From: Planctomycetota bacterium
Lineage (GTDB): Bacteria; Planctomycetota; UBA11346
Assembly: GCA_017302815.1 (NCBI GenBank)
Contig: JAFLCQ010000002.1
Span: 14,969 to 78,968, forward strand
DNA length: 64,000 bases
Direction of reading: 5' to 3'
In this document: in pieces, positions 1 to 64,000 of the stretch
Numbering within the stretch: position 1 is the stretch's first letter
How the letters are laid out: the number at the start of each line of letters is the position of its first letter
Made by a program: the position numbers and the translations under genes
Notes under the pieces: model-generated
Databases searched by the model: none
What the model saw: only the letters and a program-made list of their open reading frames with translations
What the model was told of the DNA's origin: nothing

Positions 1-3000
1 GTGTAGGCCACACGATCAGCTTCGTCGTAGACCGTCCAATCCGACAGGTAGCGCTGGCCATCCACCCAGCGGCGGACTTCGTGGACGCGCTTACGGGTGT
101 CGTAGATGGTATCCGTCCGCTGCCCACCGCGCACGACGGTGACGGGCAGGTCGGTACCCTCCAGGTACGAGGTCGTGGTCGTGATCGCATCGGCGGGCTT
201 CTGGGCCCCCTCCGTCCGGCTGATCTCGCGACCGGCCTCGTCGTAGATGAAGGTGGTGCGCACACCATCGCGATCGGTCCGGGCCTTGAGCAGGTTGGCG
301 TCCGCGCCGGTGCCGAACTCGAAGGTCTCCGCGGTGTTGTTGCCATAGCGGATGCGCCAGACGCGGTTGCGCGTGTCGTAGTCGTAGTTGGTCACATGGC
401 CGCTGGCATCCTTGGACCAGTCCATGCGGCCGGCGGCATCATAATGCCATTCCTTCCGTGCGCGCACCGTCGGCAGGGCCAGATCATCGGGGGGCGATAC
501 TTCGGCATTCCGGAAGCCGCGCGGATCGTATTCGTAGTCGGTGCGCCGGCCCAGCGGGTCGATCTCCGCCAGGACCTGGCCGTCGCTCCGGTACAGCCAC
601 TCCCAGGTGGTGGCGTTGCTGTCGTCCTCGGTGACCCCGTCTTCGGCCAGGACGATGCCCTCGGTGCGGAACCGTAAATTGCCATCCTCATCATAGGTCG
701 ACCGGGTGATGATGCCGTTGGCATCCTGGTGGAAGGTCGGCTGGCGCATGCCGTTGTAGAGCGTCTTCTCGGCGCTGAGGGTGGAGCCGTCCGCGGCGAC
801 GTTGGTGCGGCCGGTGATGGCGCCGGACGCCGGGTCACGGTCGTAGACCGTCGCGACGCCGCGCGGATCCGTCTGCTTGCCCATGCGAAGAAGGCCGTCC
901 GCCTGGTAGTCGGCAACCTTCTCCCAGGTCCAGGTCGACGGATCCGTGGTGAAGCTCCACGCGGTAGCCACGAAGGTGGCATCGGTGACGCCTTCCGTGG
1001 TATCGAGGCGATAGACGCGGCCCGTGCCGCCGATGCCGCCGCCCTCGTAGACATAGATCTTCACCTGGCTGCCGTCGCGCTCCAACCAGTTCAGATATGT
1101 TGGCTCACCGGTGGGACCGACGACACGTCGGACGCGGTTGGGGGACTGCTGCACCACCGTGCCGTCCGCCTGGGTGAAGGCGGTCTTGGTCAGGTAGACC
1201 GACTTGGTGCGGTGCGTCCCTTCGGCGCCGGCGTCCTGGTAGTCCACCACCATGCACTGGCTGGCCGCGTCCTCGCGCAGGCCGAAGGTGGATTGCGTGC
1301 CGTCCGGATAGTCGATGCGGCAGACGCCGGCGATGTCGCCGTCGTAGTGGTAGACGACGTGCTCGCCGGTGGGGTAGGTCAGGTTGGTCACGACCGGCTG
1401 GCCACAGGCCCACCCGTAAGAGAAAGTGACAGTGCGGCCACGCTGATCGATGGCGGAGGCCATTTCCAGCAGGCGTGCACGGGCGTTGCCCAGGTCGGCA
1501 TCCGATGCCGCCGCAGGGAAGGCGTAAGCAATCGACAGTGCGTTGCCGGCACGGTCGCGGATGGCGACCAGACGGCCCTGGCGATCGGCATCGCCGCCGA
1601 GGCCCGCCTGGACCAGTTCAAAGACCCACTGCGTGCCGTCATGCTGGGTCGCGACGGCGGTCACCGCGCTATCGGCGTCCACCTGGGCAGTGCCGTCCGC
1701 CGCCAGCAGACGCATACCGGCGATGGCCGAGCGCTTCTGGTCAGCAAAGGCACCCACGCCGATGCGCGTCAGCGGAATCGGGCTGGCGGCCGATGGATCC
1801 CAGATCTCGCCCGCCTCGCCGTGGTTCCACAGCGTCAACTGGATGTCGAGGTTGCTGAACACGCCCGGACCGAAGGAGCCAGGCCGCGTGAAGTCGGCGT
1901 AGCGGTGGATGCGATTGATGCGCAATTCAGTGGTGATGCCGCCGCCTGCACCAGCGCTGGCACCACACGGCCCGCAGCCGGATGCGCCGCCCGCCGACTG
2001 GAAGTCGGTGGCGGTATGGATGTGCGACAACTGGGGGTTTTCGACGCGGGAGGTCAACGGAGAAATCTGACCGATCGATACGGGGCAAGTGAAATAACCA
2101 GCTTGCGTCGGAATCTGCGCCACCGGTATATCAACAGGATCTGCTACCGCGACACGCATGCTCGATATAGCCCATGGCATCGCCCCACCCATGAATACCG
2201 ACAACTGAGCAAGGCTCGGAGGCAGGTGCGTCGGGTCGATCCATGCGTTATACCACGAATAATCATCACTTTCGCGCACATGCGGGTTGGGATAAAAGAA
2301 TTCCCCATCGTCACCACGCACCTGGTGGGTCAACATGCTCGGGATCGACCACTGATCGCGAACCGAACTCCATTGTCCACTTGGATGCGTCCGCTGAACC
2401 AATCTGGCGAAAATATGCACCGCACCGGAAAAATTGGCGTTCGGCGTAAATTCGAATTCGGCCCTGCCATCGATGACATTCGCCACCGTCCACATGCGAT
2501 GGGGCCCCATCTCGAATGGCGGCCTGACCTCGTCTCGGCTATCGACAACTTCAAGCTCGATGCCGAGTGAGCTTTCAGGATTCCAATACAAGCTACGCGT
2601 AAAACTCAATGCATTGAGCTGCGTATCCACAGCACACACCATTTTCACCGACTTCCCGGGCTCCACTACCCCGGTCGGTCCACTGACCAAACGCACACCG
2701 TCCTCGCTGATGTGAGACAACGCAAAGTCCGTTGTGGTAATGACCGTTCCATCGCTGCACTCTATACACCAGTCGACGTACGCCCATTGCATGGATTCGT
2801 CATATTCCGCCATTACTTGTTCATCCGATATAGATATCAACTGCGCCGTTCCATCAGCATGAATAACAGCACCTGTAGTCAGTATACGATCAACAATTTG
2901 TGGGCTATCGTAGTCAACGAAGTACACACCATTCTCGACATCCGAAATTACGGGACAGCGAATCCATCCCGCATTCACAATCGACACATTCGGCTGGTCC

Positions 3001-3332
3001 AACACAAAGCGGACCGAATCCGCATAATCAATTCCAACATAGAACAGACCGGTGCCTCGGAGATTTGCCGAGGCCATCAAGTTCCCATTCTTGAACCAGT
3101 ATCCCAAAGGCTCCGGGTTGGCTCCATGCGTCCGCGGAATCAGCGCCGTGTTATTGAACACTGTGTACGTCGTCGATGAATCAGCGCCAGCAATGGAACT
3201 GAAATACGGGCCCCATTGGGCAATGGGCATGCCCTGATCGTACCATGTTCTGCTCGGCGGGGACATCGGTTCTTCTGCCGAACACCATACAGCCAGCACG
3301 AGCGCACACAGACCTCTGGCGTAGCGGCTCAT
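1..3332 (-). CDS. Rhs/YD-repeat family protein, N-terminal about 1110 aa; the gene continues past the window start, so the C-terminal tip is not visible
   Basis: Codon-by-codon reverse-complement translation from the ATG at 3330-3332 shows no stop codon down to position 1. The product begins MSRYARGLCALVLAVWCSAEEP, which is signal-peptide-like. About 480 aa of unassigned domain follow, including a GCGPCGASAGAGGG stretch. Then come multiple YD repeats, for example YDEDGNLRFRTEG, EYDPRGFRN, WHYDAAGRMDW, NYDYDTRNRVWRIRYGNN, FIYDEAGREISRTEG and TIYDTRKRV. It is absent from the ORF track only because no stop codon lies inside the window. Its start overlaps the upstream stop in an ATGA configuration. 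Confidence 0.7.
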   Translation of the reverse strand, partial: MSRYARGLCALVLAVWCSAEEPMSPPSRTWYDQGMPIAQWGPYFSSIAGADSSTTYTVFNNTALIPRTHGANPEPLGYWFKNGNLMASANLRGTGLFYVGIDYADSVRFVLDQPNVSIVNAGWIRCPVISDVENGVYFVDYDSPQIVDRILTTGAVIHADGTAQLISISDEQVMAEYDESMQWAYVDWCIECSDGTVITTTDFALSHISEDGVRLVSGPTGVVEPGKSVKMVCAVDTQLNALSFTRSLYWNPESSLGIELEVVDSRDEVRPPFEMGPHRMWTVANVIDGRAEFEFTPNANFSGAVHIFARLVQRTHPSGQWSSVRDQWSIPSMLTHQVRGDDGEFFYPNPHVRESDDYSWYNAWIDPTHLPPSLAQLSVFMGGAMPWAISSMRVAVADPVDIPVAQIPTQAGYFTCPVSIGQISPLTSRVENPQLSHIHTATDFQSAGGASGCGPCGASAGAGGGITTELRINRIHRYADFTRPGSFGPGVFSNLDIQLTLWNHGEAGEIWDPSAASPIPLTRIGVGAFADQKRSAIAGMRLLAADGTAQVDADSAVTAVATQHDGTQWVFELVQAGLGGDADRQGRLVAIRDRAGNALSIAYAFPAAASDADLGNARARLLEMASAIDQRGRTVTFSYGWACGQPVVTNLTYPTGEHVVYHYDGDIAGVCRIDYPDGTQSTFGLREDAASQCMVVDYQDAGAEGTHRTKSVYLTKTAFTQADGTVVQQSPNRVRRVVGPTGEPTYLNWLERDGSQVKIYVYEGGGIGGTGRVYRLDTTEGVTDATFVATAWSFTTDPSTWTWEKVADYQADGLLRMGKQTDPRGVATVYDRDPASGAITGRTNVAADGSTLSAEKTLYNGMRQPTFHQDANGIITRSTYDEDGNLRFRTEGIVLAEDGVTEDDSNATTWEWLYRSDGQVLAEIDPLGRRTDYEYDPRGFRNAEVSPPDDLALPTVRARKEWHYDAAGRMDWSKDASGHVTNYDYDTRNRVWRIRYGNNTAETFEFGTGADANLLKARTDRDGVRTTFIYDEAGREISRTEGAQKPADAITTTTSYLEGTDLPVTVVRGGQRTDTIYDTRKRVHEVRRWVDGQRYLSDWTVYDEADRVAY

Positions 3333-6300
3333 GGCGACACTCCTTCGATCACCATACAGACAACCGCAGGGACTGCCGGCGATGCTAGGCGAACACGCGC
3401 AACGCCTAACTGGAGTATGTCACATGCCAACTCACAGACACCGACCTCAGAGCAACGTGCCGTTCCTGCTGAATCCACACCAATTCTGGCGATGTCGGGG
3501 CGATCCACGATCCAATTGATCACCATGCCGGGAGTTCCAATCACGCGCACGTGCGCCACGGATCCCGTCGTTGATGTCACGCGGCCTGAACCCTCAATGC
3601 GTAGAGGCGTGACTGCGTTAGGAGGAACGCCGGATTCCCACACGCGTTCAGGCACATGCACGCTTGTATACGCCGTGCGATACGCGAAATCCTCAGCCCA
3701 CCGCACCGCATCGAACGACTCTTTCGGCTGCCGCCACAATGGCGATCGCCGTTCAGTGAAGGTCGGTGGCGGATCGGCAATGCCCGGAATCGTGATGGCA
3801 ACCTGCGCAGCGTCAGCATGCACCACAGCGCCGGTGGCGACGGCCAGACGCATGCTGGCCCGCACCGTGAGCCGATCTGGCGCACCGCTTTGAGCCTGCA
3901 GGGTGACGACCCCCTCGTGCTGCCCAGCCGGAATGACCGCAGTCGTAGCAGACAGGATCAGATCGGTCCCGAAGACAGCCGTACCATCGATCGGCTGCAG
4001 GGTAACCGCGACATCCTGGGCAGCAGCATCCGACAGACGGATGGCCACCGGGACCGCACCGGCCGATACCGACACCACCAGACTGGCCGTCGTGAACCCG
4101 ACCGTCGGCGTCACCGTCCAGGAACCGCTAGCAATGGCACTCGGTGTCCACCCAGCGCGTGTCGCCTGCGCTCGTATGGTGGCGCTGCGGGTCAACGTGA
4201 TGGGCAGCGCCGGAGAAGCGTCGGTCGGATCGCTGCCATCCGTCGTCGCATGGATGCTGGCGCCGGGCGTCGCGCTGGTGGCCTGCACCGTCACAGTCCC
4301 GATGACCGATCCGGCCGCCGGTGTCAGCACCGGGGTCGCCACCTGGAAGACATAGTCGACCGCCAACGGGGCGCTGGTCAGCCAGCCCGGCGCCGTGGTC
4401 ACCGCCCGCAGACTGAGGCTGTGATCGAGGTGGATGGGACCGGTCGCAGTCAGCGCACCAGCCTGCGTCGGGTCGCTGTCATCCAGGGTGTAGCGGATGA
4501 CAGCGCCAGGAACGCTGGAGCCCAGCGTCACGTCCTGCTCCTGCGACCAGGGGCCAGCCGCGACATCGGCCACCGGCACGGAGGCCTGGAACTGGTACGT
4601 GGCCTCCGCCACCGGGCTGCTGCTCCAGCCGTCACGGACGGCGATGACGCGCAGGGCCGTCGCCTGCGCCACCGGCAGGCCGGTGTCCGGCCAGACCAGG
4701 CTGGACGAGGTCGGCAGGCTGCCGTCCGTGGTGTAGCGCCCCGTGGCGCCGGCCGGCAGAGCCGCAGTCACCTGGAGCGGTGCCGCGTAGGTGCCCGTCG
4801 CCGGCGTGAGGGTCAGGGCCGGCAGGCCCAGCACGTAGGTCGCCTGCGTCGGAGCCGAGTCGGTCCAACCGGCGGCCCATGACCGTACGGTCAGGGTCTG
4901 GGTGCGGTCGATGGCGATCGGACCGCTCACGTCCGCAGCGGTCGCCGAGGTCATGGGATCCGTGCCGTCGCGGGTGAAGCGCGCCTGGGCGCCCGCCTGC
5001 ACCTGGACCTGCACCTGCTGCACGCTGGCGAAGCTGCCTGCAGCGAGGTCGAGCACCGGCGCGGCAACCGTCAGTACATAGTCCGCCCGCATGACCGGGC
5101 TGTCGGCCCAGTCATCACACATCGCCACCGCCCGCAGCTCGCAGGAGCCCGGCAGCGGGATCGCACCGGTGGCGGCCGGACTGGCAGCAGTGGGCACCGT
5201 GCCATCGAGGGTATAGCGGATCGCCACGTCGGGGGTCGCACAGGCCAGGATCACCTGCTGGGGACCGGTGTAGGCGCCTGCCGGCAGCGATGCGGTCGGC
5301 AGCTCGGGCTGGAGGGTCCAGACGGTGGTCACGATGCCGCTGGGATCCCAGCCGGCACGGACCGCCTGCATCGTGAGGCGGGTCGAACGGGTGATCGCCA
5401 GCGGCCCCGTCACCACCGGGCTGTCGGCGGTGGGAGCCGTACCATCCAGGGTGTAGCGAACCGTGGACCCAGGCGGAATCGCCACCGTCGCAGCGAAGGC
5501 CGCGTGGGCGGTCTGGCTAGTCGGGGTGACTGCGGGTTCGGGCACCTGCAACTGGTAGGTGGCGGATGCCGGAGCGCTCGGCGTCCAGCCGTCACGGAAC
5601 CCGCGCACGCGCAGGGTGGCACTGGCCGCGATCGCCACACCGGCGCCAGGCAGCTGCGGATCGTCGCTGCTCGGATCCGTGCCATCCAACCGATAGCGCA
5701 GGACGGCATCGGGAGTGGCCGTGGTCGCCGTCGCCGGGAACTCGGCGCGATAGAGGCCACCCGCCGGGGTGATCACCGGTGTCGCGACCTGCTGCGTCTG
5801 GCCCTGGATCACATAGCGCGCCGCGAGGACGCCGCTGGGGAAGACGGCCGGCAGGCGGACCTGGAAACGCCAGACCCGGACCGTCACCGTGCCGCCGAAG
5901 GCACGCGCGTAGACCGTCGTTGTCGATGCGACCTGGATGGGAGCGACATAGCGCGGCGAGCGCTCGGTGGGCTCGGAGCCATCCAGGGTATAGCGGATGG
6001 CGGCGCCCGGCGTGGCGCAGGACAGCGCCACCGCGATCGGGGCGGCATAGGTACCGGCGGCCGGGGTGGCCAGGGGACGTGCGGGTACCAGGATCCCACC
6101 CACGTCATAGGTGCCGCTGGCCTGGCGGACGACCGACCCAGCCGCGGATACGACGGCGACCTGCACCTGGGTCGGATCGGTCACCAGAATCGGGCCGGTG
6201 ACCGGCCAGGATGCAGCCGTCGGAGCGCTGCCGTCCACCGTATGCACCAGGCGCTCGCCGGTAGCGAGGCGCGTCACCGGCACGACAGGCACCACCGTGC

Positions 6301-6412
6301 CGTAGGTGCCGGATGGCGGCAGCAGGGCGATGCCGGCACCAGGTCCGCATTCACCTGCCGTGATGGGCCCCACCAGTCCCAGACAGGCGAGGACGACGGT
6401 GATCCATCTCAT
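3329..6412 (-). CDS. Secreted protein with eight tandem CHB_HEX_C-like (chitobiase/hexosaminidase C-terminal, Fn3-like) repeats and a Calx-beta-like C-terminal region
   Basis: Track ORF 3329..6862. The likely start is the internal Met in MRWITVVLACLGLVGPITAGE, a signal peptide, at 6410-6412. Eight roughly 85-aa repeats carry the signature G(T/A)Y..P..V.L.....GA.IRYTLDG(S/T).PT. The C-terminal segment AVTLQPIDGTAVFGTDLILSATTAVIPAGQHEGVVTLQAQSG is Calx-beta-like. The stop TGA at 3329-3331 overlaps the ATG of the downstream Rhs gene at 3330-3332. Confidence 0.7.
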   Translation of the reverse strand: MRWITVVLACLGLVGPITAGECGPGAGIALLPPSGTYGTVVPVVPVTRLATGERLVHTVDGSAPTAASWPVTGPILVTDPTQVQVAVVSAAGSVVRQASGTYDVGGILVPARPLATPAAGTYAAPIAVALSCATPGAAIRYTLDGSEPTERSPRYVAPIQVASTTTVYARAFGGTVTVRVWRFQVRLPAVFPSGVLAARYVIQGQTQQVATPVITPAGGLYRAEFPATATTATPDAVLRYRLDGTDPSSDDPQLPGAGVAIAASATLRVRGFRDGWTPSAPASATYQLQVPEPAVTPTSQTAHAAFAATVAIPPGSTVRYTLDGTAPTADSPVVTGPLAITRSTRLTMQAVRAGWDPSGIVTTVWTLQPELPTASLPAGAYTGPQQVILACATPDVAIRYTLDGTVPTAASPAATGAIPLPGSCELRAVAMCDDWADSPVMRADYVLTVAAPVLDLAAGSFASVQQVQVQVQAGAQARFTRDGTDPMTSATAADVSGPIAIDRTQTLTVRSWAAGWTDSAPTQATYVLGLPALTLTPATGTYAAPLQVTAALPAGATGRYTTDGSLPTSSSLVWPDTGLPVAQATALRVIAVRDGWSSSPVAEATYQFQASVPVADVAAGPWSQEQDVTLGSSVPGAVIRYTLDDSDPTQAGALTATGPIHLDHSLSLRAVTTAPGWLTSAPLAVDYVFQVATPVLTPAAGSVIGTVTVQATSATPGASIHATTDGSDPTDASPALPITLTRSATIRAQATRAGWTPSAIASGSWTVTPTVGFTTASLVVSVSAGAVPVAIRLSDAAAQDVAVTLQPIDGTAVFGTDLILSATTAVIPAGQHEGVVTLQAQSGAPDRLTVRASMRLAVATGAVVHADAAQVAITIPGIADPPPTFTERRSPLWRQPKESFDAVRWAEDFAYRTAYTSVHVPERVWESGVPPNAVTPLRIEGSGRVTSTTGSVAHVRVIGTPGMVINWIVDRPDIARIGVDSAGTARCSEVGVCELACDILQLGVARVRLASPAVPAVVCMVIEGVSP
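4100..6350 (-). repeat. Eight in-frame tandem coding repeats of about 255-260 bp each encoding CHB_HEX_C-like modules (approximate bounds)
   Basis: The protein-level repeats each end in IRYTLDG(S/T).PT or a close variant (RYRLDGTDPS, RYTTDGSLPT, IHATTDGSDPT). The bounds are estimated from protein coordinates and are not exact. Confidence 0.55.
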
Positions 6413-6897
6413 GGCTTGGCCTCGACCGCAGGCGCCGGAGCCGGCGCGGGCATCGGGCGGGCGGCAGCGGCCTGCCGCTCGGCGCGGATCGCCTGCAGGC
6501 GGGCCTGCAATGCCGCCGCCTGGGCGGGATCGGTGGCAACCGCCGATGGCAGCCGCATGTCGGCCGAGCCCGGGTTGGCCATGCGCTCCAGCAGGAGGAC
6601 CTGCTTGCCGTCCTGAGCCAGGACGCCGACGACATGGAAGCCCTGTGCCGCCAGGGCCGCCCAGGCCGCGAGACCGGCAGGATCCCCAGGGGTGATCACC
6701 AGGCTGTCCACCTCGTAGCCCGGCTGCGGACGGCCCAGCATCATATTGCCAGCAGGACGGCTGACCGGGCCACTCGGAGGGCTCGCCTTCGGCGGTTCGA
6801 ATCCGGGCGCCGGCTTGATGGTCGCACCACCCTCTGCGGCATAGCCGGACACGACGGCGCACAGGGCAAGCAATAGGATACGCCTAGACATGTTCAT
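6409..6897 (-). CDS. Small secreted Ala/Pro-rich hypothetical protein (162 aa)
   Basis: Track ORF. The N-terminus MNMSRRILLLALCAVVSGYAAEG is signal-peptide-like. The C-terminus is Ala/Pro-rich with a PMPAPAPAPA stretch. The stop at 6409-6411 overlaps the downstream ATG at 6410-6412 (ATGA). It is first in a three-gene minus-strand operon. Confidence 0.5.
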   Translation of the reverse strand: MNMSRRILLLALCAVVSGYAAEGGATIKPAPGFEPPKASPPSGPVSRPAGNMMLGRPQPGYEVDSLVITPGDPAGLAAWAALAAQGFHVVGVLAQDGKQVLLLERMANPGSADMRLPSAVATDPAQAAALQARLQAIRAERQAAAARPMPAPAPAPAVEAKP

Positions 6898-7060
6898 CGC
6901 TCCTACGAGGGGGCTGGCACCCTAGGGAGACCCCCTGTCCCGACAAGGCGGGGTCACTGTTCAAATCCGGGGCACTCGGAGCGAAATTGTTTCAACTGAT
7001 GCAACCTGGACACCGTTGCCCCTTGTCGGCGCGGAGCCGCCCCCGACACCGCACCGGCAC

Positions 7061-8266
7061 ATGCGACCGCTGCTGGCCCTGTGGATCCTCCTGAGCCTGC
7101 TGCCGGGGGCGGAACCGGGCATCAACCCCCGCCTGCAACGCCTCGATCTGCACGCCGACCAGGTGGCGGAGGTGGCGTTCACCCTGGCGCTGCCTGCGCA
7201 GACATCGGTCAGTGCCGTCGTCGCCAACTGCGCCTGCATCCGCACCCTGACCACACTGCCGATCCAAGCCGACGCCACAGGTGCGGCCAGCATCCGCCTG
7301 CGCGTCACCGGCATGCGCCCCGGCATGGAAGACATCCTGGTCGCCACCAGTGCGGGCATTCTGCGGGCCCAGGTACAGATCGTCGGACCGGGGGCAGGAC
7401 GCGGCCTGGACCAGTTGCAGATCGCCATGCGCGCGGCAGCCAACCATGGCTGGCACATCCTCGCCATCGCCCATGACCTCCGTGGACGCGCCCGGCACTG
7501 CGGCTGCTCCCATGGTGCACTCGGCGGTATCGGCCGCCTCGCCCAGCTGCCACGCCTGGCGACGGAATTGCAGCCGCAGGTGACGGCGTCCTGGATCCTG
7601 ACGGGTGACGTCGACGGACAGCGCACCGGCGTCGGCGCAGCATTGAGCGCTTCAGGATGGCTGCGCGCGGATCCCCGTGTGCTGGTGACCGCGGAGCCGC
7701 TGGCTGCCTTGACTGCCCCCGGCATTGTCGCGGTGATCCCCACGGTTCCGGTCGCCGCCGAGCATCGACGCCTCATCCGGCCTGTCCTGACCGACGGCAT
7801 GGCGGTCGAGATGCTGCTCGTCGATGCCGCCGGGGCCGTGCAGGCCCGCCACACGGTCCCGATCGACGACAGCATACCAGACGACGCCGCGCTAGAGCGG
7901 CGCTTCGACGATCCCCTGAGCGTCACAATCCGTACGGACGCCCAGCCGTCGACCGCGTGCGCCGGCTGCCACGCATCCGCGTTCGCTACCTGGAAACTGA
8001 GCCGCCACGCACGGGCCCTGGACAGCTTGGCGGCAACGGACCGGACCGATACCTGCATCGGATGCCATGTGACCACCACGGCGAGCGCGATCGTCGCGCC
8101 GGGGGTATCCTGTCAGTCCTGCCATACTGGCTCGGACGCCCATGTTGCCGCTGCAGGATCCGTGCGAACTACAGGGACCGTCCAGTGCCGCTCCTGTCAT
8201 GACGCCAGGCACCATCCGACCTTCACGCAGGATGCAGCGTGGCCCATGATCCAACATGGGCGGTAG
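7061..8266 (+). CDS. Secreted tetraheme c-type cytochrome domain protein
   Basis: Track ORF 7016..8266. The start is taken at the Met of MRPLLALWILLSLLPGAEPG, a signal peptide. Four CxxCH heme-binding motifs are clustered in the C-terminal 120 aa: CAGCH, CIGCH, CQSCH and CRSCH. The N-terminal roughly 270 aa have no recognised motif. The overlapping minus-strand ORF 6961..8079 is rejected because it is low-complexity and Arg/Ala/Ser-rich. Confidence 0.65.
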   Translation: MRPLLALWILLSLLPGAEPGINPRLQRLDLHADQVAEVAFTLALPAQTSVSAVVANCACIRTLTTLPIQADATGAASIRLRVTGMRPGMEDILVATSAGILRAQVQIVGPGAGRGLDQLQIAMRAAANHGWHILAIAHDLRGRARHCGCSHGALGGIGRLAQLPRLATELQPQVTASWILTGDVDGQRTGVGAALSASGWLRADPRVLVTAEPLAALTAPGIVAVIPTVPVAAEHRRLIRPVLTDGMAVEMLLVDAAGAVQARHTVPIDDSIPDDAALERRFDDPLSVTIRTDAQPSTACAGCHASAFATWKLSRHARALDSLAATDRTDTCIGCHVTTTASAIVAPGVSCQSCHTGSDAHVAAAGSVRTTGTVQCRSCHDARHHPTFTQDAAWPMIQHGR

Positions 8267-8299
8267 GCGGCACCAACCGTGCACGACCGAATATAATTG

Positions 8300-8317
8300 A
8301 GTGTCCACGTGGACACT
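8300..8317. promoter_or_regulatory. 18-bp perfect palindrome AGTGTCCACGTGGACACT, a candidate operator, immediately downstream of a TATAAT hexamer at 8292-8297
   Basis: The palindrome is perfect, with no mismatch over 18 bp and a CACGTG core. It lies 34 bp after the cytochrome stop and about 190 bp upstream of the 8504 ORF. It is not followed by a T-run, so a terminator is less likely. Confidence 0.4.
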
Positions 8318-8503
8318 GTTGCCGAAATAACTGACGAATCGTGGCAGGAACCAGCCCAAATGCTCACCGTCGTACCCAACGATGACAGCTATGGCCAGGC
8401 GCTGTCCGCCTCAACAGGTCGTGGTGGTCTGGTATCCCCAAGCCCGCTACGTACCGCCATACACGTAGTTGCCGTTGAAGATCGCCACCTACGCTGCCCA
8501 GCC

Positions 8504-8863
8504 ATGGTCCGGCCATTGCTCATCTGCACGCTCGCCTGTGCACTCTCCGCCGCACAGGCACCGACCGTCGTCTTGGATGCCAGTCAACGTATCATCCGCG
8601 TTACAGTGGAGTCCGGAGACTCCTGGAGCTACGAACGCGATGCCACAGGTCGAATATGTGTCGTCAGCATGACCGATCAGCACAAGGCACCGCTCCAGTG
8701 GTTTTGCGTGACGGCAGAGGACGGGACTGCAAGCCACGTTGTCGGACCAGAGGGCACCATTGATCCGCACGGCGGCACGATCCGCTGGGACGGATTGGCC
8801 TTGGTGCTCACTGTGCCTGGGAAGCCCGCCACGGTTCTCGTTGAAGATCCCCGATCGCTCTGA
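8504..8863 (+). CDS. Hypothetical small secreted protein (119 aa)
   Basis: Internal Met of track ORF 8297..8863. MVRPLLICTLACALSAAQAPTVVL is signal-peptide-like. Composition matches the coding strand. The palindromic candidate operator lies about 190 bp upstream. Confidence 0.35.
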   Translation: MVRPLLICTLACALSAAQAPTVVLDASQRIIRVTVESGDSWSYERDATGRICVVSMTDQHKAPLQWFCVTAEDGTASHVVGPEGTIDPHGGTIRWDGLALVLTVPGKPATVLVEDPRSL

Positions 8864-9078
8864 GCGCTGCCTACACTGCCCACAGCAGGTCGATGTCGTT
8901 GGCCACCGCCGCCGCGGGAGACCATTTTCGCCTCGTGAGCCCACATGCCACAACAGGTTGCCAGGACCAGCCCGTTCGATCATCAGTGTGTCCTGCCCAG
9001 AAACCCAGCTTCCTAGCGCTCATGCGGTGAACTCCTGGGATGCATGGTTGGGAGCAGGACAGGACATTGGCCTACGGG

Positions 9079-9744
9079 CTATGCCAGCCGCACCACGAAT
9101 TGATAGCCACTGGTGACAGTACTCCAGGTGGCAGTGACGATGGAGCATTCCATCCACACATCGGACAACTGCTCGCGAACATAGGCCGTGGTCGGGTCCG
9201 CAACCTGCATGGAAGCGGTATAGTCCAGATCCTGCCATGGGAGGCGGTGAACATCGCCGAGTCCGCCGATAGCGCCAGGATGCTGAACAAGAACAACCAG
9301 ACCGACAGTAACGGCGATGCCGAGGACTGTCATGGCGATGCGGGCCCGAGGATCAACCTCGGGTAAGCCGGGATCGAAGTGCAGAGCCGCAGCTCGGCAC
9401 AATCGTTCAACGAGCTGATTGACGGAAATGAGGAAAACGATGGCGCAGATGACTGCAAAAACCCCCATCGACTGGTGCAGGACAGGAAAGGAGATCATGT
9501 AGACACCCACGAAGATGAGCGCAGCCATAGCGAACATCCCCTTCTCATGATCGGAGCCACCACGACCGGACGTCCTGGAGCCAACTGTCGCGAGAAATGC
9601 GACGCAGGCCGCCCCTCCCAGACAGAACGCAAGGATGTGCGCCCCATCAGTGACGATGTGGGCAAAAGCTTTTGGGAAAATGCACCAGGAAGTAATGGCC
9701 GCGAGAACAAACCAGCGACATATGCCAGCCAAGGGTGAATCCAT
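9079..9744 (-). CDS. Hypothetical integral membrane protein
   Basis: Track ORF 9079..9786. It has about four hydrophobic helices: WFVLAAITSWCIF, ILAFCLGGAACVAFLATVG, MFAMAALIFVGVYMISFPVL and VFAVICAIVFLISV. The start is chosen at MDSPLAG. No family was recognised. Confidence 0.4.
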   Translation of the reverse strand: MDSPLAGICRWFVLAAITSWCIFPKAFAHIVTDGAHILAFCLGGAACVAFLATVGSRTSGRGGSDHEKGMFAMAALIFVGVYMISFPVLHQSMGVFAVICAIVFLISVNQLVERLCRAAALHFDPGLPEVDPRARIAMTVLGIAVTVGLVVLVQHPGAIGGLGDVHRLPWQDLDYTASMQVADPTTAYVREQLSDVWMECSIVTATWSTVTSGYQFVVRLA

Positions 9745-10042
9745 GTGGCGGATTCTGGCAACGTGGATGAATGTGAGCAAGTGCAACCCACGTCCGCTTC
9801 AAGGACGCCAGCTACACCAGGCGCTGTCCTTAGGAAACATAGTATCACAGGCTCTGCGGTGAGTATCTGGAGATCGCATACGAAACAGAGGGAAAGCAGG
9901 TGTGGACCAGAATGCCATCACAATAGACAAACTGTTTCAACATCACAGGAAGGATCGATATCGGAAATGCGTGATCAGCATGGCATTTCAACAGAAGGCA
10001 CCGAACCTGCGGTTTTGCGTGACTGCACGCAATGCGCCTTGA

Positions 10043-13000
10043 TCAAGCTTGCAACCGCACCGGTCCGAACAGGCCGGACTGCAACTGGCAGACCTGGGCG
10101 TAATTGGTCGGCGAATGGCCACGTAGATAGGGCGCCAGCGTGTTCGCCACCACGACCTCGATGCGGTTGCGTCCCGGCCGCAGCTGCGGACCCACCGTGA
10201 AATGCCACGGTCCGCAGAAGCGGGCGCCGACCTCGACGCCGTTGACGCTGACCCGGGCGGTGCCACGCACCCGACCGAGATCGAGCACGGCGTGCGCCTG
10301 GGCCTCGGCGAGCTCGACGTCGCGGACGTAGGTCACCGTGCCGCTGTGGTTGGCCAAGCCGAGCCTCGTCCAGTCGCCCAGTGATATCGCACCTTCGCCC
10401 AGCTCGTAGGTGATGGGGCCATCCCAGGCGGCGCCATCGAAGCGTCCGCGCTGCGGCCGGATCGCGGCCACCGCCCATTGCGGCGCACCGTCGACCTGGG
10501 CGACGCCAGCGCTGACCTCGGCCGGCCGGCCATCGAGCCACAGCCGCACCGTACCGGCGGCGGGCAGACGCACCTGGCGCACACCCGGCGGCAGACGCCA
10601 GCGGAACCACAGCTCGTCATGACGCTCGCCAGGCCAGAGATCGGGGACGGCATCCTCGACCACGCCGCCGTGATCGCCTTCCAGCCAGGCGCTGCGCGGC
10701 AGCGGGTGCGGCCGGCGCTCCAGCACTTCATAGCCGGGATCGTGATGCATGCCGTACCACGGGCTATGCACCGCGTGCCACAGCCGCGGTCTGGTGACAT
10801 CACCAGCGACCTCGACCATCCAGGCCGCATCGCTGATCAGGCACTGCGTCCCGAGACGCGCATCGAGAATGAATCGCGCCGGGGCGCTGCCCTCGGTCAT
10901 CACCACTTCGATCGTATGCGGACCCGGAGACAGTCCGGCGAGGCGGTGATGCACGACCGAAAAGACGTTGGCGTCGGTATAGGGCGTGAATCCCCCCTGC
11001 CGGCCGATCTCGGTCCCATCCACGCGCAGCACCAGCTGGCCGACCGCCTGGATGTTGAACACCGCGTCCGCCGGCTGGGCCAGGGTCACGCGTCGGGTGA
11101 AGTGCACCGTGCGATCGCGCTGGTTCGGCGCCGGAGCCGCGATCCAGCACGGCCAGGGCCGCGCCGGTTCCGCGGTCAGCAGGCACCACGACAGACGCAC
11201 CGGACCATCCTCGACCGCGGTCAGGCGGATCTGCACCGGCACGGTGCCAGCCGGGATATGGACGTTCCAGGCATTGCGGAAGCCGTCATCGACCGCCTCC
11301 TGCACCACGCCGGCGATGCGGATGCGCTTCACGCCCGTGCCGGTGACCACCAGCCGGCGATCGGATGCCGCTTCGCGGTGCAGCCACCACAGCAGCTCGA
11401 CGGTCTGGCCGGTGCGCATCTCGCCGATCGCGATGAAGTCTTCGGGAACGTGTCCGCTGACGCCCAGTGTCGGCACCTGGACCTCATCGCGCAGGATGCC
11501 GCGCGACAGCGACCATTGCCGGGTACGCCAGCGATGCTGCGTCTCCACCGGGATGCCATGCGGCCAGCGCTCGGCGGGCGCCCAGTCGGGATCCGCCTTC
11601 TCCAGTAGCCAGGTGTAGGGACCGAAGGTGGCGGTCGCAGGCCGGGCGATGGCCCATTGCGGCGACAGCGGATCGGGCGTGCCCGAGCCCTGGATGTGCT
11701 CGAAGTCCCAGGTCTGGGCACGGATCGGCTCGCCAGCAGGCAGCGCGAGATCGCCATGGCGATTATCGATGGTCTGCATCGCGCGACCACGCCAGCCGTC
11801 GTCCAAGGCGGCCACGTCGCGCAGTGCGCGCACGGACGCCGCCGCAGGGGCCGGAGCGGTCTCGTCCCACACCACCCACAGCATCGGTCCGCTGCTGAAA
11901 TCGACCGTGATCGTCGTACGTCCCGCGTCATGACGGACGGCAGCCGGACGACGTCCGCCCGAGACCGGGCACCACAGCCAGGGTCGCAATCCGGGTTGCT
12001 CCACCGTCAGCTCGATCGAGCGGCAATACACCGCCGGATCGAAGCCGTAGCTGTAATCGTTCCAGACCCGGCGATGACCACCCAATCCGGTCGGCATGAT
12101 CGTGCCGTTGCGCAACGCCGCCGTGACCAGCACGGCGTGCGTATCGCCCGATTGGCGATGGTGCACCGGGAATTCGCAGCGGATGGCCACCGGACTGCGG
12201 CGCAGCTCCGCGACCAGGCCGGCCTGATCGGTGATGCGCCAGTGCCGACGCAGGCGTTCCAGATCATCCTGCGGACCATCGACGATCCGTTCCGGCGCGG
12301 TGCCCAGCACCAGCACGGTGCCACCGGCGGCGACCAGCGCCGCCAGCGCCCGCGCCGCAGCCGCGGACAGCAGGCGGCAGCCAGGCAGTACGACGGTGTG
12401 CAGCCGATGCGGTCCGCTCACCAGCCGGCCGTCGACGATGCGCGCGTCGTCCCACATGAATTCGGCGAGGACATGGAAGTCGAGTCCGGCGCGATCGCAG
12501 GCGCCGGCTTCCGGCCAACCCCAGTTCATCACGCCGGTGACCAGGCGGAACTCTTCGGCGCTCTGGTCGGCGGGCGGCATCGGCCCGTCCCAGCCGACGA
12601 AGCCCTGCGCCGCCAGCGACGGATAGGCGACGCCGATCTCGCAGCGGTGCTCGCCCGTGGTCAGCAGCGCCTGACAGCGCGCGACGGCGGCGGCGAACAG
12701 CGGATGTTCACGCCAGTACGGCTGGCGCCAGCAGGTCGACGGCGCCGCCCACTCCCACCAGCCGCCGCGGGTGCTGTAGTAGACCGCGTGCGGATTGTAG
12801 AGGTTGGCGCCGGCGCGCAGCCAGGGCATCAGCCAGTCGAAGGTCTCTTCGAGCGTGCCGCCCCAGCCCGAACTATGGAAGGCTTCGATCCATACCCGCG
12901 GCCGGCCGAGGACATCAGCAAGCGAGCGGTGCACCGACGCGTCGCCGTGGTGGTCGCTGCCCGGAGCGCCATACCAGCGGTGCGTGGAGAGATAGTCGGC

Positions 13001-13945
13001 GTACTTCGACACGCCCTGCGCCGCGTCGCCGGCGCGTGCCGGATGCTGCTGGTCGAAGCCGCAGGTCAGGCCGTGGCTTTCGTGCCAGGCGAAGAATGGC
13101 TTGAACAGCGACGTCTCGACCAGCTCGGCACGCAGGCGGTGGGCGCGGATGCGTACATCCTGGGAGCGCGCGTCCTCGCCCTCGAACAGGCGCCAGATCT
13201 CGGGCAGCAGATCCTCGCCCCAGCGTGCGCGATATGCGGCGGCGAAGCGTTCGCCCCACAGCGGCATGCTCGGCAATTCATCCTGGAAGCTGCCGACGAT
13301 CACGCTGCCGAGATAGGCTCCGGCGCGACGGGCGAACTCACCATGGATGGCATCGAGCAACGCGGCGCAGGCCGCGGGCTCGTCGTAGGCGAAGCCGCCG
13401 ACGACGCTGTAGACCAGCTGCAGGCGGCCAGCGGCCGGCGCGATGGCGCCATGGCCCGCAAGCGCAACCGGCTCGGGCTGGGTCGTTCCGGTGCGGGTGA
13501 GGAATGCCGCCAGCGCCGTGCCGCTATTGGGAGCGTCTAGCCGGCCGCCCGACGCGACCTCGGCGTCGATGCGGCGCAGCAGGCGGGCGCTGAACTCGGG
13601 ATGGCCGGCGATCAGGCGGCCCTGGACGTTGGCGCCGGAGAAGCCGATCTGATCGTAGAACCACAGGCGGAAACCACGCTCCTTGGCGTGCGCGCACACC
13701 GCGAGGAAGATCTCCCACCATGGCTCGGACATGAATGGCGGATCATCGGCGTCCTTGCCGTAGAGCGGGCCGGCCGACGCGAGATTCAGGATCACCGCCT
13801 GGCGTATGCCGCCGGCGATGAGCTGATCGAGCTGCCAGCGCAGACGATCGATCTCCAGCCGTTCACCGCTCCACCACCAGATCGGGCAGGGCGTGAACTC
13901 GGCTGCGGGGGCATCGAAACGGGCGACGAGGTCGGCGATGGGCAT
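10043..13945 (-). CDS. Large glycoside hydrolase (1300 aa) with a GH106-like N-terminal signature and a C-terminal GH2-type galactose-binding-like domain
   Basis: Track ORF. The N-terminus FDAPAAEFTPCPIWWWSGERLEIDRLRWQLDQLIAGGIRQAVI matches the F..P..E(F/Y).P.P.W.W.G pattern of GH106-like rhamnosidase-family proteins. The C-terminal domain (RVSVNGVEVGARFCGPWHFTV...NRIEVVVANT) is jelly-roll-like. The family assignment is tentative. Confidence 0.65.
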   Translation of the reverse strand: MPIADLVARFDAPAAEFTPCPIWWWSGERLEIDRLRWQLDQLIAGGIRQAVILNLASAGPLYGKDADDPPFMSEPWWEIFLAVCAHAKERGFRLWFYDQIGFSGANVQGRLIAGHPEFSARLLRRIDAEVASGGRLDAPNSGTALAAFLTRTGTTQPEPVALAGHGAIAPAAGRLQLVYSVVGGFAYDEPAACAALLDAIHGEFARRAGAYLGSVIVGSFQDELPSMPLWGERFAAAYRARWGEDLLPEIWRLFEGEDARSQDVRIRAHRLRAELVETSLFKPFFAWHESHGLTCGFDQQHPARAGDAAQGVSKYADYLSTHRWYGAPGSDHHGDASVHRSLADVLGRPRVWIEAFHSSGWGGTLEETFDWLMPWLRAGANLYNPHAVYYSTRGGWWEWAAPSTCWRQPYWREHPLFAAAVARCQALLTTGEHRCEIGVAYPSLAAQGFVGWDGPMPPADQSAEEFRLVTGVMNWGWPEAGACDRAGLDFHVLAEFMWDDARIVDGRLVSGPHRLHTVVLPGCRLLSAAAARALAALVAAGGTVLVLGTAPERIVDGPQDDLERLRRHWRITDQAGLVAELRRSPVAIRCEFPVHHRQSGDTHAVLVTAALRNGTIMPTGLGGHRRVWNDYSYGFDPAVYCRSIELTVEQPGLRPWLWCPVSGGRRPAAVRHDAGRTTITVDFSSGPMLWVVWDETAPAPAAASVRALRDVAALDDGWRGRAMQTIDNRHGDLALPAGEPIRAQTWDFEHIQGSGTPDPLSPQWAIARPATATFGPYTWLLEKADPDWAPAERWPHGIPVETQHRWRTRQWSLSRGILRDEVQVPTLGVSGHVPEDFIAIGEMRTGQTVELLWWLHREAASDRRLVVTGTGVKRIRIAGVVQEAVDDGFRNAWNVHIPAGTVPVQIRLTAVEDGPVRLSWCLLTAEPARPWPCWIAAPAPNQRDRTVHFTRRVTLAQPADAVFNIQAVGQLVLRVDGTEIGRQGGFTPYTDANVFSVVHHRLAGLSPGPHTIEVVMTEGSAPARFILDARLGTQCLISDAAWMVEVAGDVTRPRLWHAVHSPWYGMHHDPGYEVLERRPHPLPRSAWLEGDHGGVVEDAVPDLWPGERHDELWFRWRLPPGVRQVRLPAAGTVRLWLDGRPAEVSAGVAQVDGAPQWAVAAIRPQRGRFDGAAWDGPITYELGEGAISLGDWTRLGLANHSGTVTYVRDVELAEAQAHAVLDLGRVRGTARVSVNGVEVGARFCGPWHFTVGPQLRPGRNRIEVVVANTLAPYLRGHSPTNYAQVCQLQSGLFGPVRLQA

Positions 13946-13978
13946 GGTGGCTGGTCCGATGCTATGCGGGGTTTCGGT

Positions 13979-15397
13979 TCAGCACACCGCGTGGTGCTCA
14001 ATGCCCAGGATGTCCGCCAGCCGGCCGATCGCCGCCGCATGGTGGCCCGTGCCGATGGCGCAGTGGTGGGCCGGGCCGCCGGCGCTCCACGCCTCGACGA
14101 AGTCCTCGGGCGACAGGCTGAAGCGGTAGCGGCTGTTGGTGTTGCCGATCGCCAGGGTCGGGCCATCGACCGCTTCGGCCTGCGCGGTCTGCAGGACGGT
14201 GCGGCCACCGGGGCGCTGCACCACCGACAGCACGGTGACCGGACCGCGCCGCACCGACATGCCGATCGACAGGCCTTTGCCGGGCTTGCCGTGGTAGACC
14301 GGCAGCGGCACCAGACGCACCGGGCCATCGGCCAGCGCTGGATGCCCGGGACCGTCGTGGCCGAGCAGCACCACGCCGTCATCGCAGTCGAGGCCATAGT
14401 ACTCGCTGAACGATCCGCCCTCGGCGATGAGCTGCATGATCAGCATGGCGGTGGCGTTCTTCACCTCGTACTCGCCGGCGCACGGCACGCCGCGTCCGGT
14501 CAGCAGGGTCATGCCCGGGATCAGCGAGGTCACCAGATCGCGGTCGCCGCCGGCATCGCGGCCCTCGTAGTAGTAGGCCATCGCATCGAAGCCCTCGTCG
14601 CGCGCCAGGCGATCGAGCGCCACCGCGGTGGCCGCCGCGCGGTTCAGCTCGGGCACGCTGCACGCGGGATCGACGACGAAGGTGCGGGCGAGCTCGCTGC
14701 GCATGGCGGCGATGTCGGCCGCGGTGACGCTCGCGCGGGCGTCTTCCAGGCGGGCGAATTCGACTCCGCGATAGCGGCAGCCGAGCGCTCCGGCGAGACC
14801 GGTGACATCGGTGTGCACGTCCATCATGCCATCGTAGTAGCCGCCGAGCATGCCGATCGTCGAACGGCGCAGGCGATGCGCGGCGGCCGCCGCCGCGCTC
14901 CACTCACGCAGCCGACGGATCGAGCGCTCGTCGCCGATGTGCCCGGCGACCATGCGCAGCTTGATGCCGGTGCGCGAGAACACGTTGGCCACCTCAGGCG
15001 CGGAGCAGGCCTGGCAGTAGGCCAGCCACTCGCCGGTCATCGCGCCGCGATCACCCAAGGCGTTGATCCCCGGGATGTCCATCTTCGCGCTCGGCTGCAG
15101 CGCGGCGACGACCACCGGCATCGGCAGGTCGGCGACCAGGCGATGGATGACGCCGCTGAGCGCGTAGGTCGACAGCCACAGCACCAGCATGCGGCAGTCC
15201 TCGCGTCGGGCGCGATCAGCGGCGGCGTGTGCGGCGGCGACCGAGTCGACCAGCCCGAGATCGACGATGCGCACATCATCCGAGCCCAGCTTGCCGGCGA
15301 GGTCGGTCTGGCAGTGCACCAGGCGATCGCGCAGGCCGGCGAATTGCGGCCAGTAGGTATCGAGGCCGACTCCGGCGAGGGCTATGGCTGTAGTCAT
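13979..15397 (-). CDS. L-arabinose isomerase / L-fucose isomerase family protein
   Basis: Track ORF 13979..15442. The start is chosen at MTTAIALAGVG, with an AGGAG 6 nt upstream on the coding strand. The C-terminal GGPAHHCAIGTGHH region resembles the AraA GGAHHT block. The length (about 472 aa) and an MLGGYYDGMMD segment are consistent with the AraA-like family. It sits 34 bp upstream of the large GH, so an operon is likely. Confidence 0.65.
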   Translation of the reverse strand: MTTAIALAGVGLDTYWPQFAGLRDRLVHCQTDLAGKLGSDDVRIVDLGLVDSVAAAHAAADRARREDCRMLVLWLSTYALSGVIHRLVADLPMPVVVAALQPSAKMDIPGINALGDRGAMTGEWLAYCQACSAPEVANVFSRTGIKLRMVAGHIGDERSIRRLREWSAAAAAAHRLRRSTIGMLGGYYDGMMDVHTDVTGLAGALGCRYRGVEFARLEDARASVTAADIAAMRSELARTFVVDPACSVPELNRAAATAVALDRLARDEGFDAMAYYYEGRDAGGDRDLVTSLIPGMTLLTGRGVPCAGEYEVKNATAMLIMQLIAEGGSFSEYYGLDCDDGVVLLGHDGPGHPALADGPVRLVPLPVYHGKPGKGLSIGMSVRRGPVTVLSVVQRPGGRTVLQTAQAEAVDGPTLAIGNTNSRYRFSLSPEDFVEAWSAGGPAHHCAIGTGHHAAAIGRLADILGIEHHAVC

Positions 15398-15450
15398 GGC
15401 GATGCTCCTATGAGGTCGGGATCGTCGGCGATCTGCTGGCATCCTGCCGG

Positions 15451-16392
15451 TTGACCGCCACCGATCCGGCCATGATGATGCACGAATCGGCCAACATGCC
15501 TATGCCCCGCGACGACCTGTTCTGGCGCTATCTGCCGGCCGATCCCACCGCCCTCTCCTGGGGCCTAGCGGTCACCGGCGGCGGCTGGTCGCTGATCCGA
15601 CCGGGCATGCCGTATCCTCCGGTGCAGCATCCGGGAGGCCATCATTTCGACTGGAATCGCGGACGCATCCTCAACGAATACCAGCTGATCTACCTGTCGC
15701 GCGGCCACGGCCGCTTCGAGAGCCGCAGCGCCGGCGCGCACCGGATATCGGCTGGCGACCTGATCATCCTGTTGCCTGGGGAGTGGCATCGCTACCTACC
15801 CGATCCGGCCATGGGCTGGGACGAGCACTGGGTCGCCTGCACCGGCGAGCTGCCGCAGCGCTGGCGATCGGCCGGCCTGCTCGATGCGCGGCATCCGATC
15901 CTACACGTCGGCCAGCGGCCGGACCTGCTCGCCGATTACCGCGCCATCGCCGATCTGCTCGCCCGCTGCCCACCGGGTATCGCCGGTCTCGCCGCCGCAC
16001 GCGTCGTCCAGGTGCTGGCCGCCGCCCGCTCGGCCCAGGCTGCAGCCGACGATGATCCACTCGCGGCGGCGGTGCGCACCGCCTGCGTCCGCCTTGCGGC
16101 CAATCCGCGTCGCGCACCCTCGATCACGACGCTGGCCGGGGAACTCGGCGTTCCCGAGCGCAGCCTGCGCCGGGCCTTCTCGGCGCAGACCGGCCTGCCG
16201 CCCAAACAGTGGCTGGTCGAGCTGCGTCTGGGCGAGGCCGAACGCCTGCTGTCCGCCGGATTAAGCGTCATCGACGTGGCAGGCGCCTGCGGATTCCCCA
16301 GCGTGTCGTTTTTCAGCCGACGCTTCCGTGCCCGCACCGGGGCTGCACCGGGAGCCTGGCAAACACATCACCGAGGTACTCGTAGCACGTGA
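15451..16392 (+). CDS. AraC/XylS-family transcriptional regulator (cupin N-terminal domain, C-terminal HTH)
   Basis: Track ORF. The C-terminal HTH SITTLAGELGVPERSLRRAFSAQTGLPPKQWLVELRLGEAERLL...GFPSVSFFSRRFRARTG is classic AraC. It is divergent from the isomerase-GH operon with a roughly 53-bp intergenic region. Confidence 0.75.
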   Translation: MTATDPAMMMHESANMPMPRDDLFWRYLPADPTALSWGLAVTGGGWSLIRPGMPYPPVQHPGGHHFDWNRGRILNEYQLIYLSRGHGRFESRSAGAHRISAGDLIILLPGEWHRYLPDPAMGWDEHWVACTGELPQRWRSAGLLDARHPILHVGQRPDLLADYRAIADLLARCPPGIAGLAAARVVQVLAAARSAQAAADDDPLAAAVRTACVRLAANPRRAPSITTLAGELGVPERSLRRAFSAQTGLPPKQWLVELRLGEAERLLSAGLSVIDVAGACGFPSVSFFSRRFRARTGAAPGAWQTHHRGTRST

Positions 16393-16668
16393 GGCCATGA
16401 ACGATATTCGTCAAATTTGACCGATAATTTGTTCATTCACGCGAACCAACGGGCATGTGAACGCATACGGCGCACCAATGCACCGGCTCTACCGCCATCA
16501 GCGTGCGTCCCCAAGCGACCACCGCAAACTTCCGCACTCCCCGATCAAATCCAATCCAGTTCATTGCGCGCAGCGCGGATGCATAGGATACGGCCTTGAT
16601 GCCATGAGTGCGACCTACGCCGAGCGTCACAATTATGTAACCTCGACAACAGGAAAAGACGATTCCAT

Positions 16669-17544
16669 CTACCGCTGAGATCCCCATTCCCCCCTGGATC
16701 GCCGCCGCCAAGTCGCAGGTCCACATCCCAGGCTGGATCGAAACGTTTTGCTAAATCTGCTGCGATCACTGAACCCGCAACGAAGTGCGATCGCCTCTAT
16801 TCTGTCTGTTGTGCAGCGCAGTAAGTCAGCCGCAACTGCGATTCGGCGCTGGCGAACCCAGCGCGCAGGCGAGGTACCCAAAACTGTGCGGAATCGACGC
16901 GCGAGTTCGGCGCTCGAGCAACCCGCAATCCTGGCCAAGGCGGTGACTGGCAATGGCCGACTCAGATCTCGCTCGATGATCGCAATGACGTCAGCGAGAA
17001 GCGCCTCGTCTGGAACTGAGATCAAGGTGTTTGCATCACGCACCTGCGACAGCGCATCCGAGATCGCTTCATACGCTAGGGCATATCCACGAGCCACCTG
17101 AGCCGCACCAGGTACGGTCGTCAGCGACAGCTCCCTCCCTAGCCGCATCCAAGCGTCAGACAGCGGCTGCCCAGGTCCACCGAGATGATACACTTCAGAA
17201 GCGACAACAGAGACTCGGTCACGCGGAAAATTCATCAAATCTACGGATGCATTGAGATGCCGCACTCGACCACGGCAGCGGCCACTCCAACAGAGCCAAG
17301 CAGGAATGACGTAGAGGTGTCCGGCCCGCAAGATGTTCACCCGACCACGGCAAGTTGTCTCAACCCCTTCGTCTAGATTCAGATAGATGCGCCAATATGG
17401 CGCAGTGAAGTCCAAACAGCTCCAACCGTCATCAATAGTCGTGCCGCTAAGACTGAGCAGACGAAGACGAAGCCGATCAGTCAGAGCGGCAGTAGCCCCA
17501 CCGCGAAAGATCGGAAACGACACATCCGGGAGCAGCTTTGGCAT
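16669..17544 (-). CDS. AraC-family transcriptional regulator
   Basis: Track ORF 16669..17874. The start is chosen at MPKLLPDV (ATG at 17542-17544), giving a typical 291-aa AraC size. The C-terminal HTH LPVTALARIAGCSSAELARRFRTVLGTSPARWVRQRRIAVAADLL...GFSDRSRFSKTFR is AraC-like. It is divergent from the GH29 gene. Confidence 0.7.
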   Translation of the reverse strand: MPKLLPDVSFPIFRGGATAALTDRLRLRLLSLSGTTIDDGWSCLDFTAPYWRIYLNLDEGVETTCRGRVNILRAGHLYVIPAWLCWSGRCRGRVRHLNASVDLMNFPRDRVSVVASEVYHLGGPGQPLSDAWMRLGRELSLTTVPGAAQVARGYALAYEAISDALSQVRDANTLISVPDEALLADVIAIIERDLSRPLPVTALARIAGCSSAELARRFRTVLGTSPARWVRQRRIAVAADLLRCTTDRIEAIALRCGFSDRSRFSKTFRSSLGCGPATWRRRSRGEWGSQR

Positions 17545-17598
17545 GTCTACCTGTTGCCCAAGGCTAGAATACCAAGGAAGCCAGATCAAGGAGCCGAT

Positions 17599-18948
17599 AT
17601 GCCCCTCAACCCAATCGCCCACGGCGCAGTTCCCAGTCCCGCCCAGCTGGAATGGCATCGCCGGGAAGTATACGGCTTCATCCATTTTACGGTCAACACT
17701 TTCACAGACCGCGAATGGGGATATGGCGACGAGAATGAATCCGTTTTCGCCCCGGAGGCGCTTGATTGCCGCCAATGGGTGGCAGCAGCGAAAGCTGGTG
17801 GCCTTACAGCCCTCATACTGACAGCCAAGCATCACGATGGGTTCTGCCTGTGGCCGTCCGCAACCACCACGCACACCGTCGCCAAGTCACCTTTCCGAGG
17901 CGGAAATGGAGATGTCGTACGTGAATTATCGGACGCTTGTCGTGAGGCCGGACTTGGATTCGGCCTCTATTGCTCGCCGTGGGATCGCAACAATTCCAGC
18001 TATGGACAGCAAGACTACACCGACATCTTTCATGCCCAATGGCGAGAACTGTTGACCGCGTATGGGCCTCTCTGCGAGTTGTGGTTTGACGGCGCCAATG
18101 GAGGCGATGGCTTCTACGGCGGAGCTCGAGAAAAACGCTCAATAGACAGACGTACATACTATAAATTCGAAGAACTGTGGGCAATGTGTCGACGTCTGCA
18201 GCCCGGCGCAGTCATATTCAGTGACGCCGGACCCGATGTACGCTGGTGCGGCAATGAAGCAGGGTTCGCCAATACGACCCATTGGGCCAAGGTGCGCCCA
18301 GAGGGCTTTTTCCCAGGCGACGTCGATGACCAGCGCCGACTGATCGAAGGTGATCCCGACGGTTCAGTCTGGAGACCAGCCGAAGTCGACGTCAGCATCC
18401 GCCCCGGGTGGTTCTGGCACGCCCACGAACGAGCTCATAGCGCCGAAACGCTGTTTTCCATGTGGTTTGCCAGCATAGGTCGTGGCGCTGGCATGCTACT
18501 AAATCTCACACCTGACCGCCGCGGCCTTATACCTGATTCAGACGTCGTGGAGCTCCGAAGATTCCGCGGATTAATTGAATCATTCACCGCCGTCGATCTC
18601 GCTCGCGGCCGCGGGTCCGGCCCATATGCCCCCCTTACAGACGACAACCCATCAACGTGGTGGATCGCCGACACACAGACATCGGAAGTAGTCATAGAAC
18701 TGGGACAAGATGCTCTCATTGGCGGAATCCGCATCGAAGAAATGATTGCATTGGGCCAACGCGTGGAGTCATTTGCAATTGACATTCGCGCGTGGGGCGG
18801 ATGGTTTGAATTCACTCGAGGAACCACAATCGGATCGCAGCGCATCTTCAAGCTGGATCCAGCAAGGGGAGATGCCGTACGAATTCGTATCCTAGCCAGC
18901 CAAGCACCGGCCATACTCACGGCAATAAAGGTTTACTGCGGGCATTGA
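17599..18948 (+). CDS. GH29 alpha-L-fucosidase
   Basis: Track ORF 17554..18948. The start is at MPLNPIAHG, preceded by an AAGGAG RBS at 17588-17593. GH29 signatures include AQLEWHRREVYGFIHFTVNTFTD, AKHHDGFCLWPS and CELWFDGANGG. Confidence 0.8.
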   Translation: MPLNPIAHGAVPSPAQLEWHRREVYGFIHFTVNTFTDREWGYGDENESVFAPEALDCRQWVAAAKAGGLTALILTAKHHDGFCLWPSATTTHTVAKSPFRGGNGDVVRELSDACREAGLGFGLYCSPWDRNNSSYGQQDYTDIFHAQWRELLTAYGPLCELWFDGANGGDGFYGGAREKRSIDRRTYYKFEELWAMCRRLQPGAVIFSDAGPDVRWCGNEAGFANTTHWAKVRPEGFFPGDVDDQRRLIEGDPDGSVWRPAEVDVSIRPGWFWHAHERAHSAETLFSMWFASIGRGAGMLLNLTPDRRGLIPDSDVVELRRFRGLIESFTAVDLARGRGSGPYAPLTDDNPSTWWIADTQTSEVVIELGQDALIGGIRIEEMIALGQRVESFAIDIRAWGGWFEFTRGTTIGSQRIFKLDPARGDAVRIRILASQAPAILTAIKVYCGH

Positions 18949-19257
18949 AAATATATGCATATGCGCAGATACCCGTAAAAATGGAATACCCCTTCGCCAT
19001 TGTAGTTTACTCCACACTAAAACATAAAATCCACAGAAACGCCGCAGCGCCACCTCGGGTGTCTGTTCAAGACGGCGCGCACCGTTGTTGTACAATTATT
19101 CAATTCCCGGAACACTCGACAACCAAAATACCTACGCTTCAGTAGAACATCTTCGATCCGTCGCAAATATGTAAAATACACAACATTCATTAAACCAATT
19201 TACACAGAATAGATATTCACAACGCTCCAAACAGACAGACCAACACGGCGATTCCAC

Positions 19258-19668
19258 TTAAAGTTTTATATACCACAAATATTGACCAGGTACACCCCCT
19301 TCAATACGATGCGCCACAAAGCAAACCTGCACGACCCAACCAACAACAGCAAGTAAACATAAAGGCAATACAGCAAGCCCAAACATCCACACGAGAAAAT
19401 ACAAAACAAGCGAAACAATGCCCCAAAATACATTAAAATCAAGAGCCGCCGACAAATGACTCGACAGACACACATCTTGTTTACGATCGGATTCGCGAAA
19501 CATAAAAAGCAAGACAGGGATTACATGGCCCAGCAAAGGAAACAGCAAACCAAGCAGAGTGGCGACGTGCATAGCACTCAAGCGGCCCGCCATCACCCTG
19601 TCATCACCAGGCAACATTAGAATCCCCTTGGTGATGGCCTTACCTTTATTTATTCTGCGCATTCGCAA
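19258..19668 (-). CDS. Small integral membrane protein (DUF4870-like), encoded in the AT-rich island
   Basis: Track ORF. Three hydrophobic helices flank a RESDRKQDV...HLSAAL segment. Composition is low-GC compared with the flanks. Start is uncertain. Confidence 0.4.
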   Translation of the reverse strand: MRMRRINKGKAITKGILMLPGDDRVMAGRLSAMHVATLLGLLFPLLGHVIPVLLFMFRESDRKQDVCLSSHLSAALDFNVFWGIVSLVLYFLVWMFGLAVLPLCLLAVVGWVVQVCFVAHRIEGGVPGQYLWYIKL

Positions 19669-19992
19669 TCCTGCAAAAATGAGTTATTTAACCGACGTAC
19701 ATATTCGACACAAAACATCACACACGAAAACGCCGATATCCTCACGCGCACAATGACGCTTTGATAGTTAAACAAGCATCGCATATCTCCAATGCCTATA
19801 GCCACAGTAATATTTTCTGGACTCGAGAACATATGGATGTCATTGGGAGCGCACAACTATGCCACCGCCATTACGCTTTGCCACCCCGATTGTTGATGCA
19901 CAAAACCCCATAACCGTAACCACCAGGAACACCAAATGCAGACTCATGGGACATTCACGGCCACCAGCGATAGGACACAATGAATTTCCAGA

Positions 19993-20475
19993 CTACAGGC
20001 CATGTCCACAAAATACCGACAGCGCACGCACCACCAGTGCATGATCCGCACGATCAGAATACCCGGAGACAGTCACATATCCGAAAATTCCCACATCGTG
20101 CCGTCGGAGCGGAAATCCTCCTCCACATGAAGCGTGATCAGCCTGCGCCGCTCCACGACAAGCCGGATAATCCATACCATATCGAGCACAGCGAAGATAC
20201 ACCAACAGCGAACTTATACCTGTGATTTGCATAGTGTTCTGCTTGCACCGAATCAAAGCATTGCTTTCCATTGACATTCCAGCCATCGCATGACGAAAAA
20301 GACAGCGACCATCACAGGTCACATCGGCAACAATGCCAACACCATCAGCCATTGCCAATGCGATGATATGCAATCCCAGATCCAGGGCGTCGCCATGTGT
20401 AAAATCACGAAACACCAAACGACGTTCCTGATCCTCAACCTCAAGAATTTCCGCATCGAGTTCTGATAAGTTCAA
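19993..20475 (-). CDS. UPF0303 (DUF336/GlcG-like, heme-degrading-fold) family protein, low-GC paralog
   Basis: Track ORF. Family blocks are MNLSELDAEILEVEDQERRLVFRDF, IRCKQNT and CGGGFPLRRHDVGIFGYVTVSGYSDRADHALVVRAL. It aligns along its length with the ORF at 25789..26265, which has QERVLVFPKF, RRKRNT and GGGFPIRVRGAGIVGYVVVSGLPHRDDHALVIGAL. Confidence 0.6.
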   Translation of the reverse strand: MNLSELDAEILEVEDQERRLVFRDFTHGDALDLGLHIIALAMADGVGIVADVTCDGRCLFRHAMAGMSMESNALIRCKQNTMQITGISSLLVYLRCARYGMDYPACRGAAQADHASCGGGFPLRRHDVGIFGYVTVSGYSDRADHALVVRALSVFCGHGL

Positions 20476-21182
20476 TGTGAATCCTGGTTAATATTATCGA
20501 ATGAAAAAATCACAATCTCAGAATTATTCGTTCGACAGCGATTACCACAATTGCATAATGCCATGATTAATTTCTCCAAAACAAGCAAAATTATGCCATG
20601 CGGTCAGCGCACCACAATGCGCCATCGATCACAAAACGGGTGCAATTTGTTCCACTCACGACTTCGACATCATATGCGTCCACCAGAAACCAGCCACCCT
20701 GTCATTTGTTCCAATATCCACCATAAACACTTCTTCCATCAACAACAGGTGTCGGATATCTGAAATATTGCGGCATCATATCCACCAAACACCCGTTCCA
20801 CGATCAACACGACCGGGATCGACCAGAGACACACATATAGCCACGTACTTTTGATCAATTACATTCATACGCGTGGTATTAAAAATGTTTTACACGGCAA
20901 TAACACTTATTTGAATGTTTGAAACACAAGCGCCTACCTTAGACATACTCCATCAGAAGCATTTCAAGACCACAACCATTCATCAACTACGCAAAGCGAT
21001 ATCTGGACGCCAATCTACCGATTTTAGTCCATCCGACATACGCACCAAATACGACATTGGCAATTTTCTACACTACTCATGCCCAAAACACACATGGAAA
21101 CAATTTTCCGTGTAGTTTTTCCACCATACGCTGGAAATCCAATGTAGACCATGTAAGCTTGCTCATCCATTTGGAGTCAAAC

Positions 21183-23174
21183 ATGAGTCAGCATCCATTC
21201 CTGCGTCTTGGATCAGCGTGGTACCCCGAACTCTGGGAGGAGAAGGCCATCGCCGAGGATCTGACCCGCATGACCGAACTGGGATTTAACTCGGTTCGCC
21301 TTGGCGATTTTGCCTGGTCCTGCCTTGAGCCAGAGCCAGGTCGATACGAGACTGATTGGCTGCTGCGGATCCTCGACCGCCTCCATCGCATCGGAATCGG
21401 GGCCATCATGTGCACCCCAACAGCCAGCATCCCAGCGTGGATGCTGGCCACATACCCCGAGCTCGGATTCGTCGATCGCAATGGCCACCGATTTGGAGCT
21501 GGAGGTCGACAAGCCGCCGATTACTGCAACCCCGACTTCCAACGCATGAGCCGCGGCATAACCGAGGCGATGGCAGCCGCCTTTGGCCGTCACCCGGCCG
21601 TGATTGGATGGCAAGTCGACAACGAACTCGGTGGCCATCAAAAGGTATCGGTTTCTCCTGCGGCGCTGGCCGGATGGGCACAGTGGCTGGAACGCAGATA
21701 CAGCTCGATCGCAGAACTCAACCGCGCCTGGGGCACAGACGTCTGGAGCAATCGTTACCACTCATTCGCACAGGTCCCGGGACCAGTGCCTCTACCGACC
21801 TATTGCCACAACCACTCGCTCCACACCGAGTATCGCCGCTACATGAACGATATGGCGATTGCCTTTCAGCGACAGCAAGTTGAGATCATTCGGCGCCACA
21901 GCGATGCTCCCATCACGCATAATTCTGAAGATTCCCTCGATGAATGGGATCTAACCCGTGACCTGGACCTAGCCTCACACGACTGCTATGCCCGTTATAT
22001 GCCTTTGCCGTCCATAATTCACCGGATGGATTGCATACGATCGCTCAAGCCGGGCCGCCGTTTCTGGGTGATGGAAACCGACGCAGAGGGCGCGATCGAT
22101 GGTCAACTGTTCCCCAACGGCTGGACGGCGAATTTCGCCATGCTGGCCTATACCTCTGGCGCCGAAGGTGTGTCCTACTGGCCGTGGCGAAATCTGCGCA
22201 CGGGATCCGAGATTTGCGGGCATGACGGACTGCTCTACGCCTGCGGACGCCCGACCACGGGATTTGAACCCGCCAAGGGCGTATCTGAACTGCGACGGAA
22301 ACTCGACTGTCTCCTGCAGCGATTTTCGCCGGCGCCAGCGCCAGTGGCATGTATCCGTTCTGAGCGCAACGGCCACTTCAATTACATTGAGCGCATTGCC
22401 GGCCTGCGCCCCAACTTTGATTATCGGGCCAGCCTTGAGGCTCATCACCACGATGTGGCAGAACTTGGGGCTTGGCGTGACGTGCTCTACGATCAGGCCG
22501 AACTCACCAGCCAGCGAGTAGTCATGTCGCCATACCTGCCGTACACCTCGCCAGACTTTCTCGCGCGGATGCGCGCGCACCTCGATGCAGGCGGTACCTG
22601 GGTCGTCGGCCCCTACACCGGCTATTTGACTGCACACCACACCAACCATACCACCGCCCTACTCGGCGAGCTGGAATCGATGCTTGGACTCGAGACGCGC
22701 TGCTTTGTTCCGATCACCAGTGTGCCTCTGGTGATGGCGGATGGCCTGGAGACCGAAGCGCTCATGCACGCCATGGCCTTCACCCCACGGCCCGGGGACG
22801 AACCGCTGGCCACCTACGGTGGCGATCGCATCGCCGGTTGGTGCTGGGGCATACGCCGTCATATCGGGCGCGGTTCAGTATACGTCCTGGGAAGCGAGAT
22901 CGGCAAGACAGCGCGACGCACACTCTTCAGATCGATCTTGATCCGAGCGGGCGTGCCGCTCCATCCCATGCCATGCCGCGTGATTCGAGTTCCGCAGCAG
23001 GATGCCCAGGGCCGGAACGCCTGGGCTCTGGTCAACGCAAACCGTACTCCGGTTCGCATCGAACTTCCCGCCTCGGGAACAGATGAACTAACCGGTGCTC
23101 GTGTCGGACGTCAGTTGGATCTCGCGGGCAATTGCAATGCCTTTGTGGTCTTCGACCAGCCCATCCAAGGCTGA
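21183..23174 (+). CDS. GH42-family beta-galactosidase
   Basis: Track ORF 21057..23174. The start is at MSQHPFLRLGSAWYPELW, with GGAG 8 nt upstream. GH42 blocks include NSVRLGDFAWSCLEPEPGRY, ADYCNPDF and GWQVDNELGG. The stop TGA at 23172-23174 lies inside the IS target duplication. Confidence 0.8.
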   Translation: MSQHPFLRLGSAWYPELWEEKAIAEDLTRMTELGFNSVRLGDFAWSCLEPEPGRYETDWLLRILDRLHRIGIGAIMCTPTASIPAWMLATYPELGFVDRNGHRFGAGGRQAADYCNPDFQRMSRGITEAMAAAFGRHPAVIGWQVDNELGGHQKVSVSPAALAGWAQWLERRYSSIAELNRAWGTDVWSNRYHSFAQVPGPVPLPTYCHNHSLHTEYRRYMNDMAIAFQRQQVEIIRRHSDAPITHNSEDSLDEWDLTRDLDLASHDCYARYMPLPSIIHRMDCIRSLKPGRRFWVMETDAEGAIDGQLFPNGWTANFAMLAYTSGAEGVSYWPWRNLRTGSEICGHDGLLYACGRPTTGFEPAKGVSELRRKLDCLLQRFSPAPAPVACIRSERNGHFNYIERIAGLRPNFDYRASLEAHHHDVAELGAWRDVLYDQAELTSQRVVMSPYLPYTSPDFLARMRAHLDAGGTWVVGPYTGYLTAHHTNHTTALLGELESMLGLETRCFVPITSVPLVMADGLETEALMHAMAFTPRPGDEPLATYGGDRIAGWCWGIRRHIGRGSVYVLGSEIGKTARRTLFRSILIRAGVPLHPMPCRVIRVPQQDAQGRNAWALVNANRTPVRIELPASGTDELTGARVGRQLDLAGNCNAFVVFDQPIQG

Positions 23175-23176
23175 TC
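23169..23176. repeat. Left copy of the 8-bp target-site duplication GGCTGATC of the IS66 element
   Basis: Identical 8-mers sit immediately outside both IS termini. This copy contains the GH42 stop codon (ggcTGAtc). Confidence 0.85.
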
Positions 23177-23279
23177 GTATCCACTTATCCAAGCCGTGCG
23201 CCTCGCCTGACCACCTGATGGGAGTCATCCCGACTGCCGAAAATGTGGGCTGCCGAAAATTGGACAGTGGCGGTCGAGA

Positions 23280-24872
23280 TCAGGCGGTGCGCTTGGCCTG
23301 GTGACGCTGGGCGTAGGCGGCCGGCGTCAGGTCGAGCGGATCGGTGTCTCCGGCAACGAGGGCAGGCATGATGTCGGTGAGGTAGGTGATGGGTTCGATG
23401 CGCTGGAGCCGGCAGGATTGAAAGATGGAGAACAGGGTGGCCGCCCAGGCTCCGCCGTCTTCACTGGCGACGAAGAGCCAGCCCTTCCGTCCGACAGCGA
23501 TGGGACGCTGTTGGCGTTCGGCGGCGTTGTTGTCGAGCGGTAGTCGCCCGTCGTTGACGAAGCGGGTGAGGGCTGCCCAGTGGTTGCGCAGGTACTGGGC
23601 ACCCTTTGCCACCGGCGACTCGCTGGGTTCGGTGGCGAGAATGCGACCGGTCCTCGCGTGGATGGCCGCCAGCAGCACAGGGGCCTCCTGCTGGCGTAGC
23701 GCGGTGCGCACACGGACTGGATCACGATGCAGCGCCTGGGCGACGATGGCGGCCACGCGATCAATGCGATAGAGCGCCTGGATCAGCTCCAGCTGCGGTC
23801 GGGCGGCGGGGGCATCATCGAGCCGTTCGTGGAAGGGCCGCCGGGCATGCGCCCAGCAGCCGACCTCGGTGGCTGTGCCTCCGCCCGGGGTGAAGAGATG
23901 GTCGTGTCCACCGTAGGCGTCGGCGACGATGTAGCCGCGATAATCACGCAGGAGATCGCCGGGCCAGTGCCCGGCACGCGAGGCGGTGAAGTCGAAGAAG
24001 ACCTGATCGGCGGCGGTATAGCACCAGATGCGGGCGATGCGGCAGGATCCTCGTCGGTTGGCGTGATCGAGCTGCCGGATCGGGGTGTCGTCCAGATGCA
24101 GGATGGGCTGATCCAGGATCTGCTGCCGGATCGCACCGGCCACGGGGTCCAGCCGCCGGCTCAGATGGCCCATCCACGAGCAGGCCGTCGCCGTGCTGAG
24201 ATCGACGCCCTGCCGCAGCCAGTCCTGGCGCTGCCGGTGCAGCGGCAGGCCGAGGGCGTACTTCTGGTGGGCGATGTGCAGCACCAGGCGGTCGCCGCCC
24301 AGGCCGCGCGGGACGATGGCGGGCGGGATGGGAGCGGTCAGCACCGGCTCGCGGGTGTCGCGGCGGCCATAGCGGGTGCGGATGGTGACGTGGCGGACGA
24401 AGCGGCCCTGCACCCAATCCAGGCGGACCGAGCGCTCGACGCCTACCGGCACCAGTGGCGTGCCGTCATGGTCGACGCAGGCCGACGCCGGCAGCTCGAC
24501 GCGCTCCTCCACCGTCTCCAGGTGCTCGGGCAGGGTCAGCCGGCCGCGACCACGCGGCGAGCGCCGCCGCGGGACATGCGCTGGCGAGGGCGAGGACCCA
24601 TGGTCATCCGGCAGCGCGGCTCCGACCGCCTGGGCATGCACCCGGAGCCGGTCGATGGCCGCCACGAGTTCGGGAATGGGCTGCTGCCCCGGTGCTGGGA
24701 TGAGCGCTTCCGACTGCGGCGCGACCACCCGACGGACCATGCGTCGCAACTGCCCGTCCAGCGCGACCACCTTGGCGCGTAGCGCCTGGTTCTCCTGGAC
24801 GAGCGCCCGGTTGGTCGCCTCCAACGCGGCGATCCGTTCCATCAGCATCGCCAGGGTCGGCGCGTCGCTCAC
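23280..24872 (-). CDS. IS66-family transposase (orf3, TnpC)
   Basis: The 530-aa ORF has IS66 TnpC hallmarks: HLDDTPIRQLD, CWAHARRPFHE, LDNNAAERQQRPIAVGRKGWLF, and an N-terminal coiled-coil or leucine-zipper-like segment (IAALEATNRALVQENQALRAKVVALDGQL). Confidence 0.9.
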   Translation of the reverse strand: MSDAPTLAMLMERIAALEATNRALVQENQALRAKVVALDGQLRRMVRRVVAPQSEALIPAPGQQPIPELVAAIDRLRVHAQAVGAALPDDHGSSPSPAHVPRRRSPRGRGRLTLPEHLETVEERVELPASACVDHDGTPLVPVGVERSVRLDWVQGRFVRHVTIRTRYGRRDTREPVLTAPIPPAIVPRGLGGDRLVLHIAHQKYALGLPLHRQRQDWLRQGVDLSTATACSWMGHLSRRLDPVAGAIRQQILDQPILHLDDTPIRQLDHANRRGSCRIARIWCYTAADQVFFDFTASRAGHWPGDLLRDYRGYIVADAYGGHDHLFTPGGGTATEVGCWAHARRPFHERLDDAPAARPQLELIQALYRIDRVAAIVAQALHRDPVRVRTALRQQEAPVLLAAIHARTGRILATEPSESPVAKGAQYLRNHWAALTRFVNDGRLPLDNNAAERQQRPIAVGRKGWLFVASEDGGAWAATLFSIFQSCRLQRIEPITYLTDIMPALVAGDTDPLDLTPAAYAQRHQAKRTA

Positions 24873-24878
24873 GCCCTC

Positions 24879-25235
24879 CTATGACGCAGATCCTGTTCCG
24901 CCCTTACCAGGCAGTGCGCGGTGGCGCGGCAGCACCTCCTCCAGCAGCGCGACCACCTGGGCGGTGGTCAGTGGCCGTGCTCCGGTCGCGCTGGCGGTGG
25001 CCGGCAGCTGGAACCGGGATGCCTCCAGCCGCTTGGCGCACAGCCAGAATCCGGTGGGCTCCCAGACCAGCACCTTCGCGCGGGTGCGATCCTTGCCGAC
25101 GAACACGAAGACATCGCCCTGGAACGGGTCCATGCCCAGATCCACCCGCACCAGATCTGCCAGCGAGTCGTAGGCCTTCCGCATGTCGACCGGCTGCTGG
25201 CAGAGGAAGATCCGACGACGACCGAAGCTCAGCAT
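24879..25235 (-). CDS. IS66 orf2 (TnpB) protein
   Basis: The C-terminal 118 aa of track ORF 24879..25688 read MLSFGRRRIFLCQQPVDMRKAYDSLADLV...DPFQGDVFVFVGKDRTRAKVLVWEPTGFWLCAKRLEASRF. This matches the conserved IS66 Orf2 pattern PVDMRK..DGL...DPF.G..FVF.N.R....K.L.WD..GF.L..KRLE.G.F. Confidence 0.8.
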   Translation of the reverse strand: MLSFGRRRIFLCQQPVDMRKAYDSLADLVRVDLGMDPFQGDVFVFVGKDRTRAKVLVWEPTGFWLCAKRLEASRFQLPATASATGARPLTTAQVVALLEEVLPRHRALPGKGGTGSAS

Positions 25236-25666
25236 GGCTGCCCCAGGCAGGCGATCACTGACCGCAGGAGCTCGGGCGAGAAGCCGGGGCCGACCGACAC
25301 GCGCACGCCGCTGGGCAGATGGACCTCGATGGGGGATGGCGGCGGCGGTGGGGCAGCCGGGGGCGGTGATGACCGTGCCTGGTCCTCGGCTGGCGGCTGG
25401 CCGACGATGATCGCGTGGTGCTCGTCGATGGTCCCAATGGGGATCAGGTGCCCGGGACGCGTGGGCGGCGCAGACGCGCTGGCGGCAGCTGCCAACTGCC
25501 GGGCTCGTGCGCACCAGTACGTCACCATCTTGAACGAGACGCCCTTCTGCCGGGCGAACTCCGAGACGCTGAGCCGGCTCGACAGATACTCGTTCGCCAT
25601 CGCCACGCCGTCGGTGACGTTGCGGTAGCGATGGACGCCATGTCGGTGCTTCGAGTCGTCGCTCAC
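25229..25666 (-). CDS. IS66 orf1 (TnpA) protein
   Basis: The track ORF overlaps the orf2 start by 7 nt, as is typical of IS66. An HTH-like segment reads LSVSEFARQKGVSFKMVTYWCARARQL. Which Met is the true start is uncertain. Confidence 0.6.
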   Translation of the reverse strand: MSDDSKHRHGVHRYRNVTDGVAMANEYLSSRLSVSEFARQKGVSFKMVTYWCARARQLAAAASASAPPTRPGHLIPIGTIDEHHAIIVGQPPAEDQARSSPPPAAPPPPPSPIEVHLPSGVRVSVGPGFSPELLRSVIACLGQPC

Positions 25667-25737
25667 GGCCTGCCTCCGGGGCCGGCACTGTGATGGCTAT
25701 CGCGTCACAACGCTACACGGCTTGGATGAGCGGATAC

Positions 25738-25745
25738 GGCTGATC
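25738..25745. repeat. Right copy of the 8-bp target-site duplication GGCTGATC
   Basis: It lies directly after the right terminal inverted repeat that ends at 25737. Confidence 0.85.
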
Positions 25746-25788
25746 CCTACGCCGGGCCGTAGCACAAAGCCCGCATCGCGATTGTACA

Positions 25789-26265
25789 TCATGTCGGGAT
25801 GAACGCCCGCAGGGCGCCGATCACCAAGGCATGATCGTCCCGATGCGGCAGGCCAGATACCACCACATAGCCGACGATGCCAGCACCCCTCACGCGGATG
25901 GGGAAGCCGCCACCACCGGGAGCGTGCTCTGCGGGATCGACTCCATAGCTGGCAGCCATGTTGCTGCCAGCGCGCGCAAGGCGGAGGAAAACCTGTAGTG
26001 AACTAGTGCCTGTCAATCGCATGGTGTTACGCTTGCGGCGAATCCACGAGTCATGCTCGGATGTCGTTCCTGCCATAGCATGGTGAAATAGGCATTGCCC
26101 ACCGCATTCTATGTCGATGGCCACTCCGACTCCGCCAGCGGTTGCCAGGGCGATAATCTGCAGGCCCAGTTCGAGCGCGTCGCGCGGGGCGAATTTTGGA
26201 AACACCAGTACTCGCTCCTGCAACTCGACCTCGGCAATATCTCGGTCCAATTGGTCTAGATCCAT
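25789..26265 (-). CDS. UPF0303 (DUF336/GlcG-like) family protein, native-GC paralog
   Basis: Track ORF 25789..26325. The start is chosen at MDLDQLDRDIAEVELQERVLVF. Family blocks are RRKRNT and GGGFPIRVRGAGIVGYVVVSGLPHRDDHALVIGAL. It lies 100 bp downstream of the GH95 gene on the same strand. Its stop is 43 bp from the IS target site. Confidence 0.65.
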   Translation of the reverse strand: MDLDQLDRDIAEVELQERVLVFPKFAPRDALELGLQIIALATAGGVGVAIDIECGGQCLFHHAMAGTTSEHDSWIRRKRNTMRLTGTSSLQVFLRLARAGSNMAASYGVDPAEHAPGGGGFPIRVRGAGIVGYVVVSGLPHRDDHALVIGALRAFIPT

Positions 26266-26368
26266 GATCCCTCCAGCGGAGCCGCCATGAAATCTTGAGT
26301 CCGAGCACAGACAAGCACTCGCCACTACCCGCCATTGTGCTCCGGTCTAAATTTGCAACGGAGATTCA

Positions 26369-28462
26369 TCATGACGTCGTGGCACGGCAGCGATAGGTTT
26401 CGCCTGCCCGGGTCTGAAAACGGGTTCTGCCGGCATCCAGACGCACCGCGACAACATCGCCATCGGCGGTTTCGATCTTCCATTCGCCGGCCAAGGCACA
26501 AACCCCACCGCGTTCACTGCGGATGCGCACATCCTTCATTCGACCGCCTGAACAGGCTCCCGAAACCAGAAAAGCGCCGTCGGTCCGTAAACCTTCGAAG
26601 GCAGCAGGGCGTTGCCGGTCCCATACCGGGAAGAGACGGATCACTCCATGCTGGGATTGCAGCAGCAGGTCGTCGACTGCACACATCGCACCGCAGGTCT
26701 CGATCCCGCCATGCCGCGGATTGGTAACCACCATGCCGTTTGCGATGGTGAACTCGGCTATGGTCTCGCGCAGCAGGTCGACAATCCCGGGATAGCCGAC
26801 TCGGACTGCGGCCGGCAGGACTAGACTAAATGCATTGGTCTGCCGCCAAGCGTCTGCGGCGCGCAGAGTGTTCCGGGCAAGTTCGACCTGTCGTGGATCG
26901 GAGCCTATGCCGATTAACAGGCCGGGAAAGACGCAGTGCGATGGTACATGATCTGGGGCAAAGACGTGGTCGATGCCGGCATGCAAACCGAACGCACGAG
27001 TGCCATCCGACAGATCGACCTCAGGAAGCGGTGCGAGACGTTCGAGGATCGCTTGCCAACGCGACACTCGCTCACCATCAATGCCCAACTCGGTGGCGAA
27101 GGCGATGAGGGCGGTAAACAAAACACGCAGATGCACGAGATCCGGCAAGGGATCGTCGCGGAGCAGCCTATGGCGATCTCGTGGCAGCAGCGACTCATGG
27201 GTCAGCGTCCCTACTTCCGGCCAGCCTGCCGGAATCTCGTGCGCAGTCGCGTTGCGGATATGGAGAATGCCCGCCTCATCCGGTTGAAGCCAGGCCTCCC
27301 AATAGTCAGCCACACCACGGAGGAACGGATATGCGATCGCAGCAAGAAATCCACGGTCTCCAGTGGCGCGGCAGTGTTTAATGAAGGGAATGGCACAATG
27401 CAGGGCATTGCCGCGCTGGTTCCAAGCGCCACCACCTTCTGGAAGGATGCCGTCGGGGCCGAGCGCCACCGGAGCGAAGAGTCCCGGCAGACTGGCCGCC
27501 GCGGCGTAGCGGCGGAAGATCGGAGTGGCAGCGCTGAGCGCATGCAGATGTGCGAGAGCCAGTTCAGGATGATCTGCGGTCCACAGACCTTGGATCGGGG
27601 CCTGGAAGTTGTAATTGAGATGGTAGTCACCATGCCAGGCCGGTTCATCAGTGGTCACCCACGGTCCGTAAAGGCCCGGTGCCCATGCATCCGGCCGGGC
27701 AGCTGATCCGAGGTGGGCGAGAGACGCGCGTCGGAACCGCGCCAGGACCGGCTCGTCCGGAAGCTCAACCCGGCCGCGTAGCCAGAATCCGCGCCAATGC
27801 TCGGCATGTGCGGCGATCCGGGTGGTGAGATCGCTCCCATCCAAGCCGGTCATCAGCGACTGCACCAGCACACGCGGATCGGAACCGTCGCGATGACTGC
27901 GCACCGCGATCGCGAGTCGCCGGCAGGCAGATCCAGACAATACCAACCCGGGACCGGTCAGGCCGGGGGCGCACACACCCATCGCAACCACCCCATCGCC
28001 ATCGCCGGGGTGCTCAAGCCTACGCTCGGCCCAAGGCCAACCACCAATTCGGCCGCAGGTGGTTGGGAAATCAGCAGACCGCGACCAGCCAGGCAGCAGT
28101 CGGATGTCGACTTCGATTGCCGCGTCGCCACGGTTCTCCAGGTTAAGCAGCACCAGACCGTCATGTATCCGCACATCCACCGCGAGAGCGCCAAGAGAGG
28201 CGGTCGCCACTCCGGCTTCGAGGTCGTGGGTCAGGGCAAAGCCGCCTGGACAACGCAGGCGCAACTGGCCGACCTGCAACGGTGAGCATCGGCTGCGACT
28301 CCAGGCGTCGTTCGAGCCGAGGCGGATCATGATCTCGCCATCGCCACCGCCCACGACCGCGCCCAGGCGGCCGTCACCCAGGAGGGCGCCATCGGGCGTG
28401 AAACGAGTCTCCATCACAGTCGGCGGGGTGGACCAGGTCAATACACGGGTATCCATCGTCAT
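26369..28462 (-). CDS. GH95-like alpha-L-fucosidase (six-hairpin glycosidase)
   Basis: Track ORF. The N-terminal LLGDGRLGAVVGGGDGEIMIRLGSNDAWS matches the GH95 PIGNGRLGAMVFGG...LNE.TLWSG block. The internal WHGDYHLNYNFQ resembles the GH95 DYH.N.N.Q catalytic region. Confidence 0.65.
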   Translation of the reverse strand: MTMDTRVLTWSTPPTVMETRFTPDGALLGDGRLGAVVGGGDGEIMIRLGSNDAWSRSRCSPLQVGQLRLRCPGGFALTHDLEAGVATASLGALAVDVRIHDGLVLLNLENRGDAAIEVDIRLLPGWSRSADFPTTCGRIGGWPWAERRLEHPGDGDGVVAMGVCAPGLTGPGLVLSGSACRRLAIAVRSHRDGSDPRVLVQSLMTGLDGSDLTTRIAAHAEHWRGFWLRGRVELPDEPVLARFRRASLAHLGSAARPDAWAPGLYGPWVTTDEPAWHGDYHLNYNFQAPIQGLWTADHPELALAHLHALSAATPIFRRYAAAASLPGLFAPVALGPDGILPEGGGAWNQRGNALHCAIPFIKHCRATGDRGFLAAIAYPFLRGVADYWEAWLQPDEAGILHIRNATAHEIPAGWPEVGTLTHESLLPRDRHRLLRDDPLPDLVHLRVLFTALIAFATELGIDGERVSRWQAILERLAPLPEVDLSDGTRAFGLHAGIDHVFAPDHVPSHCVFPGLLIGIGSDPRQVELARNTLRAADAWRQTNAFSLVLPAAVRVGYPGIVDLLRETIAEFTIANGMVVTNPRHGGIETCGAMCAVDDLLLQSQHGVIRLFPVWDRQRPAAFEGLRTDGAFLVSGACSGGRMKDVRIRSERGGVCALAGEWKIETADGDVVAVRLDAGRTRFQTRAGETYRCRATTS

Positions 28463-28477
28463 TTCTCCAACTGGGAT

Positions 28478-31400
28478 TCACGGTGCCGGCAGGATGCGGA
28501 TGCCGGCGATGATGCCTTCAAACCAGTAGTCCTTACCCGATGCTCTGCCGATCCGGATGCGACCATCCCATTGCGGTGGCGCACAGGCTTTCGCCGCCTG
28601 TATCCGCCCATCGATCAGCAGCCGCGCCTGGTTGCCATCATTCTCATAGCGGATGGTCACCATGCGGTTTACGACTAGCGGGTCGGTCGCAATCAGATTT
28701 CTCGTCCCCTCTGGGCCAGCCCACTGCTCGACCACCACGCGTAGATTGCGATCGACCATGATGCGGAGTCCCCTCGCCTGATAGGTGCCCGCCTCGATCA
28801 GACCGCCGTAGGCTCCCGCCGGGGGCCCTAGGGCAGCAGCATCGATTTCGATCGCCACCGGCTTGCCCTCGGCGAGCGGAGTCGCCGGCAAGGTGCCATC
28901 GAGCTGCCGACCGGCGCCGAATCGGCGTCCGTTCCGGCCATCAAGCTCGACTATCTCGGCCTCACCACCCAATGCCTGGTCTCCAACCAACGCCGGAACA
29001 CCACGCGCATCGCCAACGCCAAGATCCCAGGCAGCGGCGGGCTTGGCGCCAACTACCTCACCAAGGGTGATAGATACCAGGACCAGCTGGGTCTGGGCCA
29101 GGCCACCGATCACATCGATGCTGGCGATTTCCCGCTCGGGATGTGGGTTGTCCCAGGGCATGCTGTAGAGACCGATGGGGGCATGTCGATCGTTACGGCC
29201 AGTCCACGCCACTGCCGCACCCGGCAGGGGTTCCGGATGCCACCAATCAGCAATTTCCTGACCCTGCCGCACATCCGCGGAGGCACGGGATCCATCGCTA
29301 TACACGATATCGTAGCGGGCGACCAAACGACCACGTCCGCCAGAAGACGACCATGCCCCGGTATGGAGAAACCAGATGCGGTCGGCCTTCGCTCCCACCG
29401 GGATGCCGCGCACCGCATCCAGGGCAGTGGGATCATGTCCTTCGGCGCGGAAGGTCAGCACCGACCGGCCATGGTTGGCGGCAGGGTCGACCAGACCGAA
29501 GTCGACGCCGGCAAGGTTGGCGCTGGCGGGGAAGGCCTGCCCGGCCACAGCCATGCCGCCGACTATACCGGTGTGATTTACCAGGAAGTAGCGGAGGTCA
29601 TTGTCGCCCTGATCGGTCCAGCCGCCGACGCCATCTCCCATGCGGTCATCGACAAAGCCACGATTGGCGAAGCGGGCGAGATCGACGTGCCGGAAGCGAT
29701 ATGCGCGCGCGGACCGGATCTCACCCCCGGCCCCGATATTGTGCGCCAGACAGCCGGCGATGCGAGCAATACGCTCGGGTTCGGCAGCGGCGGCCCGGTC
29801 CCACGCCAGTTGATCGATGAGGATCCGTCCACGGCCCAGCGGCACCGCCACCAGGAGTGGCGGATCGGTGATCGCTACGGCGTGGTCGGCGACCGGCGCT
29901 TCGATGCCCGGCCCTCCGAGCGACGCGGTAGAAGCGCCTTCGCGGGCCCAATACAGATCGGCGGTGCCAATGCCGTCCGCCAACGGGTCGCGTATGCGCA
30001 CCGCGGCCCCGACCCGTCCGGCTGGCAGCGGAACCAAACGCGGCTGCCACGGCAGCAGCGCAGTGGCAGCAGACAGGGTTCCGGAGTCCAGCCCACGCAA
30101 CCATAGGGTACCGCCCGCTTCGACCTCGGTCCGCAGCCGCTGCAGCATCTCGCGATCAGGGATGCCGGCGCCGAGATCGAGCATGGCCGGCCCGCCTCCA
30201 GCTGCCTCATCACTGATGCGCACGCCGGCGGCAATCAGGACGGCACGGGCCGGAGCGGCGACGCCGATCAGGCGCAGTGCCGGCGGCGGATCGGTTGGCG
30301 TCGCGGCGACACCGCGCCGCACCGCCCGGGCGAGGATCTCGGCTGCGACAGGTTCGACGGCGCTGCGCTCAGCCAGGAGGTATTGGCACCAGGTAATGCC
30401 GCCACGGCCATGGCGTTGTTCAGCCAGGGGCGACCAGTGCATGCCGTAGCGTCCCCCGCACACCGCGGTGCCGATCGCGGCGGCGGAGGCCGGGCGCACC
30501 AGCGTTTCGGTTGCCACCAAATGATCGGGACGCCAGAAGCGAAGTTGCCTGTCGTCAAAACCCGCCAGCAGCGGATCCCGAGATTGGCTCCAGCTAAATG
30601 ATGCGGCATGGCGTGGGTCGATCTCGGGCTGACCCGCGGCGAGTAGACCGATCCGCGTCTGGTGCAACACCAGGACCTGCCCACCGCTTTCGGCGAAGCG
30701 GGCAGCCGCGGCAAGGTCGGCCTGCTCGGCGGCACCCTCTCCGATAACCAGTAGACGTTTCCCGACCAGGCTCCGGTCATCGCAGGCGCCCGGTGCCAGC
30801 CTGAGACCCATCGCCTCCAGGGCCTTGGCGGTCACCCCCTCCTTGTCGACCAGGGCGATGCCGATGGCATCCACGTCCGACAGGGTCGGGCGGGGCAGGA
30901 CCCACATGTCTTCCTCGTGGCGGGCTAGTTCAATAGCTTGCCTTCCGCGCATCCAGCGCAGCCGCACAATCAGCTTGACCGCAGCCGGTGAGGCAAGGCG
31001 GGGCACCGCCATGTCGATGTCAAGCTGTCGCGATTCCCCTGGTGCCCAGGGTACAGGAATGCGTTCCGTCGACCAGACGGCGCGCGCGCCGATGAATAGT
31101 CCAGCCTGGAGGTGCAGGTCGTTCCACGCCTGGTGATGGTCGTTTGCGACGACAAAGCGACGAGTGCAGGTCTCCCCGGCAAAAGCATTGGGGAAGTGGT
31201 CAAGCGGCGCCACCAGCAGTTGCGGCATGGTCTGGAAGCCCTGGCCTGTCCACGGGTTGAGACAGGCGACGCCGGCCGCGCGATAGTGATCGCTACTCAA
31301 CTTGACCATCTCGATCCATGGGCTGGGCGCGGTGGTCGGGGCGTTGCGTCCGCCGAAATCGGTCCAACGCCAAGCCGACTCGTCGTAGGCCGCATCACCC

Positions 31401-33103
31401 GAGAATGGCGCATAGCGATCGGATACGCCGGGTTCTGGGCAGTAGAACTCACCGAGCATCAGAGGGCGGTCCCACATGAAATCGGCACGCCAGGCATGGT
31501 TGGTGCCGTTACGGCGCAGCCAGTCGAGGTCATTCGGCACCACCCAGCCGCTATTGTCGTAGCGCTTGCCAACCGTGCCCGCGTCCCCCTCCGGGTAGTG
31601 GATGCTGATTGCATCCAGCCTGCCGTCCCAGGTCACTTCGCCATCGCCCTGAAGGAGGCGGGTCGGATCCGCTCCGCGGATCGTCCGGACGACCTGCTCT
31701 GCCACCGCCATGCGTTCAGGAGTGGTGCTGTTCCACATCGTCTCGTTAGTCACGCTGTACATGATGACCGATGGATGGTTGCGCCAGCGCCGCACCAGAC
31801 GGCGCATGGTCTCGAGGGTGGCTGGAGTCCAGGCGTTGGCCTGGGCGATCGGGAAGCGCTTGTCGTCGTTCTGGTACCAACCCCAAAACTCGGGAATCAC
31901 CAGCATGCCCATGCGATCACACTGATCGATGACGGCGGGGTTGTTCTGACCAAGATGCAGGCGGATGCAGTTGGAATTACGCAACTCGTCGCGCAGCCAG
32001 GGGATGACCTCATCGCGCGGTTCGGTCGGGCTGCGTAGCCATGAATTGCGCAGCAGGACTTGGCGACGTCCATTCAGCTGAAAATCCGTCCCGGATGCCG
32101 TGAAACTGCGGTAACCGAACCCAGTGGATTGCCGGTCGATTGAGCGACCATCGGCATCCAGTCGGACCTCGGCGCGATGCAGAACCGGCGCGGCGGGGCT
32201 CCACCACCCGCCTTCGGTCCAGTCCGCAGCCAGGTTCGCGGTGGCCGTGCCGCCAGGCGGTATCTCAACTTCTCCACCAGTGATGGACAGGCGGACCATG
32301 CCTTCCGGATCTCGAACCGTCACAACCGGGATGACTCGACGCGGACTCGCAGCGGCACTGGCGATGGACACCTCGACTTCGATGCGGTGTTGCGACGTCA
32401 ACGGACGAACGAATATGTCGTCGATACGCACCTCGGGTACGAGTTCGATCCACACCCGATCAGAAATGCCAGGCATGGTACCGCCGATGGGGGCTGTGAA
32501 TGAGCGTTGCCCCTGGTCCCATAGCGCCCATCGAGCCGTTGCCGCGATGGCGATCGTATGGTCGCCAGGCACCATACGTTCGGTGATGTCGTATGTATGC
32601 GGAACAAGACCAAGGTTCGAGGATCCGAATGCGGCCCCATCGATGCGCAGTTCGTGACGCCACGCCACCCCATCGAGATGGAGTAGCGCGCGCATGCCGG
32701 CTGGCAACGTACTGGAGATACTGAACCCGCGCCGAAACCACGCGGCCGCCTTGGCCGGCTCAGGGCAGCGCCCGTGGCTATCGACGAGAGCGTCAAATGC
32801 AGGTATGTAGGGTCCAAGTCCCTCGTTGGTGATGAGCACGGTCTCCCGACTGGGTACCTGATGCGGCGCCCATCCATCTGTCGGCGGCGGCCACGACAGA
32901 TCGGTGACAGACCGCGCCTCCCAGGTACCACCGAGATCGAGGGTCGCCCTCAGGCCATCACTATTGAATGGCCCGGGAATCACGACCGATACGACCGGTG
33001 GTGCCGAAGGAGGCGCCGACGACGGCGGGGTCGCCGACGGAGAGGCTTCAGCGCAACCTTGAAGGACGAGGACGATCAGCAAACCGAGCATGTGTAGGCG
33101 CAT
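28478..33103 (-). CDS. Large GH2-family glycoside hydrolase (1541 aa) with a possible lipoprotein signal and a C-terminal concanavalin/LamG-like extension
   Basis: Track ORF. The N-terminus MRLHMLGLLIVLVLQGC looks like a signal peptide with a possible lipobox. A GH2 TIM-barrel block reads NCIRLHLGQNNPAVIDQCDRMGMLVIPEF...WSVTNE. The C-terminal DYWFEGIIAGIRI is lectin-like. There is a 16-bp gap to the GH95 gene. Confidence 0.7.
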   Translation of the reverse strand: MRLHMLGLLIVLVLQGCAEASPSATPPSSAPPSAPPVVSVVIPGPFNSDGLRATLDLGGTWEARSVTDLSWPPPTDGWAPHQVPSRETVLITNEGLGPYIPAFDALVDSHGRCPEPAKAAAWFRRGFSISSTLPAGMRALLHLDGVAWRHELRIDGAAFGSSNLGLVPHTYDITERMVPGDHTIAIAATARWALWDQGQRSFTAPIGGTMPGISDRVWIELVPEVRIDDIFVRPLTSQHRIEVEVSIASAAASPRRVIPVVTVRDPEGMVRLSITGGEVEIPPGGTATANLAADWTEGGWWSPAAPVLHRAEVRLDADGRSIDRQSTGFGYRSFTASGTDFQLNGRRQVLLRNSWLRSPTEPRDEVIPWLRDELRNSNCIRLHLGQNNPAVIDQCDRMGMLVIPEFWGWYQNDDKRFPIAQANAWTPATLETMRRLVRRWRNHPSVIMYSVTNETMWNSTTPERMAVAEQVVRTIRGADPTRLLQGDGEVTWDGRLDAISIHYPEGDAGTVGKRYDNSGWVVPNDLDWLRRNGTNHAWRADFMWDRPLMLGEFYCPEPGVSDRYAPFSGDAAYDESAWRWTDFGGRNAPTTAPSPWIEMVKLSSDHYRAAGVACLNPWTGQGFQTMPQLLVAPLDHFPNAFAGETCTRRFVVANDHHQAWNDLHLQAGLFIGARAVWSTERIPVPWAPGESRQLDIDMAVPRLASPAAVKLIVRLRWMRGRQAIELARHEEDMWVLPRPTLSDVDAIGIALVDKEGVTAKALEAMGLRLAPGACDDRSLVGKRLLVIGEGAAEQADLAAAARFAESGGQVLVLHQTRIGLLAAGQPEIDPRHAASFSWSQSRDPLLAGFDDRQLRFWRPDHLVATETLVRPASAAAIGTAVCGGRYGMHWSPLAEQRHGRGGITWCQYLLAERSAVEPVAAEILARAVRRGVAATPTDPPPALRLIGVAAPARAVLIAAGVRISDEAAGGGPAMLDLGAGIPDREMLQRLRTEVEAGGTLWLRGLDSGTLSAATALLPWQPRLVPLPAGRVGAAVRIRDPLADGIGTADLYWAREGASTASLGGPGIEAPVADHAVAITDPPLLVAVPLGRGRILIDQLAWDRAAAAEPERIARIAGCLAHNIGAGGEIRSARAYRFRHVDLARFANRGFVDDRMGDGVGGWTDQGDNDLRYFLVNHTGIVGGMAVAGQAFPASANLAGVDFGLVDPAANHGRSVLTFRAEGHDPTALDAVRGIPVGAKADRIWFLHTGAWSSSGGRGRLVARYDIVYSDGSRASADVRQGQEIADWWHPEPLPGAAVAWTGRNDRHAPIGLYSMPWDNPHPEREIASIDVIGGLAQTQLVLVSITLGEVVGAKPAAAWDLGVGDARGVPALVGDQALGGEAEIVELDGRNGRRFGAGRQLDGTLPATPLAEGKPVAIEIDAAALGPPAGAYGGLIEAGTYQARGLRIMVDRNLRVVVEQWAGPEGTRNLIATDPLVVNRMVTIRYENDGNQARLLIDGRIQAAKACAPPQWDGRIRIGRASGKDYWFEGIIAGIRILPAP

Positions 33104-33135
33104 GCAGATCCCTTGGGGTCATCGTTTGGCACGTT

Positions 33136-33687
33136 TCAACGGTCGAGGATCTCTGCCAGGTGGGCCTTTGCCCAATCCTGCCGTTGTGCGACGGCCAATG
33201 GATCCGTGAGGACCTTGCCGAGGCGTGCCCGCAACCGCTCGGCATCGGCCGTCTGATCCGGATGGGCAATGGCATCACGTACCGCCTCTGCCGGTGCGAT
33301 GTCGACTCCAAGACAAGTCAGAGCCGCGACAAGGTCTTCTGGGCCCGGGCTGGTCGTCTCGGTACCGGGTTGGTGAAACCGCATCCAGTCGGCCATGCCG
33401 ACATCGGCGATATCCCGCGAGATGCGCACGACCACCCAGTAGGAGCGGGCTTCCGTCCCTAGACGCCGCCAATCCCCAGGATTGCCGTCAGCGGTATACC
33501 AACGACGGGCGATGGCGCGCATCAGCGCCGCATCCAGTTGCACGCCATCGAGGCTCTTGATGTCCTCTAACGCCGGCTCTTCGTCGGAGACATCCACCGC
33601 AGGCCGTGCCAACCAGTTGATTGCAACCAGAGCCAGCCCAGCAATGAGTGCACCAACCAGCAGCTTCTGGTTCACGGAGGACTCCAC
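33136..33687 (-). CDS. Hypothetical protein with N-terminal transmembrane anchor
   Basis: Track ORF. The N-terminus is LLVGALIAGLALVAINWL. It overlaps the stop of the upstream DUF1559 gene by 16 nt, so an operon is likely. Confidence 0.45.
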   Translation of the reverse strand: MESSVNQKLLVGALIAGLALVAINWLARPAVDVSDEEPALEDIKSLDGVQLDAALMRAIARRWYTADGNPGDWRRLGTEARSYWVVVRISRDIADVGMADWMRFHQPGTETTSPGPEDLVAALTCLGVDIAPAEAVRDAIAHPDQTADAERLRARLGKVLTDPLAVAQRQDWAKAHLAEILDR

Positions 33688-34364
33688 GCGTAGGTGATGT
33701 AGTCCTCGGTCATTAATTGGCTTTTCGTTCGAGCCGCGACATGCCCGTCCTTATAGGCAACCACCGCGGACCCACGGTGGGCGAGACGTAGATAGCCATC
33801 ATAGCCAGCCCACAGCGGAGTCGTTGTATTGGACCAATACATGCTGACAGACGGGTTGGAGACCCGAACCGACTCGGCAATGAAGGGCATGCTGGGATGG
33901 AGATCGGATAGGCGATACGAGAAAGCGGTATACTGCTTGATCGTCTTCAGCCCAAGTGCGGCCCAATCAGCGCCGATCATTGGACCATAGGCCAGATCCT
34001 TGTTCGGCGATGGCGGCTGGATGGACGGGCATTGGAAGGGATTCGGGGACGACCGCAGGATGACCCAGTTGGCCAAGCCGTCCTGCTGCAGGACGTATTC
34101 ATCAGGCATGTAACCGAGATTGATGAGCCGGATATAGACCCAGCGCCCAAGCGTGTCGGTCCCCGGTGTGGTCGGCGGAGTCAATCCACCATTATCTTGG
34201 GTATAGGCTATGGTCGCCATCATGAACTGTCGCTGGTTGTTGGCGCAGACCGTTTTTCGTGAGGCTTCGCGCACCAGGCCGAGCGTTGGCAGGAGCAACG
34301 CGGCCAGGATTCCGATGATGGAGACGGTCACCAGCAATTCGATCAGCGTGAACGCACATCGCAT
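33672..34364 (-). CDS. Prepilin-type N-terminal cleavage/methylation domain protein with H-X9-DG (DUF1559) domain
   Basis: Track ORF 33672..34388. The start is chosen at MRCAFTLIELLVTVSIIGILAALLLP, a type IV pilin-like N-terminus. The C-terminal LAHRGSAVVAYKDGHVA is the H-X9-DG motif. Confidence 0.75.
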   Translation of the reverse strand: MRCAFTLIELLVTVSIIGILAALLLPTLGLVREASRKTVCANNQRQFMMATIAYTQDNGGLTPPTTPGTDTLGRWVYIRLINLGYMPDEYVLQQDGLANWVILRSSPNPFQCPSIQPPSPNKDLAYGPMIGADWAALGLKTIKQYTAFSYRLSDLHPSMPFIAESVRVSNPSVSMYWSNTTTPLWAGYDGYLRLAHRGSAVVAYKDGHVAARTKSQLMTEDYITYAWSPP

Positions 34365-34552
34365 CCGGATCACACCTTCGTGATGCATGGTAACCTCCCC
34401 TTGCTAGGTGCTAACGAGCATATGGACGCAGGATAAAATTGATATGGATTTTTCTATATCATACACAGAATCAATAGCAGCAAAGAACTGCATCGCGAGA
34501 CGAGTCGGCCCAGACCCCCGACCTCCGGCGCGATACAGCCGAGGGAGCCGCC

Positions 34553-35167
34553 ATGGCAACGATCTTCCGTGAACCCATCGAGTGGTGCGACATCTGGATC
34601 CGCTCCGCTGAAAAATCCGGGCATCCTCGCTGCCTGTGCATCGGCGACTCGATCACCCGCGGCTACTACGGCGGGGTCGATCAGCGGCTCATGGACCGAT
34701 TCGAGTCGGCGCGGCTGGCGACCTCGCGCTTCCTGACCGATCCGGTCTATCACCAGGAACTGGCACTGGTCATGGAGCAGTACCGCTTCCAGGTCATCCA
34801 CTTCAACAATGGCCTGCATGGCTGGGATTTCAGCGAGGCCGACTACGAGGACGGCCTGCACCGGCTGGTCGACCTCCTGCGCCGCGTGCAGCCGTCGGCC
34901 AGGCTCATCTGCGCCACCAGCACGCCGGTCAGGGTCGCCGGCGACAGCAGCCGCTTCGATGCGCGCCATGAGCGGGTGGTGGCACGGAATCGCCTGCTGA
35001 CCGGGGTGATGAGTGCCCAACGCATTCCCATCAACGACCTGTTCAGCCTCGCTCTCGCCAGGCCGGATTGGTCCGCCGATGACGGCATTCACTTCAACGC
35101 TGCCGGCTGCGCCGGGCTGGCCGAAGCGGTCGCCGCAGCCATCGCCAGCCGGCATGCCGACCGCTGA
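34553..35167 (+). CDS. SGNH/GDSL-family hydrolase (esterase)
   Basis: Track ORF. Block I is LCIGDSITRGYYG. Block V is DDGIHFNAAG (DxxH). The overlapping minus-strand 509-aa ORF 34454..35983 is rejected as antisense. Confidence 0.7.
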   Translation: MATIFREPIEWCDIWIRSAEKSGHPRCLCIGDSITRGYYGGVDQRLMDRFESARLATSRFLTDPVYHQELALVMEQYRFQVIHFNNGLHGWDFSEADYEDGLHRLVDLLRRVQPSARLICATSTPVRVAGDSSRFDARHERVVARNRLLTGVMSAQRIPINDLFSLALARPDWSADDGIHFNAAGCAGLAEAVAAAIASRHADR

Positions 35168-35170
35168 CCC

Positions 35171-36223
35171 ATGAATACCCCTCCCCACATCCGTGCCCGA
35201 CAGCAGCTGATCACCATGATGTCCGGTCTGACCCGGAAGGGCGTCCAGCGCCTGCCCGGCGAACGCCAGCTCGCCGATGAACTCGGAGTCAGCCTGATGA
35301 CGGTGAAGAAGGCCATCCGCCAGCTGGTCCTGGAGGACAAGCTGCGCACGGCGCCGCGGGACGGGCATTACATCTGCGGCGCCCGCACCACCACCGACGT
35401 CGGCATCGTGGTGGGGGAGGGCAATGCCAGCACCTTTGTGCGCATGCCGCGAACCATAGCCCGCATTCTGCAGGAGATCGACCGCCACGGCCTGGTCGTC
35501 CGCTTGATCTCCGCACGCGACCCTGACGAGGCGCTGGAGGTCCTGGCTCGCTACGATCTCCAGGCCTGCCTGTGGTACATGCCGCATGCAACCCGATTGC
35601 ACGCGATCAATACGGTGTTCGCACGCTGCGCCCTGCCCTACGCCATCGTCTCCGAAGATGTCCTCCCCCAGGACTACGACCGCACCGCCAACCTCTTCGC
35701 CTATGATCCGGCCGGGGTCGGACGCCAGCGCACCGAGTGGATGCTCGCCCGTGGCCACCGCCGCATCGCCTGCTGCACCCACGACGCCCCACCGATATAC
35801 GACGGATTCCGCCAGGCGATGTCGGCTGCCGGCCTGGCCATCGATCCGGCGTTGATCATCCACCATCCAGAGGATGTGGACCGTGCCCTGCCCCCCCTCC
35901 TCGGACCGGATGGCGTGACTGCGATCATCGCCGAAGGTGGCTACACCCGCCAGCAGCGCATCTTCCGCGTCCTCGACGGCCACCCCTGGAATGCGCGTGG
36001 TGAGCTACTGCTGGACGACATTGGCTCGCGGCTTGCGGAACTGCGGCAGGCGCATCCGACCGTCCGCATCACAGCGGTGGTCCATCGCGACGAGGAGGCC
36101 CTGGCGGAGGCCGTTGGCTCGGCATTGGCAGACGCCATCGCCGGCCGCGCGGCGATCGTGGGGCGGCGCATACTTGCCCGATTCATCTCGGCCGATGCCG
36201 CGACCGCCGGCGCTAGGCCCTGA
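35171..36223 (+). CDS. Transcriptional regulator with GntR-type winged-HTH and periplasmic-binding-protein-like sugar-binding domain
   Basis: Track ORF. The N-terminal LPGERQLADELGVSLMTVKKAIRQLVLEDKL is a GntR-like HTH. The C-terminal two-thirds have a LacI/PBP-like fold pattern (DALLCY-type and IAEGG-type blocks). Confidence 0.65.
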   Translation: MNTPPHIRARQQLITMMSGLTRKGVQRLPGERQLADELGVSLMTVKKAIRQLVLEDKLRTAPRDGHYICGARTTTDVGIVVGEGNASTFVRMPRTIARILQEIDRHGLVVRLISARDPDEALEVLARYDLQACLWYMPHATRLHAINTVFARCALPYAIVSEDVLPQDYDRTANLFAYDPAGVGRQRTEWMLARGHRRIACCTHDAPPIYDGFRQAMSAAGLAIDPALIIHHPEDVDRALPPLLGPDGVTAIIAEGGYTRQQRIFRVLDGHPWNARGELLLDDIGSRLAELRQAHPTVRITAVVHRDEEALAEAVGSALADAIAGRAAIVGRRILARFISADAATAGARP

Positions 36224-36240
36224 ACCGGATCGGGAACGCC

Positions 36241-36984
36241 ATGGATACGCCACCCCCCTCCCTCTACCACGGCTACCGCCGCCATGACCTGACCTGCTCG
36301 GGCGCCGCCGCCATCCTCGTCGAACCACGACAGCCGGCGACGCAGCGGCGTTGGATTTGGCGAATGGAGTTCTTCGACGCCTTCCCAGCACTCGACCTGG
36401 CGCTGCTGGCACGTGGCTGGTGGCTGGCCTACATCGGCGTCGGCAACACCTTCGGCTGTCCAGCTGCCCTGCGCACCCTCGACGCATTCTACGCCTGGAT
36501 GACCGCCGAGCAGGGCTTCCACCACCGGCCGGTACTGGAGGGGCTCAGCCGTGGCGGGCTCTACGCCTATAACTGGGCCATCGCCCATCCGGATGTGGTC
36601 GGGCTGCTGTTCGCCGACAACCCGGTCTGCGATTTCCGCAGCTGGCCGGGCGGGAAGGGCAGCGGGCCGGGATCACCCGAAAACTGGAGCGAACTGCAAC
36701 GCTGCTACGGCTTCGCATCCGATGCCGAGGCTATGGCATGGCCGGGACACCCGGTCGACAATCTCGCTCCCCTGGTTGCCGCCGGAGTGCCGCTGCTGCA
36801 CAGCTTCGGCGATGCCGACGAAGTTGTTCCCTGGGAGGAAAATACCGCGGTGGTCGCAGCCCGGGTCGCGGCGCTTGGCGGCAGCATGACGCTGCTGCGG
36901 AAGCCCGGCGGCCGCCACCATCCGCACGGACCACCGGATTCTGAAGCCTGCGCCGACTGGATTATCGCCAACGCCCGAACCTGA
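36241..36984 (+). CDS. Alpha/beta-hydrolase-fold esterase
   Basis: Track ORF. The nucleophile elbow is GLSRGG (GxSxG). A His lies near the C-terminus (GGRHHPHG). Its size is typical of carbohydrate esterases. Confidence 0.6.
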   Translation: MDTPPPSLYHGYRRHDLTCSGAAAILVEPRQPATQRRWIWRMEFFDAFPALDLALLARGWWLAYIGVGNTFGCPAALRTLDAFYAWMTAEQGFHHRPVLEGLSRGGLYAYNWAIAHPDVVGLLFADNPVCDFRSWPGGKGSGPGSPENWSELQRCYGFASDAEAMAWPGHPVDNLAPLVAAGVPLLHSFGDADEVVPWEENTAVVAARVAALGGSMTLLRKPGGRHHPHGPPDSEACADWIIANART

Positions 36985-36995
36985 ACACACGCGGG

Positions 36996-39077
36996 ATGAC
37001 CATGACCCGATCCCATCATCCGCCCGTCCTCCCCACCCTGGCCCAGCGCGCTTGGGCCGATGCCGAGGTTGGAGTGATCATCCACCTCGACATGCAGGTA
37101 TTCGAGCCCGGCTACGACTTCCGCCGCGCCTGGGGCTACACGCCACCGGCGGCGCGCTTCAACCCAGACCGCCTGGATACCGATCGGTGGATCGAAACCG
37201 CACGCGGTGCTGGCGCCACCTACGCCATCCTGGTGGCCAAGCATTGCAGCGGCTTCTCCTTGTGGCCGACCCAGGCCCATGACTACTCGGTCGCCTCCAG
37301 CCCCTGGCGCGGAGGTCGTGGCGACGTCGTGGCCGACTTCCTAGCCTCATGTCGCCGCTTTGGGGTGAAGCCGGGCATCTACGCCAGCGCATCCTGCAAC
37401 GCCCACTTCCTGGTCGACAATCCCGGACGGGTGCTCGATCCGGATCCCAACTTCCTGCGCGATTACAGCGCCAACATCGATTGGCAGAGCGGGAAGCATG
37501 CCCGCTGGGCCGGACCCGACGCCCAGGCCCGTTACAACCGGGTGGTGGAGACCCAACTCGCCGAGTTGTGGGGGAACTATGGTCCGCTGTTCGAGATCTG
37601 GTTCGATGGTGGGGTCCTGTCGCCGGAGGAAGGCGGTCCCGTGATCGTACCATTGATGCAACGGCTGCAGCCCGATGCGGTCGTGTTCGGCGGACCACCG
37701 GGCTGGCCATCGTTGGCGCGCTTCGTCGGCAACGAGCGTGGCGACCCGCCGGATCCGTTCTGGAGCACCACCGACGATCTCCGCGCCTTTGACGGCATGA
37801 CCGAGTTCGCCGGCCTCGGCGGATCACCGGAAGGCCGGGTATGGTCATGCGGCGAGGCCGACATGCCCAATCGCAATGCAGCCCAGGCATTCCAGGGTGG
37901 ATGGTTCTGGCGCGCCGGCGACGAGCGTTTCCTACTCAGCGCAGACCGTCTGACCGAGTCGTGGTTCCGCTCGGTCGGCGGCAACTGTAACCTCCTCCTT
38001 GGCATGGTCATCGACCCGCACGGCGAGGTGCCCGAAGCCGACCGGATCCGCTTCGCCGAGTTCGGCGAACGCATCAAACACATCACCGCTGATCCGGTGG
38101 CACGCGTTTCCATGCGAGGCCCGATCATCGACCTGCCGCTGGGAAGGGCCGGCGCCACTGTACTCGAAATCATGGAGGATATCGCCTTCGGTGAACGGGT
38201 ACGCAGCTTCGTGGTCGAGTCCGAAGGCCCGGCCGGCTGGATCCCGATATGGCGCGGCACCAGCGTCGGCCACCGGCGGCTCGAACGCTGCCCGGCGCTG
38301 CCGGCGGGACGTCTGCGCCTGCGCATCCTCGCCTGCGACGGTGAACCGGTTATCCGCTCATTCGCTACCTATCGCGCCGACGCAGCCTTGCTACCCGGAG
38401 CCGTGGATGCCGCCAAGCGAAATCCGCCAACCGTGACCCGCGGCGCTGATGGGCTGGTGCGGATCGCTTGCCGCAATCCCCATCTCGAACTCCGCTACGC
38501 CCTTGGTGGTCAGCCCGCTGGGCCCGACACACAACTCTATACCGGCCCCTTCCCGCTTCCGCAGGGCGGCGTAGTCAGCGCGGTGTCGTGCGTCAATCAT
38601 GCCTGGGTCTCGCCACCAGTGCAGGCGGTATTCGGTATCGACCGCCGTGGCTGGCGGGTGGTGGCGACCAGCTTGGTCAGCCCCTTCGCCAACAACGGCC
38701 GGGCGCATCCAGACCACCTGCTCAACGACGATCCCAGTTGGTACTGGCACACCTACCATACCGATACGTCCCTGAGCCGGCCACCGCACTGGGTCGTCCT
38801 CGACATGGGCGCGAAATTGGAGGTCACAGCCTTTACCCTGCTGCCGCGCGATGCGGATGGGGCCCCGACAGGCTACCGGTTCGAACTCAGCGATGACAAC
38901 ACGGTCTGGCACATGGCCGCCGAGGGCGGGATCCAGGGACTGCCAGACGATGTCGGCATGCGTTTGATCCCCCTGTCGAAGCCGCAGGCGGGACGCTACC
39001 TGCGTTTCACCGCCACCGGCAGCTTCGAAGAGGTGCCTTACGTGGTGGTCGCAGGAATCGGGGTGGTTCCGGCCTGA
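36996..39077 (+). CDS. GH29 alpha-L-fucosidase with C-terminal F5/8 type C (discoidin-like) domain
   Basis: Track ORF. GH29 blocks are GVIIHLDMQVFEP, AKHCSGFSLWPT and FEIWFDGG. The C-terminal NNGRAHPDHLLNDDPSWYWHTY...RFELSDDNTVW is discoidin-like. Confidence 0.8.
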   Translation: MTMTRSHHPPVLPTLAQRAWADAEVGVIIHLDMQVFEPGYDFRRAWGYTPPAARFNPDRLDTDRWIETARGAGATYAILVAKHCSGFSLWPTQAHDYSVASSPWRGGRGDVVADFLASCRRFGVKPGIYASASCNAHFLVDNPGRVLDPDPNFLRDYSANIDWQSGKHARWAGPDAQARYNRVVETQLAELWGNYGPLFEIWFDGGVLSPEEGGPVIVPLMQRLQPDAVVFGGPPGWPSLARFVGNERGDPPDPFWSTTDDLRAFDGMTEFAGLGGSPEGRVWSCGEADMPNRNAAQAFQGGWFWRAGDERFLLSADRLTESWFRSVGGNCNLLLGMVIDPHGEVPEADRIRFAEFGERIKHITADPVARVSMRGPIIDLPLGRAGATVLEIMEDIAFGERVRSFVVESEGPAGWIPIWRGTSVGHRRLERCPALPAGRLRLRILACDGEPVIRSFATYRADAALLPGAVDAAKRNPPTVTRGADGLVRIACRNPHLELRYALGGQPAGPDTQLYTGPFPLPQGGVVSAVSCVNHAWVSPPVQAVFGIDRRGWRVVATSLVSPFANNGRAHPDHLLNDDPSWYWHTYHTDTSLSRPPHWVVLDMGAKLEVTAFTLLPRDADGAPTGYRFELSDDNTVWHMAAEGGIQGLPDDVGMRLIPLSKPQAGRYLRFTATGSFEEVPYVVVAGIGVVPA

Positions 39078-39170
39078 GCCAGAACGCACGGTCAGCCGTC
39101 GCCCGGGCGATCCTTCTCAGATACAGATAGCTATCCACAGGACTATGCCGCTTATCGTAACGCCTCTCAT

Positions 39171-41372
39171 GTGTCGATGCGGTCAGATAGACCTTCCGTC
39201 CAACAATCGAAAATGAAGGAATCCAACATGCCCCTCAGTTCGTCGGCATTCCCTGCATCGCCAACCGCAGATGCGGTGAGCGGACGCTTCGATCTCGTAC
39301 ACAAATCGCTGGCCATGGCGAGACAGCGGTGGGCTGACGGCGCATTCGACGAGGCGCGCCGACTGTCACTGGCGGTTGCCCGCGAACGATTGTCCAATCC
39401 GGTGACGCATGTCACAGAACCTTGCTCCGACTTCATGGAGCAAGCTGAAGGCCTGCTAGGCAGGCGGCTTGTCCTACTCGGTTATCCGGCGGTACAACTC
39501 GGTGAATCGGTCGACTGGCTTGCCATGTCCGATCGCGACGACCAATGGACGCAGCATCTCGGGTATTTCAAATGGACCTGCAGTCTCGCGCAGGCCTGGA
39601 ACGTCACGCGACGATTGGAATTCGCCGTCGCATGGGCAGACTATGTCGCTGACTTCCTGGCGAACGCGCCGTATGGCCGTGTCGGATGGCCGCTGGATCA
39701 AGCCGCCCCCCGTGTCGTCATCGGACGCCGTGTGTCGGATAACGGTGAGGGCACGCACTGGAATTCCCTGGCTGCAGCAACCCGCAGCCATGCATTGCTT
39801 GACGGATTGGCCTTGGTTCTTGATAGCGGAGTGGTCAGCGACGAACTCCTACTTGCGATCATTGACCACAATTGGAACGACGCCTTCCGCTGCATGGTCA
39901 ACAATCCGCGCAGCAACACGCCAAATCAGTATATGCACACCAGCCTGGCACTGCTGCTTCTTGGGCTTTCCATGCCTGAGCATGCCGTTGCCAGCGCCGC
40001 CTATGAAATCGGACTCACTCGTCTTCGCGACGCCGTAGCGCGCCAGACATTCCCTGATGGATCCGATCTCGAACAATCAACCAACTACAACTATTCCCTC
40101 CTGCACATGGTCGACCAATTACACGGAGTCTTGCCAAAGGATGCACTGGAGCCCTTCGTGATAGCTGCGCGTCAACGTCTGCGCTTCCTGTGTGCCATGC
40201 ATTATCCAGACGGTTTTCCGGTAGAAATAGCAAAGAACGGACGTGGCGCAGACGACCGACAGCGCCTGACGACGTGGGCAGCCTCTCTCGAAACTGCCCC
40301 GTGGCTACGTGCTCCTGGCATATCATTTCCGTGGGGTGGTTGGTACGTGCTGAGTTCATCGTGGAGGGAGCGCGGTTCCTATATGCTGCTCAAGGCCTGC
40401 GCTCCAGGCATGGGACACACACATGAGGACAGCTTGTCATTGGTGCTGTGGTGCGGTGGACGCAGACTGCTGGTCGACAGCGGCAATTTCAGCTATGGAT
40501 CTCGCACCGATCTTGATGTGCGGATGAATGCCTACGGCTTCAGCGGCGCTGCCCATAACGTCGTCCTGGTCGATGGTCACGGAGCGCGTCGGATCGCCGT
40601 GCAACAAGCGTTACGCGGCGAGGTGTTCGAGGAACCACGCCTACGTGCGGACAGCGCAGGCCCCATGCCCAACCGTGCCTTGGCCGGCCATACCTTCGCC
40701 CTTGTGGAAGGCACATACAACGATGGCTTCGGCCCCAATGCCATCCGTGTCCAGCATCACCGGCAAGTGCTCCAGGTGGAAGGACGCGGCTGGCTGGTAA
40801 TTGATCGACTAAGGCCTGATGACGAGGCTGAGCACGAATACGCACGTTTGTGGCAGTTAGCACCTGAGGCTGTCAATTCCGTTCGCATCAACGGTGACGG
40901 CCATGTTCAGGCGCCGGGATTCCAGATCATCGCTGTAACCCCCGCTAAGACTTCTCTTCTCGAGGGAAGCGATGAACCCGTGGCCGGCTGGTATTTCCCC
41001 GCCTATGGCCAGCGTCAGGCAAAGCCTGATCTACGTCTCACCTGGAGCGGATGCGGGGCACAAATCGCATTGACGTGGCTCGGTGACGACACGGTTCCTG
41101 TCGTTTCAACAACATGCCAGAGGGATGGCAGTCTCATGCGTTCCGGTATACAATTCTCAGATGGATCCTTCCTGGCCCTTGCACTAGCGATAAACGGGAA
41201 TGCGGATTTAGCCATCGACTCATGTTCTGCATATGGCGAAATGCTTGCGATACTCGGACAGGAAGCCGCAGCTTTGACACAAGCTGGAGCGACCCAGTTT
41301 CAGCGGCGGCTGGGAGAATGGGAATCTCTGCCCTGGCCGCCATTGCCAGAAGCTCGATGTGCCCGCATATGA
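39171..41372 (+). CDS. Heparinase II/III-like family polysaccharide lyase-like protein
   Basis: Track ORF. The family motif GMGHTHEDSLSLVLWCGGRRLLVDSGNFSY matches GHGH.D.LSF. The true start may be the Met at 39228 (MPLSSS), which has a GAAGGAAT RBS-like sequence upstream. Confidence 0.65.
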   Translation: MSMRSDRPSVQQSKMKESNMPLSSSAFPASPTADAVSGRFDLVHKSLAMARQRWADGAFDEARRLSLAVARERLSNPVTHVTEPCSDFMEQAEGLLGRRLVLLGYPAVQLGESVDWLAMSDRDDQWTQHLGYFKWTCSLAQAWNVTRRLEFAVAWADYVADFLANAPYGRVGWPLDQAAPRVVIGRRVSDNGEGTHWNSLAAATRSHALLDGLALVLDSGVVSDELLLAIIDHNWNDAFRCMVNNPRSNTPNQYMHTSLALLLLGLSMPEHAVASAAYEIGLTRLRDAVARQTFPDGSDLEQSTNYNYSLLHMVDQLHGVLPKDALEPFVIAARQRLRFLCAMHYPDGFPVEIAKNGRGADDRQRLTTWAASLETAPWLRAPGISFPWGGWYVLSSSWRERGSYMLLKACAPGMGHTHEDSLSLVLWCGGRRLLVDSGNFSYGSRTDLDVRMNAYGFSGAAHNVVLVDGHGARRIAVQQALRGEVFEEPRLRADSAGPMPNRALAGHTFALVEGTYNDGFGPNAIRVQHHRQVLQVEGRGWLVIDRLRPDDEAEHEYARLWQLAPEAVNSVRINGDGHVQAPGFQIIAVTPAKTSLLEGSDEPVAGWYFPAYGQRQAKPDLRLTWSGCGAQIALTWLGDDTVPVVSTTCQRDGSLMRSGIQFSDGSFLALALAINGNADLAIDSCSAYGEMLAILGQEAAALTQAGATQFQRRLGEWESLPWPPLPEARCARI

Positions 41373-41515
41373 CGAAGGGCAGACTACCGGGCACGTAGCG
41401 GTGGAACCAGGCGATCGAGATCTGGAAGCGCTCGCTGGCCGCCAACCTGAACCAGTCCGAGGTCTATCATGCACTCTAAGAATGCCTACCGCAGGGCCAA
41501 GGAGTCGCGTCCGCC

Positions 41516-42370
41516 ATGGAGCCGATGGATACCATCGATGCGCCCGACCAGCGACCCAATCCGGCGCTGCGTGTCCTCCATGCCGCCCGCACCACCATCG
41601 AGGAGCGCTGGTGGCAGATGCCGCTGAACAATTCGTATTGGCGGCTCTACCTCAATGCCGGTGATGGCGCCGAAGTGGTCCATCCCGGCGGCAGCCATGC
41701 CCTGAGCGCCGGACGCATGCACCTCGTCCCCGCTTGGGGCTCATTTACTGCCTATTGCCGCGGGAACGTCGATCACATTTACATGCACTTCGATCCCGGC
41801 GAGCCGCTGCGTGACATCGCCCGCCAGGAGCATCCCGCTGCCGTCTTCTTCCAACGGCCCATCGCCCTCGCCCATGATCCGGGACTTGAAGACCGGCTGC
41901 GCCGGCTGGTCGATGTACAGACGCGGGCGCCGGTATGGTACCTGCGCGCCCAGGCAGTCGCGCTGGCGGCGCTGGTCTCGGGCCTCGATCAGCTGCCGGC
42001 GGCGGCGCGGACCAGCCTGGAAAACAAACATGAGGAAGATGACGCGATCCTACGGACCTTGCGCTTCATCGAGGACCATCTGCACCAGGACATCGCAATC
42101 CAGACACTGGCGGCACAACTGGAGATCAGCACATCCTATTTCTTCCGCGTCTTCCGCCGGCGCACCGGCTGTACTCCGCAGCGCTACCTCCAGAATCGCC
42201 GGATCGCGGTGGCGGCCGAGCGGCTGACCGGATCAAGCGATTCGATCGAGGTCATCGCCGAGAAGTGCGGCTTCGCCAATCGTTTCCACTTCAGCCGGAT
42301 CTTTGCCAGGCGCAAGGGCATTGGCCCGGCCGCCTTCCGCAAGGCGGCCGGGCGGCAGCAGGCAGGCTAG
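41516..42370 (+). CDS. AraC-family transcriptional regulator
   Basis: Track ORF. The C-terminal HTH reads IQTLAAQLEISTSYFFRVFRRRTGCTPQRYLQNRRIAVAAERL...CGFANRFHFSRIFARRKG. Confidence 0.75.
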   Translation: MEPMDTIDAPDQRPNPALRVLHAARTTIEERWWQMPLNNSYWRLYLNAGDGAEVVHPGGSHALSAGRMHLVPAWGSFTAYCRGNVDHIYMHFDPGEPLRDIARQEHPAAVFFQRPIALAHDPGLEDRLRRLVDVQTRAPVWYLRAQAVALAALVSGLDQLPAAARTSLENKHEEDDAILRTLRFIEDHLHQDIAIQTLAAQLEISTSYFFRVFRRRTGCTPQRYLQNRRIAVAAERLTGSSDSIEVIAEKCGFANRFHFSRIFARRKGIGPAAFRKAAGRQQAG

Positions 42371-42379
42371 AGCCATGCG

Positions 42380-43897
42380 CTAGTTCTTCTTGGCTTCGGT
42401 TTTCGCCTCGCGTTTGCGGGGATTCTCTGCCGGATCGTACCAGAGCGCCGCCTGGGGCACCGGCTGCTTGCGGAGGACTGCGCTCTCGTAGTCGAGCCTG
42501 ATCGCCATGCCGCCGTGGCGCTGGTAGTACTGCAGTTCACAGGGATGCAGCCCGGCCTTGAGCGCGATCTGCCCGTTCATCACGATGCTGTCCAGGTGGG
42601 AGCCATCGTTGTCGACCACCACCTGGGCGTCGATGGACAGGCGGGCGCCGTCGTCGGCGCTGAGATGGAAGGTGTAGATGTCGTCCAGCGGCACCTCGAC
42701 GAATCCGCGCCAGGAGACCGCGAACTGGAGTTGCATCTGGGCAATCGCCTTGTTGTCGACGTTGAGGTCGAGTTCGAATCCCGGACAGACGCCTTCGGCA
42801 TTGGGAATCAGGGTAAGGAAATCCGGTAGCCGCTGACGGTCACCGGATAGAAGGAAGAACTCATAGCGCAGGCCCGGCTTAGGCTTGGCCACCTTCACTG
42901 CATGGTTCCATTCGAGGTCTGTCAGCCGGAACTCGGCGCTGTGGTTGCTGCCGCCGGACTTGCTGGTGGCCAGCACCTTCACGGTGGTGTCCTGGCCGAT
43001 CCGGAACGGCTTGTCGTAGGTGCGCGATAATGGTCCGACGGGCTTGCCATCGGTGGTGAAGCGTATCTCAACGCCGTCCGGATTGGCGCAGTGCCGAAGG
43101 ACGATCGGTACATCAACTTGACCGGTGAAGCCGCCATCGAGGATCGGGATCCACGGCATCAGCGGCGATGTAGCCACCGCCCGACCAAGGGCCTTGGCGA
43201 TCAGGTTGGTGGCCAGAGTGATTCCGGTTTGGCTGAATTTACCGTTCCGCCAGTAGAGGACGCCAGTCTCGCTATCGGCGAGGTTGTTGGCGGCATTGTA
43301 GGCAATGATCTCCTTGCGCAGATCGCAGACGGTCAGGCCACGCTCGGCGGCGGCGGCACGGACGGATTCGGCATAGGCTTCGAGAAGATCCTCGTCGACG
43401 TTTCCCGCAACCACCTTGCGATCATTTTTTGGCGGTGGGGTCCCCAGTACGGCGAGGACGCCGGCGCGGTCGAAGACGTCGAGCATCTGGGCAAGATTGT
43501 TGGCGAAGACCGCTGCGGTTGGAGCGCGGCCGCGGAACTCATCCTCGCAGATATCCTTCCAGCCTAGCACCAGGAAGACGATGGTCGGCCGTTCGGCGCG
43601 GATCAGGTTCTCGGCGGCGGCGACCAGTTCGTTGCCGTTCGGCGATGCGCGGAGGATGGTGCTGATGCCATGGCGAGGAAGCTGGGCGAGGAACCCGGCA
43701 TCCAGACGACTGGCCAGAACTGGGCCATTGTCCCACATCCAGCTGGTGAGCAGAGCAATGCGATCGCGCTTCTCCCAGGGCGGATTCCCGCTGGTCAGGC
43801 CGCTGAGATCGAGTTTCATCGCCGACTCGCCGGCGAGGGCGGTAGCCGCGAGAAGGAGGGCCGCGATGGGGCGGAGGCCGAGGATGCGGAATGTCAT
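42380..43897 (-). CDS. Secreted multidomain protein: SGNH-hydrolase-like N-terminal domain, a CHB_HEX_C-like domain and a C-terminal PA14 domain
   Basis: Track ORF 42380..44278. The start is chosen at MTFRILGLRPIAALLLAATALAGESA, a signal peptide, with an AGGAG 8 nt upstream. The CHB_HEX_C-like block is DGVEIRFTTDGKPVGPLSRTYDKPFRIGQDTTVKVLA. The PA14-like block is YTFHLSADDGARLSIDAQVVVDNDGSH...GLHPCELQYYQRHGGMAIRLDYE. Confidence 0.65.
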   Translation of the reverse strand: MTFRILGLRPIAALLLAATALAGESAMKLDLSGLTSGNPPWEKRDRIALLTSWMWDNGPVLASRLDAGFLAQLPRHGISTILRASPNGNELVAAAENLIRAERPTIVFLVLGWKDICEDEFRGRAPTAAVFANNLAQMLDVFDRAGVLAVLGTPPPKNDRKVVAGNVDEDLLEAYAESVRAAAAERGLTVCDLRKEIIAYNAANNLADSETGVLYWRNGKFSQTGITLATNLIAKALGRAVATSPLMPWIPILDGGFTGQVDVPIVLRHCANPDGVEIRFTTDGKPVGPLSRTYDKPFRIGQDTTVKVLATSKSGGSNHSAEFRLTDLEWNHAVKVAKPKPGLRYEFFLLSGDRQRLPDFLTLIPNAEGVCPGFELDLNVDNKAIAQMQLQFAVSWRGFVEVPLDDIYTFHLSADDGARLSIDAQVVVDNDGSHLDSIVMNGQIALKAGLHPCELQYYQRHGGMAIRLDYESAVLRKQPVPQAALWYDPAENPRKREAKTEAKKN

Positions 43898-44049
43898 CGT
43901 AAATACTCCTGAGAACGGTGCCGCCACCCAGCTGGCGGCAAACGATCCAGACTTTATCGAGGAGCGGAGTTCGGCATCAACGACAGGATTGGTGTGAAGG
44001 CGTGGATACACGCCGGTATCGGCAGCGATACGCCATATGTTTGCGCCGT

Positions 44050-45777
44050 TCAGCTCAGCGAGGTGGCGAGATCGAGGAATGTCGCCGCTGTCCAGCTGTA
44101 GCCGGGGCAGCGCAGGCCGGCGCCGCTGAGCGCGTCGTAATTCTCCCAGAAGACGCCGTCGCCGGCGCATAACCGGCAGAAGCGGCGGGCAATCTCGTCG
44201 CCTAGTTCGCGGCGGCCAGCGCGGCGCAGGCCATCGACCAACAGGTAGGTGGAGGGTCCCCAGATTGGACCCCGCCAATATCCGTCGGCGAGGTAGTGGG
44301 GGCTGTCGACCGCCTCGGTCGCCGGACCCCAGCTGGTGACAAAACGTCCATCCGGCCGCAGGTCGTCGGCGATGCGGGAAAGGATCGCCTCCGGCAGTTC
44401 AGCGCCGAGGATCACCGGGATGCGGTTAACGAGCGAGGCGTTCGGCGCGGCGGCCCCGCTGACCGCATGTGGCGAGCAGAAGGCGCCGTCGCGGACATTG
44501 CAGCGAAGCAGCGCTGCAAGCTGGCGTCCGGCGAGATCCGTCCATCGGCCGACCTCGTCGGTCCGGCCGAGGAGCCGCGCCGAGCGGGCGAGGAAGCGCG
44601 CTTGCAGCACCAGGAGGGCGGCAAGGTCGGCACCGCAGGTGGGGAAGCCCTGGTCGTATGCGGTGGCATTGTCCCAACCGCTGTCGTTGCCGTGCAGGTA
44701 ATACGGCGAAAGGTCGCTGGCATTGCGATGCCGATACCACCAGCCCGTCAAGCGGGCGATCGGCTCGTGCACTTGGCGCAGGCGATCGAGGCAGGCGTCT
44801 TCGCCGAGCCGATCAAGGAGAATCCCACAGGCCCAGCCGTACACCGGCGGCTTGGTAAAGCTGTATTGCCGTTCGCGATCGTTGACCGTGTCCGGCAACT
44901 GGCCCTCGGCAGTCTGGTGATCGAGCATCACCTGCACCTGGTCCCAGGCGAGCTCGCTGTCGCCGTGCGAGTATCCGATTGCCATGAAGCAATTGTCCCA
45001 GCTCCAGACCTGGTTCATCCACAGTTTGCTCATCAACGCCGAACGGCGGTGAAGCAGCCCGGTGGCTGGCACCTGGAGCATCCACATGAGGTGCCATGCC
45101 CGACAGGCGGCGTCGTAGAATTCGGCGGGAACACGCGGCAACCGCCGCATCCATACTTCAAGCTCTGACAGGCCGCGTTCGGCGCTTGCTGCAGCCTCGG
45201 GAACCGCCCCGTCCCAGCCAGTCGGCGCCTCGCTGATCCGCAATGCCGCTCGCCAGGGCCGGCCGTCACCTACCGCGAAGGCCGCCTGCGCCCGTGTCTG
45301 CCCGACCTGGTGGCCCTCGACGATGCGCTGCTCTTCCAGCCGAGCGGGGATTCCGGACTCGACACGGAGATGGGCGCAGCCGGGCATACGCAGGAGGTTG
45401 ATCAGGAGATCTCCGGCACCACGGGCCTGGACCCAGCCCGAGGACTGCATCGCCTCAAGGCGCATCGCACAGCCGCGGCCGCTGAATGCGATGGTGCTGC
45501 CATCGGCAAAGGCGATCAGCACCTCGGCTGCGCCCGATCGCAGGATCAGGCGATGCGGCTGGAGGTCGATCTCCGGTTCGACCACGGTGCCATTGACAAG
45601 CAGCACGATGCGGAAGAGGTTAGGACTTACCTCGTCGACCTGCTGCCCCATGGCCACCTGCGGGAACCCCCCGTGCAGACTGTGGATGGCAAGCCCCCCT
45701 TCTTTGCCAAGGCGGCTGATCCGCAGCCAGGAGTCGCGCACTGAAAACGGGATACGTGCGATATCGAGAGAGAACAT
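44050..45777 (-). CDS. GH63-like (MGH1/trehalase-like six-hairpin) glycoside hydrolase
   Basis: Track ORF. VWSWDNCFMAIG resembles the GH63 SGWDNS block. FWENYDALSGAGLRCPGYSWTAATFLDL matches GH63-family E.Y...TG.G...GWSA. Confidence 0.65.
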   Translation of the reverse strand: MFSLDIARIPFSVRDSWLRISRLGKEGGLAIHSLHGGFPQVAMGQQVDEVSPNLFRIVLLVNGTVVEPEIDLQPHRLILRSGAAEVLIAFADGSTIAFSGRGCAMRLEAMQSSGWVQARGAGDLLINLLRMPGCAHLRVESGIPARLEEQRIVEGHQVGQTRAQAAFAVGDGRPWRAALRISEAPTGWDGAVPEAAASAERGLSELEVWMRRLPRVPAEFYDAACRAWHLMWMLQVPATGLLHRRSALMSKLWMNQVWSWDNCFMAIGYSHGDSELAWDQVQVMLDHQTAEGQLPDTVNDRERQYSFTKPPVYGWACGILLDRLGEDACLDRLRQVHEPIARLTGWWYRHRNASDLSPYYLHGNDSGWDNATAYDQGFPTCGADLAALLVLQARFLARSARLLGRTDEVGRWTDLAGRQLAALLRCNVRDGAFCSPHAVSGAAAPNASLVNRIPVILGAELPEAILSRIADDLRPDGRFVTSWGPATEAVDSPHYLADGYWRGPIWGPSTYLLVDGLRRAGRRELGDEIARRFCRLCAGDGVFWENYDALSGAGLRCPGYSWTAATFLDLATSLS

Positions 45778-46034
45778 GCGGGGCCTTCCGTCGCTGATTT
45801 TATCGTCGTTGCATCATAAGAGCAAGACTCGGAGGAACCGACAGTTCTAGACACAGCACGGTTCGCTTGCGGATACACGATCTGGGCAGGCCGATGCCGA
45901 TTCGCGAGCCAAGACGTGACCACCTCGCAAGGTGATTCCGCGCGGATCACCACTCAGCGGAACCGCGATTCCCTGGAACAATGCATTCGCCTCGCCGTAC
46001 TCCCCACTCTATTTTCTGGAACGAACCGCCAACC

Positions 46035-49000
46035 TCACCATCGCGTATAACGCCACGGATCGTCTCCGAGAATAAAATCCTTACGCCAATCCAAGCGATA
46101 GGCGTTTTCCGGTGGGCGAACCGAAATGCGCATCTTGGACGCCTCGCCAAACAAGCCGCCTGCACCACCATGATCAAATACACGGACGGCAAGGGTATGC
46201 TTGCCCGTAGTCACCAGGGTTCCTGGGACGATGTACGCTCGGGACAGGGTCCACCACGCCGGAGTCGCAGAAGTGGTGCGGCCTACGATCTGACCATCAA
46301 AGTAGACGGTATCAAAGTCGTCGATCAGGCCGAGCGCCAGATCGAGATCCTTCCCGGCCCAGGACGCGGGGATGTCGAGGATGCGGCGGAAGACGGCCTC
46401 ACCGTCAGCGCCGGTCCAATCTCCGCCGTAGCTTTCCCATTCAGCCGGAACCCGCACAGGACGAAGCGCAGCAAGGTCAGCGTCAGGTTTGACCAACGCC
46501 AATGCCACCGGGCTCGGTCCGGGATCGACTGGTGGAGAGCCGTCGGACATGGGCGCCCGCACCCGCTGGGTGAGCGCGGCCTGCCACCCATCGGAGATGG
46601 CCATGCGCTCAGCGTCGGTTGCTGGCGCAACGATGCGTCGATCAAAGGCGAACGATGCGCCAAGGTTGGCCGCAAGCTGGGCGATCGCGCGTAATCCACG
46701 CCAGCGCGTGGTGCGATTCCAACTCAGGCGGTCGGCATCGAGACCGACCGGATCGATCTGGCAGTACACGGCAACGCCGCTGCCGCTGCGCTGCAGGCCG
46801 AGGAGTCCATCGGCGGCAATCCCTGTGCCAGTGTCATCGGCAAGCAGCCAGGCGGGGCCGTCGGCGCGTCGACGCAGTTCGCCCGGCCATAGGCCTGCGC
46901 ATTCCGGCCAGGCGGGCACCGCCAGCGATCCGGGGAAGGATTCGACCCGACGGAGCCGACGGCCCAATTGACCGCGCTCCTGGTGCCCGGGCAGCGCGAG
47001 GATGCGTCCCCCGCGGGCCAGGAAGGCGGAACCCGCGGCCGCGTCGACATCGGCATCCTCGCCGAGCAGGACGAGGCCATCCGCGGGGAGGGACTTGGCC
47101 CGGTCGCAGATGATCCCGATCTCGTTGATCAGTTCTGCGCCGGACTCACCGCCGATATACACCGTCGGCAGGCTGGGCTGCGCCGGAGCCGAGGCGGTCC
47201 ATGCGAGTAGGTTGCGCATCAGACGCTCTGCCGCCGGATCTTCGGCGACGTGATCCTCGAGATCGAGGGTGCAAACGACGATCATGCCGGAACCCAGGCG
47301 GATCGACGCAAGCGGCGTATAGGCGCCGTCGAAACCGCAGCGCAGGATCGGCTGCCAACCCGCACGCATCGGCACCTCGATCGCGGCGCTGGTCACGGCA
47401 TGGCGCGTGCCCCAGCGCCAGCCATGGAGCGGCGTGCGCTGCTCCAGGCTCAACCCCTCATCGTGAGGCAGCAGCCGGCTGTGACCGGTCCAGTCGCGAA
47501 GGTCATCGGCATCGAGTCCGGCGATGGCCGGATGGCCGGGGATCGCTGGAAACACGTTGCGCATAGCCTGCGGTGCCAGGCGCAGACCGAGCCGGTCGGC
47601 ATACCAGCCCGGATCCTGGGCCATCATCAGCACCCGACCGCCGGCGCGCACGAAGGCCTCGATCTGGGCGGCATCCACGCTGCGGTCCGAGATCGCCCGC
47701 CTGCCCACCACCAGCAGCCGATCGGTCCCGCCGGTCCAGGCCGTGGTCGCGGCTCCGATCCGTCCAAGCATGGCGGTGGTGTCGCCAACCGGATCGACCG
47801 TTGCGATCGACGTCGCGATCGGAGACAGAGGACGGAATATCCGGACGGGAAAGCGATCGCGAAAACGCGCATCGCCGATGCGGGCATCGAGTTCGATCGC
47901 ACCATCCGTCCGATCGACGGCGACCGTCGGCACATCGGCGAGGATCGGCGAGAAACGGGTGGTGGCAGGCGGCAGGTCCCCGGCGTCCTGGCCCTGCGCC
48001 ACGATCTTGCCATCGACGGTCATGTGCCAACGCAGGTCGAACGATTCGGATGTCCGGCCGTCATTGATCAGGACACTCTGCTTTGCCAACTGCGAACCCG
48101 CGCGAAAATGGCAGGAACGATCGGTGAATCCCGCGCGATCTGGCGCCGCGCCTGCGATCCACGCCAAGGAGTCGCCATTGGCGGCCACTAGCGCACGTCC
48201 CGCGTCGGTCATGGGCATGACGTCGGGATCGAAGTAGCGCAGCAACGCGGTGGACAACTGCGGCAGCCAGGCTCCCCGCCGTCCCGGTTCCCAGGCGGCA
48301 GCAGGCGTGGGCACCGGTTGAGGGGCACGCCTCAGCCAACCGTGCCCGTTCTCCCAGGGCAGCATGCCACCGGTGACCCCCCAGGTCCGCCAGGTCCGCC
48401 AACTGGTGGCATTGAACAGCGCTTCGAGCTGGTCGAAACCAGGGTGGATGCCTGCGACCTCGGTGGTGTGCCAGGATTTCCAGGTCTGGCCCTCGACGAA
48501 GCGCCCGGAAACCAGGCCCCGGTACTCGGGCGTCTCCAGGCGATAAGCCTCCGCGCCTTGGTAGATCGCGGCATATTCCGTGTAGAATGGCTCGCTGACC
48601 TCGGCGTCGGGATAGGAGCGCCGGCCGCGATGGAAGGTGCTGTAGAGCGGAGTGCCGAACTCGACCATCATCAGCGGCATATTGCCATCCTCTGCCCAAC
48701 GCGCCGGCCACTCGCTGCGCTCCTGCAGCGGAATGAGACACAGATAGCAGTTGATGGTGTAGACGTCGCCGACCGCGGCGCCGGCGTGGGTGATCGCCGG
48801 CCGGGTGGGATCCAGCGTCCGGATGCGTCGCAACGCGTCGCGCCCGGCCTCGGCCTTGCGGCGGTAGCCGGAATGGTCGGGATCGCCGGCACGTCCGATA
48901 AACAGCGGATTCTGATCCTGGCCGTGGCCGAAGCGGTTGGCGCCGGTTGCCCACATCATCACCGAGGGGTGGTTGCGCAGTTCACGCACGCCATCGGCCA

Positions 49001-50267
49001 TGCGCTGTTCCCAGCGGGCGACGACCTCCGGCTTGTCCCATGCACCGATCGCGTCCGCGTTGTCCAGCGCCGGCGCGATCAGCAGGATCCCGAGCCGGTC
49101 GGCTTCGCTGCACCAGAGATCGTCAAAGGCGACGACGCCGCGTTGATCGCGATTCCACGGCCACATTTCATACATGTTGAATCCGGATCGGCGCAATCCC
49201 ACAAGGACGCCGGCGAGGTGCTCGCGCACCCCGGCGGTCAACCCCTCGGCGTGGACCGGCGCCGGCCGCAAGCGGATCTCGACCTCGTTGAGGAGGAAGC
49301 GCTTGCCGTCGATACGGAACTCGCGGAAGCCGAACTCCTGGTCGAGGCGGTCGGTGAAACCAGCGGCCCGCACCGCCAGCTCCAACCTGTAGAGTACCGG
49401 ATGGTCGAGATCCCACAGCTCCGGATCCGGCCAGGACCAGGCCGCCCGTACCGCGCCGGATCCGGCAGTGGCGTCGACCGTGGCCGTGAATCGACGCACC
49501 TCGCGACCGGCAGCATCGCGCACGGTCGCCGCAAGCTCGACCGGGGCCGCCGCCCCTAGTCCGGCATACTCGGCGGTCACGGCCAGTTCACGGTTGCGGA
49601 CCGACGTGGCGATCGCACAGCCGGTGAGGTGGGCGCCGGACGGACGGCTCTGCAGCAACACGTCGCCGATGATCCCGCGCGAGGCCAGAACAGCCTTCTC
49701 GGTCAGCACCTGCCCCTCGCCCTGGCCCATGTAGCGGGTGACCAGGCCGCTGTCCGCGACGGCCACCACCTCGATCCGCAGGCGTTGGGTCCGGCCCGGC
49801 AGCGCGGTAGCGGTGAGGTCGACTTCGCCGCCGGGCCAGGCCACCCGCCCGGCGGCCCGGCCATCGAGCCATACCGTCGCGTCGGTGGATACCCGGCGCA
49901 GATCCAGGAGGATGGTCCGTCCCGTCCAGTCGGCCGGAATGGCGATATCGCGCTCGTAGACGCCAAGCGGTGACTCGTCGAGACCGCGTTCCCAGGCCGG
50001 TCCGGTGCCCCGCACGGTCAGCCCGGGCAATGCGCAGGGTCGCCAGCTGCCCGGCACCCGGATGCGCCCCCATGCGGCCGGGTCGGCTTGCACCTGGGCT
50101 GCTTGCCCGGGCTGGAAGCACCAGACGCCGTTGAGGCAGATACGGGCCCGGTACGGACTGGCGTCCTCGATCGGCTCCCGCCCCCAATCCACACCACCAG
50201 GGAGCGACAGATCTGCGCCACGGATACAGGAGACAAACAGGAGCAGCAGGAGTGGCGCGTGTCTCAT
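46035..50267 (-). CDS. Very large GH2-like glycoside hydrolase (about 1410 aa) with signal peptide and C-terminal jelly-roll sugar-binding-like domain
   Basis: Track ORF 46035..50360. The start is chosen at MRHAPLLLLLFVSCIRGADLS, a signal peptide. There are GH2-like N-terminal sugar-binding and TIM-barrel regions (GFNMYEMWPW, SVMMWATGANR). The C-terminal block is DFDTVYFDGQIVGRTTS...KHTLAVRVFDHGGAGGLFG. Confidence 0.65.
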   Translation of the reverse strand: MRHAPLLLLLFVSCIRGADLSLPGGVDWGREPIEDASPYRARICLNGVWCFQPGQAAQVQADPAAWGRIRVPGSWRPCALPGLTVRGTGPAWERGLDESPLGVYERDIAIPADWTGRTILLDLRRVSTDATVWLDGRAAGRVAWPGGEVDLTATALPGRTQRLRIEVVAVADSGLVTRYMGQGEGQVLTEKAVLASRGIIGDVLLQSRPSGAHLTGCAIATSVRNRELAVTAEYAGLGAAAPVELAATVRDAAGREVRRFTATVDATAGSGAVRAAWSWPDPELWDLDHPVLYRLELAVRAAGFTDRLDQEFGFREFRIDGKRFLLNEVEIRLRPAPVHAEGLTAGVREHLAGVLVGLRRSGFNMYEMWPWNRDQRGVVAFDDLWCSEADRLGILLIAPALDNADAIGAWDKPEVVARWEQRMADGVRELRNHPSVMMWATGANRFGHGQDQNPLFIGRAGDPDHSGYRRKAEAGRDALRRIRTLDPTRPAITHAGAAVGDVYTINCYLCLIPLQERSEWPARWAEDGNMPLMMVEFGTPLYSTFHRGRRSYPDAEVSEPFYTEYAAIYQGAEAYRLETPEYRGLVSGRFVEGQTWKSWHTTEVAGIHPGFDQLEALFNATSWRTWRTWGVTGGMLPWENGHGWLRRAPQPVPTPAAAWEPGRRGAWLPQLSTALLRYFDPDVMPMTDAGRALVAANGDSLAWIAGAAPDRAGFTDRSCHFRAGSQLAKQSVLINDGRTSESFDLRWHMTVDGKIVAQGQDAGDLPPATTRFSPILADVPTVAVDRTDGAIELDARIGDARFRDRFPVRIFRPLSPIATSIATVDPVGDTTAMLGRIGAATTAWTGGTDRLLVVGRRAISDRSVDAAQIEAFVRAGGRVLMMAQDPGWYADRLGLRLAPQAMRNVFPAIPGHPAIAGLDADDLRDWTGHSRLLPHDEGLSLEQRTPLHGWRWGTRHAVTSAAIEVPMRAGWQPILRCGFDGAYTPLASIRLGSGMIVVCTLDLEDHVAEDPAAERLMRNLLAWTASAPAQPSLPTVYIGGESGAELINEIGIICDRAKSLPADGLVLLGEDADVDAAAGSAFLARGGRILALPGHQERGQLGRRLRRVESFPGSLAVPAWPECAGLWPGELRRRADGPAWLLADDTGTGIAADGLLGLQRSGSGVAVYCQIDPVGLDADRLSWNRTTRWRGLRAIAQLAANLGASFAFDRRIVAPATDAERMAISDGWQAALTQRVRAPMSDGSPPVDPGPSPVALALVKPDADLAALRPVRVPAEWESYGGDWTGADGEAVFRRILDIPASWAGKDLDLALGLIDDFDTVYFDGQIVGRTTSATPAWWTLSRAYIVPGTLVTTGKHTLAVRVFDHGGAGGLFGEASKMRISVRPPENAYRLDWRKDFILGDDPWRYTRW

Positions 50268-50428
50268 GATGCATGCATAGGTATACGCATTTATTAAATT
50301 GTCGATATTGTTAATTCTGACTCGGCACGGTAATACCACCGTTCTTCCGGGTGGACGCAACCGTCAGTGGGGTTGGCGACATGATGAATCCGATAACATA
50401 GCAAGCATCCACCCGCCGGGATCCCTCC

Positions 50429-51772
50429 ATGGTCATCCGTTCTGCTCTAGCCCCCGCCCTCTTGCTGTTGGCTGCGGCACTGTCGCCGGCTGCCGAACCG
50501 GCCAAGCCGTTGTTGCGAGACTTCATGGGCATCAACTTCCACACCTTCCAAGTGGGCGATCCCACCCTCTATGCACAGACCTGCCGACTGGCACGCGATT
50601 ACCACCCTTTCCCCTGGGACGTTGAAGCCGACACGGCGGCCGCCTTCCCCTTCCCGTTCAGTCGCGAGAAGATGATCAAAGGAAAGCCGGTTGATTGGAC
50701 CGCCGTCTATGGTGGCTGGCGGGCCGCAGGCTACACCAAGATCGACGCCTGCATCATGCAGACCGACTACACGCGCGACAAGTTCACCATCAAAAACCAT
50801 CCCGGCGATCTCGAACGATACGGTCGAGAATTCGCTGCTTTTTTTGGGCCGTCCGGCAGCCATCCGCTCGTGGACTCCATGGAGGTGGAAAACGAGCCTG
50901 AGAAGTGGACCGATGACGCGTATCGTGAACTGTTTGTCGCCATGGCGCGCGGAATCCGTGCCGGGGATCCGAAAATGAAGATCACGCCTTGCAATATGAC
51001 CGTATTGAAGCCGGACAACCGATGGGAGAAGCCGCTCCAGATCCTTGCCGGTCAGGAGGCGTTGTTCGATGCGATCAGCATGCATGTCTATTCACTGAAG
51101 GCCGGTTGGCCGTCCTTTGAACGCACCTATCCCGAGGCGCCTGGAATTCCCTATCTCACCTCGGTAGATGCGATGATCGCGTACCGCGCCGAGCACAAGG
51201 AACTCGCCGGCAAGGAATTGTGGATCACGGAATTCGGCTACGACGCCGCATCTCCGCAGGCGCTCAAATCAGCCGACCCGAAATGGGTCTCTTCCACGGA
51301 ACTTCAGCAGGCCCAATGGCTGGTCCGTTCGTTCCTGCTCTTCGCCGCGCGCGACGTACAACGCGCCTATATCTACTTCTTTGATGACGCTGATGGCAAG
51401 AGTTTCCATGCCGCCTCAGGCATTACCCGCAAAGGGACGCCAAAGCCCGCATTCTTTGCCGTTCGTCATCTCTTCGCTGCGCTTGGCGACTACCGTTTCA
51501 AGCGGGTGGTAGTCCAGGATGCCGACGCGGTATACGTCTACGAGTTCGCCAATGATGTCGGCGCGGTGGCGTGGACGGTGTGGTCTCCGACCTCGGGCCA
51601 TCCCGCAACCGAGCGCAAAATCGCTGGGGCTCCTGGACAGGTCTTACGCGCCGAGCACTTGGCGACAACCGACGAAAAACCCGCGCCGGTCAAATGCCAA
51701 GTTGCCAGCGGCAACCTCATGCTGAGCGTCGACGAGTCGCCGACCTTGGTGTTTTTCAAGCCCAAGCACTGA
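50429..51772 (+). CDS. Secreted GH-A-clan TIM-barrel glycoside hydrolase (GH5/GH39-like)
   Basis: Track ORF. The signal peptide is MVIRSALAPALLLLAAALSPAAEP. The candidate acid/base is MEVENEPEKW (NEP). The candidate nucleophile is ELWITEFGYD (TEFG). Confidence 0.65.
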   Translation: MVIRSALAPALLLLAAALSPAAEPAKPLLRDFMGINFHTFQVGDPTLYAQTCRLARDYHPFPWDVEADTAAAFPFPFSREKMIKGKPVDWTAVYGGWRAAGYTKIDACIMQTDYTRDKFTIKNHPGDLERYGREFAAFFGPSGSHPLVDSMEVENEPEKWTDDAYRELFVAMARGIRAGDPKMKITPCNMTVLKPDNRWEKPLQILAGQEALFDAISMHVYSLKAGWPSFERTYPEAPGIPYLTSVDAMIAYRAEHKELAGKELWITEFGYDAASPQALKSADPKWVSSTELQQAQWLVRSFLLFAARDVQRAYIYFFDDADGKSFHAASGITRKGTPKPAFFAVRHLFAALGDYRFKRVVVQDADAVYVYEFANDVGAVAWTVWSPTSGHPATERKIAGAPGQVLRAEHLATTDEKPAPVKCQVASGNLMLSVDESPTLVFFKPKH

Positions 51773-51852
51773 TTCAGGCGTGTATCTCGCCTGGCAGTCG
51801 GAGCCGTGATGCGGGTTTCCCTTCGTATCGAGGAATCCTATGTTGACGTCGA

Positions 51853-52743
51853 ATGCAACGTCCGGCTCCCGACTTATCCGATCGCCAAACAATCACCGAG
51901 ATGTTCTTTTCCGGCCTGCTTGGCCGCGATGAGACTCCGCCCGATCTTTTCGTCAACACCATCGGACGCTGCACCAGCCGCGGCCGCTTCCGTTACCGGC
52001 TCGACAGCGCGTTCTTCCACATGCGCTTCATGCTCGCCGGAAGCGGCCATGGAGACTGCCGAGGGCGCCGGCTAGAGCTTACGGCCGGTGACGTGGCGCT
52101 GTTCTGGCCCGGCCAGGCGATCGACCTACGTGACCGCCCTGAGGAGCCCTGGGATTTCATCTGGCTGGAGCTGGCCGGCAAGAACGTGCCATGGGCGATC
52201 CGTCGCGCTGGTTTCGGATCCGAACACACGGTATGGCGGTTGGGCCCCGGCAATGAAGCGGTGGCACAAGCCGTTGCGGTATTCGAGCGATTCAAGCGCG
52301 GCAGGCTGCCCCCCCTCTATCCAATCATGGCTGGGTGGCAGCTGCTGGCGCACACCGCCGAGTTGGCGAATCTGGTCCCCGAACCCGACAAAAGCCTGGA
52401 TGTGGGCGAAGCCAGCCGACGCTTCATCCTCGCGTGCGACCACCAAGTGGGCACCACCGAACTGGCCCAACATCTGCACATGAGCCGCACCAGCCTGTTC
52501 CGCATCTTTGTGCGCCAGTACGGAGTGCCGCCCAAGGAGTTCATCGAGCGGATCCGCCTCGAACAGGCATGCTATCTGCTCAGCTGCACCGCACTCAGCG
52601 TGCGCGACATCGCAACCCGCTGCCATTACAAGGACAGCGAATATTTCGCACGCCGCTTCCGTCGTTTCTACAACAGCAACCCGATGCACTGGCGTCGGAC
52701 GGTGAAGGCCGGCGTCCCGCGGTCGGCGGAGTTAGGGCCGTAG
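51853..52743 (+). CDS. AraC-family transcriptional regulator
   Basis: Track ORF. The C-terminal HTH is [43 protein letters not shown]...[15 protein letters not shown]. Confidence 0.75.
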
Positions 52744-52921
52744 GGAATCGGCGCGGTTCCCCACGACAACAAGGAACAACCTGCCAATGCGCCGGGTAAG
52801 TGGCCTCCAATGCCCAGGTGCGGCCGGTGAGACGCGACTGGCTCATGCGGGACGCCTGTGGGGGGAGACGAAACAATCTGCGGGGTTTGAAGTTCGCTGG
52901 AATGCTTATGATGAAACCCAT

Positions 52922-53692
52922 ATGACCACAAGCAGAAATCTCTGCCACTCGCCGCGCAACGGCTTCAGCCTGATTGAACTGCTGGTGGTCATCGTCATCA
53001 TCGCCATCCTCTCCGGAATTCTCCTACCGGCCATTGGCATGGTGAAGCAGGCAGCCCGCGAGTCGGTCTGCCGCAGCAACTTGCGTCAGATAGGCCTTGC
53101 GACATCCGCGTATGTTTCGGACTTCAACGGAATCCTGCCAGCTGTCGAAGCACCACCATTTTCGGGCGGAAATCGGGTCGCCTGGGGTTACTCTTTATCT
53201 CTGTATCTGGACCAAGACAATCCACCTACAGTCGTTGCCGATAGTTGGGCCAAAGTCCTCTGGGAACCGGGGTACAAGCGAACCGACTATACCGCCGCCT
53301 GGGACAATGGGTACGGCATGAACGACCGACCTGGACAGGATTACACGTCCAATCAATACAGCGTCAGCGCACCGGGCTATACCTGGGACTCACCCGACCC
53401 AAACTTTGTCTTCTGGTCACAAGCCCGCATCACTCTGCAGAGCCGGCGCATCTTGGTGGGCGACATGTATCTGCGTTCAGATCATGCGCTTCGCCTGATC
53501 AAACCATCGTCCCAACGAGTCTTCTCGAATTACGCGGTTAACGGTCCAGCTACAGCCGGCGATCGGGCGAATGGGGACCCCTACCGTCATCGTGGCAAGG
53601 CCAATTACCTCTTCTGCGACGGACACGTGGCTTTGGTCGACCCGATCAACGCAGCACTCGGCCTCTGCAATCCGGCCGCAATGGAGCAGTGA
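52922..53692 (+). CDS. Prepilin-type N-terminal cleavage/methylation domain protein with H-X9-DG (DUF1559) domain
   Basis: The internal Met of track ORF 52787..53692 gives [39 protein letters not shown]. The C-terminal [17 protein letters not shown] is H-X9-DG. Confidence 0.75.
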
Positions 53693-53747
53693 GTAGCACT
53701 CATTCAGTTGTTGGTTGCGTCTACGTCCATGCGTATACTTATACGCC

Positions 53748-54773
53748 ATGACCAGAAAGCCGAATGTTACACAGCAGGAAATCGCCCGGCGCCTAGGAAT
53801 CACGCAAGTCACGGTCTCGCGGGCGCTCAGCGGCAAAGATCGCCTTTCGCCCGGAACCCGTGAACGTGTTCTCGCGTTGGCTGAGGAGTTGGGCTACCGC
53901 GTCAACGGCCTGGCCCGCCGAGTTCAAGAAGGTCGCTATCGCGGCATGACGCTGCTGGGCAACCTGGGAAGACTGACCTTCAATGTGTGGGAACAGGAAT
54001 TCCACATCGCCGTTGCCAGGACCTTGGCCGAGCGCTCATGGCATCTCACTGCTGGTTGGCTGCCCGCCGAAGGACTTGCCGATCCCAGCGTGGTGGACGG
54101 TTTGCTCGATCGGATGCTGGCCGACGCCGCCCTCATCTATGATGTCGGACCGCAATCGCCGCAAGTCGAGGACATCCTGGCCCGCTATCGCATCACGCCA
54201 ATCTGGGTCAACGCGGGCCGGCTTGTCGACGGTGTCGGCTTCGCCGATGCTGATGGTTCCCGCCTTGCCATCCACCATCTGCTGAAGCAGGGATACCGGA
54301 GGCCAGCGCTGCTTCTGGCAGGACCGGAAACAGATCGCCAATATGCCCATATCAGCGTTCTCGAGCGCACCCGCGGCTTTGTCGGCGCCTGCGCCGAGGC
54401 CGGTCTGCCAGCCTGGGTTGCACACCCGGCGCAGTCCAATCAGCCAAGCGAGCAGGCGAAGCATCTGCACCAGCTACTCACTGGAATCGATCGCCCGGAT
54501 GCCCTGCTATGCTATGCGCCGCATCAAGCGGCACTGGTGCGCCTGGTATGCGCCGAGTGCAGGCTGCGCATCGGCGCCGATCTCGGGTTGATCACCTTCG
54601 TCAAGCCCAACGAACGCATCCTCGACACGGAGGTCAGCGCCTGTCAGCTCGACTACGATGCGCTAGGCCGTGAAGCGGTGAATATGGCCTGGCGCCGACT
54701 GGAGAGTGGACCACAGCCGCAGGTACTGGTGCCGATCACGCTGGTCCGACCCGGGGCGACCACGACCCGTTGA
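53748..54773 (+). CDS. LacI-family transcriptional regulator
   Basis: The start is at MTRKPNVTQQEIARRLGITQVTVSRALSG, a LacI HTH, within track ORF 53715..54773. The C-terminal part is a PBP-like sugar-binding domain. Confidence 0.8.
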   Translation: MTRKPNVTQQEIARRLGITQVTVSRALSGKDRLSPGTRERVLALAEELGYRVNGLARRVQEGRYRGMTLLGNLGRLTFNVWEQEFHIAVARTLAERSWHLTAGWLPAEGLADPSVVDGLLDRMLADAALIYDVGPQSPQVEDILARYRITPIWVNAGRLVDGVGFADADGSRLAIHHLLKQGYRRPALLLAGPETDRQYAHISVLERTRGFVGACAEAGLPAWVAHPAQSNQPSEQAKHLHQLLTGIDRPDALLCYAPHQAALVRLVCAECRLRIGADLGLITFVKPNERILDTEVSACQLDYDALGREAVNMAWRRLESGPQPQVLVPITLVRPGATTTR

Positions 54774-54778
54774 CCATC

Positions 54779-56230
54779 CTAGGGTGCAAAGCATCCGATC
54801 CGGACCGTGAGTCCACGCCACTGCGGAGTGACATAGCCCGGCCCCTCGAAGTTCGGGAGAAGCACGAGTTCCTCGCCAGGAATCATATCGGTCTCGGCAG
54901 CGATGTGCACACCATGACCATCGCGTTGCGCCGCCATGGCATGCGCCAGGAGCGATCCAGTTGAACCTTTCCATCCGAAGCGGATTAAGGCCAGCGACAT
55001 CCGCTTGTCCTCGTTGCGGTAGATATCGATGCCCGTGGTGGCAGAGTCTATGCGATAGCGCCCCTTGGACGGGGCGCTGAAGACGATTACGCCGATCTCG
55101 CGACGACCCGCGCCGAAACCGCTCGCTCCGAACAACTGCACTCCGCTGGGACCCTGGAAATTCCGGGCTTCCTCCAACCACGACATGGCATTGCCTTCCC
55201 AAGCGCGCTCCAGGGGCTGAGCATCGCGCTCGACGCGATTGGCAAAACGACCGCGATCCAGCCAGGTCAGCCGCCATAACGGCCGCCCATCGGCAGCGGT
55301 ATACACCGGATCGCCGACCCAGTTGGTACCCGGTCGCGGCAGCTCCCAGGTCTGTTCGGCTGCCTTTCCGGCCGGGTCCGTCATCGCTGCCGCGACCGGC
55401 ATCGACTGAGCAACGGCCGCCGGTGGCCACAGCACCAGACCGGCCGTCAGCGGATCGGGCATGACATGCTGTCCCGGTGTCCCGGCTGCAAGGAGACCCG
55501 GAAGACAACGCTGGAAGACATCCGTGAAGATCGCAGATCCGGCGTCCGTGGGATGACAACTGTCGCCAGAGAACTGTGGCCAAGCCAGAGTTCCCGCTGC
55601 TATCCTCTGCTGTACCTCGACGCCCAGTGAGATGGTTGGGATGCCATAGCGTGCAGCAACCCGCTCATGGGCACTTGCCGAGGGCGGTAGATGTCCGGCA
55701 TCAAGATGCGGCAGGTGGGACTGGGCAACGGTGTAGTAGATGAGCAGATCGGCTGTCGGGCGACGAGTCCAGGCCTTGCGCACCATGCGTTCGATGTGGG
55801 CGCTGCGATCGCGATCGCCATCGTTCACCGCAAATTCGATCAGCACCATATCTGGCTCGTGAGCCAGGACATCTCGATCAAATCGCATGGCGCCATAATC
55901 TGAACCAGTCCCATCGATCCCGGCATTGTGTACGGTCAGTTTGACACCGGGATAGGTGCGTCGCAGCCAGGCCTCGATCGCGGTGATGTGCCCCTGCGGA
56001 CGACCGCCGCCGACGGTGATGGACCCGCCTATCCAAACCATGCTCACCGGCTCTCCATTGCGGATCCGGGCTGCCACATTGGGCATACCGCCGCGGATCG
56101 ACATTAGTGAGGCCGGTTCGAGCGGCAGACTCTCTCCAGCGCCACATGGAGCGGCAATAACGACGAGCGCGGCCACCGCCATCATGGCCAAGCGTACGGT
56201 CTGGAGCGCATCAGGATTAAAGAAGGACAT
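54779..56230 (-). CDS. Secreted SGNH/GDSL-family hydrolase with C-terminal extension
   Basis: The start is at MSFFNPDALQTVRLAMMAVAALVVIAAPCGAGE, a signal peptide, within track ORF 54779..56383. Block I is VWIGGSITVGGG. Block V is DSCHPTDAG. Confidence 0.65.
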   Translation of the reverse strand: MSFFNPDALQTVRLAMMAVAALVVIAAPCGAGESLPLEPASLMSIRGGMPNVAARIRNGEPVSMVWIGGSITVGGGRPQGHITAIEAWLRRTYPGVKLTVHNAGIDGTGSDYGAMRFDRDVLAHEPDMVLIEFAVNDGDRDRSAHIERMVRKAWTRRPTADLLIYYTVAQSHLPHLDAGHLPPSASAHERVAARYGIPTISLGVEVQQRIAAGTLAWPQFSGDSCHPTDAGSAIFTDVFQRCLPGLLAAGTPGQHVMPDPLTAGLVLWPPAAVAQSMPVAAAMTDPAGKAAEQTWELPRPGTNWVGDPVYTAADGRPLWRLTWLDRGRFANRVERDAQPLERAWEGNAMSWLEEARNFQGPSGVQLFGASGFGAGRREIGVIVFSAPSKGRYRIDSATTGIDIYRNEDKRMSLALIRFGWKGSTGSLLAHAMAAQRDGHGVHIAAETDMIPGEELVLLPNFEGPGYVTPQWRGLTVRIGCFAP

Positions 56231-56247
56231 AATGGATCCTGGGATTT

Positions 56248-57564
56248 TCAAGGGAGACGTACGAGACGAACATGCCGCTGACGAGGCGACGCAGCCGCGG
56301 ATGCAGCCGCGGACGCATTGCGCATTTCGGCCGCAATGCGCTGCTGCTGTCCAGCGAGACGCAACCAGGCCTCGCGTTGCCATACCCCATAGGCGAAGCC
56401 CTCGCTGCGATCGCGTTCGAGTTGCGCCTCGACGATAGCTCGGGACGTCACGAGATCGGCAGGGTCACCACCAGCGGGACGGATGATGAAGTGCTCAACC
56501 GCCGCCAGGGTACGCAGTTCATCACTCTCCAGGCGATGTCGTTCGGCATCATGGGCGACCGCATTCTCGGCCTGTCGGTACTGCGGCGTTAGCGGTTGGT
56601 CGACAAGGTCGATGCCGGAAGCCAAATCGCGTGCATCAGCTATCGCCACCGCGTGTTCATCTATGCACAGGCGGTACCGTGCCGGAACGAGTCCGATGAC
56701 ACGGAATATCTCGCGCTGGCGGGCAAACGGTCCACCGATCCAGGCCAATGCTGGACGAGCCGCCTCGGGAATCGGACAAGGCAGCGCTGCTGCCAGCCAA
56801 GTGCAGGCAAAGCCTTCCGGCGAAATCGTCAGGTCGTTGATCGCGCACCCCACCGCATGCTCGATCTGTCCGGATGCGACGTCCAGCGACATGTCCATCG
56901 CGGCGCCAGGGAAGCCCTGGGCCTCGAGGAGGATATGGGCCATCAGCAGGTGGCCGGCCGGTCCGGGATGAACCCGATCGTCTCCAATGATCGACCGAGT
57001 CGGCTCCCGTACCTGTAGTCCGCGGTTTACAACGCGCATTGCTTCGTGGAGATCCACGAGCGCCGCATCGTATCTCGTAGCCAACTCCCTGACATGGCCG
57101 GCGCAGGCGGCCAGGGCGTCATCGACTCCGACCCGGTTGACCTCGGCCTGGCAGCCTGACTGGTCGTATGGCGTCGGCGTAAGCAGGACGACGCGTGATC
57201 CGATCCCCTTGAGACGCTGTACGATCCTCTCCATGCGCTCCGCGAATCCCGTTATGGCTGTTTGGCGCGCTTCCCGCGGGATCGGTTGACTCGTTGTCGG
57301 ATCGTACAGGTCGCGGCACACATCGTTCATGCCCAGCATGACCACCGCTAGGGTTGGCTGACGAGGGACGATATCCCAGTCCATCCGGCGAAGCACGCCG
57401 TCGGCGCTGTCACCGGACAAGCCGCAATTGTGGAAATCCAGACCGGGATGTGCACCGCGCAGGAGATGCCAACGGTGGATGAATGCATGAAAGAGCCCCC
57501 CACGACTGATGCTGTCACCGATCCAGCACACTCGTTCGTTGGGCCGGAATGCGAAGTCATTCAT
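56248..57564 (-). CDS. SGNH/GDSL-family hydrolase (esterase)
   Basis: Track ORF 56248..57588. The start is chosen at MNDFAF because a perfect AAGGAG lies 9 nt upstream on the coding strand. Block I is CWIGDSISRGG. Block V is DRVHPGPAGH. Confidence 0.7.
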   Translation of the reverse strand: MNDFAFRPNERVCWIGDSISRGGLFHAFIHRWHLLRGAHPGLDFHNCGLSGDSADGVLRRMDWDIVPRQPTLAVVMLGMNDVCRDLYDPTTSQPIPREARQTAITGFAERMERIVQRLKGIGSRVVLLTPTPYDQSGCQAEVNRVGVDDALAACAGHVRELATRYDAALVDLHEAMRVVNRGLQVREPTRSIIGDDRVHPGPAGHLLMAHILLEAQGFPGAAMDMSLDVASGQIEHAVGCAINDLTISPEGFACTWLAAALPCPIPEAARPALAWIGGPFARQREIFRVIGLVPARYRLCIDEHAVAIADARDLASGIDLVDQPLTPQYRQAENAVAHDAERHRLESDELRTLAAVEHFIIRPAGGDPADLVTSRAIVEAQLERDRSEGFAYGVWQREAWLRLAGQQQRIAAEMRNASAAASAAASPRQRHVRLVRLP

Positions 57565-57632
57565 GCCGCCGAACTCCTTGACCACCACGACTACTGTAGT
57601 AGGTTATACCTATACTCACAAAGGGAAACCCA

Positions 57633-58397
57633 ATGTCCATTCATTTTACCTCGATCCACCCTGCGCTTATCGCCCTCTTGGCGATAACACCAGCCATCGC
57701 CGCTGCGGAACCCGTGTTCCAGGCAACCGGAGGCGCCATTACGATCGGAAAACTTAAAGTCGAGCTCGGCTCCAATGGTGTGATCCAGATTCTTCGTCCC
57801 GGCACGACAACCCCGCAGAGCGACTTCCATTTCCCTACGGTACGCACTGGCGACAGCAAGTGGCAGCACGCGGCGATGTGGGAAGGGCGAGCGATCACCG
57901 TCGACCCCGTTCAGCATACGACGGTTATGCGTGGAAATCTGCCTCTCGCGGACGGTTCGACTCTACCGATGTCCTGGGGATACCGGCTATTACCCGACGG
58001 CACCATCCGCATCACTGCCCGCAACGAAGGATCGAAGCCGCTCAAGGATCAGGCTCGCGCATGGATCGCATTCCACTCCGCGCGCAGCCTCCACACCGAG
58101 CGCCCGATCACCGTGGACACCCAAGCATTCTCCATCCCACCCCTCAACGATGGCGAAACTGCCAGCCATCCGATGTACACCGGTCCGGCCAAACCGGTAT
58201 CTTTCACGATATCCTTGCCCGCCAAGTTGTCGCTCAACTTCGACCATATCACAGAACTCCAGATCAGTGACAAGCGCGATGCCACCAAACCCACTGGAGG
58301 CCAGATCCAAGTAAACGCACCATTTACTGCTGACGAGGCGTCCGTCGACCTGCGCCTCGCCGATGATGATCGCGACACCCCCCCCGCGAAGCGCTGA
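57633..58397 (+). CDS. Secreted hypothetical protein (254 aa), paralogous to the N-terminal domain of the downstream giant protein
   Basis: Track ORF. The signal peptide is MSIHFTSIHPALIALLAITPAIAAAEP, with a GGGAAA RBS-like sequence upstream. WGYRLLPDGTIRITARNEGSKPL aligns with WGYQLREDGTIRITASSSGPRPL of the next gene. Confidence 0.55.
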   Translation: MSIHFTSIHPALIALLAITPAIAAAEPVFQATGGAITIGKLKVELGSNGVIQILRPGTTTPQSDFHFPTVRTGDSKWQHAAMWEGRAITVDPVQHTTVMRGNLPLADGSTLPMSWGYRLLPDGTIRITARNEGSKPLKDQARAWIAFHSARSLHTERPITVDTQAFSIPPLNDGETASHPMYTGPAKPVSFTISLPAKLSLNFDHITELQISDKRDATKPTGGQIQVNAPFTADEASVDLRLADDDRDTPPAKR

Positions 58398-58474
58398 ATC
58401 ACGGAGCCACGCACCCTGACAGGTGCGTGGCCGCCATCCCGACCATCGTCATCCATCGTCCCCAGGATAGCACC

Positions 58475-61400
58475 ATGATCACACTCCACGGCTCCGTGCT
58501 GCGGCTGTGCCTTGCCACCCTCGCCGGGTTGATGTTGGCGAACGCCGCCGATCCCACATTCAACCCGGATGGCGCAATATCGGTCGGATCACAACGCCTC
58601 GCGCTGACACCAATGGGCGAGATCACCATCACCGGTCCCGGTGGTTCGACCAGCTTCCATATGCCCCTCAACCGGCGCAGCGATGGGCAATGGAGCCTCG
58701 CAGGCAGCAAGCTGGAGGGCGCGCGCATCGCCATCGACCAGGCGGCCCGAAGCGTGGTCCTCAGCGGTGGCTATCGCTATGATGCCGCCGAGGCGGCGAT
58801 CCCCGTGGCCTGGGGCTACCAGTTGCGGGAGGATGGCACCATCCGCATCACCGCGTCCAGTTCCGGGCCGCGCCCCCTCCTCGAGGTCGCCATCCCGCGG
58901 ATCAGCCTGCACGTCAAGCGCTCGCTGCTGGTCGGACAATCGGTCGAGGTCGACGGCCAGGCCACCCCGATCGCGGCGCTGGCGGCCCCCGAAGACCGCT
59001 CGGTGACGATCCATGACGCCCCGGCGCAACGCATCCTCACCCAGCTGGCGCTGCCTGCCCGCCTGACGCTGGCCCCTTCCGGCATGGTCCGCACCGTCGT
59101 GATCGACCGCCATTCCACCACCCGTGACGGCGGCGGCGTGGTCGAGATCAACGCCTACTGCGCCGGGGCCGAGGCCTGGGTCGACCTGCGGATCGAGGAC
59201 CTGTCCAAGCCATCCGGGGCCGAGACCTACGCCGGGGTCGACTACGGAATCGGCGGACTGCGCCTGCCCCGCCGGCTGCCCGGCAACCTGGTGGAGAACC
59301 CCGGCTTCGAGCAGGGCTTCCGCTCCTGGGACGTGATGCAGCAGGGCGACGCCAAGCCGCGGACGGTGGCCGAAAACTACCGCATCGTCGAAACCGGCGC
59401 CTACGAAGGCCGGCGCTGCCTGGAGATCCTCGCCGATCCCGCCGCCAGGCCGGGCTCGCTCGCGACCTTCGGCATGCCGGTGCTGCCGAGGAAGCCCTAC
59501 ATCCTCAGCTTCTACGCCAGATCCGAACCGGCGGGCGGACGGCTGGAGATCGCCAGCACCAGCGCGTTCTTCCCCGTTGCCGACTGCAACGGGCGGTTCG
59601 AAACGACGTCGGATTGGCAACGCTATACCATCGCCTTCACTCCGTCGAATCCGCTCGCATGCATCGGCTTCGCCCCCGCCACCGCCAATGCACCGGGTTG
59701 CCGGATCTACGTGGATGCGGTCCAGGTGGAACCCGGAGCCAGCGCCGGCCCCTTCGTCAGCAAGGCGGTGGCGGCCGCGCTGGTGAGCAACGGCCGCGGG
59801 AACGTCCTGCCGCCGGAGGCCGCGGTCGGCGCTGCGCTGCGCCTCGACGGCCGGCCGCGAACCACCGGATCCGTCGCCCTGACTGCCACCGCCTTCGATG
59901 GCATGGTCGTGCAACAGGTGACGATCCCCTTCGACCTCGGCGAGGCGGGGACCGCCCGCCTGGAGCTGCCCTGGGCCGAGCGCCTCGGCCGCGGCACCTG
60001 GACGATCGAGGCGGCGATCAGCACCGCGGACGGATTCGCTGATCGCGATTGGCACCGCCTGACGGTGATGCCCTTCGCCGCCAATGCCGGCCAGCACCGC
60101 CTGCTGTTCTCCGGTGGCGCCTATGACGGCCGCCGCGGCCACCATGATCTCTGGGCCGAGTTCTACCGCCGCGCCGGCATCGGATCCGCCGTGGTCTTCA
60201 ACCCGGCGGATGAGGGTTTCCGCTCGGCATTCGCCGCCAAGGGGGTCTACTTCTATTCATCGATCTTCCTCGGCGGCGACCATGTCCTGCTTGATGGCGC
60301 CTCGGTCGACGTCCGCGATGGGTACGCCTCGCTCAACGACGCGCAACTGGCCGGGATCGAAGCCTACTGCTACGCCAAGGCCAAGGCCAACCCAGCCATC
60401 CGAGAATGGAAGACGATCAACGAGCCGGACACCGCAAAGCTCCTCGCCGGGCCCGACCACGACGCCCGGATGAAGGCCTTCATCGCCCTCCAGGCCGCCG
60501 CCTGGCGCGGGATCAAGCGGGCCGATCCGGCGATGCGGGTGATGACGCCGGACTGCTCGAGCATGTACCCCAGCACCGGCATCGCCTTCATCGATGCCTG
60601 GCTCACGGCCGGCGGCGGCGCATGCACCGACATCGTCGCCGTGCACCCCTACCGGCCGCGCCCGGAGGATCCCGACCTCGACGCCCACACCGCCGCCCTG
60701 CTCCGGATGCTGGACCGCCAGCATTTCACCGGCGAGGTGTGGTTCACCGAGGGCATCTACCACCAGCCCTACCACATCCCCGCCTTCAACCTGACCCCGC
60801 ACCAGGGATGCAGCTCCGACGCCTGCCGCGCCACCGCCTTCAGCTACGATCTCGCGCGTTCCGAGCGCATGGCCGGCGCCTACACGATGCGCTCCTGGCT
60901 GGTCGGCCTGAAGTACGGCGACCGGGTGAAGAACCAGGTCGACTGGGGCTTCCCGGTCTCGCGTCGCGCCCTCGACCAGGATCTGACCCCCAGCGTGGTG
61001 GTGTTCGCGAGCAACACCCTCGCCGATCTGCTCGGCAGCGCAACTTTCGCCGGCGATGTCGAATACGGCGCCGGAATCCGCGGCTACGCCTTCGTCGACG
61101 AGCAGCGGCGTCCGGTGGTGGCGCTGTGGAGCTGCGACGAGGCCCGTGATCTCAGCCGCGCCGACGCCGGTCCCGATCCGGTGCTGGTCCTGCCCGCCCT
61201 GCCGCCCGGCACCGAGCGCATCGCCTTCGATGGCCATGTCTCGCCGGCCGCGACCCGCCTGGCGATCACGCCATGGCCGCAGTTCCTCCGCGGCACGGCT
61301 GGTTCACTGGCAGCGCTCCGCAATGTACTGGAGGCGGGCGCCTTCCCCGGCGGCGGCGTGCCGCAGCTGCACGCCGGCTTGCGCCTGGTCTCATCGACCC

Positions 61401-62323
61401 AGGCCCAGGCCCAGGTGGTCAACCTCCTCGGCCGGACGGTCCGCGGCCGCCTGACCGTCACATCAGACGAGCGTCCACTGCAGGACGGGGCGGTGGAAAT
61501 TACCGGCAAGGCGACCAGTTCGGTCGTGGTGCCGATCACGATGCGCGATGGCGAGCTGACCCCGGTCTCAGCGCGGATCGGCTTCACTCCCATCGGAGCC
61601 CAACCAGCCCCGCCCCAGGAAAGCAGCTTCGAATGCGGTTCGATTCGCCATCTGCAGCAGGCTCCGCGGATCGACGGGGATATCACCGACTGGCCAGCCG
61701 GCAGCGTCATCGCGATGCCGCAACGCCTGGTCGAGTTCAAACCCATCACCAACGACGAACGCACCGCCCATCCGGCACCGGTGCCCTGGAAGGGCCCCGC
61801 CGACCTCTCGGGAACCGTCCGGATCGGCTGGGACGATGCCTGCCTCTACATCGGAGTCGAGGTTCGCGATGACGTCCACGATCCGATCGACGATGTCACG
61901 CGGGCCTGGATGGGTGACGGGCTGCAGATCTACATCGACAGCTGGGGCGACGCTCGCGAACGGAATGTGCGCGGTTTCGGCAACGATGATCAGACCTTCC
62001 GGATCTGGGTCGGACAGGATGGAACGCTGCGCTGCGTCCGCGACGTCGCTCCGGAGCGGCAGATCGCCTTCCTCAACACCGGCCCGGTGGCTGGCGCCCA
62101 GCTGGCGTTCAAGCGCCAGGGCGACCGGTCGGTCTACGAACTGGCGCTGCCCCTGCGCGAATTGCAGCCGCTGAAACTCGCACCGGGCGCGGTGTGCGGC
62201 TTGGCCATCCTGGTCAACGATCGTGACGGCGACTACCGCAAGCGTGCCCTGACCATGACCCCGGCGGGGACCGAGCCATACATGCATCCCGAGCTGTTTC
62301 CGCTCTGGGTGTTGGCGCCCTGA
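58475..62323 (+). CDS. Giant secreted multidomain protein: N-terminal domain of unknown function, CBM4/9-like module, GH-A-clan TIM-barrel-like region and C-terminal CBM9/DOMON-like domain
   Basis: Track ORF 58427..62323. The start is chosen at MITLHGSVLRLCLATLAGLMLANAADPT, a signal peptide. The CBM-like block is LVENPGFEQGFRSWDV...YILSFYARSEP. The candidate acid/base is EWKTINEPD (NEP). The candidate nucleophile region is EVWFTEGIY. The C-terminal DGDITDWPAGS...GWDDACLYIGVEVRDDVHD is CBM9-like. Confidence 0.65.
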   Translation: MITLHGSVLRLCLATLAGLMLANAADPTFNPDGAISVGSQRLALTPMGEITITGPGGSTSFHMPLNRRSDGQWSLAGSKLEGARIAIDQAARSVVLSGGYRYDAAEAAIPVAWGYQLREDGTIRITASSSGPRPLLEVAIPRISLHVKRSLLVGQSVEVDGQATPIAALAAPEDRSVTIHDAPAQRILTQLALPARLTLAPSGMVRTVVIDRHSTTRDGGGVVEINAYCAGAEAWVDLRIEDLSKPSGAETYAGVDYGIGGLRLPRRLPGNLVENPGFEQGFRSWDVMQQGDAKPRTVAENYRIVETGAYEGRRCLEILADPAARPGSLATFGMPVLPRKPYILSFYARSEPAGGRLEIASTSAFFPVADCNGRFETTSDWQRYTIAFTPSNPLACIGFAPATANAPGCRIYVDAVQVEPGASAGPFVSKAVAAALVSNGRGNVLPPEAAVGAALRLDGRPRTTGSVALTATAFDGMVVQQVTIPFDLGEAGTARLELPWAERLGRGTWTIEAAISTADGFADRDWHRLTVMPFAANAGQHRLLFSGGAYDGRRGHHDLWAEFYRRAGIGSAVVFNPADEGFRSAFAAKGVYFYSSIFLGGDHVLLDGASVDVRDGYASLNDAQLAGIEAYCYAKAKANPAIREWKTINEPDTAKLLAGPDHDARMKAFIALQAAAWRGIKRADPAMRVMTPDCSSMYPSTGIAFIDAWLTAGGGACTDIVAVHPYRPRPEDPDLDAHTAALLRMLDRQHFTGEVWFTEGIYHQPYHIPAFNLTPHQGCSSDACRATAFSYDLARSERMAGAYTMRSWLVGLKYGDRVKNQVDWGFPVSRRALDQDLTPSVVVFASNTLADLLGSATFAGDVEYGAGIRGYAFVDEQRRPVVALWSCDEARDLSRADAGPDPVLVLPALPPGTERIAFDGHVSPAATRLAITPWPQFLRGTAGSLAALRNVLEAGAFPGGGVPQLHAGLRLVSSTQAQAQVVNLLGRTVRGRLTVTSDERPLQDGAVEITGKATSSVVVPITMRDGELTPVSARIGFTPIGAQPAPPQESSFECGSIRHLQQAPRIDGDITDWPAGSVIAMPQRLVEFKPITNDERTAHPAPVPWKGPADLSGTVRIGWDDACLYIGVEVRDDVHDPIDDVTRAWMGDGLQIYIDSWGDARERNVRGFGNDDQTFRIWVGQDGTLRCVRDVAPERQIAFLNTGPVAGAQLAFKRQGDRSVYELALPLRELQPLKLAPGAVCGLAILVNDRDGDYRKRALTMTPAGTEPYMHPELFPLWVLAP

Positions 62324-62355
62324 AGCTGCCGCCGACCTCATCATACACCGGCTCA

Positions 62356-62392
62356 CGAAAGCCGAGCACAGACGCGGTCACATGGCCGCGTC
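62356..62392 (+). terminator. Rho-independent terminator after the giant gene
   Basis: A perfect 12-bp stem, GCACAGACGCGG paired with CCGCGTCTGTGC, encloses an 8-nt loop and is followed by TTTTT. It lies 33 bp after the stop at 62323. Confidence 0.6.
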
Positions 62393-62411
62393 TGTGCTTT
62401 TTGGTAATTTC

Positions 62412-62425
62412 CATCCCTGCAAACG
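62412..62425. promoter_or_regulatory. 14-bp perfect palindrome AACGCTTAAGCGTT, a candidate operator, upstream of the esterase gene
   Basis: The perfect inverted repeat lies between the terminator at 62356-62392 and the ATG at 62560. A second short inverted repeat, CGCGTG-GCA-CACGCG, follows at about 62443-62457. Confidence 0.35.
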
Positions 62426-62559
62426 CTTAAGCGTTGGATTCGTGCGCGTGGCACACGCGAATGCAACCGATACCCAGGCATAATCATCCGGTGTAGGGAT
62501 TGGCTCGGGATCCGATGTGTTAACATCGTGAACTCGGACCCATTTCACCTGGAGACATC

Positions 62560-64000
62560 ATGTCCCGACAATTCCTCATCACCATCGCGAGTCTGTGCGC
62601 GACGAGCGCCTGGGCTGCCACCGCTGGTACGATCGTCGAATACACAGCACCATCGGGAACGCCCAGCGCCACTCCGCCGTCGCCCTACACCGATGCTCAA
62701 TTCCTGTATCAGTACTTTGTCCCCAAGGCTGATGATCCGCAGCAGACGCCGTTGTACTACCGGCTCTACGTCCCACCGAGCTATGCGACCTCGGGCAGCA
62801 TCAAGCATCCGCTCGTCATCTTCCTCCATGGCGATGGTGAGACGGAGCAGACCAATCCGCCGCGGAACCAGAAGCAACTGACCAACAACGGCCAATATGC
62901 GTTCTGCAGCACCGCCAATCAGGCCCAGTTCCCATGCTTCTTCGCCATGGTCCAGACTGCCTGGTGGGGTCGCGACACCGGCACCAAGACCGGCTCCGAC
63001 ATGGCCACCGCCCTCGCGGCAAAGTACCGCATCGATGTTGACCGCATCATTGTCACCGGCCTCTCGGGTGGAGGTGGTGCAACGCAGTGCTGGGTCGGCA
63101 ACCAGCCCGGAACCTATGCCGGCTTCGTCGCATTGAGCGCACCGACCCCGCAAGCTGCAGGGTCATTCAAGCCGGCTGGCCTAGCGAAGGTGCCGTCCTG
63201 GCTGTTCGGATCCGAAGGCGACAGCATCGACTGCAACAACTACCTCGCCGCCACCCTGCAGTCCTACGGCGCGTACACCATGAACACCCGCTATGCCAAT
63301 GGCGGACATAGCTCCAGCACCTGGATCGCGGCGTACAACACCCCGGCACTTGTCCCATGGCTCGCCACCCTACGTCGCGGCCAAGTGGCGACGCACCCGG
63401 TGGAGGTCGCCATCACTGCGCCGACGCAGGCTGATGTCTACGCCACCAGTGCGACGACAATCAAACCGGCGGGCACCACCCTCGATCGCCAGTACGGCGG
63501 CGTAGCGTCCGGAATCACCGCCGTGAACTGGTCGATCAAGGGCGGCAGCAGCCTGACGACCACCGGCGGAACCGCTTCGTGGAGCGCCTCCGCGGCCGGC
63601 AGCCTGCCCAGCGGCGACGGCTACGTGTCGGCGACCGCAACCTGCGGCAGCTGGAACTCTTCCCGCGGTGGCGTCACCTACGTCAGCGATGTCCTGCGCA
63701 TCCAGCGCTCAGCGACCAATACGAACCCGACGATCACCGCCATCGCCAACCAGAGTCTCCCCGTTGGAGGCAAGACTAGCGCCCTGGCGTTCACCGTCGC
63801 CGACACCGAGACCGCGGCTGCGTCGCTCACCGTCACCGCCACATCGTCAAACTCAGCTCTGGTTCCGGCAGGTGGCATCGTCATCGGTGGCAGCGGAAAC
63901 AACCGCACCATCACCATCATTCCAGCGACAGGCGCTTCCGGATCGGCATCGATCACCGTTACGGTGTCGGACGGAACCCTCACCGCCAGCCAGACTTTCA
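62560..64000 (+). CDS. Secreted alpha/beta-hydrolase esterase (PHB-depolymerase/peptidase-like fold) fused to Ig-like/cadherin-like repeat domains; it runs off the window end, so it is partial
   Basis: Manual translation from the ATG at 62560, with GGAGA 4 nt upstream, finds no stop before the window end. The product begins MSRQFLITIASLCATSAWAATAG, a signal peptide. Esterase blocks are HPLVIFLHGDGE and IIVTGLSGGGGAT (GxSxG). The distal half consists of Thr/Ser/Ala-rich beta-strand-like repeats (NPTITAIANQSLPVGGKTSALAFTVADTETAAASLTVTATSS...). It is absent from the ORF track because no stop lies in the window. Confidence 0.6.
   Translation, partial: MSRQFLITIASLCATSAWAATAGTIVEYTAPSGTPSATPPSPYTDAQFLYQYFVPKADDPQQTPLYYRLYVPPSYATSGSIKHPLVIFLHGDGETEQTNPPRNQKQLTNNGQYAFCSTANQAQFPCFFAMVQTAWWGRDTGTKTGSDMATALAAKYRIDVDRIIVTGLSGGGGATQCWVGNQPGTYAGFVALSAPTPQAAGSFKPAGLAKVPSWLFGSEGDSIDCNNYLAATLQSYGAYTMNTRYANGGHSSSTWIAAYNTPALVPWLATLRRGQVATHPVEVAITAPTQADVYATSATTIKPAGTTLDRQYGGVASGITAVNWSIKGGSSLTTTGGTASWSASAAGSLPSGDGYVSATATCGSWNSSRGGVTYVSDVLRIQRSATNTNPTITAIANQSLPVGGKTSALAFTVADTETAAASLTVTATSSNSALVPAGGIVIGGSGNNRTITIIPATGASGSASITVTVSDGTLTASQTF

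Follow-up and report, generated by a model that had tools for sequence, protein, structure and literature searches.

What kind of system is specified by three tightly packed genes that end in an Rhs/YD-repeat protein, and which part of it is constant? The genes, here called g1, g2 and g3, lie on the minus strand at one end of a 64,000-nt stretch of Planctomycetota DNA (the window). The small secreted protein gene g1 occupies 6409..6897 (162 aa as read), g2 runs from 6412 to 3329, and g3 extends from 3332 past position 1, its frame being open over 1110 codons from 3332 to 1. As described in an earlier sequence-only reading, the three are joined by ATGA stop/start overlaps, at 6409..6412 for g1/g2 (minus-strand letters gccaagccATGAgatgg, 6412-6409) and at 3329..3332 for g2/g3 (tcgccATGAgccgc, 3332-3329), and Shine-Dalgarno-like motifs precede the starts of g2 (GAGG) and g3 (GAAGGAG). 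The N-termini of all three products, judged by eye from the sequence, resemble Sec signal peptides, in agreement with the same reading. A promoter is presumed, though not located, in the divergent intergenic region 5′ of g1 (6898..7015), which gave no match to the sigma-70 consensus.

A single 4-nt overlap is unremarkable, since this is the commonest overlap type in bacterial operons; what goes beyond chance is the conservation of the overlaps across related loci. All readable g1/g2 and g2/g3 junctions overlap in related high-GC loci (ATGA, GTGA or GTGATG): junctions of the g1/g2 type in L002, L005, L006/L007, L008, L010 and the P0008 and P0013 loci, and the g2/g3 junction as ATGA in L005 and L010 and as a 4-nt overlap in the P0008 and P0013 loci. 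Gene order and overlapping junctions thus recur in related Planctomycetota, and the results support g1, g2 and g3 as one tightly packed, conserved operon. Overlaps of this kind are suggestive of coupled translation; they do not imply the 1:1 stoichiometry that had been drawn from them.

The 1027-aa product of g2 begins with a signal peptide and nine CHB_HEX_C_1/Fn3_assoc repeats (aa 1-780, 4073..6412). CHB_HEX_C_1 was matched across nine stretches (Pfam, E 7e-105), the motif D[GD][ST]xP[TSM] occurs in nine copies, and the only Pfam families found were CHB_HEX_C_1, Fn3_assoc and CHB_HEX_C. The repeats had therefore been recognized correctly but miscounted as eight, and the Calx-beta domain reported beside them was absent from the whole-protein Pfam scan at E<=0.01. 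Aligned alone, aa 781-877 (3782..4072) scored 18.2 bits against Calx-beta (E 0.0027; gathering score 27), five of eight orthologous segments matched the family (best E 3.7e-7), and a profile of these segments found the NCX1 Calx-beta domains in the PDB (E 1e-4). On these grounds the segment is predicted to be a Calx-beta-like beta-sandwich, although it falls below the Pfam threshold.

In homologues of this partner the repeats are replaced. The partners in L010 and L008 carry instead domains that Pfam does not recognize at E<=0.01 (in the L008 copy, a weak fn3 match only), P0022, P0028, P0029 and P0024 have NHL, PA14/GLEYA, PKD or Ig modules, and the partners of L012 and L014 hold NHL/TEN_NHL. 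The CHB_HEX_C repeats thus do not define the partner; they are a variable stretch that would serve in binding or as a stalk. Between g2 and its L010 counterpart, conservation (44% identity) is limited to the last ~150 aa, the C-terminal domain or CTD (aa 878-1027, 3332..3781, up to the protein end). It comprises a Pro linker, a helical motif (FDAxRW..DxxYRxxYL..PxRVW) and an eight-strand Ig-like sandwich, modelled by AF2 with pLDDT 89 and pTM 0.82.

A CTD-bearing gene lies directly 5′ of an Rhs gene in all eight loci that could be read further downstream (the window, L005, L010, the P0008 and P0013 loci, L012, L013 and L014). Rhs identity across these loci is 29-73%; it is 29-36% in the most distant, where the N-terminal architectures of the partners are unrelated. 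The recurrence of the gene order, which the sequence-only reading had proposed to look for, was confirmed for related Planctomycetota, but g1 is confined to one subclade, the high-GC one, and is missing from the distant loci L012, L013 and L014. The conserved core is a CTD-bearing secreted partner plus an Rhs gene, and not the triad originally put forward as the unit. This sample comprises about 15 loci, several of them partial, from metagenome assemblies of few related lineages, and within the high-GC clade the synteny is partly due to common descent.

The constant position of the CTD could also mean that it is a sorting or anchoring signal, similar to the T9SS C-terminal domain or to S-layer signals, and takes the adhesin to the cell surface without help from the Rhs protein; g2 and the Rhs protein would then be co-regulated surface proteins that form no complex. 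The domain stands at or close to the C-terminus in all 19 cluster representatives that we found among 1.84e9 proteins (the match is followed by no more than ~95 residues), on unrelated extracellular architectures, and its closest folds are the S-layer protein SbsC and the Ig domains of intimin/invasin. The fold is a generic bacterial Ig-like one and therefore says nothing specific on docking, and no CTD-Rhs fusion was found among the 19 clusters. Against a sorting signal, which would be expected on many proteins per genome, stand the rarity of the CTD, the lack of a second copy in the 64-kb window and the Rhs gene that follows every CTD member with readable downstream DNA across the whole range of Rhs identities. 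We therefore think this explanation unlikely.

The identification of the third gene as Rhs/YD was borne out. RHS_repeat (PF05593) matched the part of g3 within the window with E 1.5e-15, and a public contig (L001), 100% identical to the window over 6464 nt, extends the locus past position 1 and gives a full-length protein of 2570 aa, matched over nine stretches with E 5.3e-52. TIGR01643 was also matched (E 7.6e-10), and precomputed matches to TEN_YD-shell (PF25023) exist for g3 and for the Rhs protein of L014. The signal peptide and a hypervariable N-terminal region (aa 1-395, 2148..3332) precede the conserved shell, whose first part (aa 396-1110, 1..2147) leaves the window. For the N-terminal region no credible Pfam or PDB match was obtained, only a weak, sub-threshold Ig_2 match (E 0.007) and one PDB chain (E 0.011); RHS_repeat and this Ig_2 match make up the entire Pfam content of g3, with no NHL/TEN_NHL at E<=0.1 and no match to any Pfam family of the FN-plug or TIP type.

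As the end of an Rhs core we looked for the aspartyl autoprotease motif DPxG-x~18-PxxxxDPxG[L]. In the full protein, DPMG-x17-DPTGE is found at aa 2279-2304 (FRRRMYSPDQGRFVSRDPMGYVDGHSLYGAYFVPNATDPTGE), with the two DPxG motifs 21 residues apart after FRRRMYSPDQGRF, and cleavage is predicted. Beyond it lie a C-terminal domain of 266 aa (~29 kDa) and, beginning 2 nt after g3, a gene for a 161-aa membrane-anchored (TM) protein; neither the domain nor this protein matched any known family. The leftward extension thus recovered the core end, the C-terminal domain and a candidate immunity gene, where the sequence-only reading had placed a toxin tip and its immunity gene beyond position 1; the roles of both are predicted. 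The outcomes named beforehand as refuting that reading did not occur: the frame is open, RHS_repeat is matched and the junctions overlap in related genomes. Taken together, the core-end motif, the variable C-terminal domain and the small membrane protein that follows support g3 as a bona fide Rhs protein.

We then observe a mosaic. Between aa ~390 and aa 2303, the Rhs proteins of the window, L010, L005 and P0033 have shells with 72-74% identity, and the N-terminal ~390 aa and the C-terminal domains of the same four proteins are unrelated; g3 and its L010 counterpart, for instance, share 73% shell identity to aa 2303 and nothing beyond. Base composition differs between the parts as well: GC is 0.714 in g1, 0.716 in the g2 repeats, 0.596 in the g2 CTD, 0.537 in the g3 N-terminal region, 0.653 in the shell, 0.471 in the C-terminal domain and 0.451 in the candidate immunity gene, and L005, L010 and L014 show the same pattern. 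An immunity-like small protein gene follows the Rhs gene in three loci, with a TM product in the window locus and L010 and a TPR product in L014. Since parts differ between otherwise similar loci and have a foreign base composition, diversification looks cassette-wise, the cassettes being the first ~390 aa of the Rhs protein and the pair of toxin and immunity gene; the binding modules of the partner also differ from locus to locus. The 161-aa gene is probably an immunity gene, and toxicity of g3 is predicted from the position and variability of its C-terminal domain alone.

We consider it probable, with moderate confidence, that the locus is an operon for a Sec-exported polymorphic toxin of the Rhs/YD type, its constant core being two genes and the immunity gene that follows them. 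What the sequences show directly is how the genes are built and conserved, which domains they specify, the core motif and the mosaic in both sequence and base composition; g3 would be a self-contained Rhs cocoon made of a signal peptide, a variable N-terminus, the shell, the DPxG...DPxG autoprotease motif and a C-terminal toxin. As in the Rhs, Tc and TLP shells of solved structure, the toxin would presumably be cut off and stay enclosed. The 161-aa protein would neutralize it in the producer and, as this candidate is membrane-anchored, a toxin acting on the envelope or periplasm is suggested. The proteins would also have to cross the outer membrane. An export component for this step was not found adjoining the triad within the window, and tblastn with the Omp85-family protein of L014, the one distant locus with such a gene 5′ of it, revealed no Omp85 homologue in the window. 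Secreted g2 may bind the producer’s own coat or a target cell through exchangeable beta-sandwich, lectin or propeller modules, and its conserved Ig-like CTD may couple it to the Rhs subunit. Between loci, the CTD is 40-45% conserved while the Rhs N-terminal region is unrelated, so any contact of the CTD would have to be on the conserved shell.

In such an arrangement, the ‘adhesion modules + YD shell + toxin’ design that bacterial teneurin-like proteins (TLPs) and WapA combine in one polypeptide would be divided between g2 and g3. A secreted Rhs protein in this company had been called an unfamiliar context, which now seems less unprecedented. A 2012 catalogue already listed Rhs toxins with Sec signals, also from planctomycetes, and its Table 1 gives no signature neighbours for this class (Zhang et al. 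2012, PMC3482391). A 2026 study described YD-shell toxins that are exported through Sec, carry adhesion modules at their own N-terminus and have an immunity gene downstream (Raoelijaona et al., Nat Commun 2026, PMC13018210). These toxins, the TLPs, each consist of one polypeptide whose defining parts are FN-plug, NHL and YD shell, and 96% also have a TIP domain; they were reported from six phyla, Planctomycetota not among them, and their delivery machinery is not known (PMC13018210). The present system resembles them in the Sec signal peptide, the teneurin-type YD shell (TEN_YD-shell match) with DPxG...DPxG, the polymorphic C-terminal toxin with an immunity gene directly 3′, the variable adhesion modules on the N-terminal side and the fact that no dedicated injection machinery is known for either. 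It differs as follows: the adhesion modules have an upstream gene of their own, which ends in a dedicated Ig-like domain, NHL is found in the L012 and L014 partners instead of in the same polypeptide, the N-terminal ~390 aa of g3 are hypervariable, and its C-terminal domain has ~29 kDa vs. an average of ~15 kDa in TLPs (PMC13018210). With WapA and other Sec-‘T2SS’ Rhs toxins it shares signal peptide, RHS repeats, variable C-terminal toxin and immunity gene; here, however, a specific partner family is fixed upstream, joined in one subclade by g1, and the Rhs N-terminus is a second variable cassette. What appears to be new is the encoding of the adhesion modules in a separate, dedicated upstream gene.

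The likeness to teneurins raises the question of whether the locus serves adhesion or social behaviour and not attack, mediating contact between cells or with a matrix, e.g., aggregation on polysaccharide particles, with no toxin deployed. Besides the TEN_YD-shell matches and the NHL/TEN_NHL modules of the L012 and L014 partners, the surroundings fit this: the window is elsewhere rich in glycoside hydrolases, as in a particle-attached polysaccharide degrader. A communication role has also been left open for bacterial TLPs (PMC13018210). Yet the autoprotease motif is intact, shells that are nearly identical carry different C-terminal domains of foreign GC, and in three loci the Rhs stop codon is directly followed by a gene for a small membrane or TPR protein; together these form a polymorphic toxin-immunity signature. 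This role is accordingly, in our view, slightly less likely again than a sorting function of the CTD.

A further explanation is that three unrelated secreted proteins became packed together in one lineage and were inherited without functional coupling. Most triad loci do come from closely related high-GC Planctomycetota, and g1 also occurs alone. The partner-Rhs order is nevertheless kept at a different GC (0.58 in L014), at 29-36% Rhs identity and with different partner modules, and in the high-GC clade all junctions that were read have kept their stop/start overlap, which makes simple inheritance very unlikely.

The locus was also compared with other cocoon-forming toxins. Like Tc (ABC) toxins, it has a multi-gene operon, a separate subunit with receptor-binding domains and an Rhs/YD cocoon around a toxin that, as predicted from the genes, is released autoproteolytically. 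It differs in lacking both a pore-forming TcA subunit and the division into TcB and TcC (SpvB and TcdB_mid not detected), in the signal peptides on all proteins and in a downstream immunity gene, which points to bacterial targets. The Rhs effectors of the T6SS (RhsA, Tse15, RhsP) share the Rhs shell, C-terminal cleavage motifs, polymorphic toxin and immunity gene, as well as a delivery route set by the N-terminal region; the present proteins have Sec signal peptides instead, and no PAAR, prePAAR, VgrG or Eag family was matched in g1, g2 or g3 (Pfam, NCBIfam). Beside the triad lie glycoside hydrolase genes and a gene resembling a multihaem cytochrome. That g2 is the A component or carrier of a Tc-like or T6SS-delivered effector directed at eukaryotic or prey cells is the least credible proposal: Rhs/YD cocoons do make up the BC part of Tc toxins and are common as T6SS cargo (PMC13018210), but no TcA, TcB or SpvB match was found in g1-g3, no Tc or T6SS family was detected in the ten largest further window ORFs scanned, Sec-type signal peptides are lacking in Tc and T6SS substrates, and g3 has the length to form the entire shell by itself. 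Two-partner secretion or CDI is likewise not indicated, as g1-g3 contain no TPS or haemagglutination-activity domain.

As regards g1, translation probably begins at the second ATG (6891), for a product of 160 aa, as judged by the AGGAG spacing and by the 160-aa length of the homologue P0001 (97% identical). In g1 the signal peptide is followed by a mature N-terminus rich in Pro (AEGGATIKPAPGFEPP), then by a small beta-alpha-beta-beta core and a long helix, and the protein has a Pro/Ala tail. It gave no Pfam or NCBIfam match, and only 13 homologues were found among 5.8e9 clusters; the AF2 model (pLDDT 69 overall, about 90 in the core) had no significant fold match in the PDB. The protein may serve as a periplasmic chaperone or tether. 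Homologues were also found outside the triad, once 5′ of a giant Calx-beta/PT-HINT/AHH toxin.

The minus-strand triad consists of g1, a small secreted protein, g2, a partner with binding modules, and g3, an Rhs/YD protein that leaves the window at position 1. The g1 ORF (6897..6409, 162 aa) ends in ...gccaagccATGAgatgg, whose ATG starts g2 (6412..3329, 1027 aa), and g2 ends in ...gtgtcgccATGAgccgc, whose ATG starts g3, so that both of the stop/start overlaps proposed in the sequence-only reading are borne out. The g3 reading frame stays open for 1110 codons as far as window position 1. Purine-rich, Shine-Dalgarno-like motifs precede the three starts (AGGAG for g1, GAGG for g2, GAAGGAG for g3), and, judged by its distance from AGGAG, the second ATG (6891) is the more likely start of g1; a length of 160 aa is likewise found in the homologue P0001, which is 97% identical to g1. 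Scanning for promoters and terminators revealed nothing above chance. By eye, each of the three N-termini shows a basic n-region, a stretch of hydrophobic residues and a cleavage region made up of small residues, in keeping with the signal peptides previously assigned to each protein.

As the exact g2 protein was found on a 15.4-kb Logan contig (run SRR13786856), the locus could be followed leftwards. The 13,136 nt of this contig used here (L001) match window 1..6464 with 100% identity and reach 6672 nt past position 1, giving a full g3 of 2570 aa. RHS_repeat matched the full protein with an E value of 5.3e-52 and a TEN_YD-shell match is on record; the in-window part also matched RHS_repeat and YD_repeat_2x from NCBIfam, which upholds the assignment to the Rhs proteins. 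The end of the core, FRRRMYSPDQGRFVSRDPMGYVDGHSLYGAYFVPNATDPTGE, holds two DPxG motifs, D2279 and D2300, 21 residues apart, and represents the canonical Rhs aspartyl-autoprotease signature. A C-terminal domain of 266 aa (approximately 29 kDa) follows directly, and only 2 nt after the g3 stop begins a 161-aa ORF whose N-terminal segment is strongly hydrophobic (Kyte-Doolittle 2.4); this ORF is the expected immunity candidate. The prediction that a toxin and an immunity gene would lie beyond position 1 was therefore correct, with these two as the candidates. The C-terminal domain had no credible match in Pfam (to E<=10) or among PDB sequences; a permuted NlpC/P60- or LRAT-like enzyme, considered from a GHVMLVV...MCPDYV pattern seen by eye, was supported by no tool and is not put forward. 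Likewise, the g3 N-terminal region gave nothing credible in Pfam at E<=10 and nothing usable in the PDB sequence search. An insert of ~200 aa near the C-terminal end of the Rhs/YD-repeat shell (aa ~1985-2190, L001:~9085-9700), conserved in the related loci L010 and L006, resembles by eye a malectin- or CBM-like lectin domain (VNFQP...YGW...NGTYPV...), with no Pfam match even at E<=10.

In g2, Pfam detected CHB_HEX_C_1 (E 7e-105) across nine stretches, together with Fn3_assoc and CHB_HEX_C. The repeats had earlier been counted as eight; the D[GD][ST]xP[TSM] motif occurs nine times, which corrects this number to nine. The Calx-beta domain also proposed for g2 held in part: a Calx-beta-like segment is present at aa 781-877, but it lies below the Pfam threshold, giving no match in the whole-protein scan and 18.2 bits when searched alone against a gathering score of 27. 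Five of the eight orthologous segments do match Calx-beta, with a best E value of 3.7e-7. A profile built from such segments finds the NCX1 Calx-beta domains in PDB with an E value of 1e-4.

The last part of g2 is an Ig-like C-terminal domain (CTD, aa 878-1027), distinct from the candidate toxin domain of g3. Window g2 and its L010 counterpart are alignable over the last ~145 aa only (44% identity); the N-terminal part of the latter had no Pfam match and by eye looks like discoidin- and fn3-type domains. A HMMER search with the 150-aa CTD against 1.84e9 cluster representatives returned only 19 proteins (163-1554 aa), in all of which the CTD stands at or close to the C-terminus and in none of which it is fused to an Rhs protein. 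Their N-terminal architectures differ widely and include CHB_HEX_C_1 arrays, NHL/TEN_NHL with PKD and Big_9 (P0022, P0028), PA14 with GLEYA, PKD and Big_9 (P0029), and Ig/fn3 arrays (P0024). The CTD model (alignment A2, 17 sequences) was confident, with pLDDT 89 and pTM 0.82, and predicts three short helices bearing FDAxRW..DxxYRxxYL..PxRVW, followed by an eight-strand sandwich. The PDB sequence search gave nothing usable for the end of g2.

Comparison of loci showed that the triad recurs in relatives. At the P0008 locus (GCA_041442895.1) g1, a 1282-aa CHB_HEX_C_1 protein and a 2468-aa Rhs protein are joined by two 4-nt overlaps, and overlapping junctions also connect g1, a 1017-aa CHB_HEX_C_1 protein and a 2562-aa Rhs protein at P0013. 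L005 carries g1 and a 951-aa CHB_HEX_C_1 protein, joined through ATGA to an Rhs frame open to the contig end; in L010 (MAG 'Planctomycetota bacterium maxbin.317') g1, a 661-aa protein and a 2600-aa Rhs protein are linked by GTGA and ATGA. The truncated loci L002, L007, L006 and L008 show g1 followed by a g2-type gene, again with overlap. Junctions without overlap in relatives had been named in the sequence-only reading as a refuting outcome; the overlaps persist, and the reading is not refuted on this point. In more distant loci the partner changes: an NHL partner precedes the Rhs gene in L012 (RHS_repeat 1.5e-52) and in L014 (2570-aa Rhs, then a 143-aa TPR protein), and a PA14 partner precedes an Rhs gene 33% identical to g3 in L013. 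In these three loci g1 is absent and a gap of 22-48 nt separates partner and Rhs gene, instead of an overlap. In this small, metagenome-derived sample, an Rhs gene (29% to 73% identity) lies directly 3' of the CTD gene in 8/8 loci with readable downstream DNA. Given this adjacency and the absence of g1 from the distant loci, the conserved core is the partner/Rhs pair and not the triad. The gene arrangement described from sequence alone is confirmed apart from minor corrections, and its interpretation is supported in part.

L006 additionally contains a 1937-aa stand-alone Rhs gene that lacks a partner and has a short N-terminus; a PLA2-like ORF of 261 aa comes next (L006:1177-7717 and 8427-8888). 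The Rhs core end runs on into this ORF in another frame, which indicates a frameshift or a split gene call. The gene lies between a cytochrome-like gene and the g1-g2 pair, and some relatives therefore have tandem Rhs loci.

The g1 family is very small, with 13 homologues among 5.8e9 clusters (alignment A1); scanning genome and metagenome contigs with this alignment added one MAG (3 loci) and one more contig only. No Pfam match was obtained and the PDB sequence search gave nothing usable. The model predicts a small beta-alpha-beta-beta unit and a long helix between Pro-rich segments (pLDDT 69 overall, ~90 in the core), and despite the confident small core the fold search found no significant match. 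The gene is solitary in L003/L009 and in L011. At the P0012 locus of metagenome 3300059473, the two genes that follow a g1 homologue encode a 135-aa protein and a Calx-beta/PT-HINT/AHH toxin of 4256 aa, so the g1 family associates with two unrelated polymorphic-toxin scaffolds. The protein is an inconstant member of the system and would act as a clade-specific accessory.

The classical signature of Rhs genes is a core rich in GC followed by a C-terminal extension rich in AT. In the window locus, GC is 0.714 in g1, 0.716 in the g2 repeats, 0.596 in the CTD, 0.537 in g3 aa 1-395, 0.653 in the g3 shell (GC3 0.82), 0.471 in the g3 C-terminal domain and 0.451 in the candidate immunity gene. These shifts coincide with the boundaries of a sequence mosaic, and the same pattern was seen in L005, L010 and L014. 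The shells of the window, L010, L005 and P0033 proteins are 72-74% identical from ~aa 390 to aa 2303, whereas their first ~340-490 aa are mutually unrelated, as are their C-terminal domains; in the distant clade (P0034, L012, L013, L014) the Rhs N-terminal regions are weakly related (23-30% identity). The low-GC, hypervariable N-terminal region of g3 and the adjoining, partly low-GC CTD form a second cassette-like zone. The immunity candidate is followed on L001, after 88 nt and on the triad strand, by the genes of an ABC-3C conflict system (CTD7, MC3, LmuB_C-type; L001:11422-13136). Like the toxin and immunity cassette, this system is low in GC (~0.48), and the Rhs 3' end may therefore border a defence or conflict island.

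Sec ('T2SS') polymorphic toxins were described as combining a signal peptide with RHS repeats and lacking signature neighbourhood genes, and planctomycetes were among the lineages with many toxin domains (Zhang et al. 2012, PMC3482391). Bacterial teneurin-like proteins (TLPs) are single polypeptides with Sec signals, variable N-terminal adhesion modules, an FN-plug, NHL and YD shell, a polymorphic C-terminal domain and a downstream immunity gene; they were reported from six phyla, Planctomycetota not included, with 'no obvious delivery machinery' (Raoelijaona et al. 2026, PMC13018210). In its working the present locus is like both groups, but its adhesion modules occupy a separate, dedicated gene and the g3 N-terminus is a variable cassette. 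Compared with TLPs, g3 has no NHL match, the teneurin-type NHL propeller of L012 and L014 sits in the partner gene rather than within the Rhs polypeptide, and the candidate toxin is about twice as large as in the average TLP. No hallmark of Tc, T6SS or two-partner secretion systems was detected. We read the locus as a split, probably partner-dependent form of a Sec-type Rhs or teneurin-like polymorphic toxin.

We consider the following joint mechanism fairly probable. All proteins would be exported by Sec; g3 would fold to a closed Rhs cocoon, cut itself at the DPxG motifs and enclose the 29-kDa toxin, as solved shells of the Rhs, Tc and TLP types suggest (PMC13018210). The protein encoded downstream of g3, anchored in the membrane, would shield the producer, and such a location hints that the toxin acts on the envelope. 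The g2 protein would bring exchangeable binding modules, with its CTD coupling it to the Rhs subunit, and would tether the cocoon to the producer's surface or guide it to target surfaces. One difficulty is that the CTD is conserved but the Rhs N-terminal region variable; if the CTD and the Rhs subunit interact, the conserved shell or plug would be the likelier contact site. The sequence and comparative results are observations, from which docking, passage through the outer membrane, encapsulation, toxicity and target identity are inferred.

It is possible, but rather doubtful, that these loci define a binary class of Sec-exported Rhs toxins, in which a separate targeting or display subunit docks swappable lectin, propeller or Ig modules onto the toxin cocoon via the CTD and the g3 N-terminal region is a second recombining specificity determinant. 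Such a class would have three independently swappable cassettes (binder, N-terminal region, toxin with immunity) and would provide Sec-type Rhs and teneurin-like toxins with the delivery or presentation component that they still lack; the 2026 TLP study explicitly describes the display and delivery of such toxins as open (PMC13018210). If the g3 N-terminal region sets target specificity, the logic of polymorphic toxins would be extended. The rare partner family upstream of the Rhs gene offers a testable handle on toxin presentation or delivery, with the CTD as the docking candidate. Should partner and Rhs protein not bind each other, this would be just another Sec-type Rhs toxin-immunity operon, from an environmental planctomycete.

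In L014 the NHL partner/Rhs pair is preceded, at a distance of 240 nt and on the same strand, by a gene for an outer-membrane protein of the Omp85 superfamily (L014:1-1476; 35.5 bits against a gathering score of 24; ending ...LSYGLSF), which could serve in export in this sole case. As it was seen in one locus only, and as neither the window nor the other loci yielded a homologue, an Omp85 transporter was rejected as part of the system. Divergent to g1, the plus strand at window 7016-8266 encodes a 416-aa secreted protein with four CxxCH motifs and matches to Cytochrome_C554, Cytochrome_C7 and Paired_CXXCH; fragments homologous to it were found at the ends of L002 and L006. Minus-strand neighbours of similar size adjoin g1 at the P0008 (407 aa, weak Cytochrome_C554) and P0013 (414 aa, no Pfam match) loci, which may reflect a functional link or no more than common synteny. 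Most of the large ORFs scanned at window 10043-62323 encode glycoside hydrolases or related enzymes, among them two alpha-L-fucosidases, GH2 twice, GH42, GH95, heparinase II/III and a CBM9 protein, which suggests a polysaccharide-degrading planctomycete; AraC-type regulator-like ORFs were seen there by eye only. Low-GC stretches at window 8001-10000 (0.56-0.62) and 19001-20000 (0.45), vs. 0.64 for the whole window and ~0.70 in flanking 1-kb bins, hold small membrane-protein-like ORFs at 9079-9786 and 19258-19668, both on the minus strand.

Follow-up and report, generated by a model that had tools for sequence, protein, structure and literature searches.

Strand-coordinated clusters of cytosine deamination are known from kataegis, from APOBEC hypermutation of retroviruses and from bacterial deaminase toxins, and an H/L strand skew is familiar from vertebrate mitochondrial DNA. 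Bhagwat and colleagues are said to have described, in 2016, cytosine deamination of the strand that is exposed as lagging-strand template. Among replication-associated asymmetries, leading-strand sequence is G+T-rich, which has been attributed to deamination on the exposed lagging-strand template (PMC6263442). Mutation in bacteria is universally AT biased (PMC2936535, PMC2936526), to which AT-rich accessory or weakly selected DNA in high-GC bacteria is attributed, and the composition of core versus accessory DNA has likewise been described (PMC5303225). We compare with these systems an AT-rich island of 2.2 kb from an uncultured Planctomycetota bacterium (GCA_017302815.1; a metagenome-assembled genome from a photosynthetic EBPR reactor, PMC8103865), located in a stretch of 64,000 nucleotides of contig JAFLCQ010000002.1 that is called the window here and to which all positions refer.

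The island occupies positions 18949 to 21182, from the stop codon of a GH29 gene to the start of a GH42 gene, and the original prediction of an AT-rich segment there was confirmed. Its GC content is 0.449, compared to 0.647 in the rest of the window, a drop of 20 points over 2.2 kb, and it has the lowest GC among all 2234-bp windows (mean, 0.639; standard deviation, 0.049). The right edge is sharp: GC climbs at the GH42 start from 0.41 to 0.61 over some 150 bp. On the left the transition is less steep, the final 300 bp of GH29 having a GC of 0.52, and the neighborhood from 16.3 to 23.3 kb, at 0.55 to 0.60, is also under the local background. The proposed check on compositional deviation gave a dinucleotide delta* of 168 versus 69 ± 30, the most deviant value in the window in a measure that is distorted by strand skew; the dinucleotide signatures of the AraC gene plus GH29 and of GH42 are native-like. 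An assembly artifact was ruled out by two independently assembled runs, in which the DNA matches at 100% identity across 15.9 kb and 5.6 kb.

To the left, an AraC-type gene at GC 0.70 (15472 to 16392) is followed by a spacer (16393 to 16668) in which GC falls from 0.70 to 0.54 to 0.59 and plus-strand A/(A+G) reaches 0.48; this spacer is the left edge of the strand-skewed domain described below. A 65-amino-acid open reading frame (ORF) in it (16433 to 16630, minus strand) was called in Logan and matched no family in NCBIfam. Next are an AraC-family regulator with only an HTH_18 domain in Pfam (16669 to 17544, minus strand) and a GH29 alpha-L-fucosidase with an F5/8 type C tail (17599 to 18948, plus strand; PF01120). 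The two AraC-type genes were considered as a second paralogue pair, and this was rejected since only their HTH domains are related. The island itself comprises five pieces: a spacer (IG1, 18949 to 19257; GC, 0.43; GC skew, −0.31) between the convergent GH29 and DUF4870 genes, the DUF4870 gene (19258 to 19662, minus strand), a second spacer (IG2, 19663 to 19992; GC, 0.46) with a skew like that of the other pieces, an HbpS-like/UPF0303 gene with a TTG start (19993 to 20475, minus strand), and a third spacer (IG3, 20476 to 21182) between the divergent HbpS-like and GH42 genes, in which AT content is highest (GC, 0.417; GC skew, −0.30). Base composition is the same throughout the island genes and all three spacers. 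The right boundary is the GH42 beta-galactosidase (21183 to 23174, plus strand; PF02449 and PF08532). Beyond it, outside the island and 2 kb from it, lies an intact IS66-family element with orfA, TnpB, and a DDE transposase (23169 to 25745, minus strand), bounded by 23-nucleotide inverted repeats and by a target duplication of 8 bp, GGCTGATC. A UPF0303/HbpS-like paralogue of normal GC (25789 to 26265, minus strand) served as the reference copy.

A small membrane protein with three transmembrane segments and a UPF0303 gene had been predicted between GH29 and GH42, and both are present. The membrane protein (134 amino acids; MBN8523830.1) matched PF09685 over residues 32 to 132 at 31.5 bits against a cutoff of 25, contains three hydrophobic segments that can be read directly in its sequence, and had no match in NCBIfam. 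It is the sole member of its cluster, a singleton without close relatives, and word-indexed protein searches with it and with the HbpS-like protein returned only the queries themselves plus matches at 40 to 43% identity. ORF length is weak evidence for a gene here, as 0.9% of the shuffling trials reached 160 codons and 4.6% reached 134 codons. The two genes are taken as real because of their profile matches and their codon periodicity (P = 0.007 for DUF4870 and P = 0.0002 for the HbpS-like gene). Both are probably still coding, under relaxed constraint.

The HbpS-like protein (160 amino acids) matched PF03928 over its full length (67.6 bits; cutoff, 25; E = 1.4e-18), and the closest solved structure is that of the yeast UPF0303 protein YBR137W (PDB 4CLC). 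Against the NCBIfam model NF002696 (cutoff, 146) it scored 115.8 bits, and the paralogue scored 164.8 bits. The ORF is intact but degenerate: 22 of the 28 columns conserved at 85% or more are kept and 6 are lost, including a W-to-L and an R-to-C change, and 18 other members of the family lose 0 to 4. With seven cysteines the protein has the highest Cys content in the family, and its GC2 is at the 75th percentile. It shares 56% amino acid and 61% nucleotide identity, without gaps, with the paralogue 5 kb away, which together with one metagenomic protein makes up its closest relatives. When 1.84 billion representatives were searched exhaustively with HMMER, only one protein exceeded 40% identity, P0005 (49% identical to the island protein and 63% to the paralogue), and a profile search of metagenome contigs with the HbpS alignment added one distant locus. 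These nearest relatives have GC contents of 0.58 to 0.70, the metagenomic gene being at 0.58. On the branch leading to the island gene, C-to-T changes numbered 21 to 29 versus 3 to 5 T-to-C changes, and C-to-G changes 11 versus 4 G-to-C changes, with G-to-A not raised and C-to-A also raised; this is rough parsimony on saturated silent sites (pS, 0.77 to 0.82 between the paralogues). The raised C-to-G and C-to-A changes are not predicted by simple deamination.

The spacers sum to 1.35 kb. The original prediction had recognized the noncoding tracts of 309 bp (IG1) and 707 bp (IG3), and these hold, but it missed the third, the 330-bp IG2. Codon periodicity was not found in any of them (P = 0.35, 0.82, and 0.93 for IG1, IG2, and IG3), and a six-frame Pfam scan with stops masked gave only two chance-level matches (E ≤ 1). 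The reality of a 46-amino-acid hydrophobic ORF in IG2 (19840 to 19980, minus strand) is doubtful; it had no family match in NCBIfam or in PHROGs, where it was among four small ORFs searched. When the island was compared with the rest of the window by blastn and by tblastx, the HbpS paralogue was the sole match, and no other residual protein similarity was found. The spacers have no homologues, so RNA was sought through family matches and through fold stability relative to shuffles. No Rfam family was found in the island in a scan of positions 16000 to 24000 at E ≤ 1, the one chance-level match, to a microRNA, lying outside it, and folds were not significant (z of −1.1 to −1.3 for both strands of IG3 and −1.0 for IG1). 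The covariance-model and BLAST checks suggested for IG1 and IG3 thus returned neither a noncoding RNA nor an insertion sequence remnant.

A large regulatory region upstream of GH42 was among the original proposals, and the spacers might be functional. They could be an extended tract of AT-rich DNA that controls the divergent promoters of GH42 and the HbpS-like gene, for example through operators of the AraC type or through binding of a nucleoid protein, or they could encode unstructured A+C-rich or G+U-rich RNA. In a bacterium 707 bp is a large distance between two divergent genes, there are two adjacent AraC-type regulators, and positions 20645 to 20790 contain a small number of direct repeats similar to ATCCACCA. 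We nevertheless regard this as very unlikely given the Rfam and folding results, since promoter- and terminator-like sites in the island region and internal repeats are at chance level, no operator-type motif is common to IG3 and the GH29/AraC promoter region, and one composition extends across the genes and all three spacers. Moreover, the spacer before the same GH42 gene in the nearest relative found, L085, is 394 bp long, has a GC of 0.63 to 0.66, and is unrelated to IG3. For a large regulatory region upstream of GH42, these negative results amount to an absence of evidence only.

A decayed mobile element or prophage remnant, also proposed for the island, would account for its AT-rich composition and for the location of small ORFs of unassigned function on just one of the strands. 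A strand rich in T and poor in C is also reminiscent of single-stranded DNA phages. The searches do not bear this out. No integrase, transposase, or replication remnants were found in the six frames of the spacers, no tRNA or tmRNA was detected by scanning, and when the island and its surroundings were searched for repeats (direct, inverted, and tandem), only the IS66 ends emerged, with no bounding repeats or attC-like hairpins. The two island genes and the four small ORFs had no match in PHROGs, blastn at distant settings had none against phages and plasmids, and IMG/VR had none to the HbpS alignment or to DUF4870. The skew also extends beyond the island into AraC and GH29. This reading is highly improbable and already close to refuted.

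The first analysis had overlooked the asymmetry between the strands. The plus strand of the island is composed of A at 0.34, C at 0.28, G at 0.16, and T at 0.21, and therefore it is the minus strand that lost C to T. All five island pieces have GC skews of −0.24 to −0.31 and AT skews of +0.13 to +0.38, with plus-strand A/(A+G) at 0.60 to 0.73 (z of 4 to 6) and T/(T+C) at 0.38 to 0.48 (z of 1 to 3). At third positions the two island genes have C at 0.14 and T at 0.41 to 0.42 (0.42 in DUF4870), compared to 0.40 to 0.54 and 0.08 to 0.18 in ordinary genes, and G is unchanged. Expressed in plus-strand terms, silent-site A/(A+G) is 0.74 to 0.75 in the island genes; in background genes it is 0.25 and 0.27 for the plus and minus strands, with T/(T+C) at 0.20 and 0.195, so the two orientations agree. 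The AraC gene on the minus strand (third positions, C at 0.25 and T at 0.29) has A/(A+G) of 0.54 versus T/(T+C) of 0.32, and GH29 on the plus strand (A3, 0.25; G3, 0.19) has 0.57 versus 0.32. Both thus carry the island's asymmetry whatever their orientation. In GH29 that asymmetry (+0.25) is outside the range of 80 homologues, and its GC3 of 0.57 compares with 0.81 predicted in those homologues from its GC1+2 of 0.568 (z of −3.2). Because silent sites in AraC and GH29 share the asymmetry, the strand-skewed domain is not the island but a segment of 4.8 kb, 16393 to 21182, sharply bounded at 16393 and 21183.

The polarity of the island skew is that of a weak window-wide background asymmetry and recurs in 12 of 14 other intergenic gaps; its magnitude, about eight times the window mean, is confined to 16393 to 21182. 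Compared with replication skew, the polarity is the same in plus-strand genes, minus-strand genes, and intergenic DNA, but magnitude and extent are not typical of a replichore. T/(T+C) shows an increase of about 0.3 whatever the 5′ or 3′ neighbor, no neighboring base stands out, and CpG is not depleted (rho, 1.16). Several specific causes were rejected. The loss of C without di- or trinucleotide context, together with the CpG value, speaks against the footprint of a context-specific cytosine deaminase or of methylation. RIP-like mutation does not fit, since only one copy is affected, the tract exceeds the duplicate, CpA context is missing, and the duplication is old. Sense-transcription-coupled bias as the sole cause is contradicted by GH29, which is on the opposite strand and has the same absolute-strand bias.

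Comparison with L085 provided the direction of change. Its GH42 is 89% identical in amino acids and 84% in nucleotides, its orthologue of the HbpS paralogue is 83.5% identical in amino acids, and synteny covers GH42 and that downstream paralogue and breaks exactly at the GH42 start. The genes upstream of GH42 on this one relative contig are unrelated to the block, and the IS66 element is absent. An AT-rich segment conserved in syntenic position, which would have spoken against recent acquisition, was thus not seen in L085, and this comparison supports the island segment as lineage specific. The L085 orthologues have GC contents of 0.70 to 0.71, compared to 0.60 to 0.67 in the window (0.70 versus 0.60 for GH42). 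With this relative and outgroups, the changes in GH42 were polarized, and 180 fell on the window lineage and 54 on that of L085. On the window lineage, GC-to-AT changes outnumber AT-to-GC changes 145 to 12; 140 of the 180 are at third positions and only 6 at second positions, and the GC loss is almost strand symmetric. Silent sites account for most of the G+C that the genes around the island have lost on this lineage.

Whether the block of AraC, GH29, DUF4870, HbpS-like gene, and spacers was acquired horizontally, with the GC and skew of a donor replicon not yet ameliorated, bears on the same data. The block is missing from L085 at the exact breakpoint, both island proteins are singletons, and an IS66 element is nearby. 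A scan of genome contigs gave 80 GH29 loci at 41 to 53% identity in many phyla, the best homologues reaching just 50 to 53%, and none of the 80 has HbpS, DUF4870, or GH42 beside GH29. A block with a history of its own would also account for the deviant dinucleotide signature of the island and for the abrupt borders at 16393 and 21183. Against this, the GH29 and HbpS-like proteins combine high-GC-type amino acid composition with low-GC silent sites, unlike the product of long residence in a donor of 45% GC; the nearest relatives of the HbpS-like gene are a neighboring paralogue and one gene at GC 0.58; and the dinucleotides of AraC plus GH29 are native. Mobility genes, a tRNA, and bounding repeats were not found, and neighboring native genes are changing in the same direction on this lineage. 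We therefore consider acquisition with donor composition unlikely. Of the horizontal origin originally proposed, what stands is a lineage-specific segment with an intact IS66 element 2 kb away; import from a low-GC donor is not supported, given the GC-normal relatives, the high-GC-type proteins, and the GC lost by GH42 on this lineage.

The silent sites of the two island genes have the composition of the spacers, and the proteins keep a high-GC amino acid makeup. The loss is mostly of minus-strand C to T (plus-strand G to A), independent of gene orientation. The reading that we favor, with a probability of roughly 0.55, is that the block is lineage-specific, weakly constrained DNA in a fucosidase/galactosidase cluster that has lost GC in place and is drifting to an AT-rich, strand-skewed equilibrium, the direction of change being polarized only for the neighbors and one paralogue, with no orthologue of the block in hand. 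The force that holds the genome at 65 to 70% GC, for which selection on codon usage or base composition and GC-biased repair linked to recombination are candidates, would act weakly on such an accessory block. Spontaneous cytosine deamination, striking the strand that spends more time single-stranded, would set an AT-rich, strand-skewed equilibrium, and the block would therefore slide toward it. The spacers would be ordinary noncoding DNA or gene debris too old to recognize.

A single replicon-wide bias may not suffice for this, since the odds ratio of the asymmetry inside 16393 to 21182 is about 2.6 to 5, compared to 1.1- to 1.9-fold in the substitution flux of neighboring genes, and GH42 is near-symmetric. 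A local cause may act on top of general decay, with the minus strand of 16393 to 21182 unusually often single-stranded or the target of a cytosine deaminase. One example would be the displaced strand of R-loops over a long minus-strand transcription unit running from just beside the GH42 start through HbpS-like and DUF4870, antisense to GH29, and through AraC. The strand-specific load of C-to-T change would in that case reflect the locality rather than a bias of the whole replicon. The sharp edges of the domain coincide with possible ends of such a unit, the bias is equal in AraC and GH29 despite their opposite orientations, and the asymmetry exceeds that of all 80 GH29 homologues next to a GH42 that decayed symmetrically. 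The minus strand is G-rich (GC skew, +0.25 to +0.31), a feature that favors R-loop stability, and the C-to-G changes raised on the HbpS-like branch are a further point in favor. However, C was lost without sequence context, whereas many deaminases have one, and promoter- and terminator-like sites are at chance level. The polarity equals that of the background, so that a special cause is not strictly required, and a single heavy burst is hard to reconcile with two ORFs that have remained open. We rate a local contribution as rather unlikely. In its stronger form, 16393 to 21182 would be the footprint of a persistently single-stranded minus strand or of a deaminase, with R-loops or a strand-displacement intermediate as candidates. 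We rate this as quite unlikely. No deaminase gene was seen in the window. Such a footprint, fixed over evolutionary time and spanning genes on both strands, would be the equivalent in a bacterial chromosome of strand-coordinated deamination clusters.

Under in-place decay, an AT-rich island within a high-GC genome does not have to be of foreign origin. The high-GC signature of the proteins and the loss of GC by neighbors on this lineage indicate that low GC here marks relaxed constraint in place, and island finding based on GC only would mislabel the region as a transfer event. Such segments would be natural readouts of the mutation spectrum in uncultured high-GC bacteria, beyond the reach of mutation-accumulation experiments. 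The present one suggests a mutational equilibrium at about 42 to 46% GC with several-fold more C-to-T change on one strand. Should the additional strand bias prove local, it would point to a chromosomal site of chronic single-strandedness.

Among known systems, AT-rich accessory DNA in high-GC bacteria (PMC2936535, PMC2936526, PMC5303225) shares with this locus the dominance of GC-to-AT change under weak constraint, silent sites and spacers far under genomic GC, and lineage specificity. Here, in addition, the direction is demonstrated (145 versus 12 in GH42), the drop is 20 points, and the change is nearly confined to one strand. Replication-associated skew has the polarity of the window-wide asymmetry, its independence of gene orientation, and its freedom from sequence context. 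However, the GC skew of about 0.3 and AT skew of up to 0.4 seen here are far higher, and they occupy a 4.8-kb domain with sharp edges beside a GH42 gene that decayed symmetrically. The classical genomic island resembles this one in deviant composition, absence from the syntenic position in the nearest relative, and a nearby insertion sequence, but no integrase, tRNA, or flanking repeats were found here, the proteins are host-like with a high-GC amino acid makeup, and the nearest homologue of one gene is a neighboring paralogue. Within the UPF0303/HbpS-like family of heme-degrading domains (PF03928 and NF002696; YBR137W, PDB 4CLC), the island gene has a full-length match and that paralogue nearby, but family-conserved W, R, and L residues are missing from it. 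Deaminase clusters and the mitochondrial H/L skew share with the domain one strand that is depleted in C and enriched in T over kilobases, and the base composition of the island plus strand is similar to that of the vertebrate mitochondrial L strand. Unlike deaminase clusters, the domain has no TC, CC, or GC context, its ORFs are open, and other substitution types occur too, which fits slow change rather than one burst.

The sharp GC drop that had been predicted between the GH29 stop (18948) and the GH42 start (21183) was borne out. The island between them (18949-21182) has a GC content of 0.449 compared with 0.647 for the remaining window, the lowest value among all 2234-bp windows (mean 0.639, standard deviation 0.049). 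Pfam, NCBIfam, and the closest solved structure, which for the HbpS-like gene is the yeast UPF0303 protein YBR137W, also confirmed the genes called in it and the GH29 and GH42 genes on its flanks. The island consists of spacer IG1 (18949-19257; GC, 0.43), a DUF4870 gene (19258-19662, minus strand; GC, 0.45), spacer IG2 (19663-19992; GC, 0.46), an HbpS-like/UPF0303 gene (19993-20475, minus strand; GC, 0.50), and spacer IG3 (20476-21182; GC, 0.42). Both genes showed codon periodicity (P = 0.007 and 0.0002), which together with the family matches indicates that they are real coding sequences. The spacers did not (P = 0.35, 0.82, and 0.93) and are noncoding, or debris past recognition. A 46-amino-acid open reading frame (ORF) at 19840-19980 (minus strand), with one hydrophobic segment, starts 13 nucleotides past the HbpS-like stop codon; a search for a family match returned none, and it is probably no gene, since a T-rich strand gives such ORFs by chance. 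The source is a Planctomycetota metagenome-assembled genome from a photosynthetic phosphorus-removal bioreactor (PMC8103865). The island DNA is 100% identical between two sequencing runs assembled separately and is therefore no assembly artifact.

The original prediction had considered a decayed mobile element or prophage remnant, and proposed a search of the spacers for noncoding RNA or insertion sequence remnants. Nothing of either kind was recognized. Rfam at E ≤ 1 and a tRNA scan gave no match within the island, masked six-frame Pfam scans of the spacers gave only chance-level matches, and the spacers had no PHROG or NCBIfam matches. Searches for similarity to phage, plasmid, or IMG/VR contigs and for bounding repeats, tandem repeats, or attC-like hairpins came back empty, and elsewhere in the window the sole similarity was to an HbpS-like paralogue. 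With mobility hallmarks and these similarities missing, the island was rejected as a mobile element, and a prophage or mobile remnant is close to excluded. Promoter- and terminator-like sites were no more frequent than chance and RNA folds of the spacers were not significant; a functional regulatory or RNA region, which gained no positive evidence, is very unlikely.

A GH42 protein search gave an 89% identical match (P0156) encoded on L085, a 13.4-kb Logan contig (GC, 0.717) from the nearest relative found. Positions 4479-6458 of that contig correspond to window 21195-23174 (GH42, 84% nucleotide identity), 6510-7031 to 25795-26316 (HbpS paralogue, 80%), 7117-11749 to 34440-39073 (89%), and 12016-13388 to 50418-51791 (81%). 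Upstream of its GH42 are unrelated genes and a 394-bp spacer (GC, 0.63 to 0.66). The proposed check in relatives, made against this one contig, thus found the AraC-GH29-island block (16393-21182) missing at the syntenic position, with the break at the GH42 start. Downstream in L085, 45 bp separates GH42 from the convergent HbpS paralogue, and IS66 is absent. In the window, an intact IS66-family element (23169-25745, minus strand) is inserted directly at the GH42 stop codon and carries three minus-strand genes: orfA (25229-25666), TnpB (24879-25235), and one for a DDE transposase (23280-24872). Its 23-nucleotide terminal inverted repeats are 91% complementary, its 8-bp target duplication (GGCTGATC) is perfect, and its insertion is recent because the element is missing in L085. 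The layout before IS66 had two UPF0303/HbpS-like paralogues (19993-20475 and 25789-26265) on either side of GH42. The GH42 and convergent HbpS-like pair is kept in L085, and this conserved pairing suggests that the UPF0303/HbpS-like family may be functionally linked with the galactosidase/fucosidase cluster. Two window blocks are missing between syntenic genes in L085: 26317-34439, with GH95, a 1541-amino-acid GH2, a 183-amino-acid ORF, and a DUF1559/N-methyl pseudopilin, and the 11-kb 39074-50417, which includes a 1441-amino-acid ORF. The island neighborhood is a hot spot of gene gain or loss. Immediately left of the cluster are two large, high-GC ORFs, 10043-13945 (minus strand, 1300 amino acids) and 13979-15442 (minus strand, 487 amino acids), with no Pfam match at E ≤ 1e-5.

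The L085 orthologues have a GC content of 0.70 to 0.71 and their window counterparts one of 0.60 to 0.67, with differences that run strongly in one direction. All four shared segments (21183-23174, 25789-26316, 34440-39073, and 50418-51791) have a GC content in the window that is 4.5 to 11 points below that in L085; the GH42 genes, for example, differ by 78 G>A versus 10 A>G. Other window genes hold a GC of 0.70 and a GC3 of 0.84 to 0.88; AT-ward silent-site drift on the window lineage shows a patchy distribution. When GH42 differences were polarized with four outgroup GH42 genes (contigs L086, L088, L089, and L090), the window lineage received 180 changes and the L085 lineage 54. Of the 180, 145 were GC>AT and 12 AT>GC; 140 lay at third positions and only 6 at second positions, so GH42 was kept under protein-level selection as its silent sites slid. 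Its GC3 fell from ∼0.9 to 0.66, and this fall of ∼0.24 is the same size as the deficit inferred for GH29. In 80 GH29 homologues, GC1+2 predicts GC3 (r = 0.92); the window GH29 has a GC3 of 0.57 versus 0.81 predicted (z = −3.2) and a silent-site asymmetry of +0.25, beyond the range of those homologues (−0.02 ± 0.09; maximum, 0.19). It is a high-GC-type protein carried on decayed silent sites.

The island HbpS-like copy and its paralogue (25789-26265, minus strand; GC, 0.60) are 56% identical in amino acids and 61% in nucleotides, ungapped. When 1.84 billion representative proteins were searched exhaustively with HMMER, a single cluster, P0005 (49%), exceeded 40% identity to the island copy; P0005 is 63% identical to the paralogue, and the neighbor-joining tree is (island, (paralogue, P0005)). 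The island copy is equidistant from the window paralogue and its L085 orthologue (54% and 56%), and therefore the duplication predates the window/L085 split. Codon alignments placed 21 C>T versus 5 T>C, 11 C>G versus 4 G>C, and 6 G>A versus 9 A>G changes on the island branch, where non-C changes were not commoner than on other branches; a second comparison, which included the L085 orthologue, gave a similar result. The copy looks degenerate, with 6 of 28 strongly conserved columns off consensus (0 to 4 in other members) and an NF002696 score of 115.8 bits (cutoff, 146) versus 164.8 for the paralogue. It has the top cysteine content among 138 family members, and at least one cysteine (column 78) is a CGC-to-TGC change. 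Its GC2 (0.447) ranks at the family's 75th percentile, with GARP residues above the median; the amino acid composition is still of the high-GC-organism type, and long residence in a 45%-GC donor is not expected to give such a gene. The original interpretation is partly right, in that the segment is lineage-specific and missing in L085, and fails for the low GC. Import from a low-GC donor would suit that absence and the singleton status of the island genes, but the high-GC-type proteins, the HbpS-like paralogue relationship, the native AraC and GH29 dinucleotide signature, and the lack of a mobility hallmark led us to reject it as the source of the island's GC and leave it unlikely.

The island also has a strand asymmetry that had gone unnoticed. 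Its plus strand is 0.338 A, 0.285 C, 0.165 G, and 0.213 T, and all five pieces have a GC skew of −0.24 to −0.31 and an AT skew of +0.13 to +0.38. Plus-strand A/(A+G) is 0.60 to 0.73, or 4 to 6 standard deviations over background, with T/(T+C) merely 0.38 to 0.48, so C was lost and T gained on the minus strand while its G stayed nearly constant. The lost C shows no conspicuous neighboring-base context, nor is there a depletion of CpG. Ordinary window genes have equal third-position plus-strand ratios regardless of gene strand (strand effect, P = 1e-10 and 3e-6), with silent-site A/(A+G) and T/(T+C) of 0.25 and 0.20 for plus-strand genes and 0.27 and 0.195 for minus-strand genes; the window-wide background is a weak absolute-strand asymmetry. 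The same two ratios are 0.54 and 0.32 for AraC (minus), 0.57 and 0.32 for GH29 (plus), 0.75 and 0.31 for DUF4870 (minus), and 0.74 and 0.375 for the island HbpS-like copy (minus), compared with 0.37 and 0.31 for GH42 (plus) and 0.34 and 0.39 for the HbpS-like paralogue (minus). Third positions return to ordinary values in the gene (15472-16392) to the left of the block. Extra plus-strand G>A, equal to minus-strand C>T, thus delimits a domain (16393-21182) with fairly sharp edges, of which the island is the least constrained core; the bias is independent of gene orientation and extends past the island. The same polarity occurs at a second and smaller low-GC spot, 2600-3200 (GC, 0.49 to 0.50; GC skew, −0.16 to −0.25), which lies upstream of a 1177-amino-acid ORF (3329-6862, minus strand) and holds doubtful ORFs only, at 9200-10000 (AT skew, ∼+0.3; GC, 0.57) over a 235-amino-acid membrane protein gene (minus strand), and at 58001-58600 (GC skew, −0.28; AT skew, +0.2; GC, 0.60).

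We favor, at a probability of roughly 0.55, that the island's low GC arose in place on the window lineage. The GC-losing process would act on the adjoining accessory glycosidase genes as well and would attain its end point within the island, where silent sites (minus-strand C, 0.14; G, 0.28 to 0.30) agree in composition with the spacers (C, 0.154; G, 0.276). The analysis directly shows which way the neighbors changed, that the block proteins are in compositional disequilibrium, and that the bias does not depend on gene orientation; the force maintaining GC may have been relaxed at the block, and the island would share the history of its neighboring genes. Bacterial mutation is AT biased, with selection or biased repair keeping GC high (PMC2936535, PMC2936526), and accessory DNA is less protected in base composition (PMC5303225); decay in place fits both. 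By our own arithmetic, the domain asymmetry has an odds ratio of 2.6 to 5 versus 1.1- to 1.9-fold in the substitution flux of neighboring genes. The GH42 decay is nearly symmetric, and C>G and C>A are raised too on the HbpS-like island branch. A local cause of this excess, for example R-loops over a long minus-strand transcription unit or some other origin of chronic single-strandedness, is rather unlikely. Alternatively, the excess may reflect a pyrimidine ratio that reached equilibrium early, at ∼0.33, and a purine ratio still rising. The unusually clean one-strand signature offers a useful natural readout of the mutation spectrum for this high-GC planctomycete, which is uncultured. The strand bias of the domain has the polarity of the window-wide background and also that of leading-strand sequence, which is known to be enriched in G+T (PMC6263442), and the island is a further example of a kind of feature already known.

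Follow-up and report, generated by a model that had tools for sequence, protein, structure and literature searches.

Insertion sequences of the IS66 family end in inverted repeats (IRs) of approximately 20–30 bp, the tip of which is usually GTAA. The element described here, found in a 64-kb window (the whole 64,000-nt stretch of DNA that was analysed), resembles the IS66/IS679 three-ORF type in its tnpA-tnpB-tnpC order with overlapping tnpA and tnpB, in encoding a DDE transposase (TnpC) and a PF05717 accessory protein (TnpB), and in its length of about 2.5 kb, its IRs of about 22 bp and its 8-bp target duplication, but its tip is GTAT instead of the usual GTAA. Han et al. are said to have reported in 2001 that transposition of IS679 requires all three ORFs. 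In the ISBst12 group (e.g. ISDge4), an IS66-type DDE transposase goes with direct repeats of 8 bp, and the IRs are imperfect and start with GT(A/G)A; the mechanism of IS66 transposition has been called insufficiently characterised (PMC12898284). The window element shares the transposase type, the 8-bp repeats and the imperfect IRs with this group but differs from it in having three ORFs, whereas ISBst12-type elements have a single ORF and no tnpA or tnpB.

The resemblance to plasmid-borne IS66 relatives was low. The TnpC of the window element was at most 32 % identical to theirs (the best match was ISAba25-like), and a megablast search of the element against plasmids gave no match. TnpC also had no Pfam match to zf-IS66 (PF13005), LZ_Tnp_IS66 (PF13007) or DDE_Tnp_IS66_C (PF13817), domains carried by most of the more distant TnpC homologs. 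Much closer were elements of an environmental IS66 clade (clusters P0001/P0156, P0002, P0004 and P0019), with which the window element shares its architecture, the IR core TCCGCTYATCCAAGCC, TAGC following the IR upstream of tnpA, 8-bp duplications, a tandem motif like ATTTTCGGCAG downstream of tnpC, and TnpC proteins 65–95 % identical in amino acids. Elements of this clade are multi-copy in the samples they come from, where they have a wide variety of flanks and occur on contigs of IS length; in contrast, just one copy of the window element was found, and its nearest full-length relatives are no more than 89–91 % identical in nucleotides. By ISfinder convention an element with less than 95 % nucleotide identity is given a separate name, and on these identities the window element would be a new, unnamed member of the IS66 family.

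The locus is read, with a probability of about 0.93, as a canonical three-gene IS66-family insertion sequence that transposed into the 45-bp spacer between convergent genes for a GH42 β-galactosidase and an HbpS-like protein.

Genes and ends of the element

The element and its parts are as follows.
23177..25737, minus strand: complete IS66-family insertion sequence, 2561 bp, bounded by the IRs and the ends of homology
25716..25737, minus strand: terminal IR upstream of tnpA (IRL), GTATCCGCTCATCCAAGCCGTG, followed by conserved TAGC
25229..25666, minus strand: tnpA, accessory protein of 145 aa, GTG start after GGAGG, NCBIfam NF047593
24879..25235, minus strand: tnpB, IS66 Orf2-type accessory protein of 118 aa, PF05717 and NF033819
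23280..24872, minus strand: tnpC, DDE transposase of 530 aa, PF03050 and NF033517
23234..23260, no strand assigned: motif CTGCCGAAAAT twice in tandem, period 16, in the 103-nt noncoding stretch from the tnpC stop to the IR
23177..23198, plus strand: terminal IR at the tnpC-distal end (IRR), GTATCCACTTATCCAAGCCGTG, kept in relatives

All three genes passed the curated cut-offs for IS66 proteins, in agreement with the earlier claim of an intact three-ORF content. The transposase matched PF03050 (E=1.8e-71, 241 bits, cut-off 23) and NF033517 (314 bits, cut-off 180), and retained every column conserved in at least 97 % of 113 homologs, including D261, D318 and E452. TnpB matched PF05717 (E=1.2e-30, 105.8 bits, cut-off 26.6) and NF033819 (101.4 bits, cut-off 50). 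The match of TnpA to the IS66 TnpA model NF047593 reached 35.8 bits (cut-off 28); it had no Pfam match and its score against NF047595 (51.5 bits) stayed under the cut-off of 74. The tnpA stop and the tnpB start overlap by 7 nt (25229-25235). Comparison with the relative L013 gave dN/dS values of 0.21 for tnpA, 0.11 for tnpB and 0.07 for tnpC, i.e. purifying selection on intact ORFs. The GenBank record of this Planctomycetota MAG annotates MBN8523833 and MBN8523834 as IS66 family transposase and IS66 TnpB, and labels tnpA 'hypothetical protein'.

The IRR GTATCCACTTATCCAAGCCGTG and the IRL GTATCCGCTCATCCAAGCCGTG, compared as reverse complements by a repeat finder, are 22 bp long and identical at 20 of 22 positions. 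The IR pattern was met at only two places in the window, the two ends of the element, with none expected from shuffled sequences, and homology to full-length relatives of 89–90 % nucleotide identity (L013 and L044-L046) has its limits at precisely the two end bases of the element. A sister element has the tips GTAAGCG at its IRL and GTATCC at its other end. The four matches to the IR pattern in viral contigs all lacked the GTAT tip and were taken as chance. The tandem CTGCCGAAAAT motif was kept in elements of 77–90 % nucleotide identity and was still recognisable near 71 %.

Insertion site and target duplication

The element is flanked by two direct repeats and two intact convergent genes.
21183..23174, plus strand: GH42 β-galactosidase gene, 663 aa, intact, PF02449 and PF08532, stop codon inside the left duplication copy
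23169..23176, no strand assigned: left copy of the target duplication, GGCTGATC, with the last GH42 codon GGC and the TGA stop (23172-23174)
25738..25745, no strand assigned: right copy of the target duplication, GGCTGATC, found by direct reading and by the repeat finder
25789..26265, minus strand: gene for an HbpS-like/UPF0303 (PRK02487) heme-degrading-domain protein, 158 aa, intact, PF03928 and NF002696 (164.8 bits, cut-off 146)

The perfect 8-bp duplication containing the GH42 TGA, noted in the first-pass annotation, was seen again by direct reading, by the repeat finder and at the end of the GH42 ORF. The two copies are identical at 8 of 8 positions and both abut the IR tips. The duplication is exactly 8 bp long, the preceding base being A on the left and C on the right. 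The octamer GGCTGATC by itself is not rare (7 occurrences in the 64-kb window versus 4.6 expected), so what makes the duplication significant is that its copies adjoin both IR tips, for which the chance is about 4^-8. The span 23169-25745 assigned previously holds the element plus both duplication copies; the element proper is limited to 23177-25737.

The staggered cut spanned GGC-TGA-TC, and the left copy regenerated the last GH42 codon and its stop. The lengths of both neighbouring genes were unchanged by the insertion. The HbpS-like gene converges on GH42 and its stop lies at 25789-25791, 43 nt beyond the right duplication copy (25746-25788). The figure of 43 bp proposed earlier for the convergent gap fits this stretch, but the ancestral gap from stop to stop was 45 nt. 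The related contig L022 carries the GH42 and HbpS-like pair without the element, with an identical stop-to-stop gap of 45 nt and proteins of equal length. Its GH42 gene is 84 % identical to that of the window in nucleotides (89 % in amino acids) with the C-terminus at the same position, and its HbpS-like gene is 80 % identical in nucleotides. The L022 gap is an orthologous uninterrupted (empty) site. The empty junction as reconstructed from the window flanks reads CCCATCCAAGGCTGATCCCTACGCCGGGCC. The predicted empty-site 24-mer ATCCAAGGCTGATCCCTACGCCGG had no exact match in GTDB species representatives or in JGI metagenomes; what was found of the empty site predicted earlier is the diverged ortholog in L022. 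No GH42 relative among the GTDB representatives exceeded 38 % identity, so that set offers no close genome. A recent duplication of two HbpS-like genes flanking GH42 was also considered and was rejected, the two being just 56 % identical in amino acids.

An insertion into a convergent spacer that leaves both neighbours undamaged is an ordinary event, and the public record already annotates most of it. What the present analysis contributes to this Planctomycetota MAG is the definition of an as yet unnamed IS66-family element, with its exact ends, its duplication and its third gene (tnpA). Its value lies mainly in annotation, the only point of wider use being the target-site profile obtained from 37 flanks of the clade.

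Proposed target-site preference and the landing on a stop codon

By what is generally held for the IS66 family, the DDE transposase TnpC together with the accessory proteins TnpA and TnpB would bind the 22-bp terminal IRs, TnpC would join the element to the two target strands at cuts staggered by 8 bp, and gap repair on both sides would then produce the 8-bp direct repeat GGCTGATC. Perfect 8-bp duplications were also present in relatives, namely CGATGAAC in L026, GATTCAGT in L027, GGATGACC in L043/L032, CGTGGATC in L044/L049 and CGTAGATC in L047/L045-46.

The target octamers of related elements (37 distinct flanks) gave a weakly palindromic profile, approximately SNTYRANS, although the sample is small, mixes sub-lineages of 71–91 % identity and was analysed post hoc. 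Position 6 was A in 23 of 37 octamers (p=4e-12), position 3 was T or A in 27 and G in 1 of 37 (p=2e-5), and position 5 was G in 19 of 37. With the window site left out, 11 of the remaining 36 octamers contained TGA or TCA, where 4.65 were expected (2.4-fold, p=0.004). A preference of this kind enriches TGA and TCA in the duplications, which accounts in part for an insertion that hit a stop codon. Three empty sites, when reconstructed, had no fold in common, and the idea of a structural (hairpin) target was rejected.

The landing on the GH42 stop is best explained by three factors acting jointly: a weak, approximately palindromic S-N-T-Y-R-A-N-S preference whose core is often TGA or TCA, the presence of such A/T-containing motifs at the ends of genes in a GC-rich genome, and the purging of insertions that break genes. 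The stronger proposal, that the clade has a real, approximately palindromic S-N-T-Y-R-A-N-S consensus biasing insertion onto TGA stops in GC-rich genomes and so providing a low-cost landing, is tentative and rather unlikely. If it were true, the 8-bp duplication would regenerate the stop and leave the host ORF untouched; confirmed by larger, unselected data, it would provide a target consensus for IS66 elements and would explain why surviving copies often lie on stop codons. No description of a target preference of this kind for IS66 was found in the searchable literature.

Active homing, in which benign landing on stop codons or at the 3' ends of genes would be a dedicated strategy, is less probable still. 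The 2.4-fold enrichment of TGA/TCA among the target octamers would agree with it, as would the fact that two of the six insertions with verified duplications hold the stop of a Pfam-supported gene in a convergent gap (GH42 in the window and a YgjP-like gene in L027). However, some TGA-containing duplications, e.g. that of L043, match no stop codon among ORFs of 80 codons or more, and T at position 3 is mirrored by A at position 6, as in the ordinary preference of a dimeric transposase. Moreover, selection filters the insertions that survive, and the number of sites is small.

Possible effects on the neighbouring genes

It was also considered whether the element alters the expression of its neighbours, by insulating or terminating convergent transcription or by donating an outward promoter. 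It adds 2.56 kb between convergent genes once 45 nt apart, and direct reading showed an outward-facing TTGGAT, matching the −35 hexamer at 4 of 6 positions, in both IRs, 10 nt from the tip. Against this, no −10-like hexamer at proper spacing was seen in either flank by direct reading, and a scan of 22900-26100 for sigma-70-like promoters found none, which argues against the outward promoters toward either neighbour suggested in the first-pass annotation. The only terminator-like site in the same interval lies inside tnpC and is at chance level (1 found, 0.7 expected), and no intrinsic terminator was called in the convergent gap. An effect on expression is thus very improbable.

The loss or replacement of a shared bidirectional terminator had been suggested as well, on the basis of one hairpin, which lies in the portion of the ancestral spacer that is still present.
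25747..25762, no strand assigned: hairpin CTACG-CCGGGC-CGTAG

The hairpin is real, but it lies here and not at 25749-25764 as first given. A bidirectional intrinsic terminator would be a GC-rich stem-loop set between A- and T-tracts and shared by orthologous gaps. The hairpin is weak (−4.0 kcal/mol), has no T-tract, is intact 1 nt to the right of the duplication, and is not conserved in the L022 gap, which folds differently; the idea that a terminator was removed or replaced was consequently abandoned. The ancestral spacer, in the window genome as in L022, had no T-tract terminator, so there was nothing obvious for the element to remove. Rfam and tRNA scans across the window gave no match.

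The orientation of tnpABC is the same as that of the upstream minus-strand genes for GH2, GH95 and the HbpS-like protein. Read-through from these genes could transcribe tnpABC and then run antisense into GH42.

Assembly, timing and composition

That the element is ancestral here and was precisely excised in the L022 lineage is barely credible: presence and absence in two lineages cannot alone give the ancestral state, but an excision would need to leave behind precisely 45 nt with one octamer copy, and a perfect duplication with intact ORFs fits gain better than long residence. Placement of the element by metagenome mis-assembly (a chimeric contig) is just as remote, for although the source is a MAG and related elements often lie on IS-length contigs with mismatched flanks (L013, L014-L020, L025 and L039), a chimera is not expected to show a flawless 8-bp repeat where the element meets its flanks on either side, the junctions are identical in the NCBI and Logan assemblies, and the flanks are syntenic with L022. 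The contigs concerned are 86.6 kb (NCBI) and 53.7 kb (Logan) long; the source is a short-read MAG and the Logan assembly was probably made from the same reads, so their agreement is not a fully independent check.

Transposition into the 45-bp spacer, which remains the preferred reading, was described as recent in the first-pass annotation. The bound on its timing is loose, since the searches turned up no conspecific genome that has the predicted empty site in its exact form, and it can be placed after the divergence from a lineage with a GH42 gene 84 % identical in nucleotides. The earlier suggestion that the element is probably still active draws on its intactness. The exact GH42, HbpS-like and TnpC proteins were found at this locus only (the NCBI MAG and Logan SRR13786855), with no conspecific free of the element, and the exact TnpC, TnpB and TnpA sequences likewise occurred at this one locus, a single copy of the element being found. 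The GC3 of the IS genes is 82–85 %, compared with 64–66 % in the immediate neighbours and 57–88 % in other genes of the window; a foreign origin based on base composition was rejected since host genes in the window reach a GC3 of 88 %.

Structure and gene content of the insertion

The element lying between the convergent genes for a GH42 beta-galactosidase and an HbpS-like protein is an insertion sequence (IS) of the IS66 family, ordinary and intact, which is apparently present in one copy only and does no harm at its intergenic position. The GenBank annotation already covers most of it; as a member of the family it is new and unnamed.

Features of the IS and its flanks (window positions)
ends 23174, plus strand: GH42 beta-galactosidase gene (PF02449 and PF08532)
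23169-23176: left copy of the target-site duplication, GGCTGATC
23177-23198: terminal inverted repeat (IR) GTATCCACTTATCCAAGCCGTG, directly inside the left octamer copy
23280-24872, minus strand: tnpC, 530 aa (PF03050, E=1.8e-71; NF033517, 314 bits, cut-off 180)
24879-25235, minus strand: tnpB, 118 aa (PF05717 and NF033819, both far over cut-off)
25229-25666, minus strand: tnpA, 145 aa (NCBIfam IS66 TnpA model NF047593, 35.8 bits, cut-off 28)
25716-25737: IR GTATCCGCTCATCCAAGCCGTG on the other strand, directly inside the right octamer copy
25738-25745: right copy of the duplication
25789-26265, minus strand: gene for the HbpS-like, PRK02487/UPF0303-type heme-degrading-domain protein

The perfect 8-bp duplication reported in the first-pass annotation was confirmed by direct reading of 22900-26000, which placed one octamer copy against each IR tip, and by a repeat finder, which recovered the two octamers as well as the inverted repeat. 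Since the bases just outside its two copies differ, the duplication measures 8 bp and no more, and the IS proper covers 23177-25737 (2561 bp). The octamer alone is unremarkable (the window has 7 copies where 4.6 would be expected); its weight comes from its position against both IR tips and not from its mere presence. Even when as many as 3 mismatches were allowed, a degenerate IR pattern matched only these two ends within the 64-kb window, where 0 matches were expected.

The left copy holds the last GH42 codon, GGC, and the TGA stop, so the ORF is preserved, as had been claimed. The opposing HbpS-like gene, on the minus strand and convergent with GH42, has its stop 43 nt past the right copy, also in line with the earlier description. 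Reconstruction of the site by removal of the IS and one octamer gives a stop-to-stop gap of 45 nt. The named GH42 homologs at 40-45 % identity belong to Verrucomicrobiota.

The minus strand carries all three tnp genes; tnpA shares 7 nt with tnpB, and tnpC starts 6 nt past the tnpB stop, preceded by an AGGAGGG motif. The three ORFs proved intact, passing the curated TnpA, TnpB and TnpC models, although a Pfam search gave no match for tnpA. Aligned with 112 homologs, TnpC retains all columns conserved at ≥97 %, D261, D318 and E452 among them. The dN/dS values against the 89 % identical element on contig L013 were 0.21 (tnpA), 0.11 (tnpB) and 0.07 (tnpC), and such low values indicate that all three evolved as functional genes. 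There is a fair case for regarding the IS as potentially active. The exact proteins are those of an NCBI MAG labelled Planctomycetes/Planctomycetota bacterium, and the GenBank calls on its 86.6-kb contig, MBN8523832 to MBN8523836, are beta-galactosidase, IS66 family transposase, IS66 TnpB, hypothetical protein and heme-degrading domain-containing protein; the "hypothetical protein" J0M02_00720 (MBN8523835.1) is tnpA, though it passes NF047593.

Uninterrupted site, age and copy number

The predicted empty-junction 24-mer was absent in exact form from GTDB species representatives and JGI metagenomes. No close GH42 relative was present among the GTDB representatives (the best was 38 % identical), and exact-protein look-ups returned this locus only. 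A GH42 protein of 89 % identity (cluster P0121) came from a large protein collection, and its contig, L022 (Logan DRR438482), carries GH42 followed by a convergent HbpS-like gene without an IS between them. Both L022 proteins are identical in length to those of the window, the genes are 84 % (GH42) and 80 % (HbpS-like) identical at the nucleotide level, and the two stops are 45 nt apart, which equals the gap of the reconstructed site, with GGCTGACT at the octamer position. The comparison indicates that the L022 gap is the orthologous uninterrupted site, diverged from the predicted sequence but with an equal gap. The difference is most simply explained by acquisition of the IS in the window's lineage once this had split from L022.

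The perfect duplication and intact genes fit a fairly young event, described earlier as recent, but L022 bounds the timing only loosely. Base composition is uninformative because the GC3 of the IS genes (82-85 %) falls inside the range of other host genes in the window (57-88 %); the two neighbours have 64-66 %.

No second IR pair was found within the 64-kb window, and exact matches to TnpC, TnpB and TnpA came from this locus alone, in two assemblies reading straight through the IS. On the copy count, a question raised in the first-pass annotation, the IR search of the window and the exact-protein look-ups thus found one copy. Multi-copy relatives, in contrast, appear as IS-length contigs with unmatched flanks.

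Relatives and target choice

The closest full-length elements are 89-91 % identical to the window IS at the nucleotide level. Relatives and window IS have in common the IR core, TAGC after IRL (the IR upstream of tnpA), a Shine-Dalgarno sequence GGAG preceding tnpA and, past the end of tnpC, a tandem ATTTTCGGCAG-like motif. An environmental clade is made up of TnpC homologs with 60-95 % identity, and it lacks the zf-IS66, LZ and C-terminal Pfam matches that most of the remoter IS66 transposases give; the closest plasmid relative is ISAba25-like, with about 31 % identity to TnpC. The stretch that separates the tnpC stop from the IR contains the 11-nt CTGCCGAAAAT twice, with a period of 16 (23234-23260). 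This tandem, found also in L013, L014-L020 and L026/L027 and kept at just 71-77 % overall element identity, could be a subterminal protein-binding site. The equivalent stretch of L025 resembles an inverted repeat.

Perfect 8-bp duplications flanking five more insertions of relatives
L026: CGATGAAC, second copy in the same assembly as L027
L027, 2573-2580 and 5234-5241: GATTCAGT, TnpC 65 % identical
L043/L032: GGATGACC
L044/L049: CGTGGATC
L047/L045-46: CGTAGATC

The L027 IS lies in a convergent gap, and GATTCAGT holds the stop codon of a Pfam-supported YgjP-like gene, which adjoins a type I restriction subunit gene.

In a small, post hoc sample of 37 distinct flank octamers, pooled in IS orientation, the positions are clearly non-random: G or C at position 1 (32/37), T or A at position 3 (27/37, with G in 1/37; p=2e-5), G at position 5 (19/37; p=0.003), A at position 6 (23/37; p=4e-12) and C at position 8 (20/37). 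The consensus, about SNTYRANS, is roughly palindromic, since A at position 6 is the mirrored counterpart of T at position 3. Weak palindromic target preferences are general among DNA transposons (PMC2577343). The window octamer, read as GGCTGATC, ranks among the best-scoring 0.6 % of random octamers. Without the window site 36 octamers remain, of which 11 contain TGA or TCA where 4.65 would be expected (p=0.004). The evidence does not point to dedicated homing to stop codons, as the TGA is a stop codon in some octamers but not in all. From this small post hoc sample we attribute the landing on the GH42 stop to sequence bias, to the presence of such motifs where genes end and to selection against insertions that break genes.

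Transcription across the insertion

The observation and core interpretation of the first-pass annotation were right, but its two ideas on transcription are unsupported. The hairpin proposed as a possible shared bidirectional terminator, removed or replaced by the IS (25747-25762), lies 1 nt right of the duplication and was therefore retained; it has a 5-bp stem (-4.0 kcal/mol) and no T-tract, was not called by a terminator scan, and the L022 gap differs in sequence and fold. Scanning and folding of the window gap and comparison with L022 gave no evidence for a former shared terminator between GH42 and the HbpS-like gene. As to outward promoters, no sigma-70-like site was found within 22900-26100, and the TTGGAT facing outward in both IRs, 10 nt from the tip, has no -10-like hexamer at the right distance in either flank.

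The tnpABC genes are co-oriented with the minus-strand upstream genes (GH2-like, 28478-33103; GH95, 26369-28462; HbpS-like), and only 123 nt, free of any terminator, lie between the HbpS-like stop and the start of tnpA, which makes read-through possible. Transcription arriving from the HbpS-like side could drive the transposase genes and run on into GH42 in antisense.

Surroundings of the insertion

An AT-rich, G-depleted island (GC 41-52 % against 64 % for the window; GC skew about -0.25, AT skew about +0.2-0.3) occupies 18950-21180. It includes about 700 nt upstream of GH42 that seem to be non-coding, has no homology to the L022 region upstream of GH42, and contains two ORFs:
about 19258-19668, minus strand: MamF/MmsF-like ORF
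19993-20475, minus strand: second HbpS-like paralog, 56 % identical in amino acids to the IS-adjacent one

In L022 the HbpS-like gene is followed directly by a GDSL-lipase/GntR/fucosidase block (window 34440-39073, 88.6 % nucleotide identity) and this, directly, by the counterpart of window 50418-51791. Since L022 runs from block to block, the window holds extra glycoside-hydrolase DNA at 26317-34440 (about 8 kb, with GH95 and a 1541-aa GH2-like protein) and 39073-50418 (about 11 kb, with a heparinase-like and a 1441-aa GH2-like protein). No IS ends were found at the boundaries of these blocks.

The large ORFs 10043-13945 (1300 aa), 13601-15454 (617 aa) and 34454-35983 (509 aa) gave no Pfam match at E<=1e-5; the region around them is rich in glycoside hydrolases, fucosidases, a heparinase-like protein and AraC regulators. 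A 487-aa ORF on the minus strand overlaps ORF 13601-15454 (plus strand), so that one or the other may be spurious.
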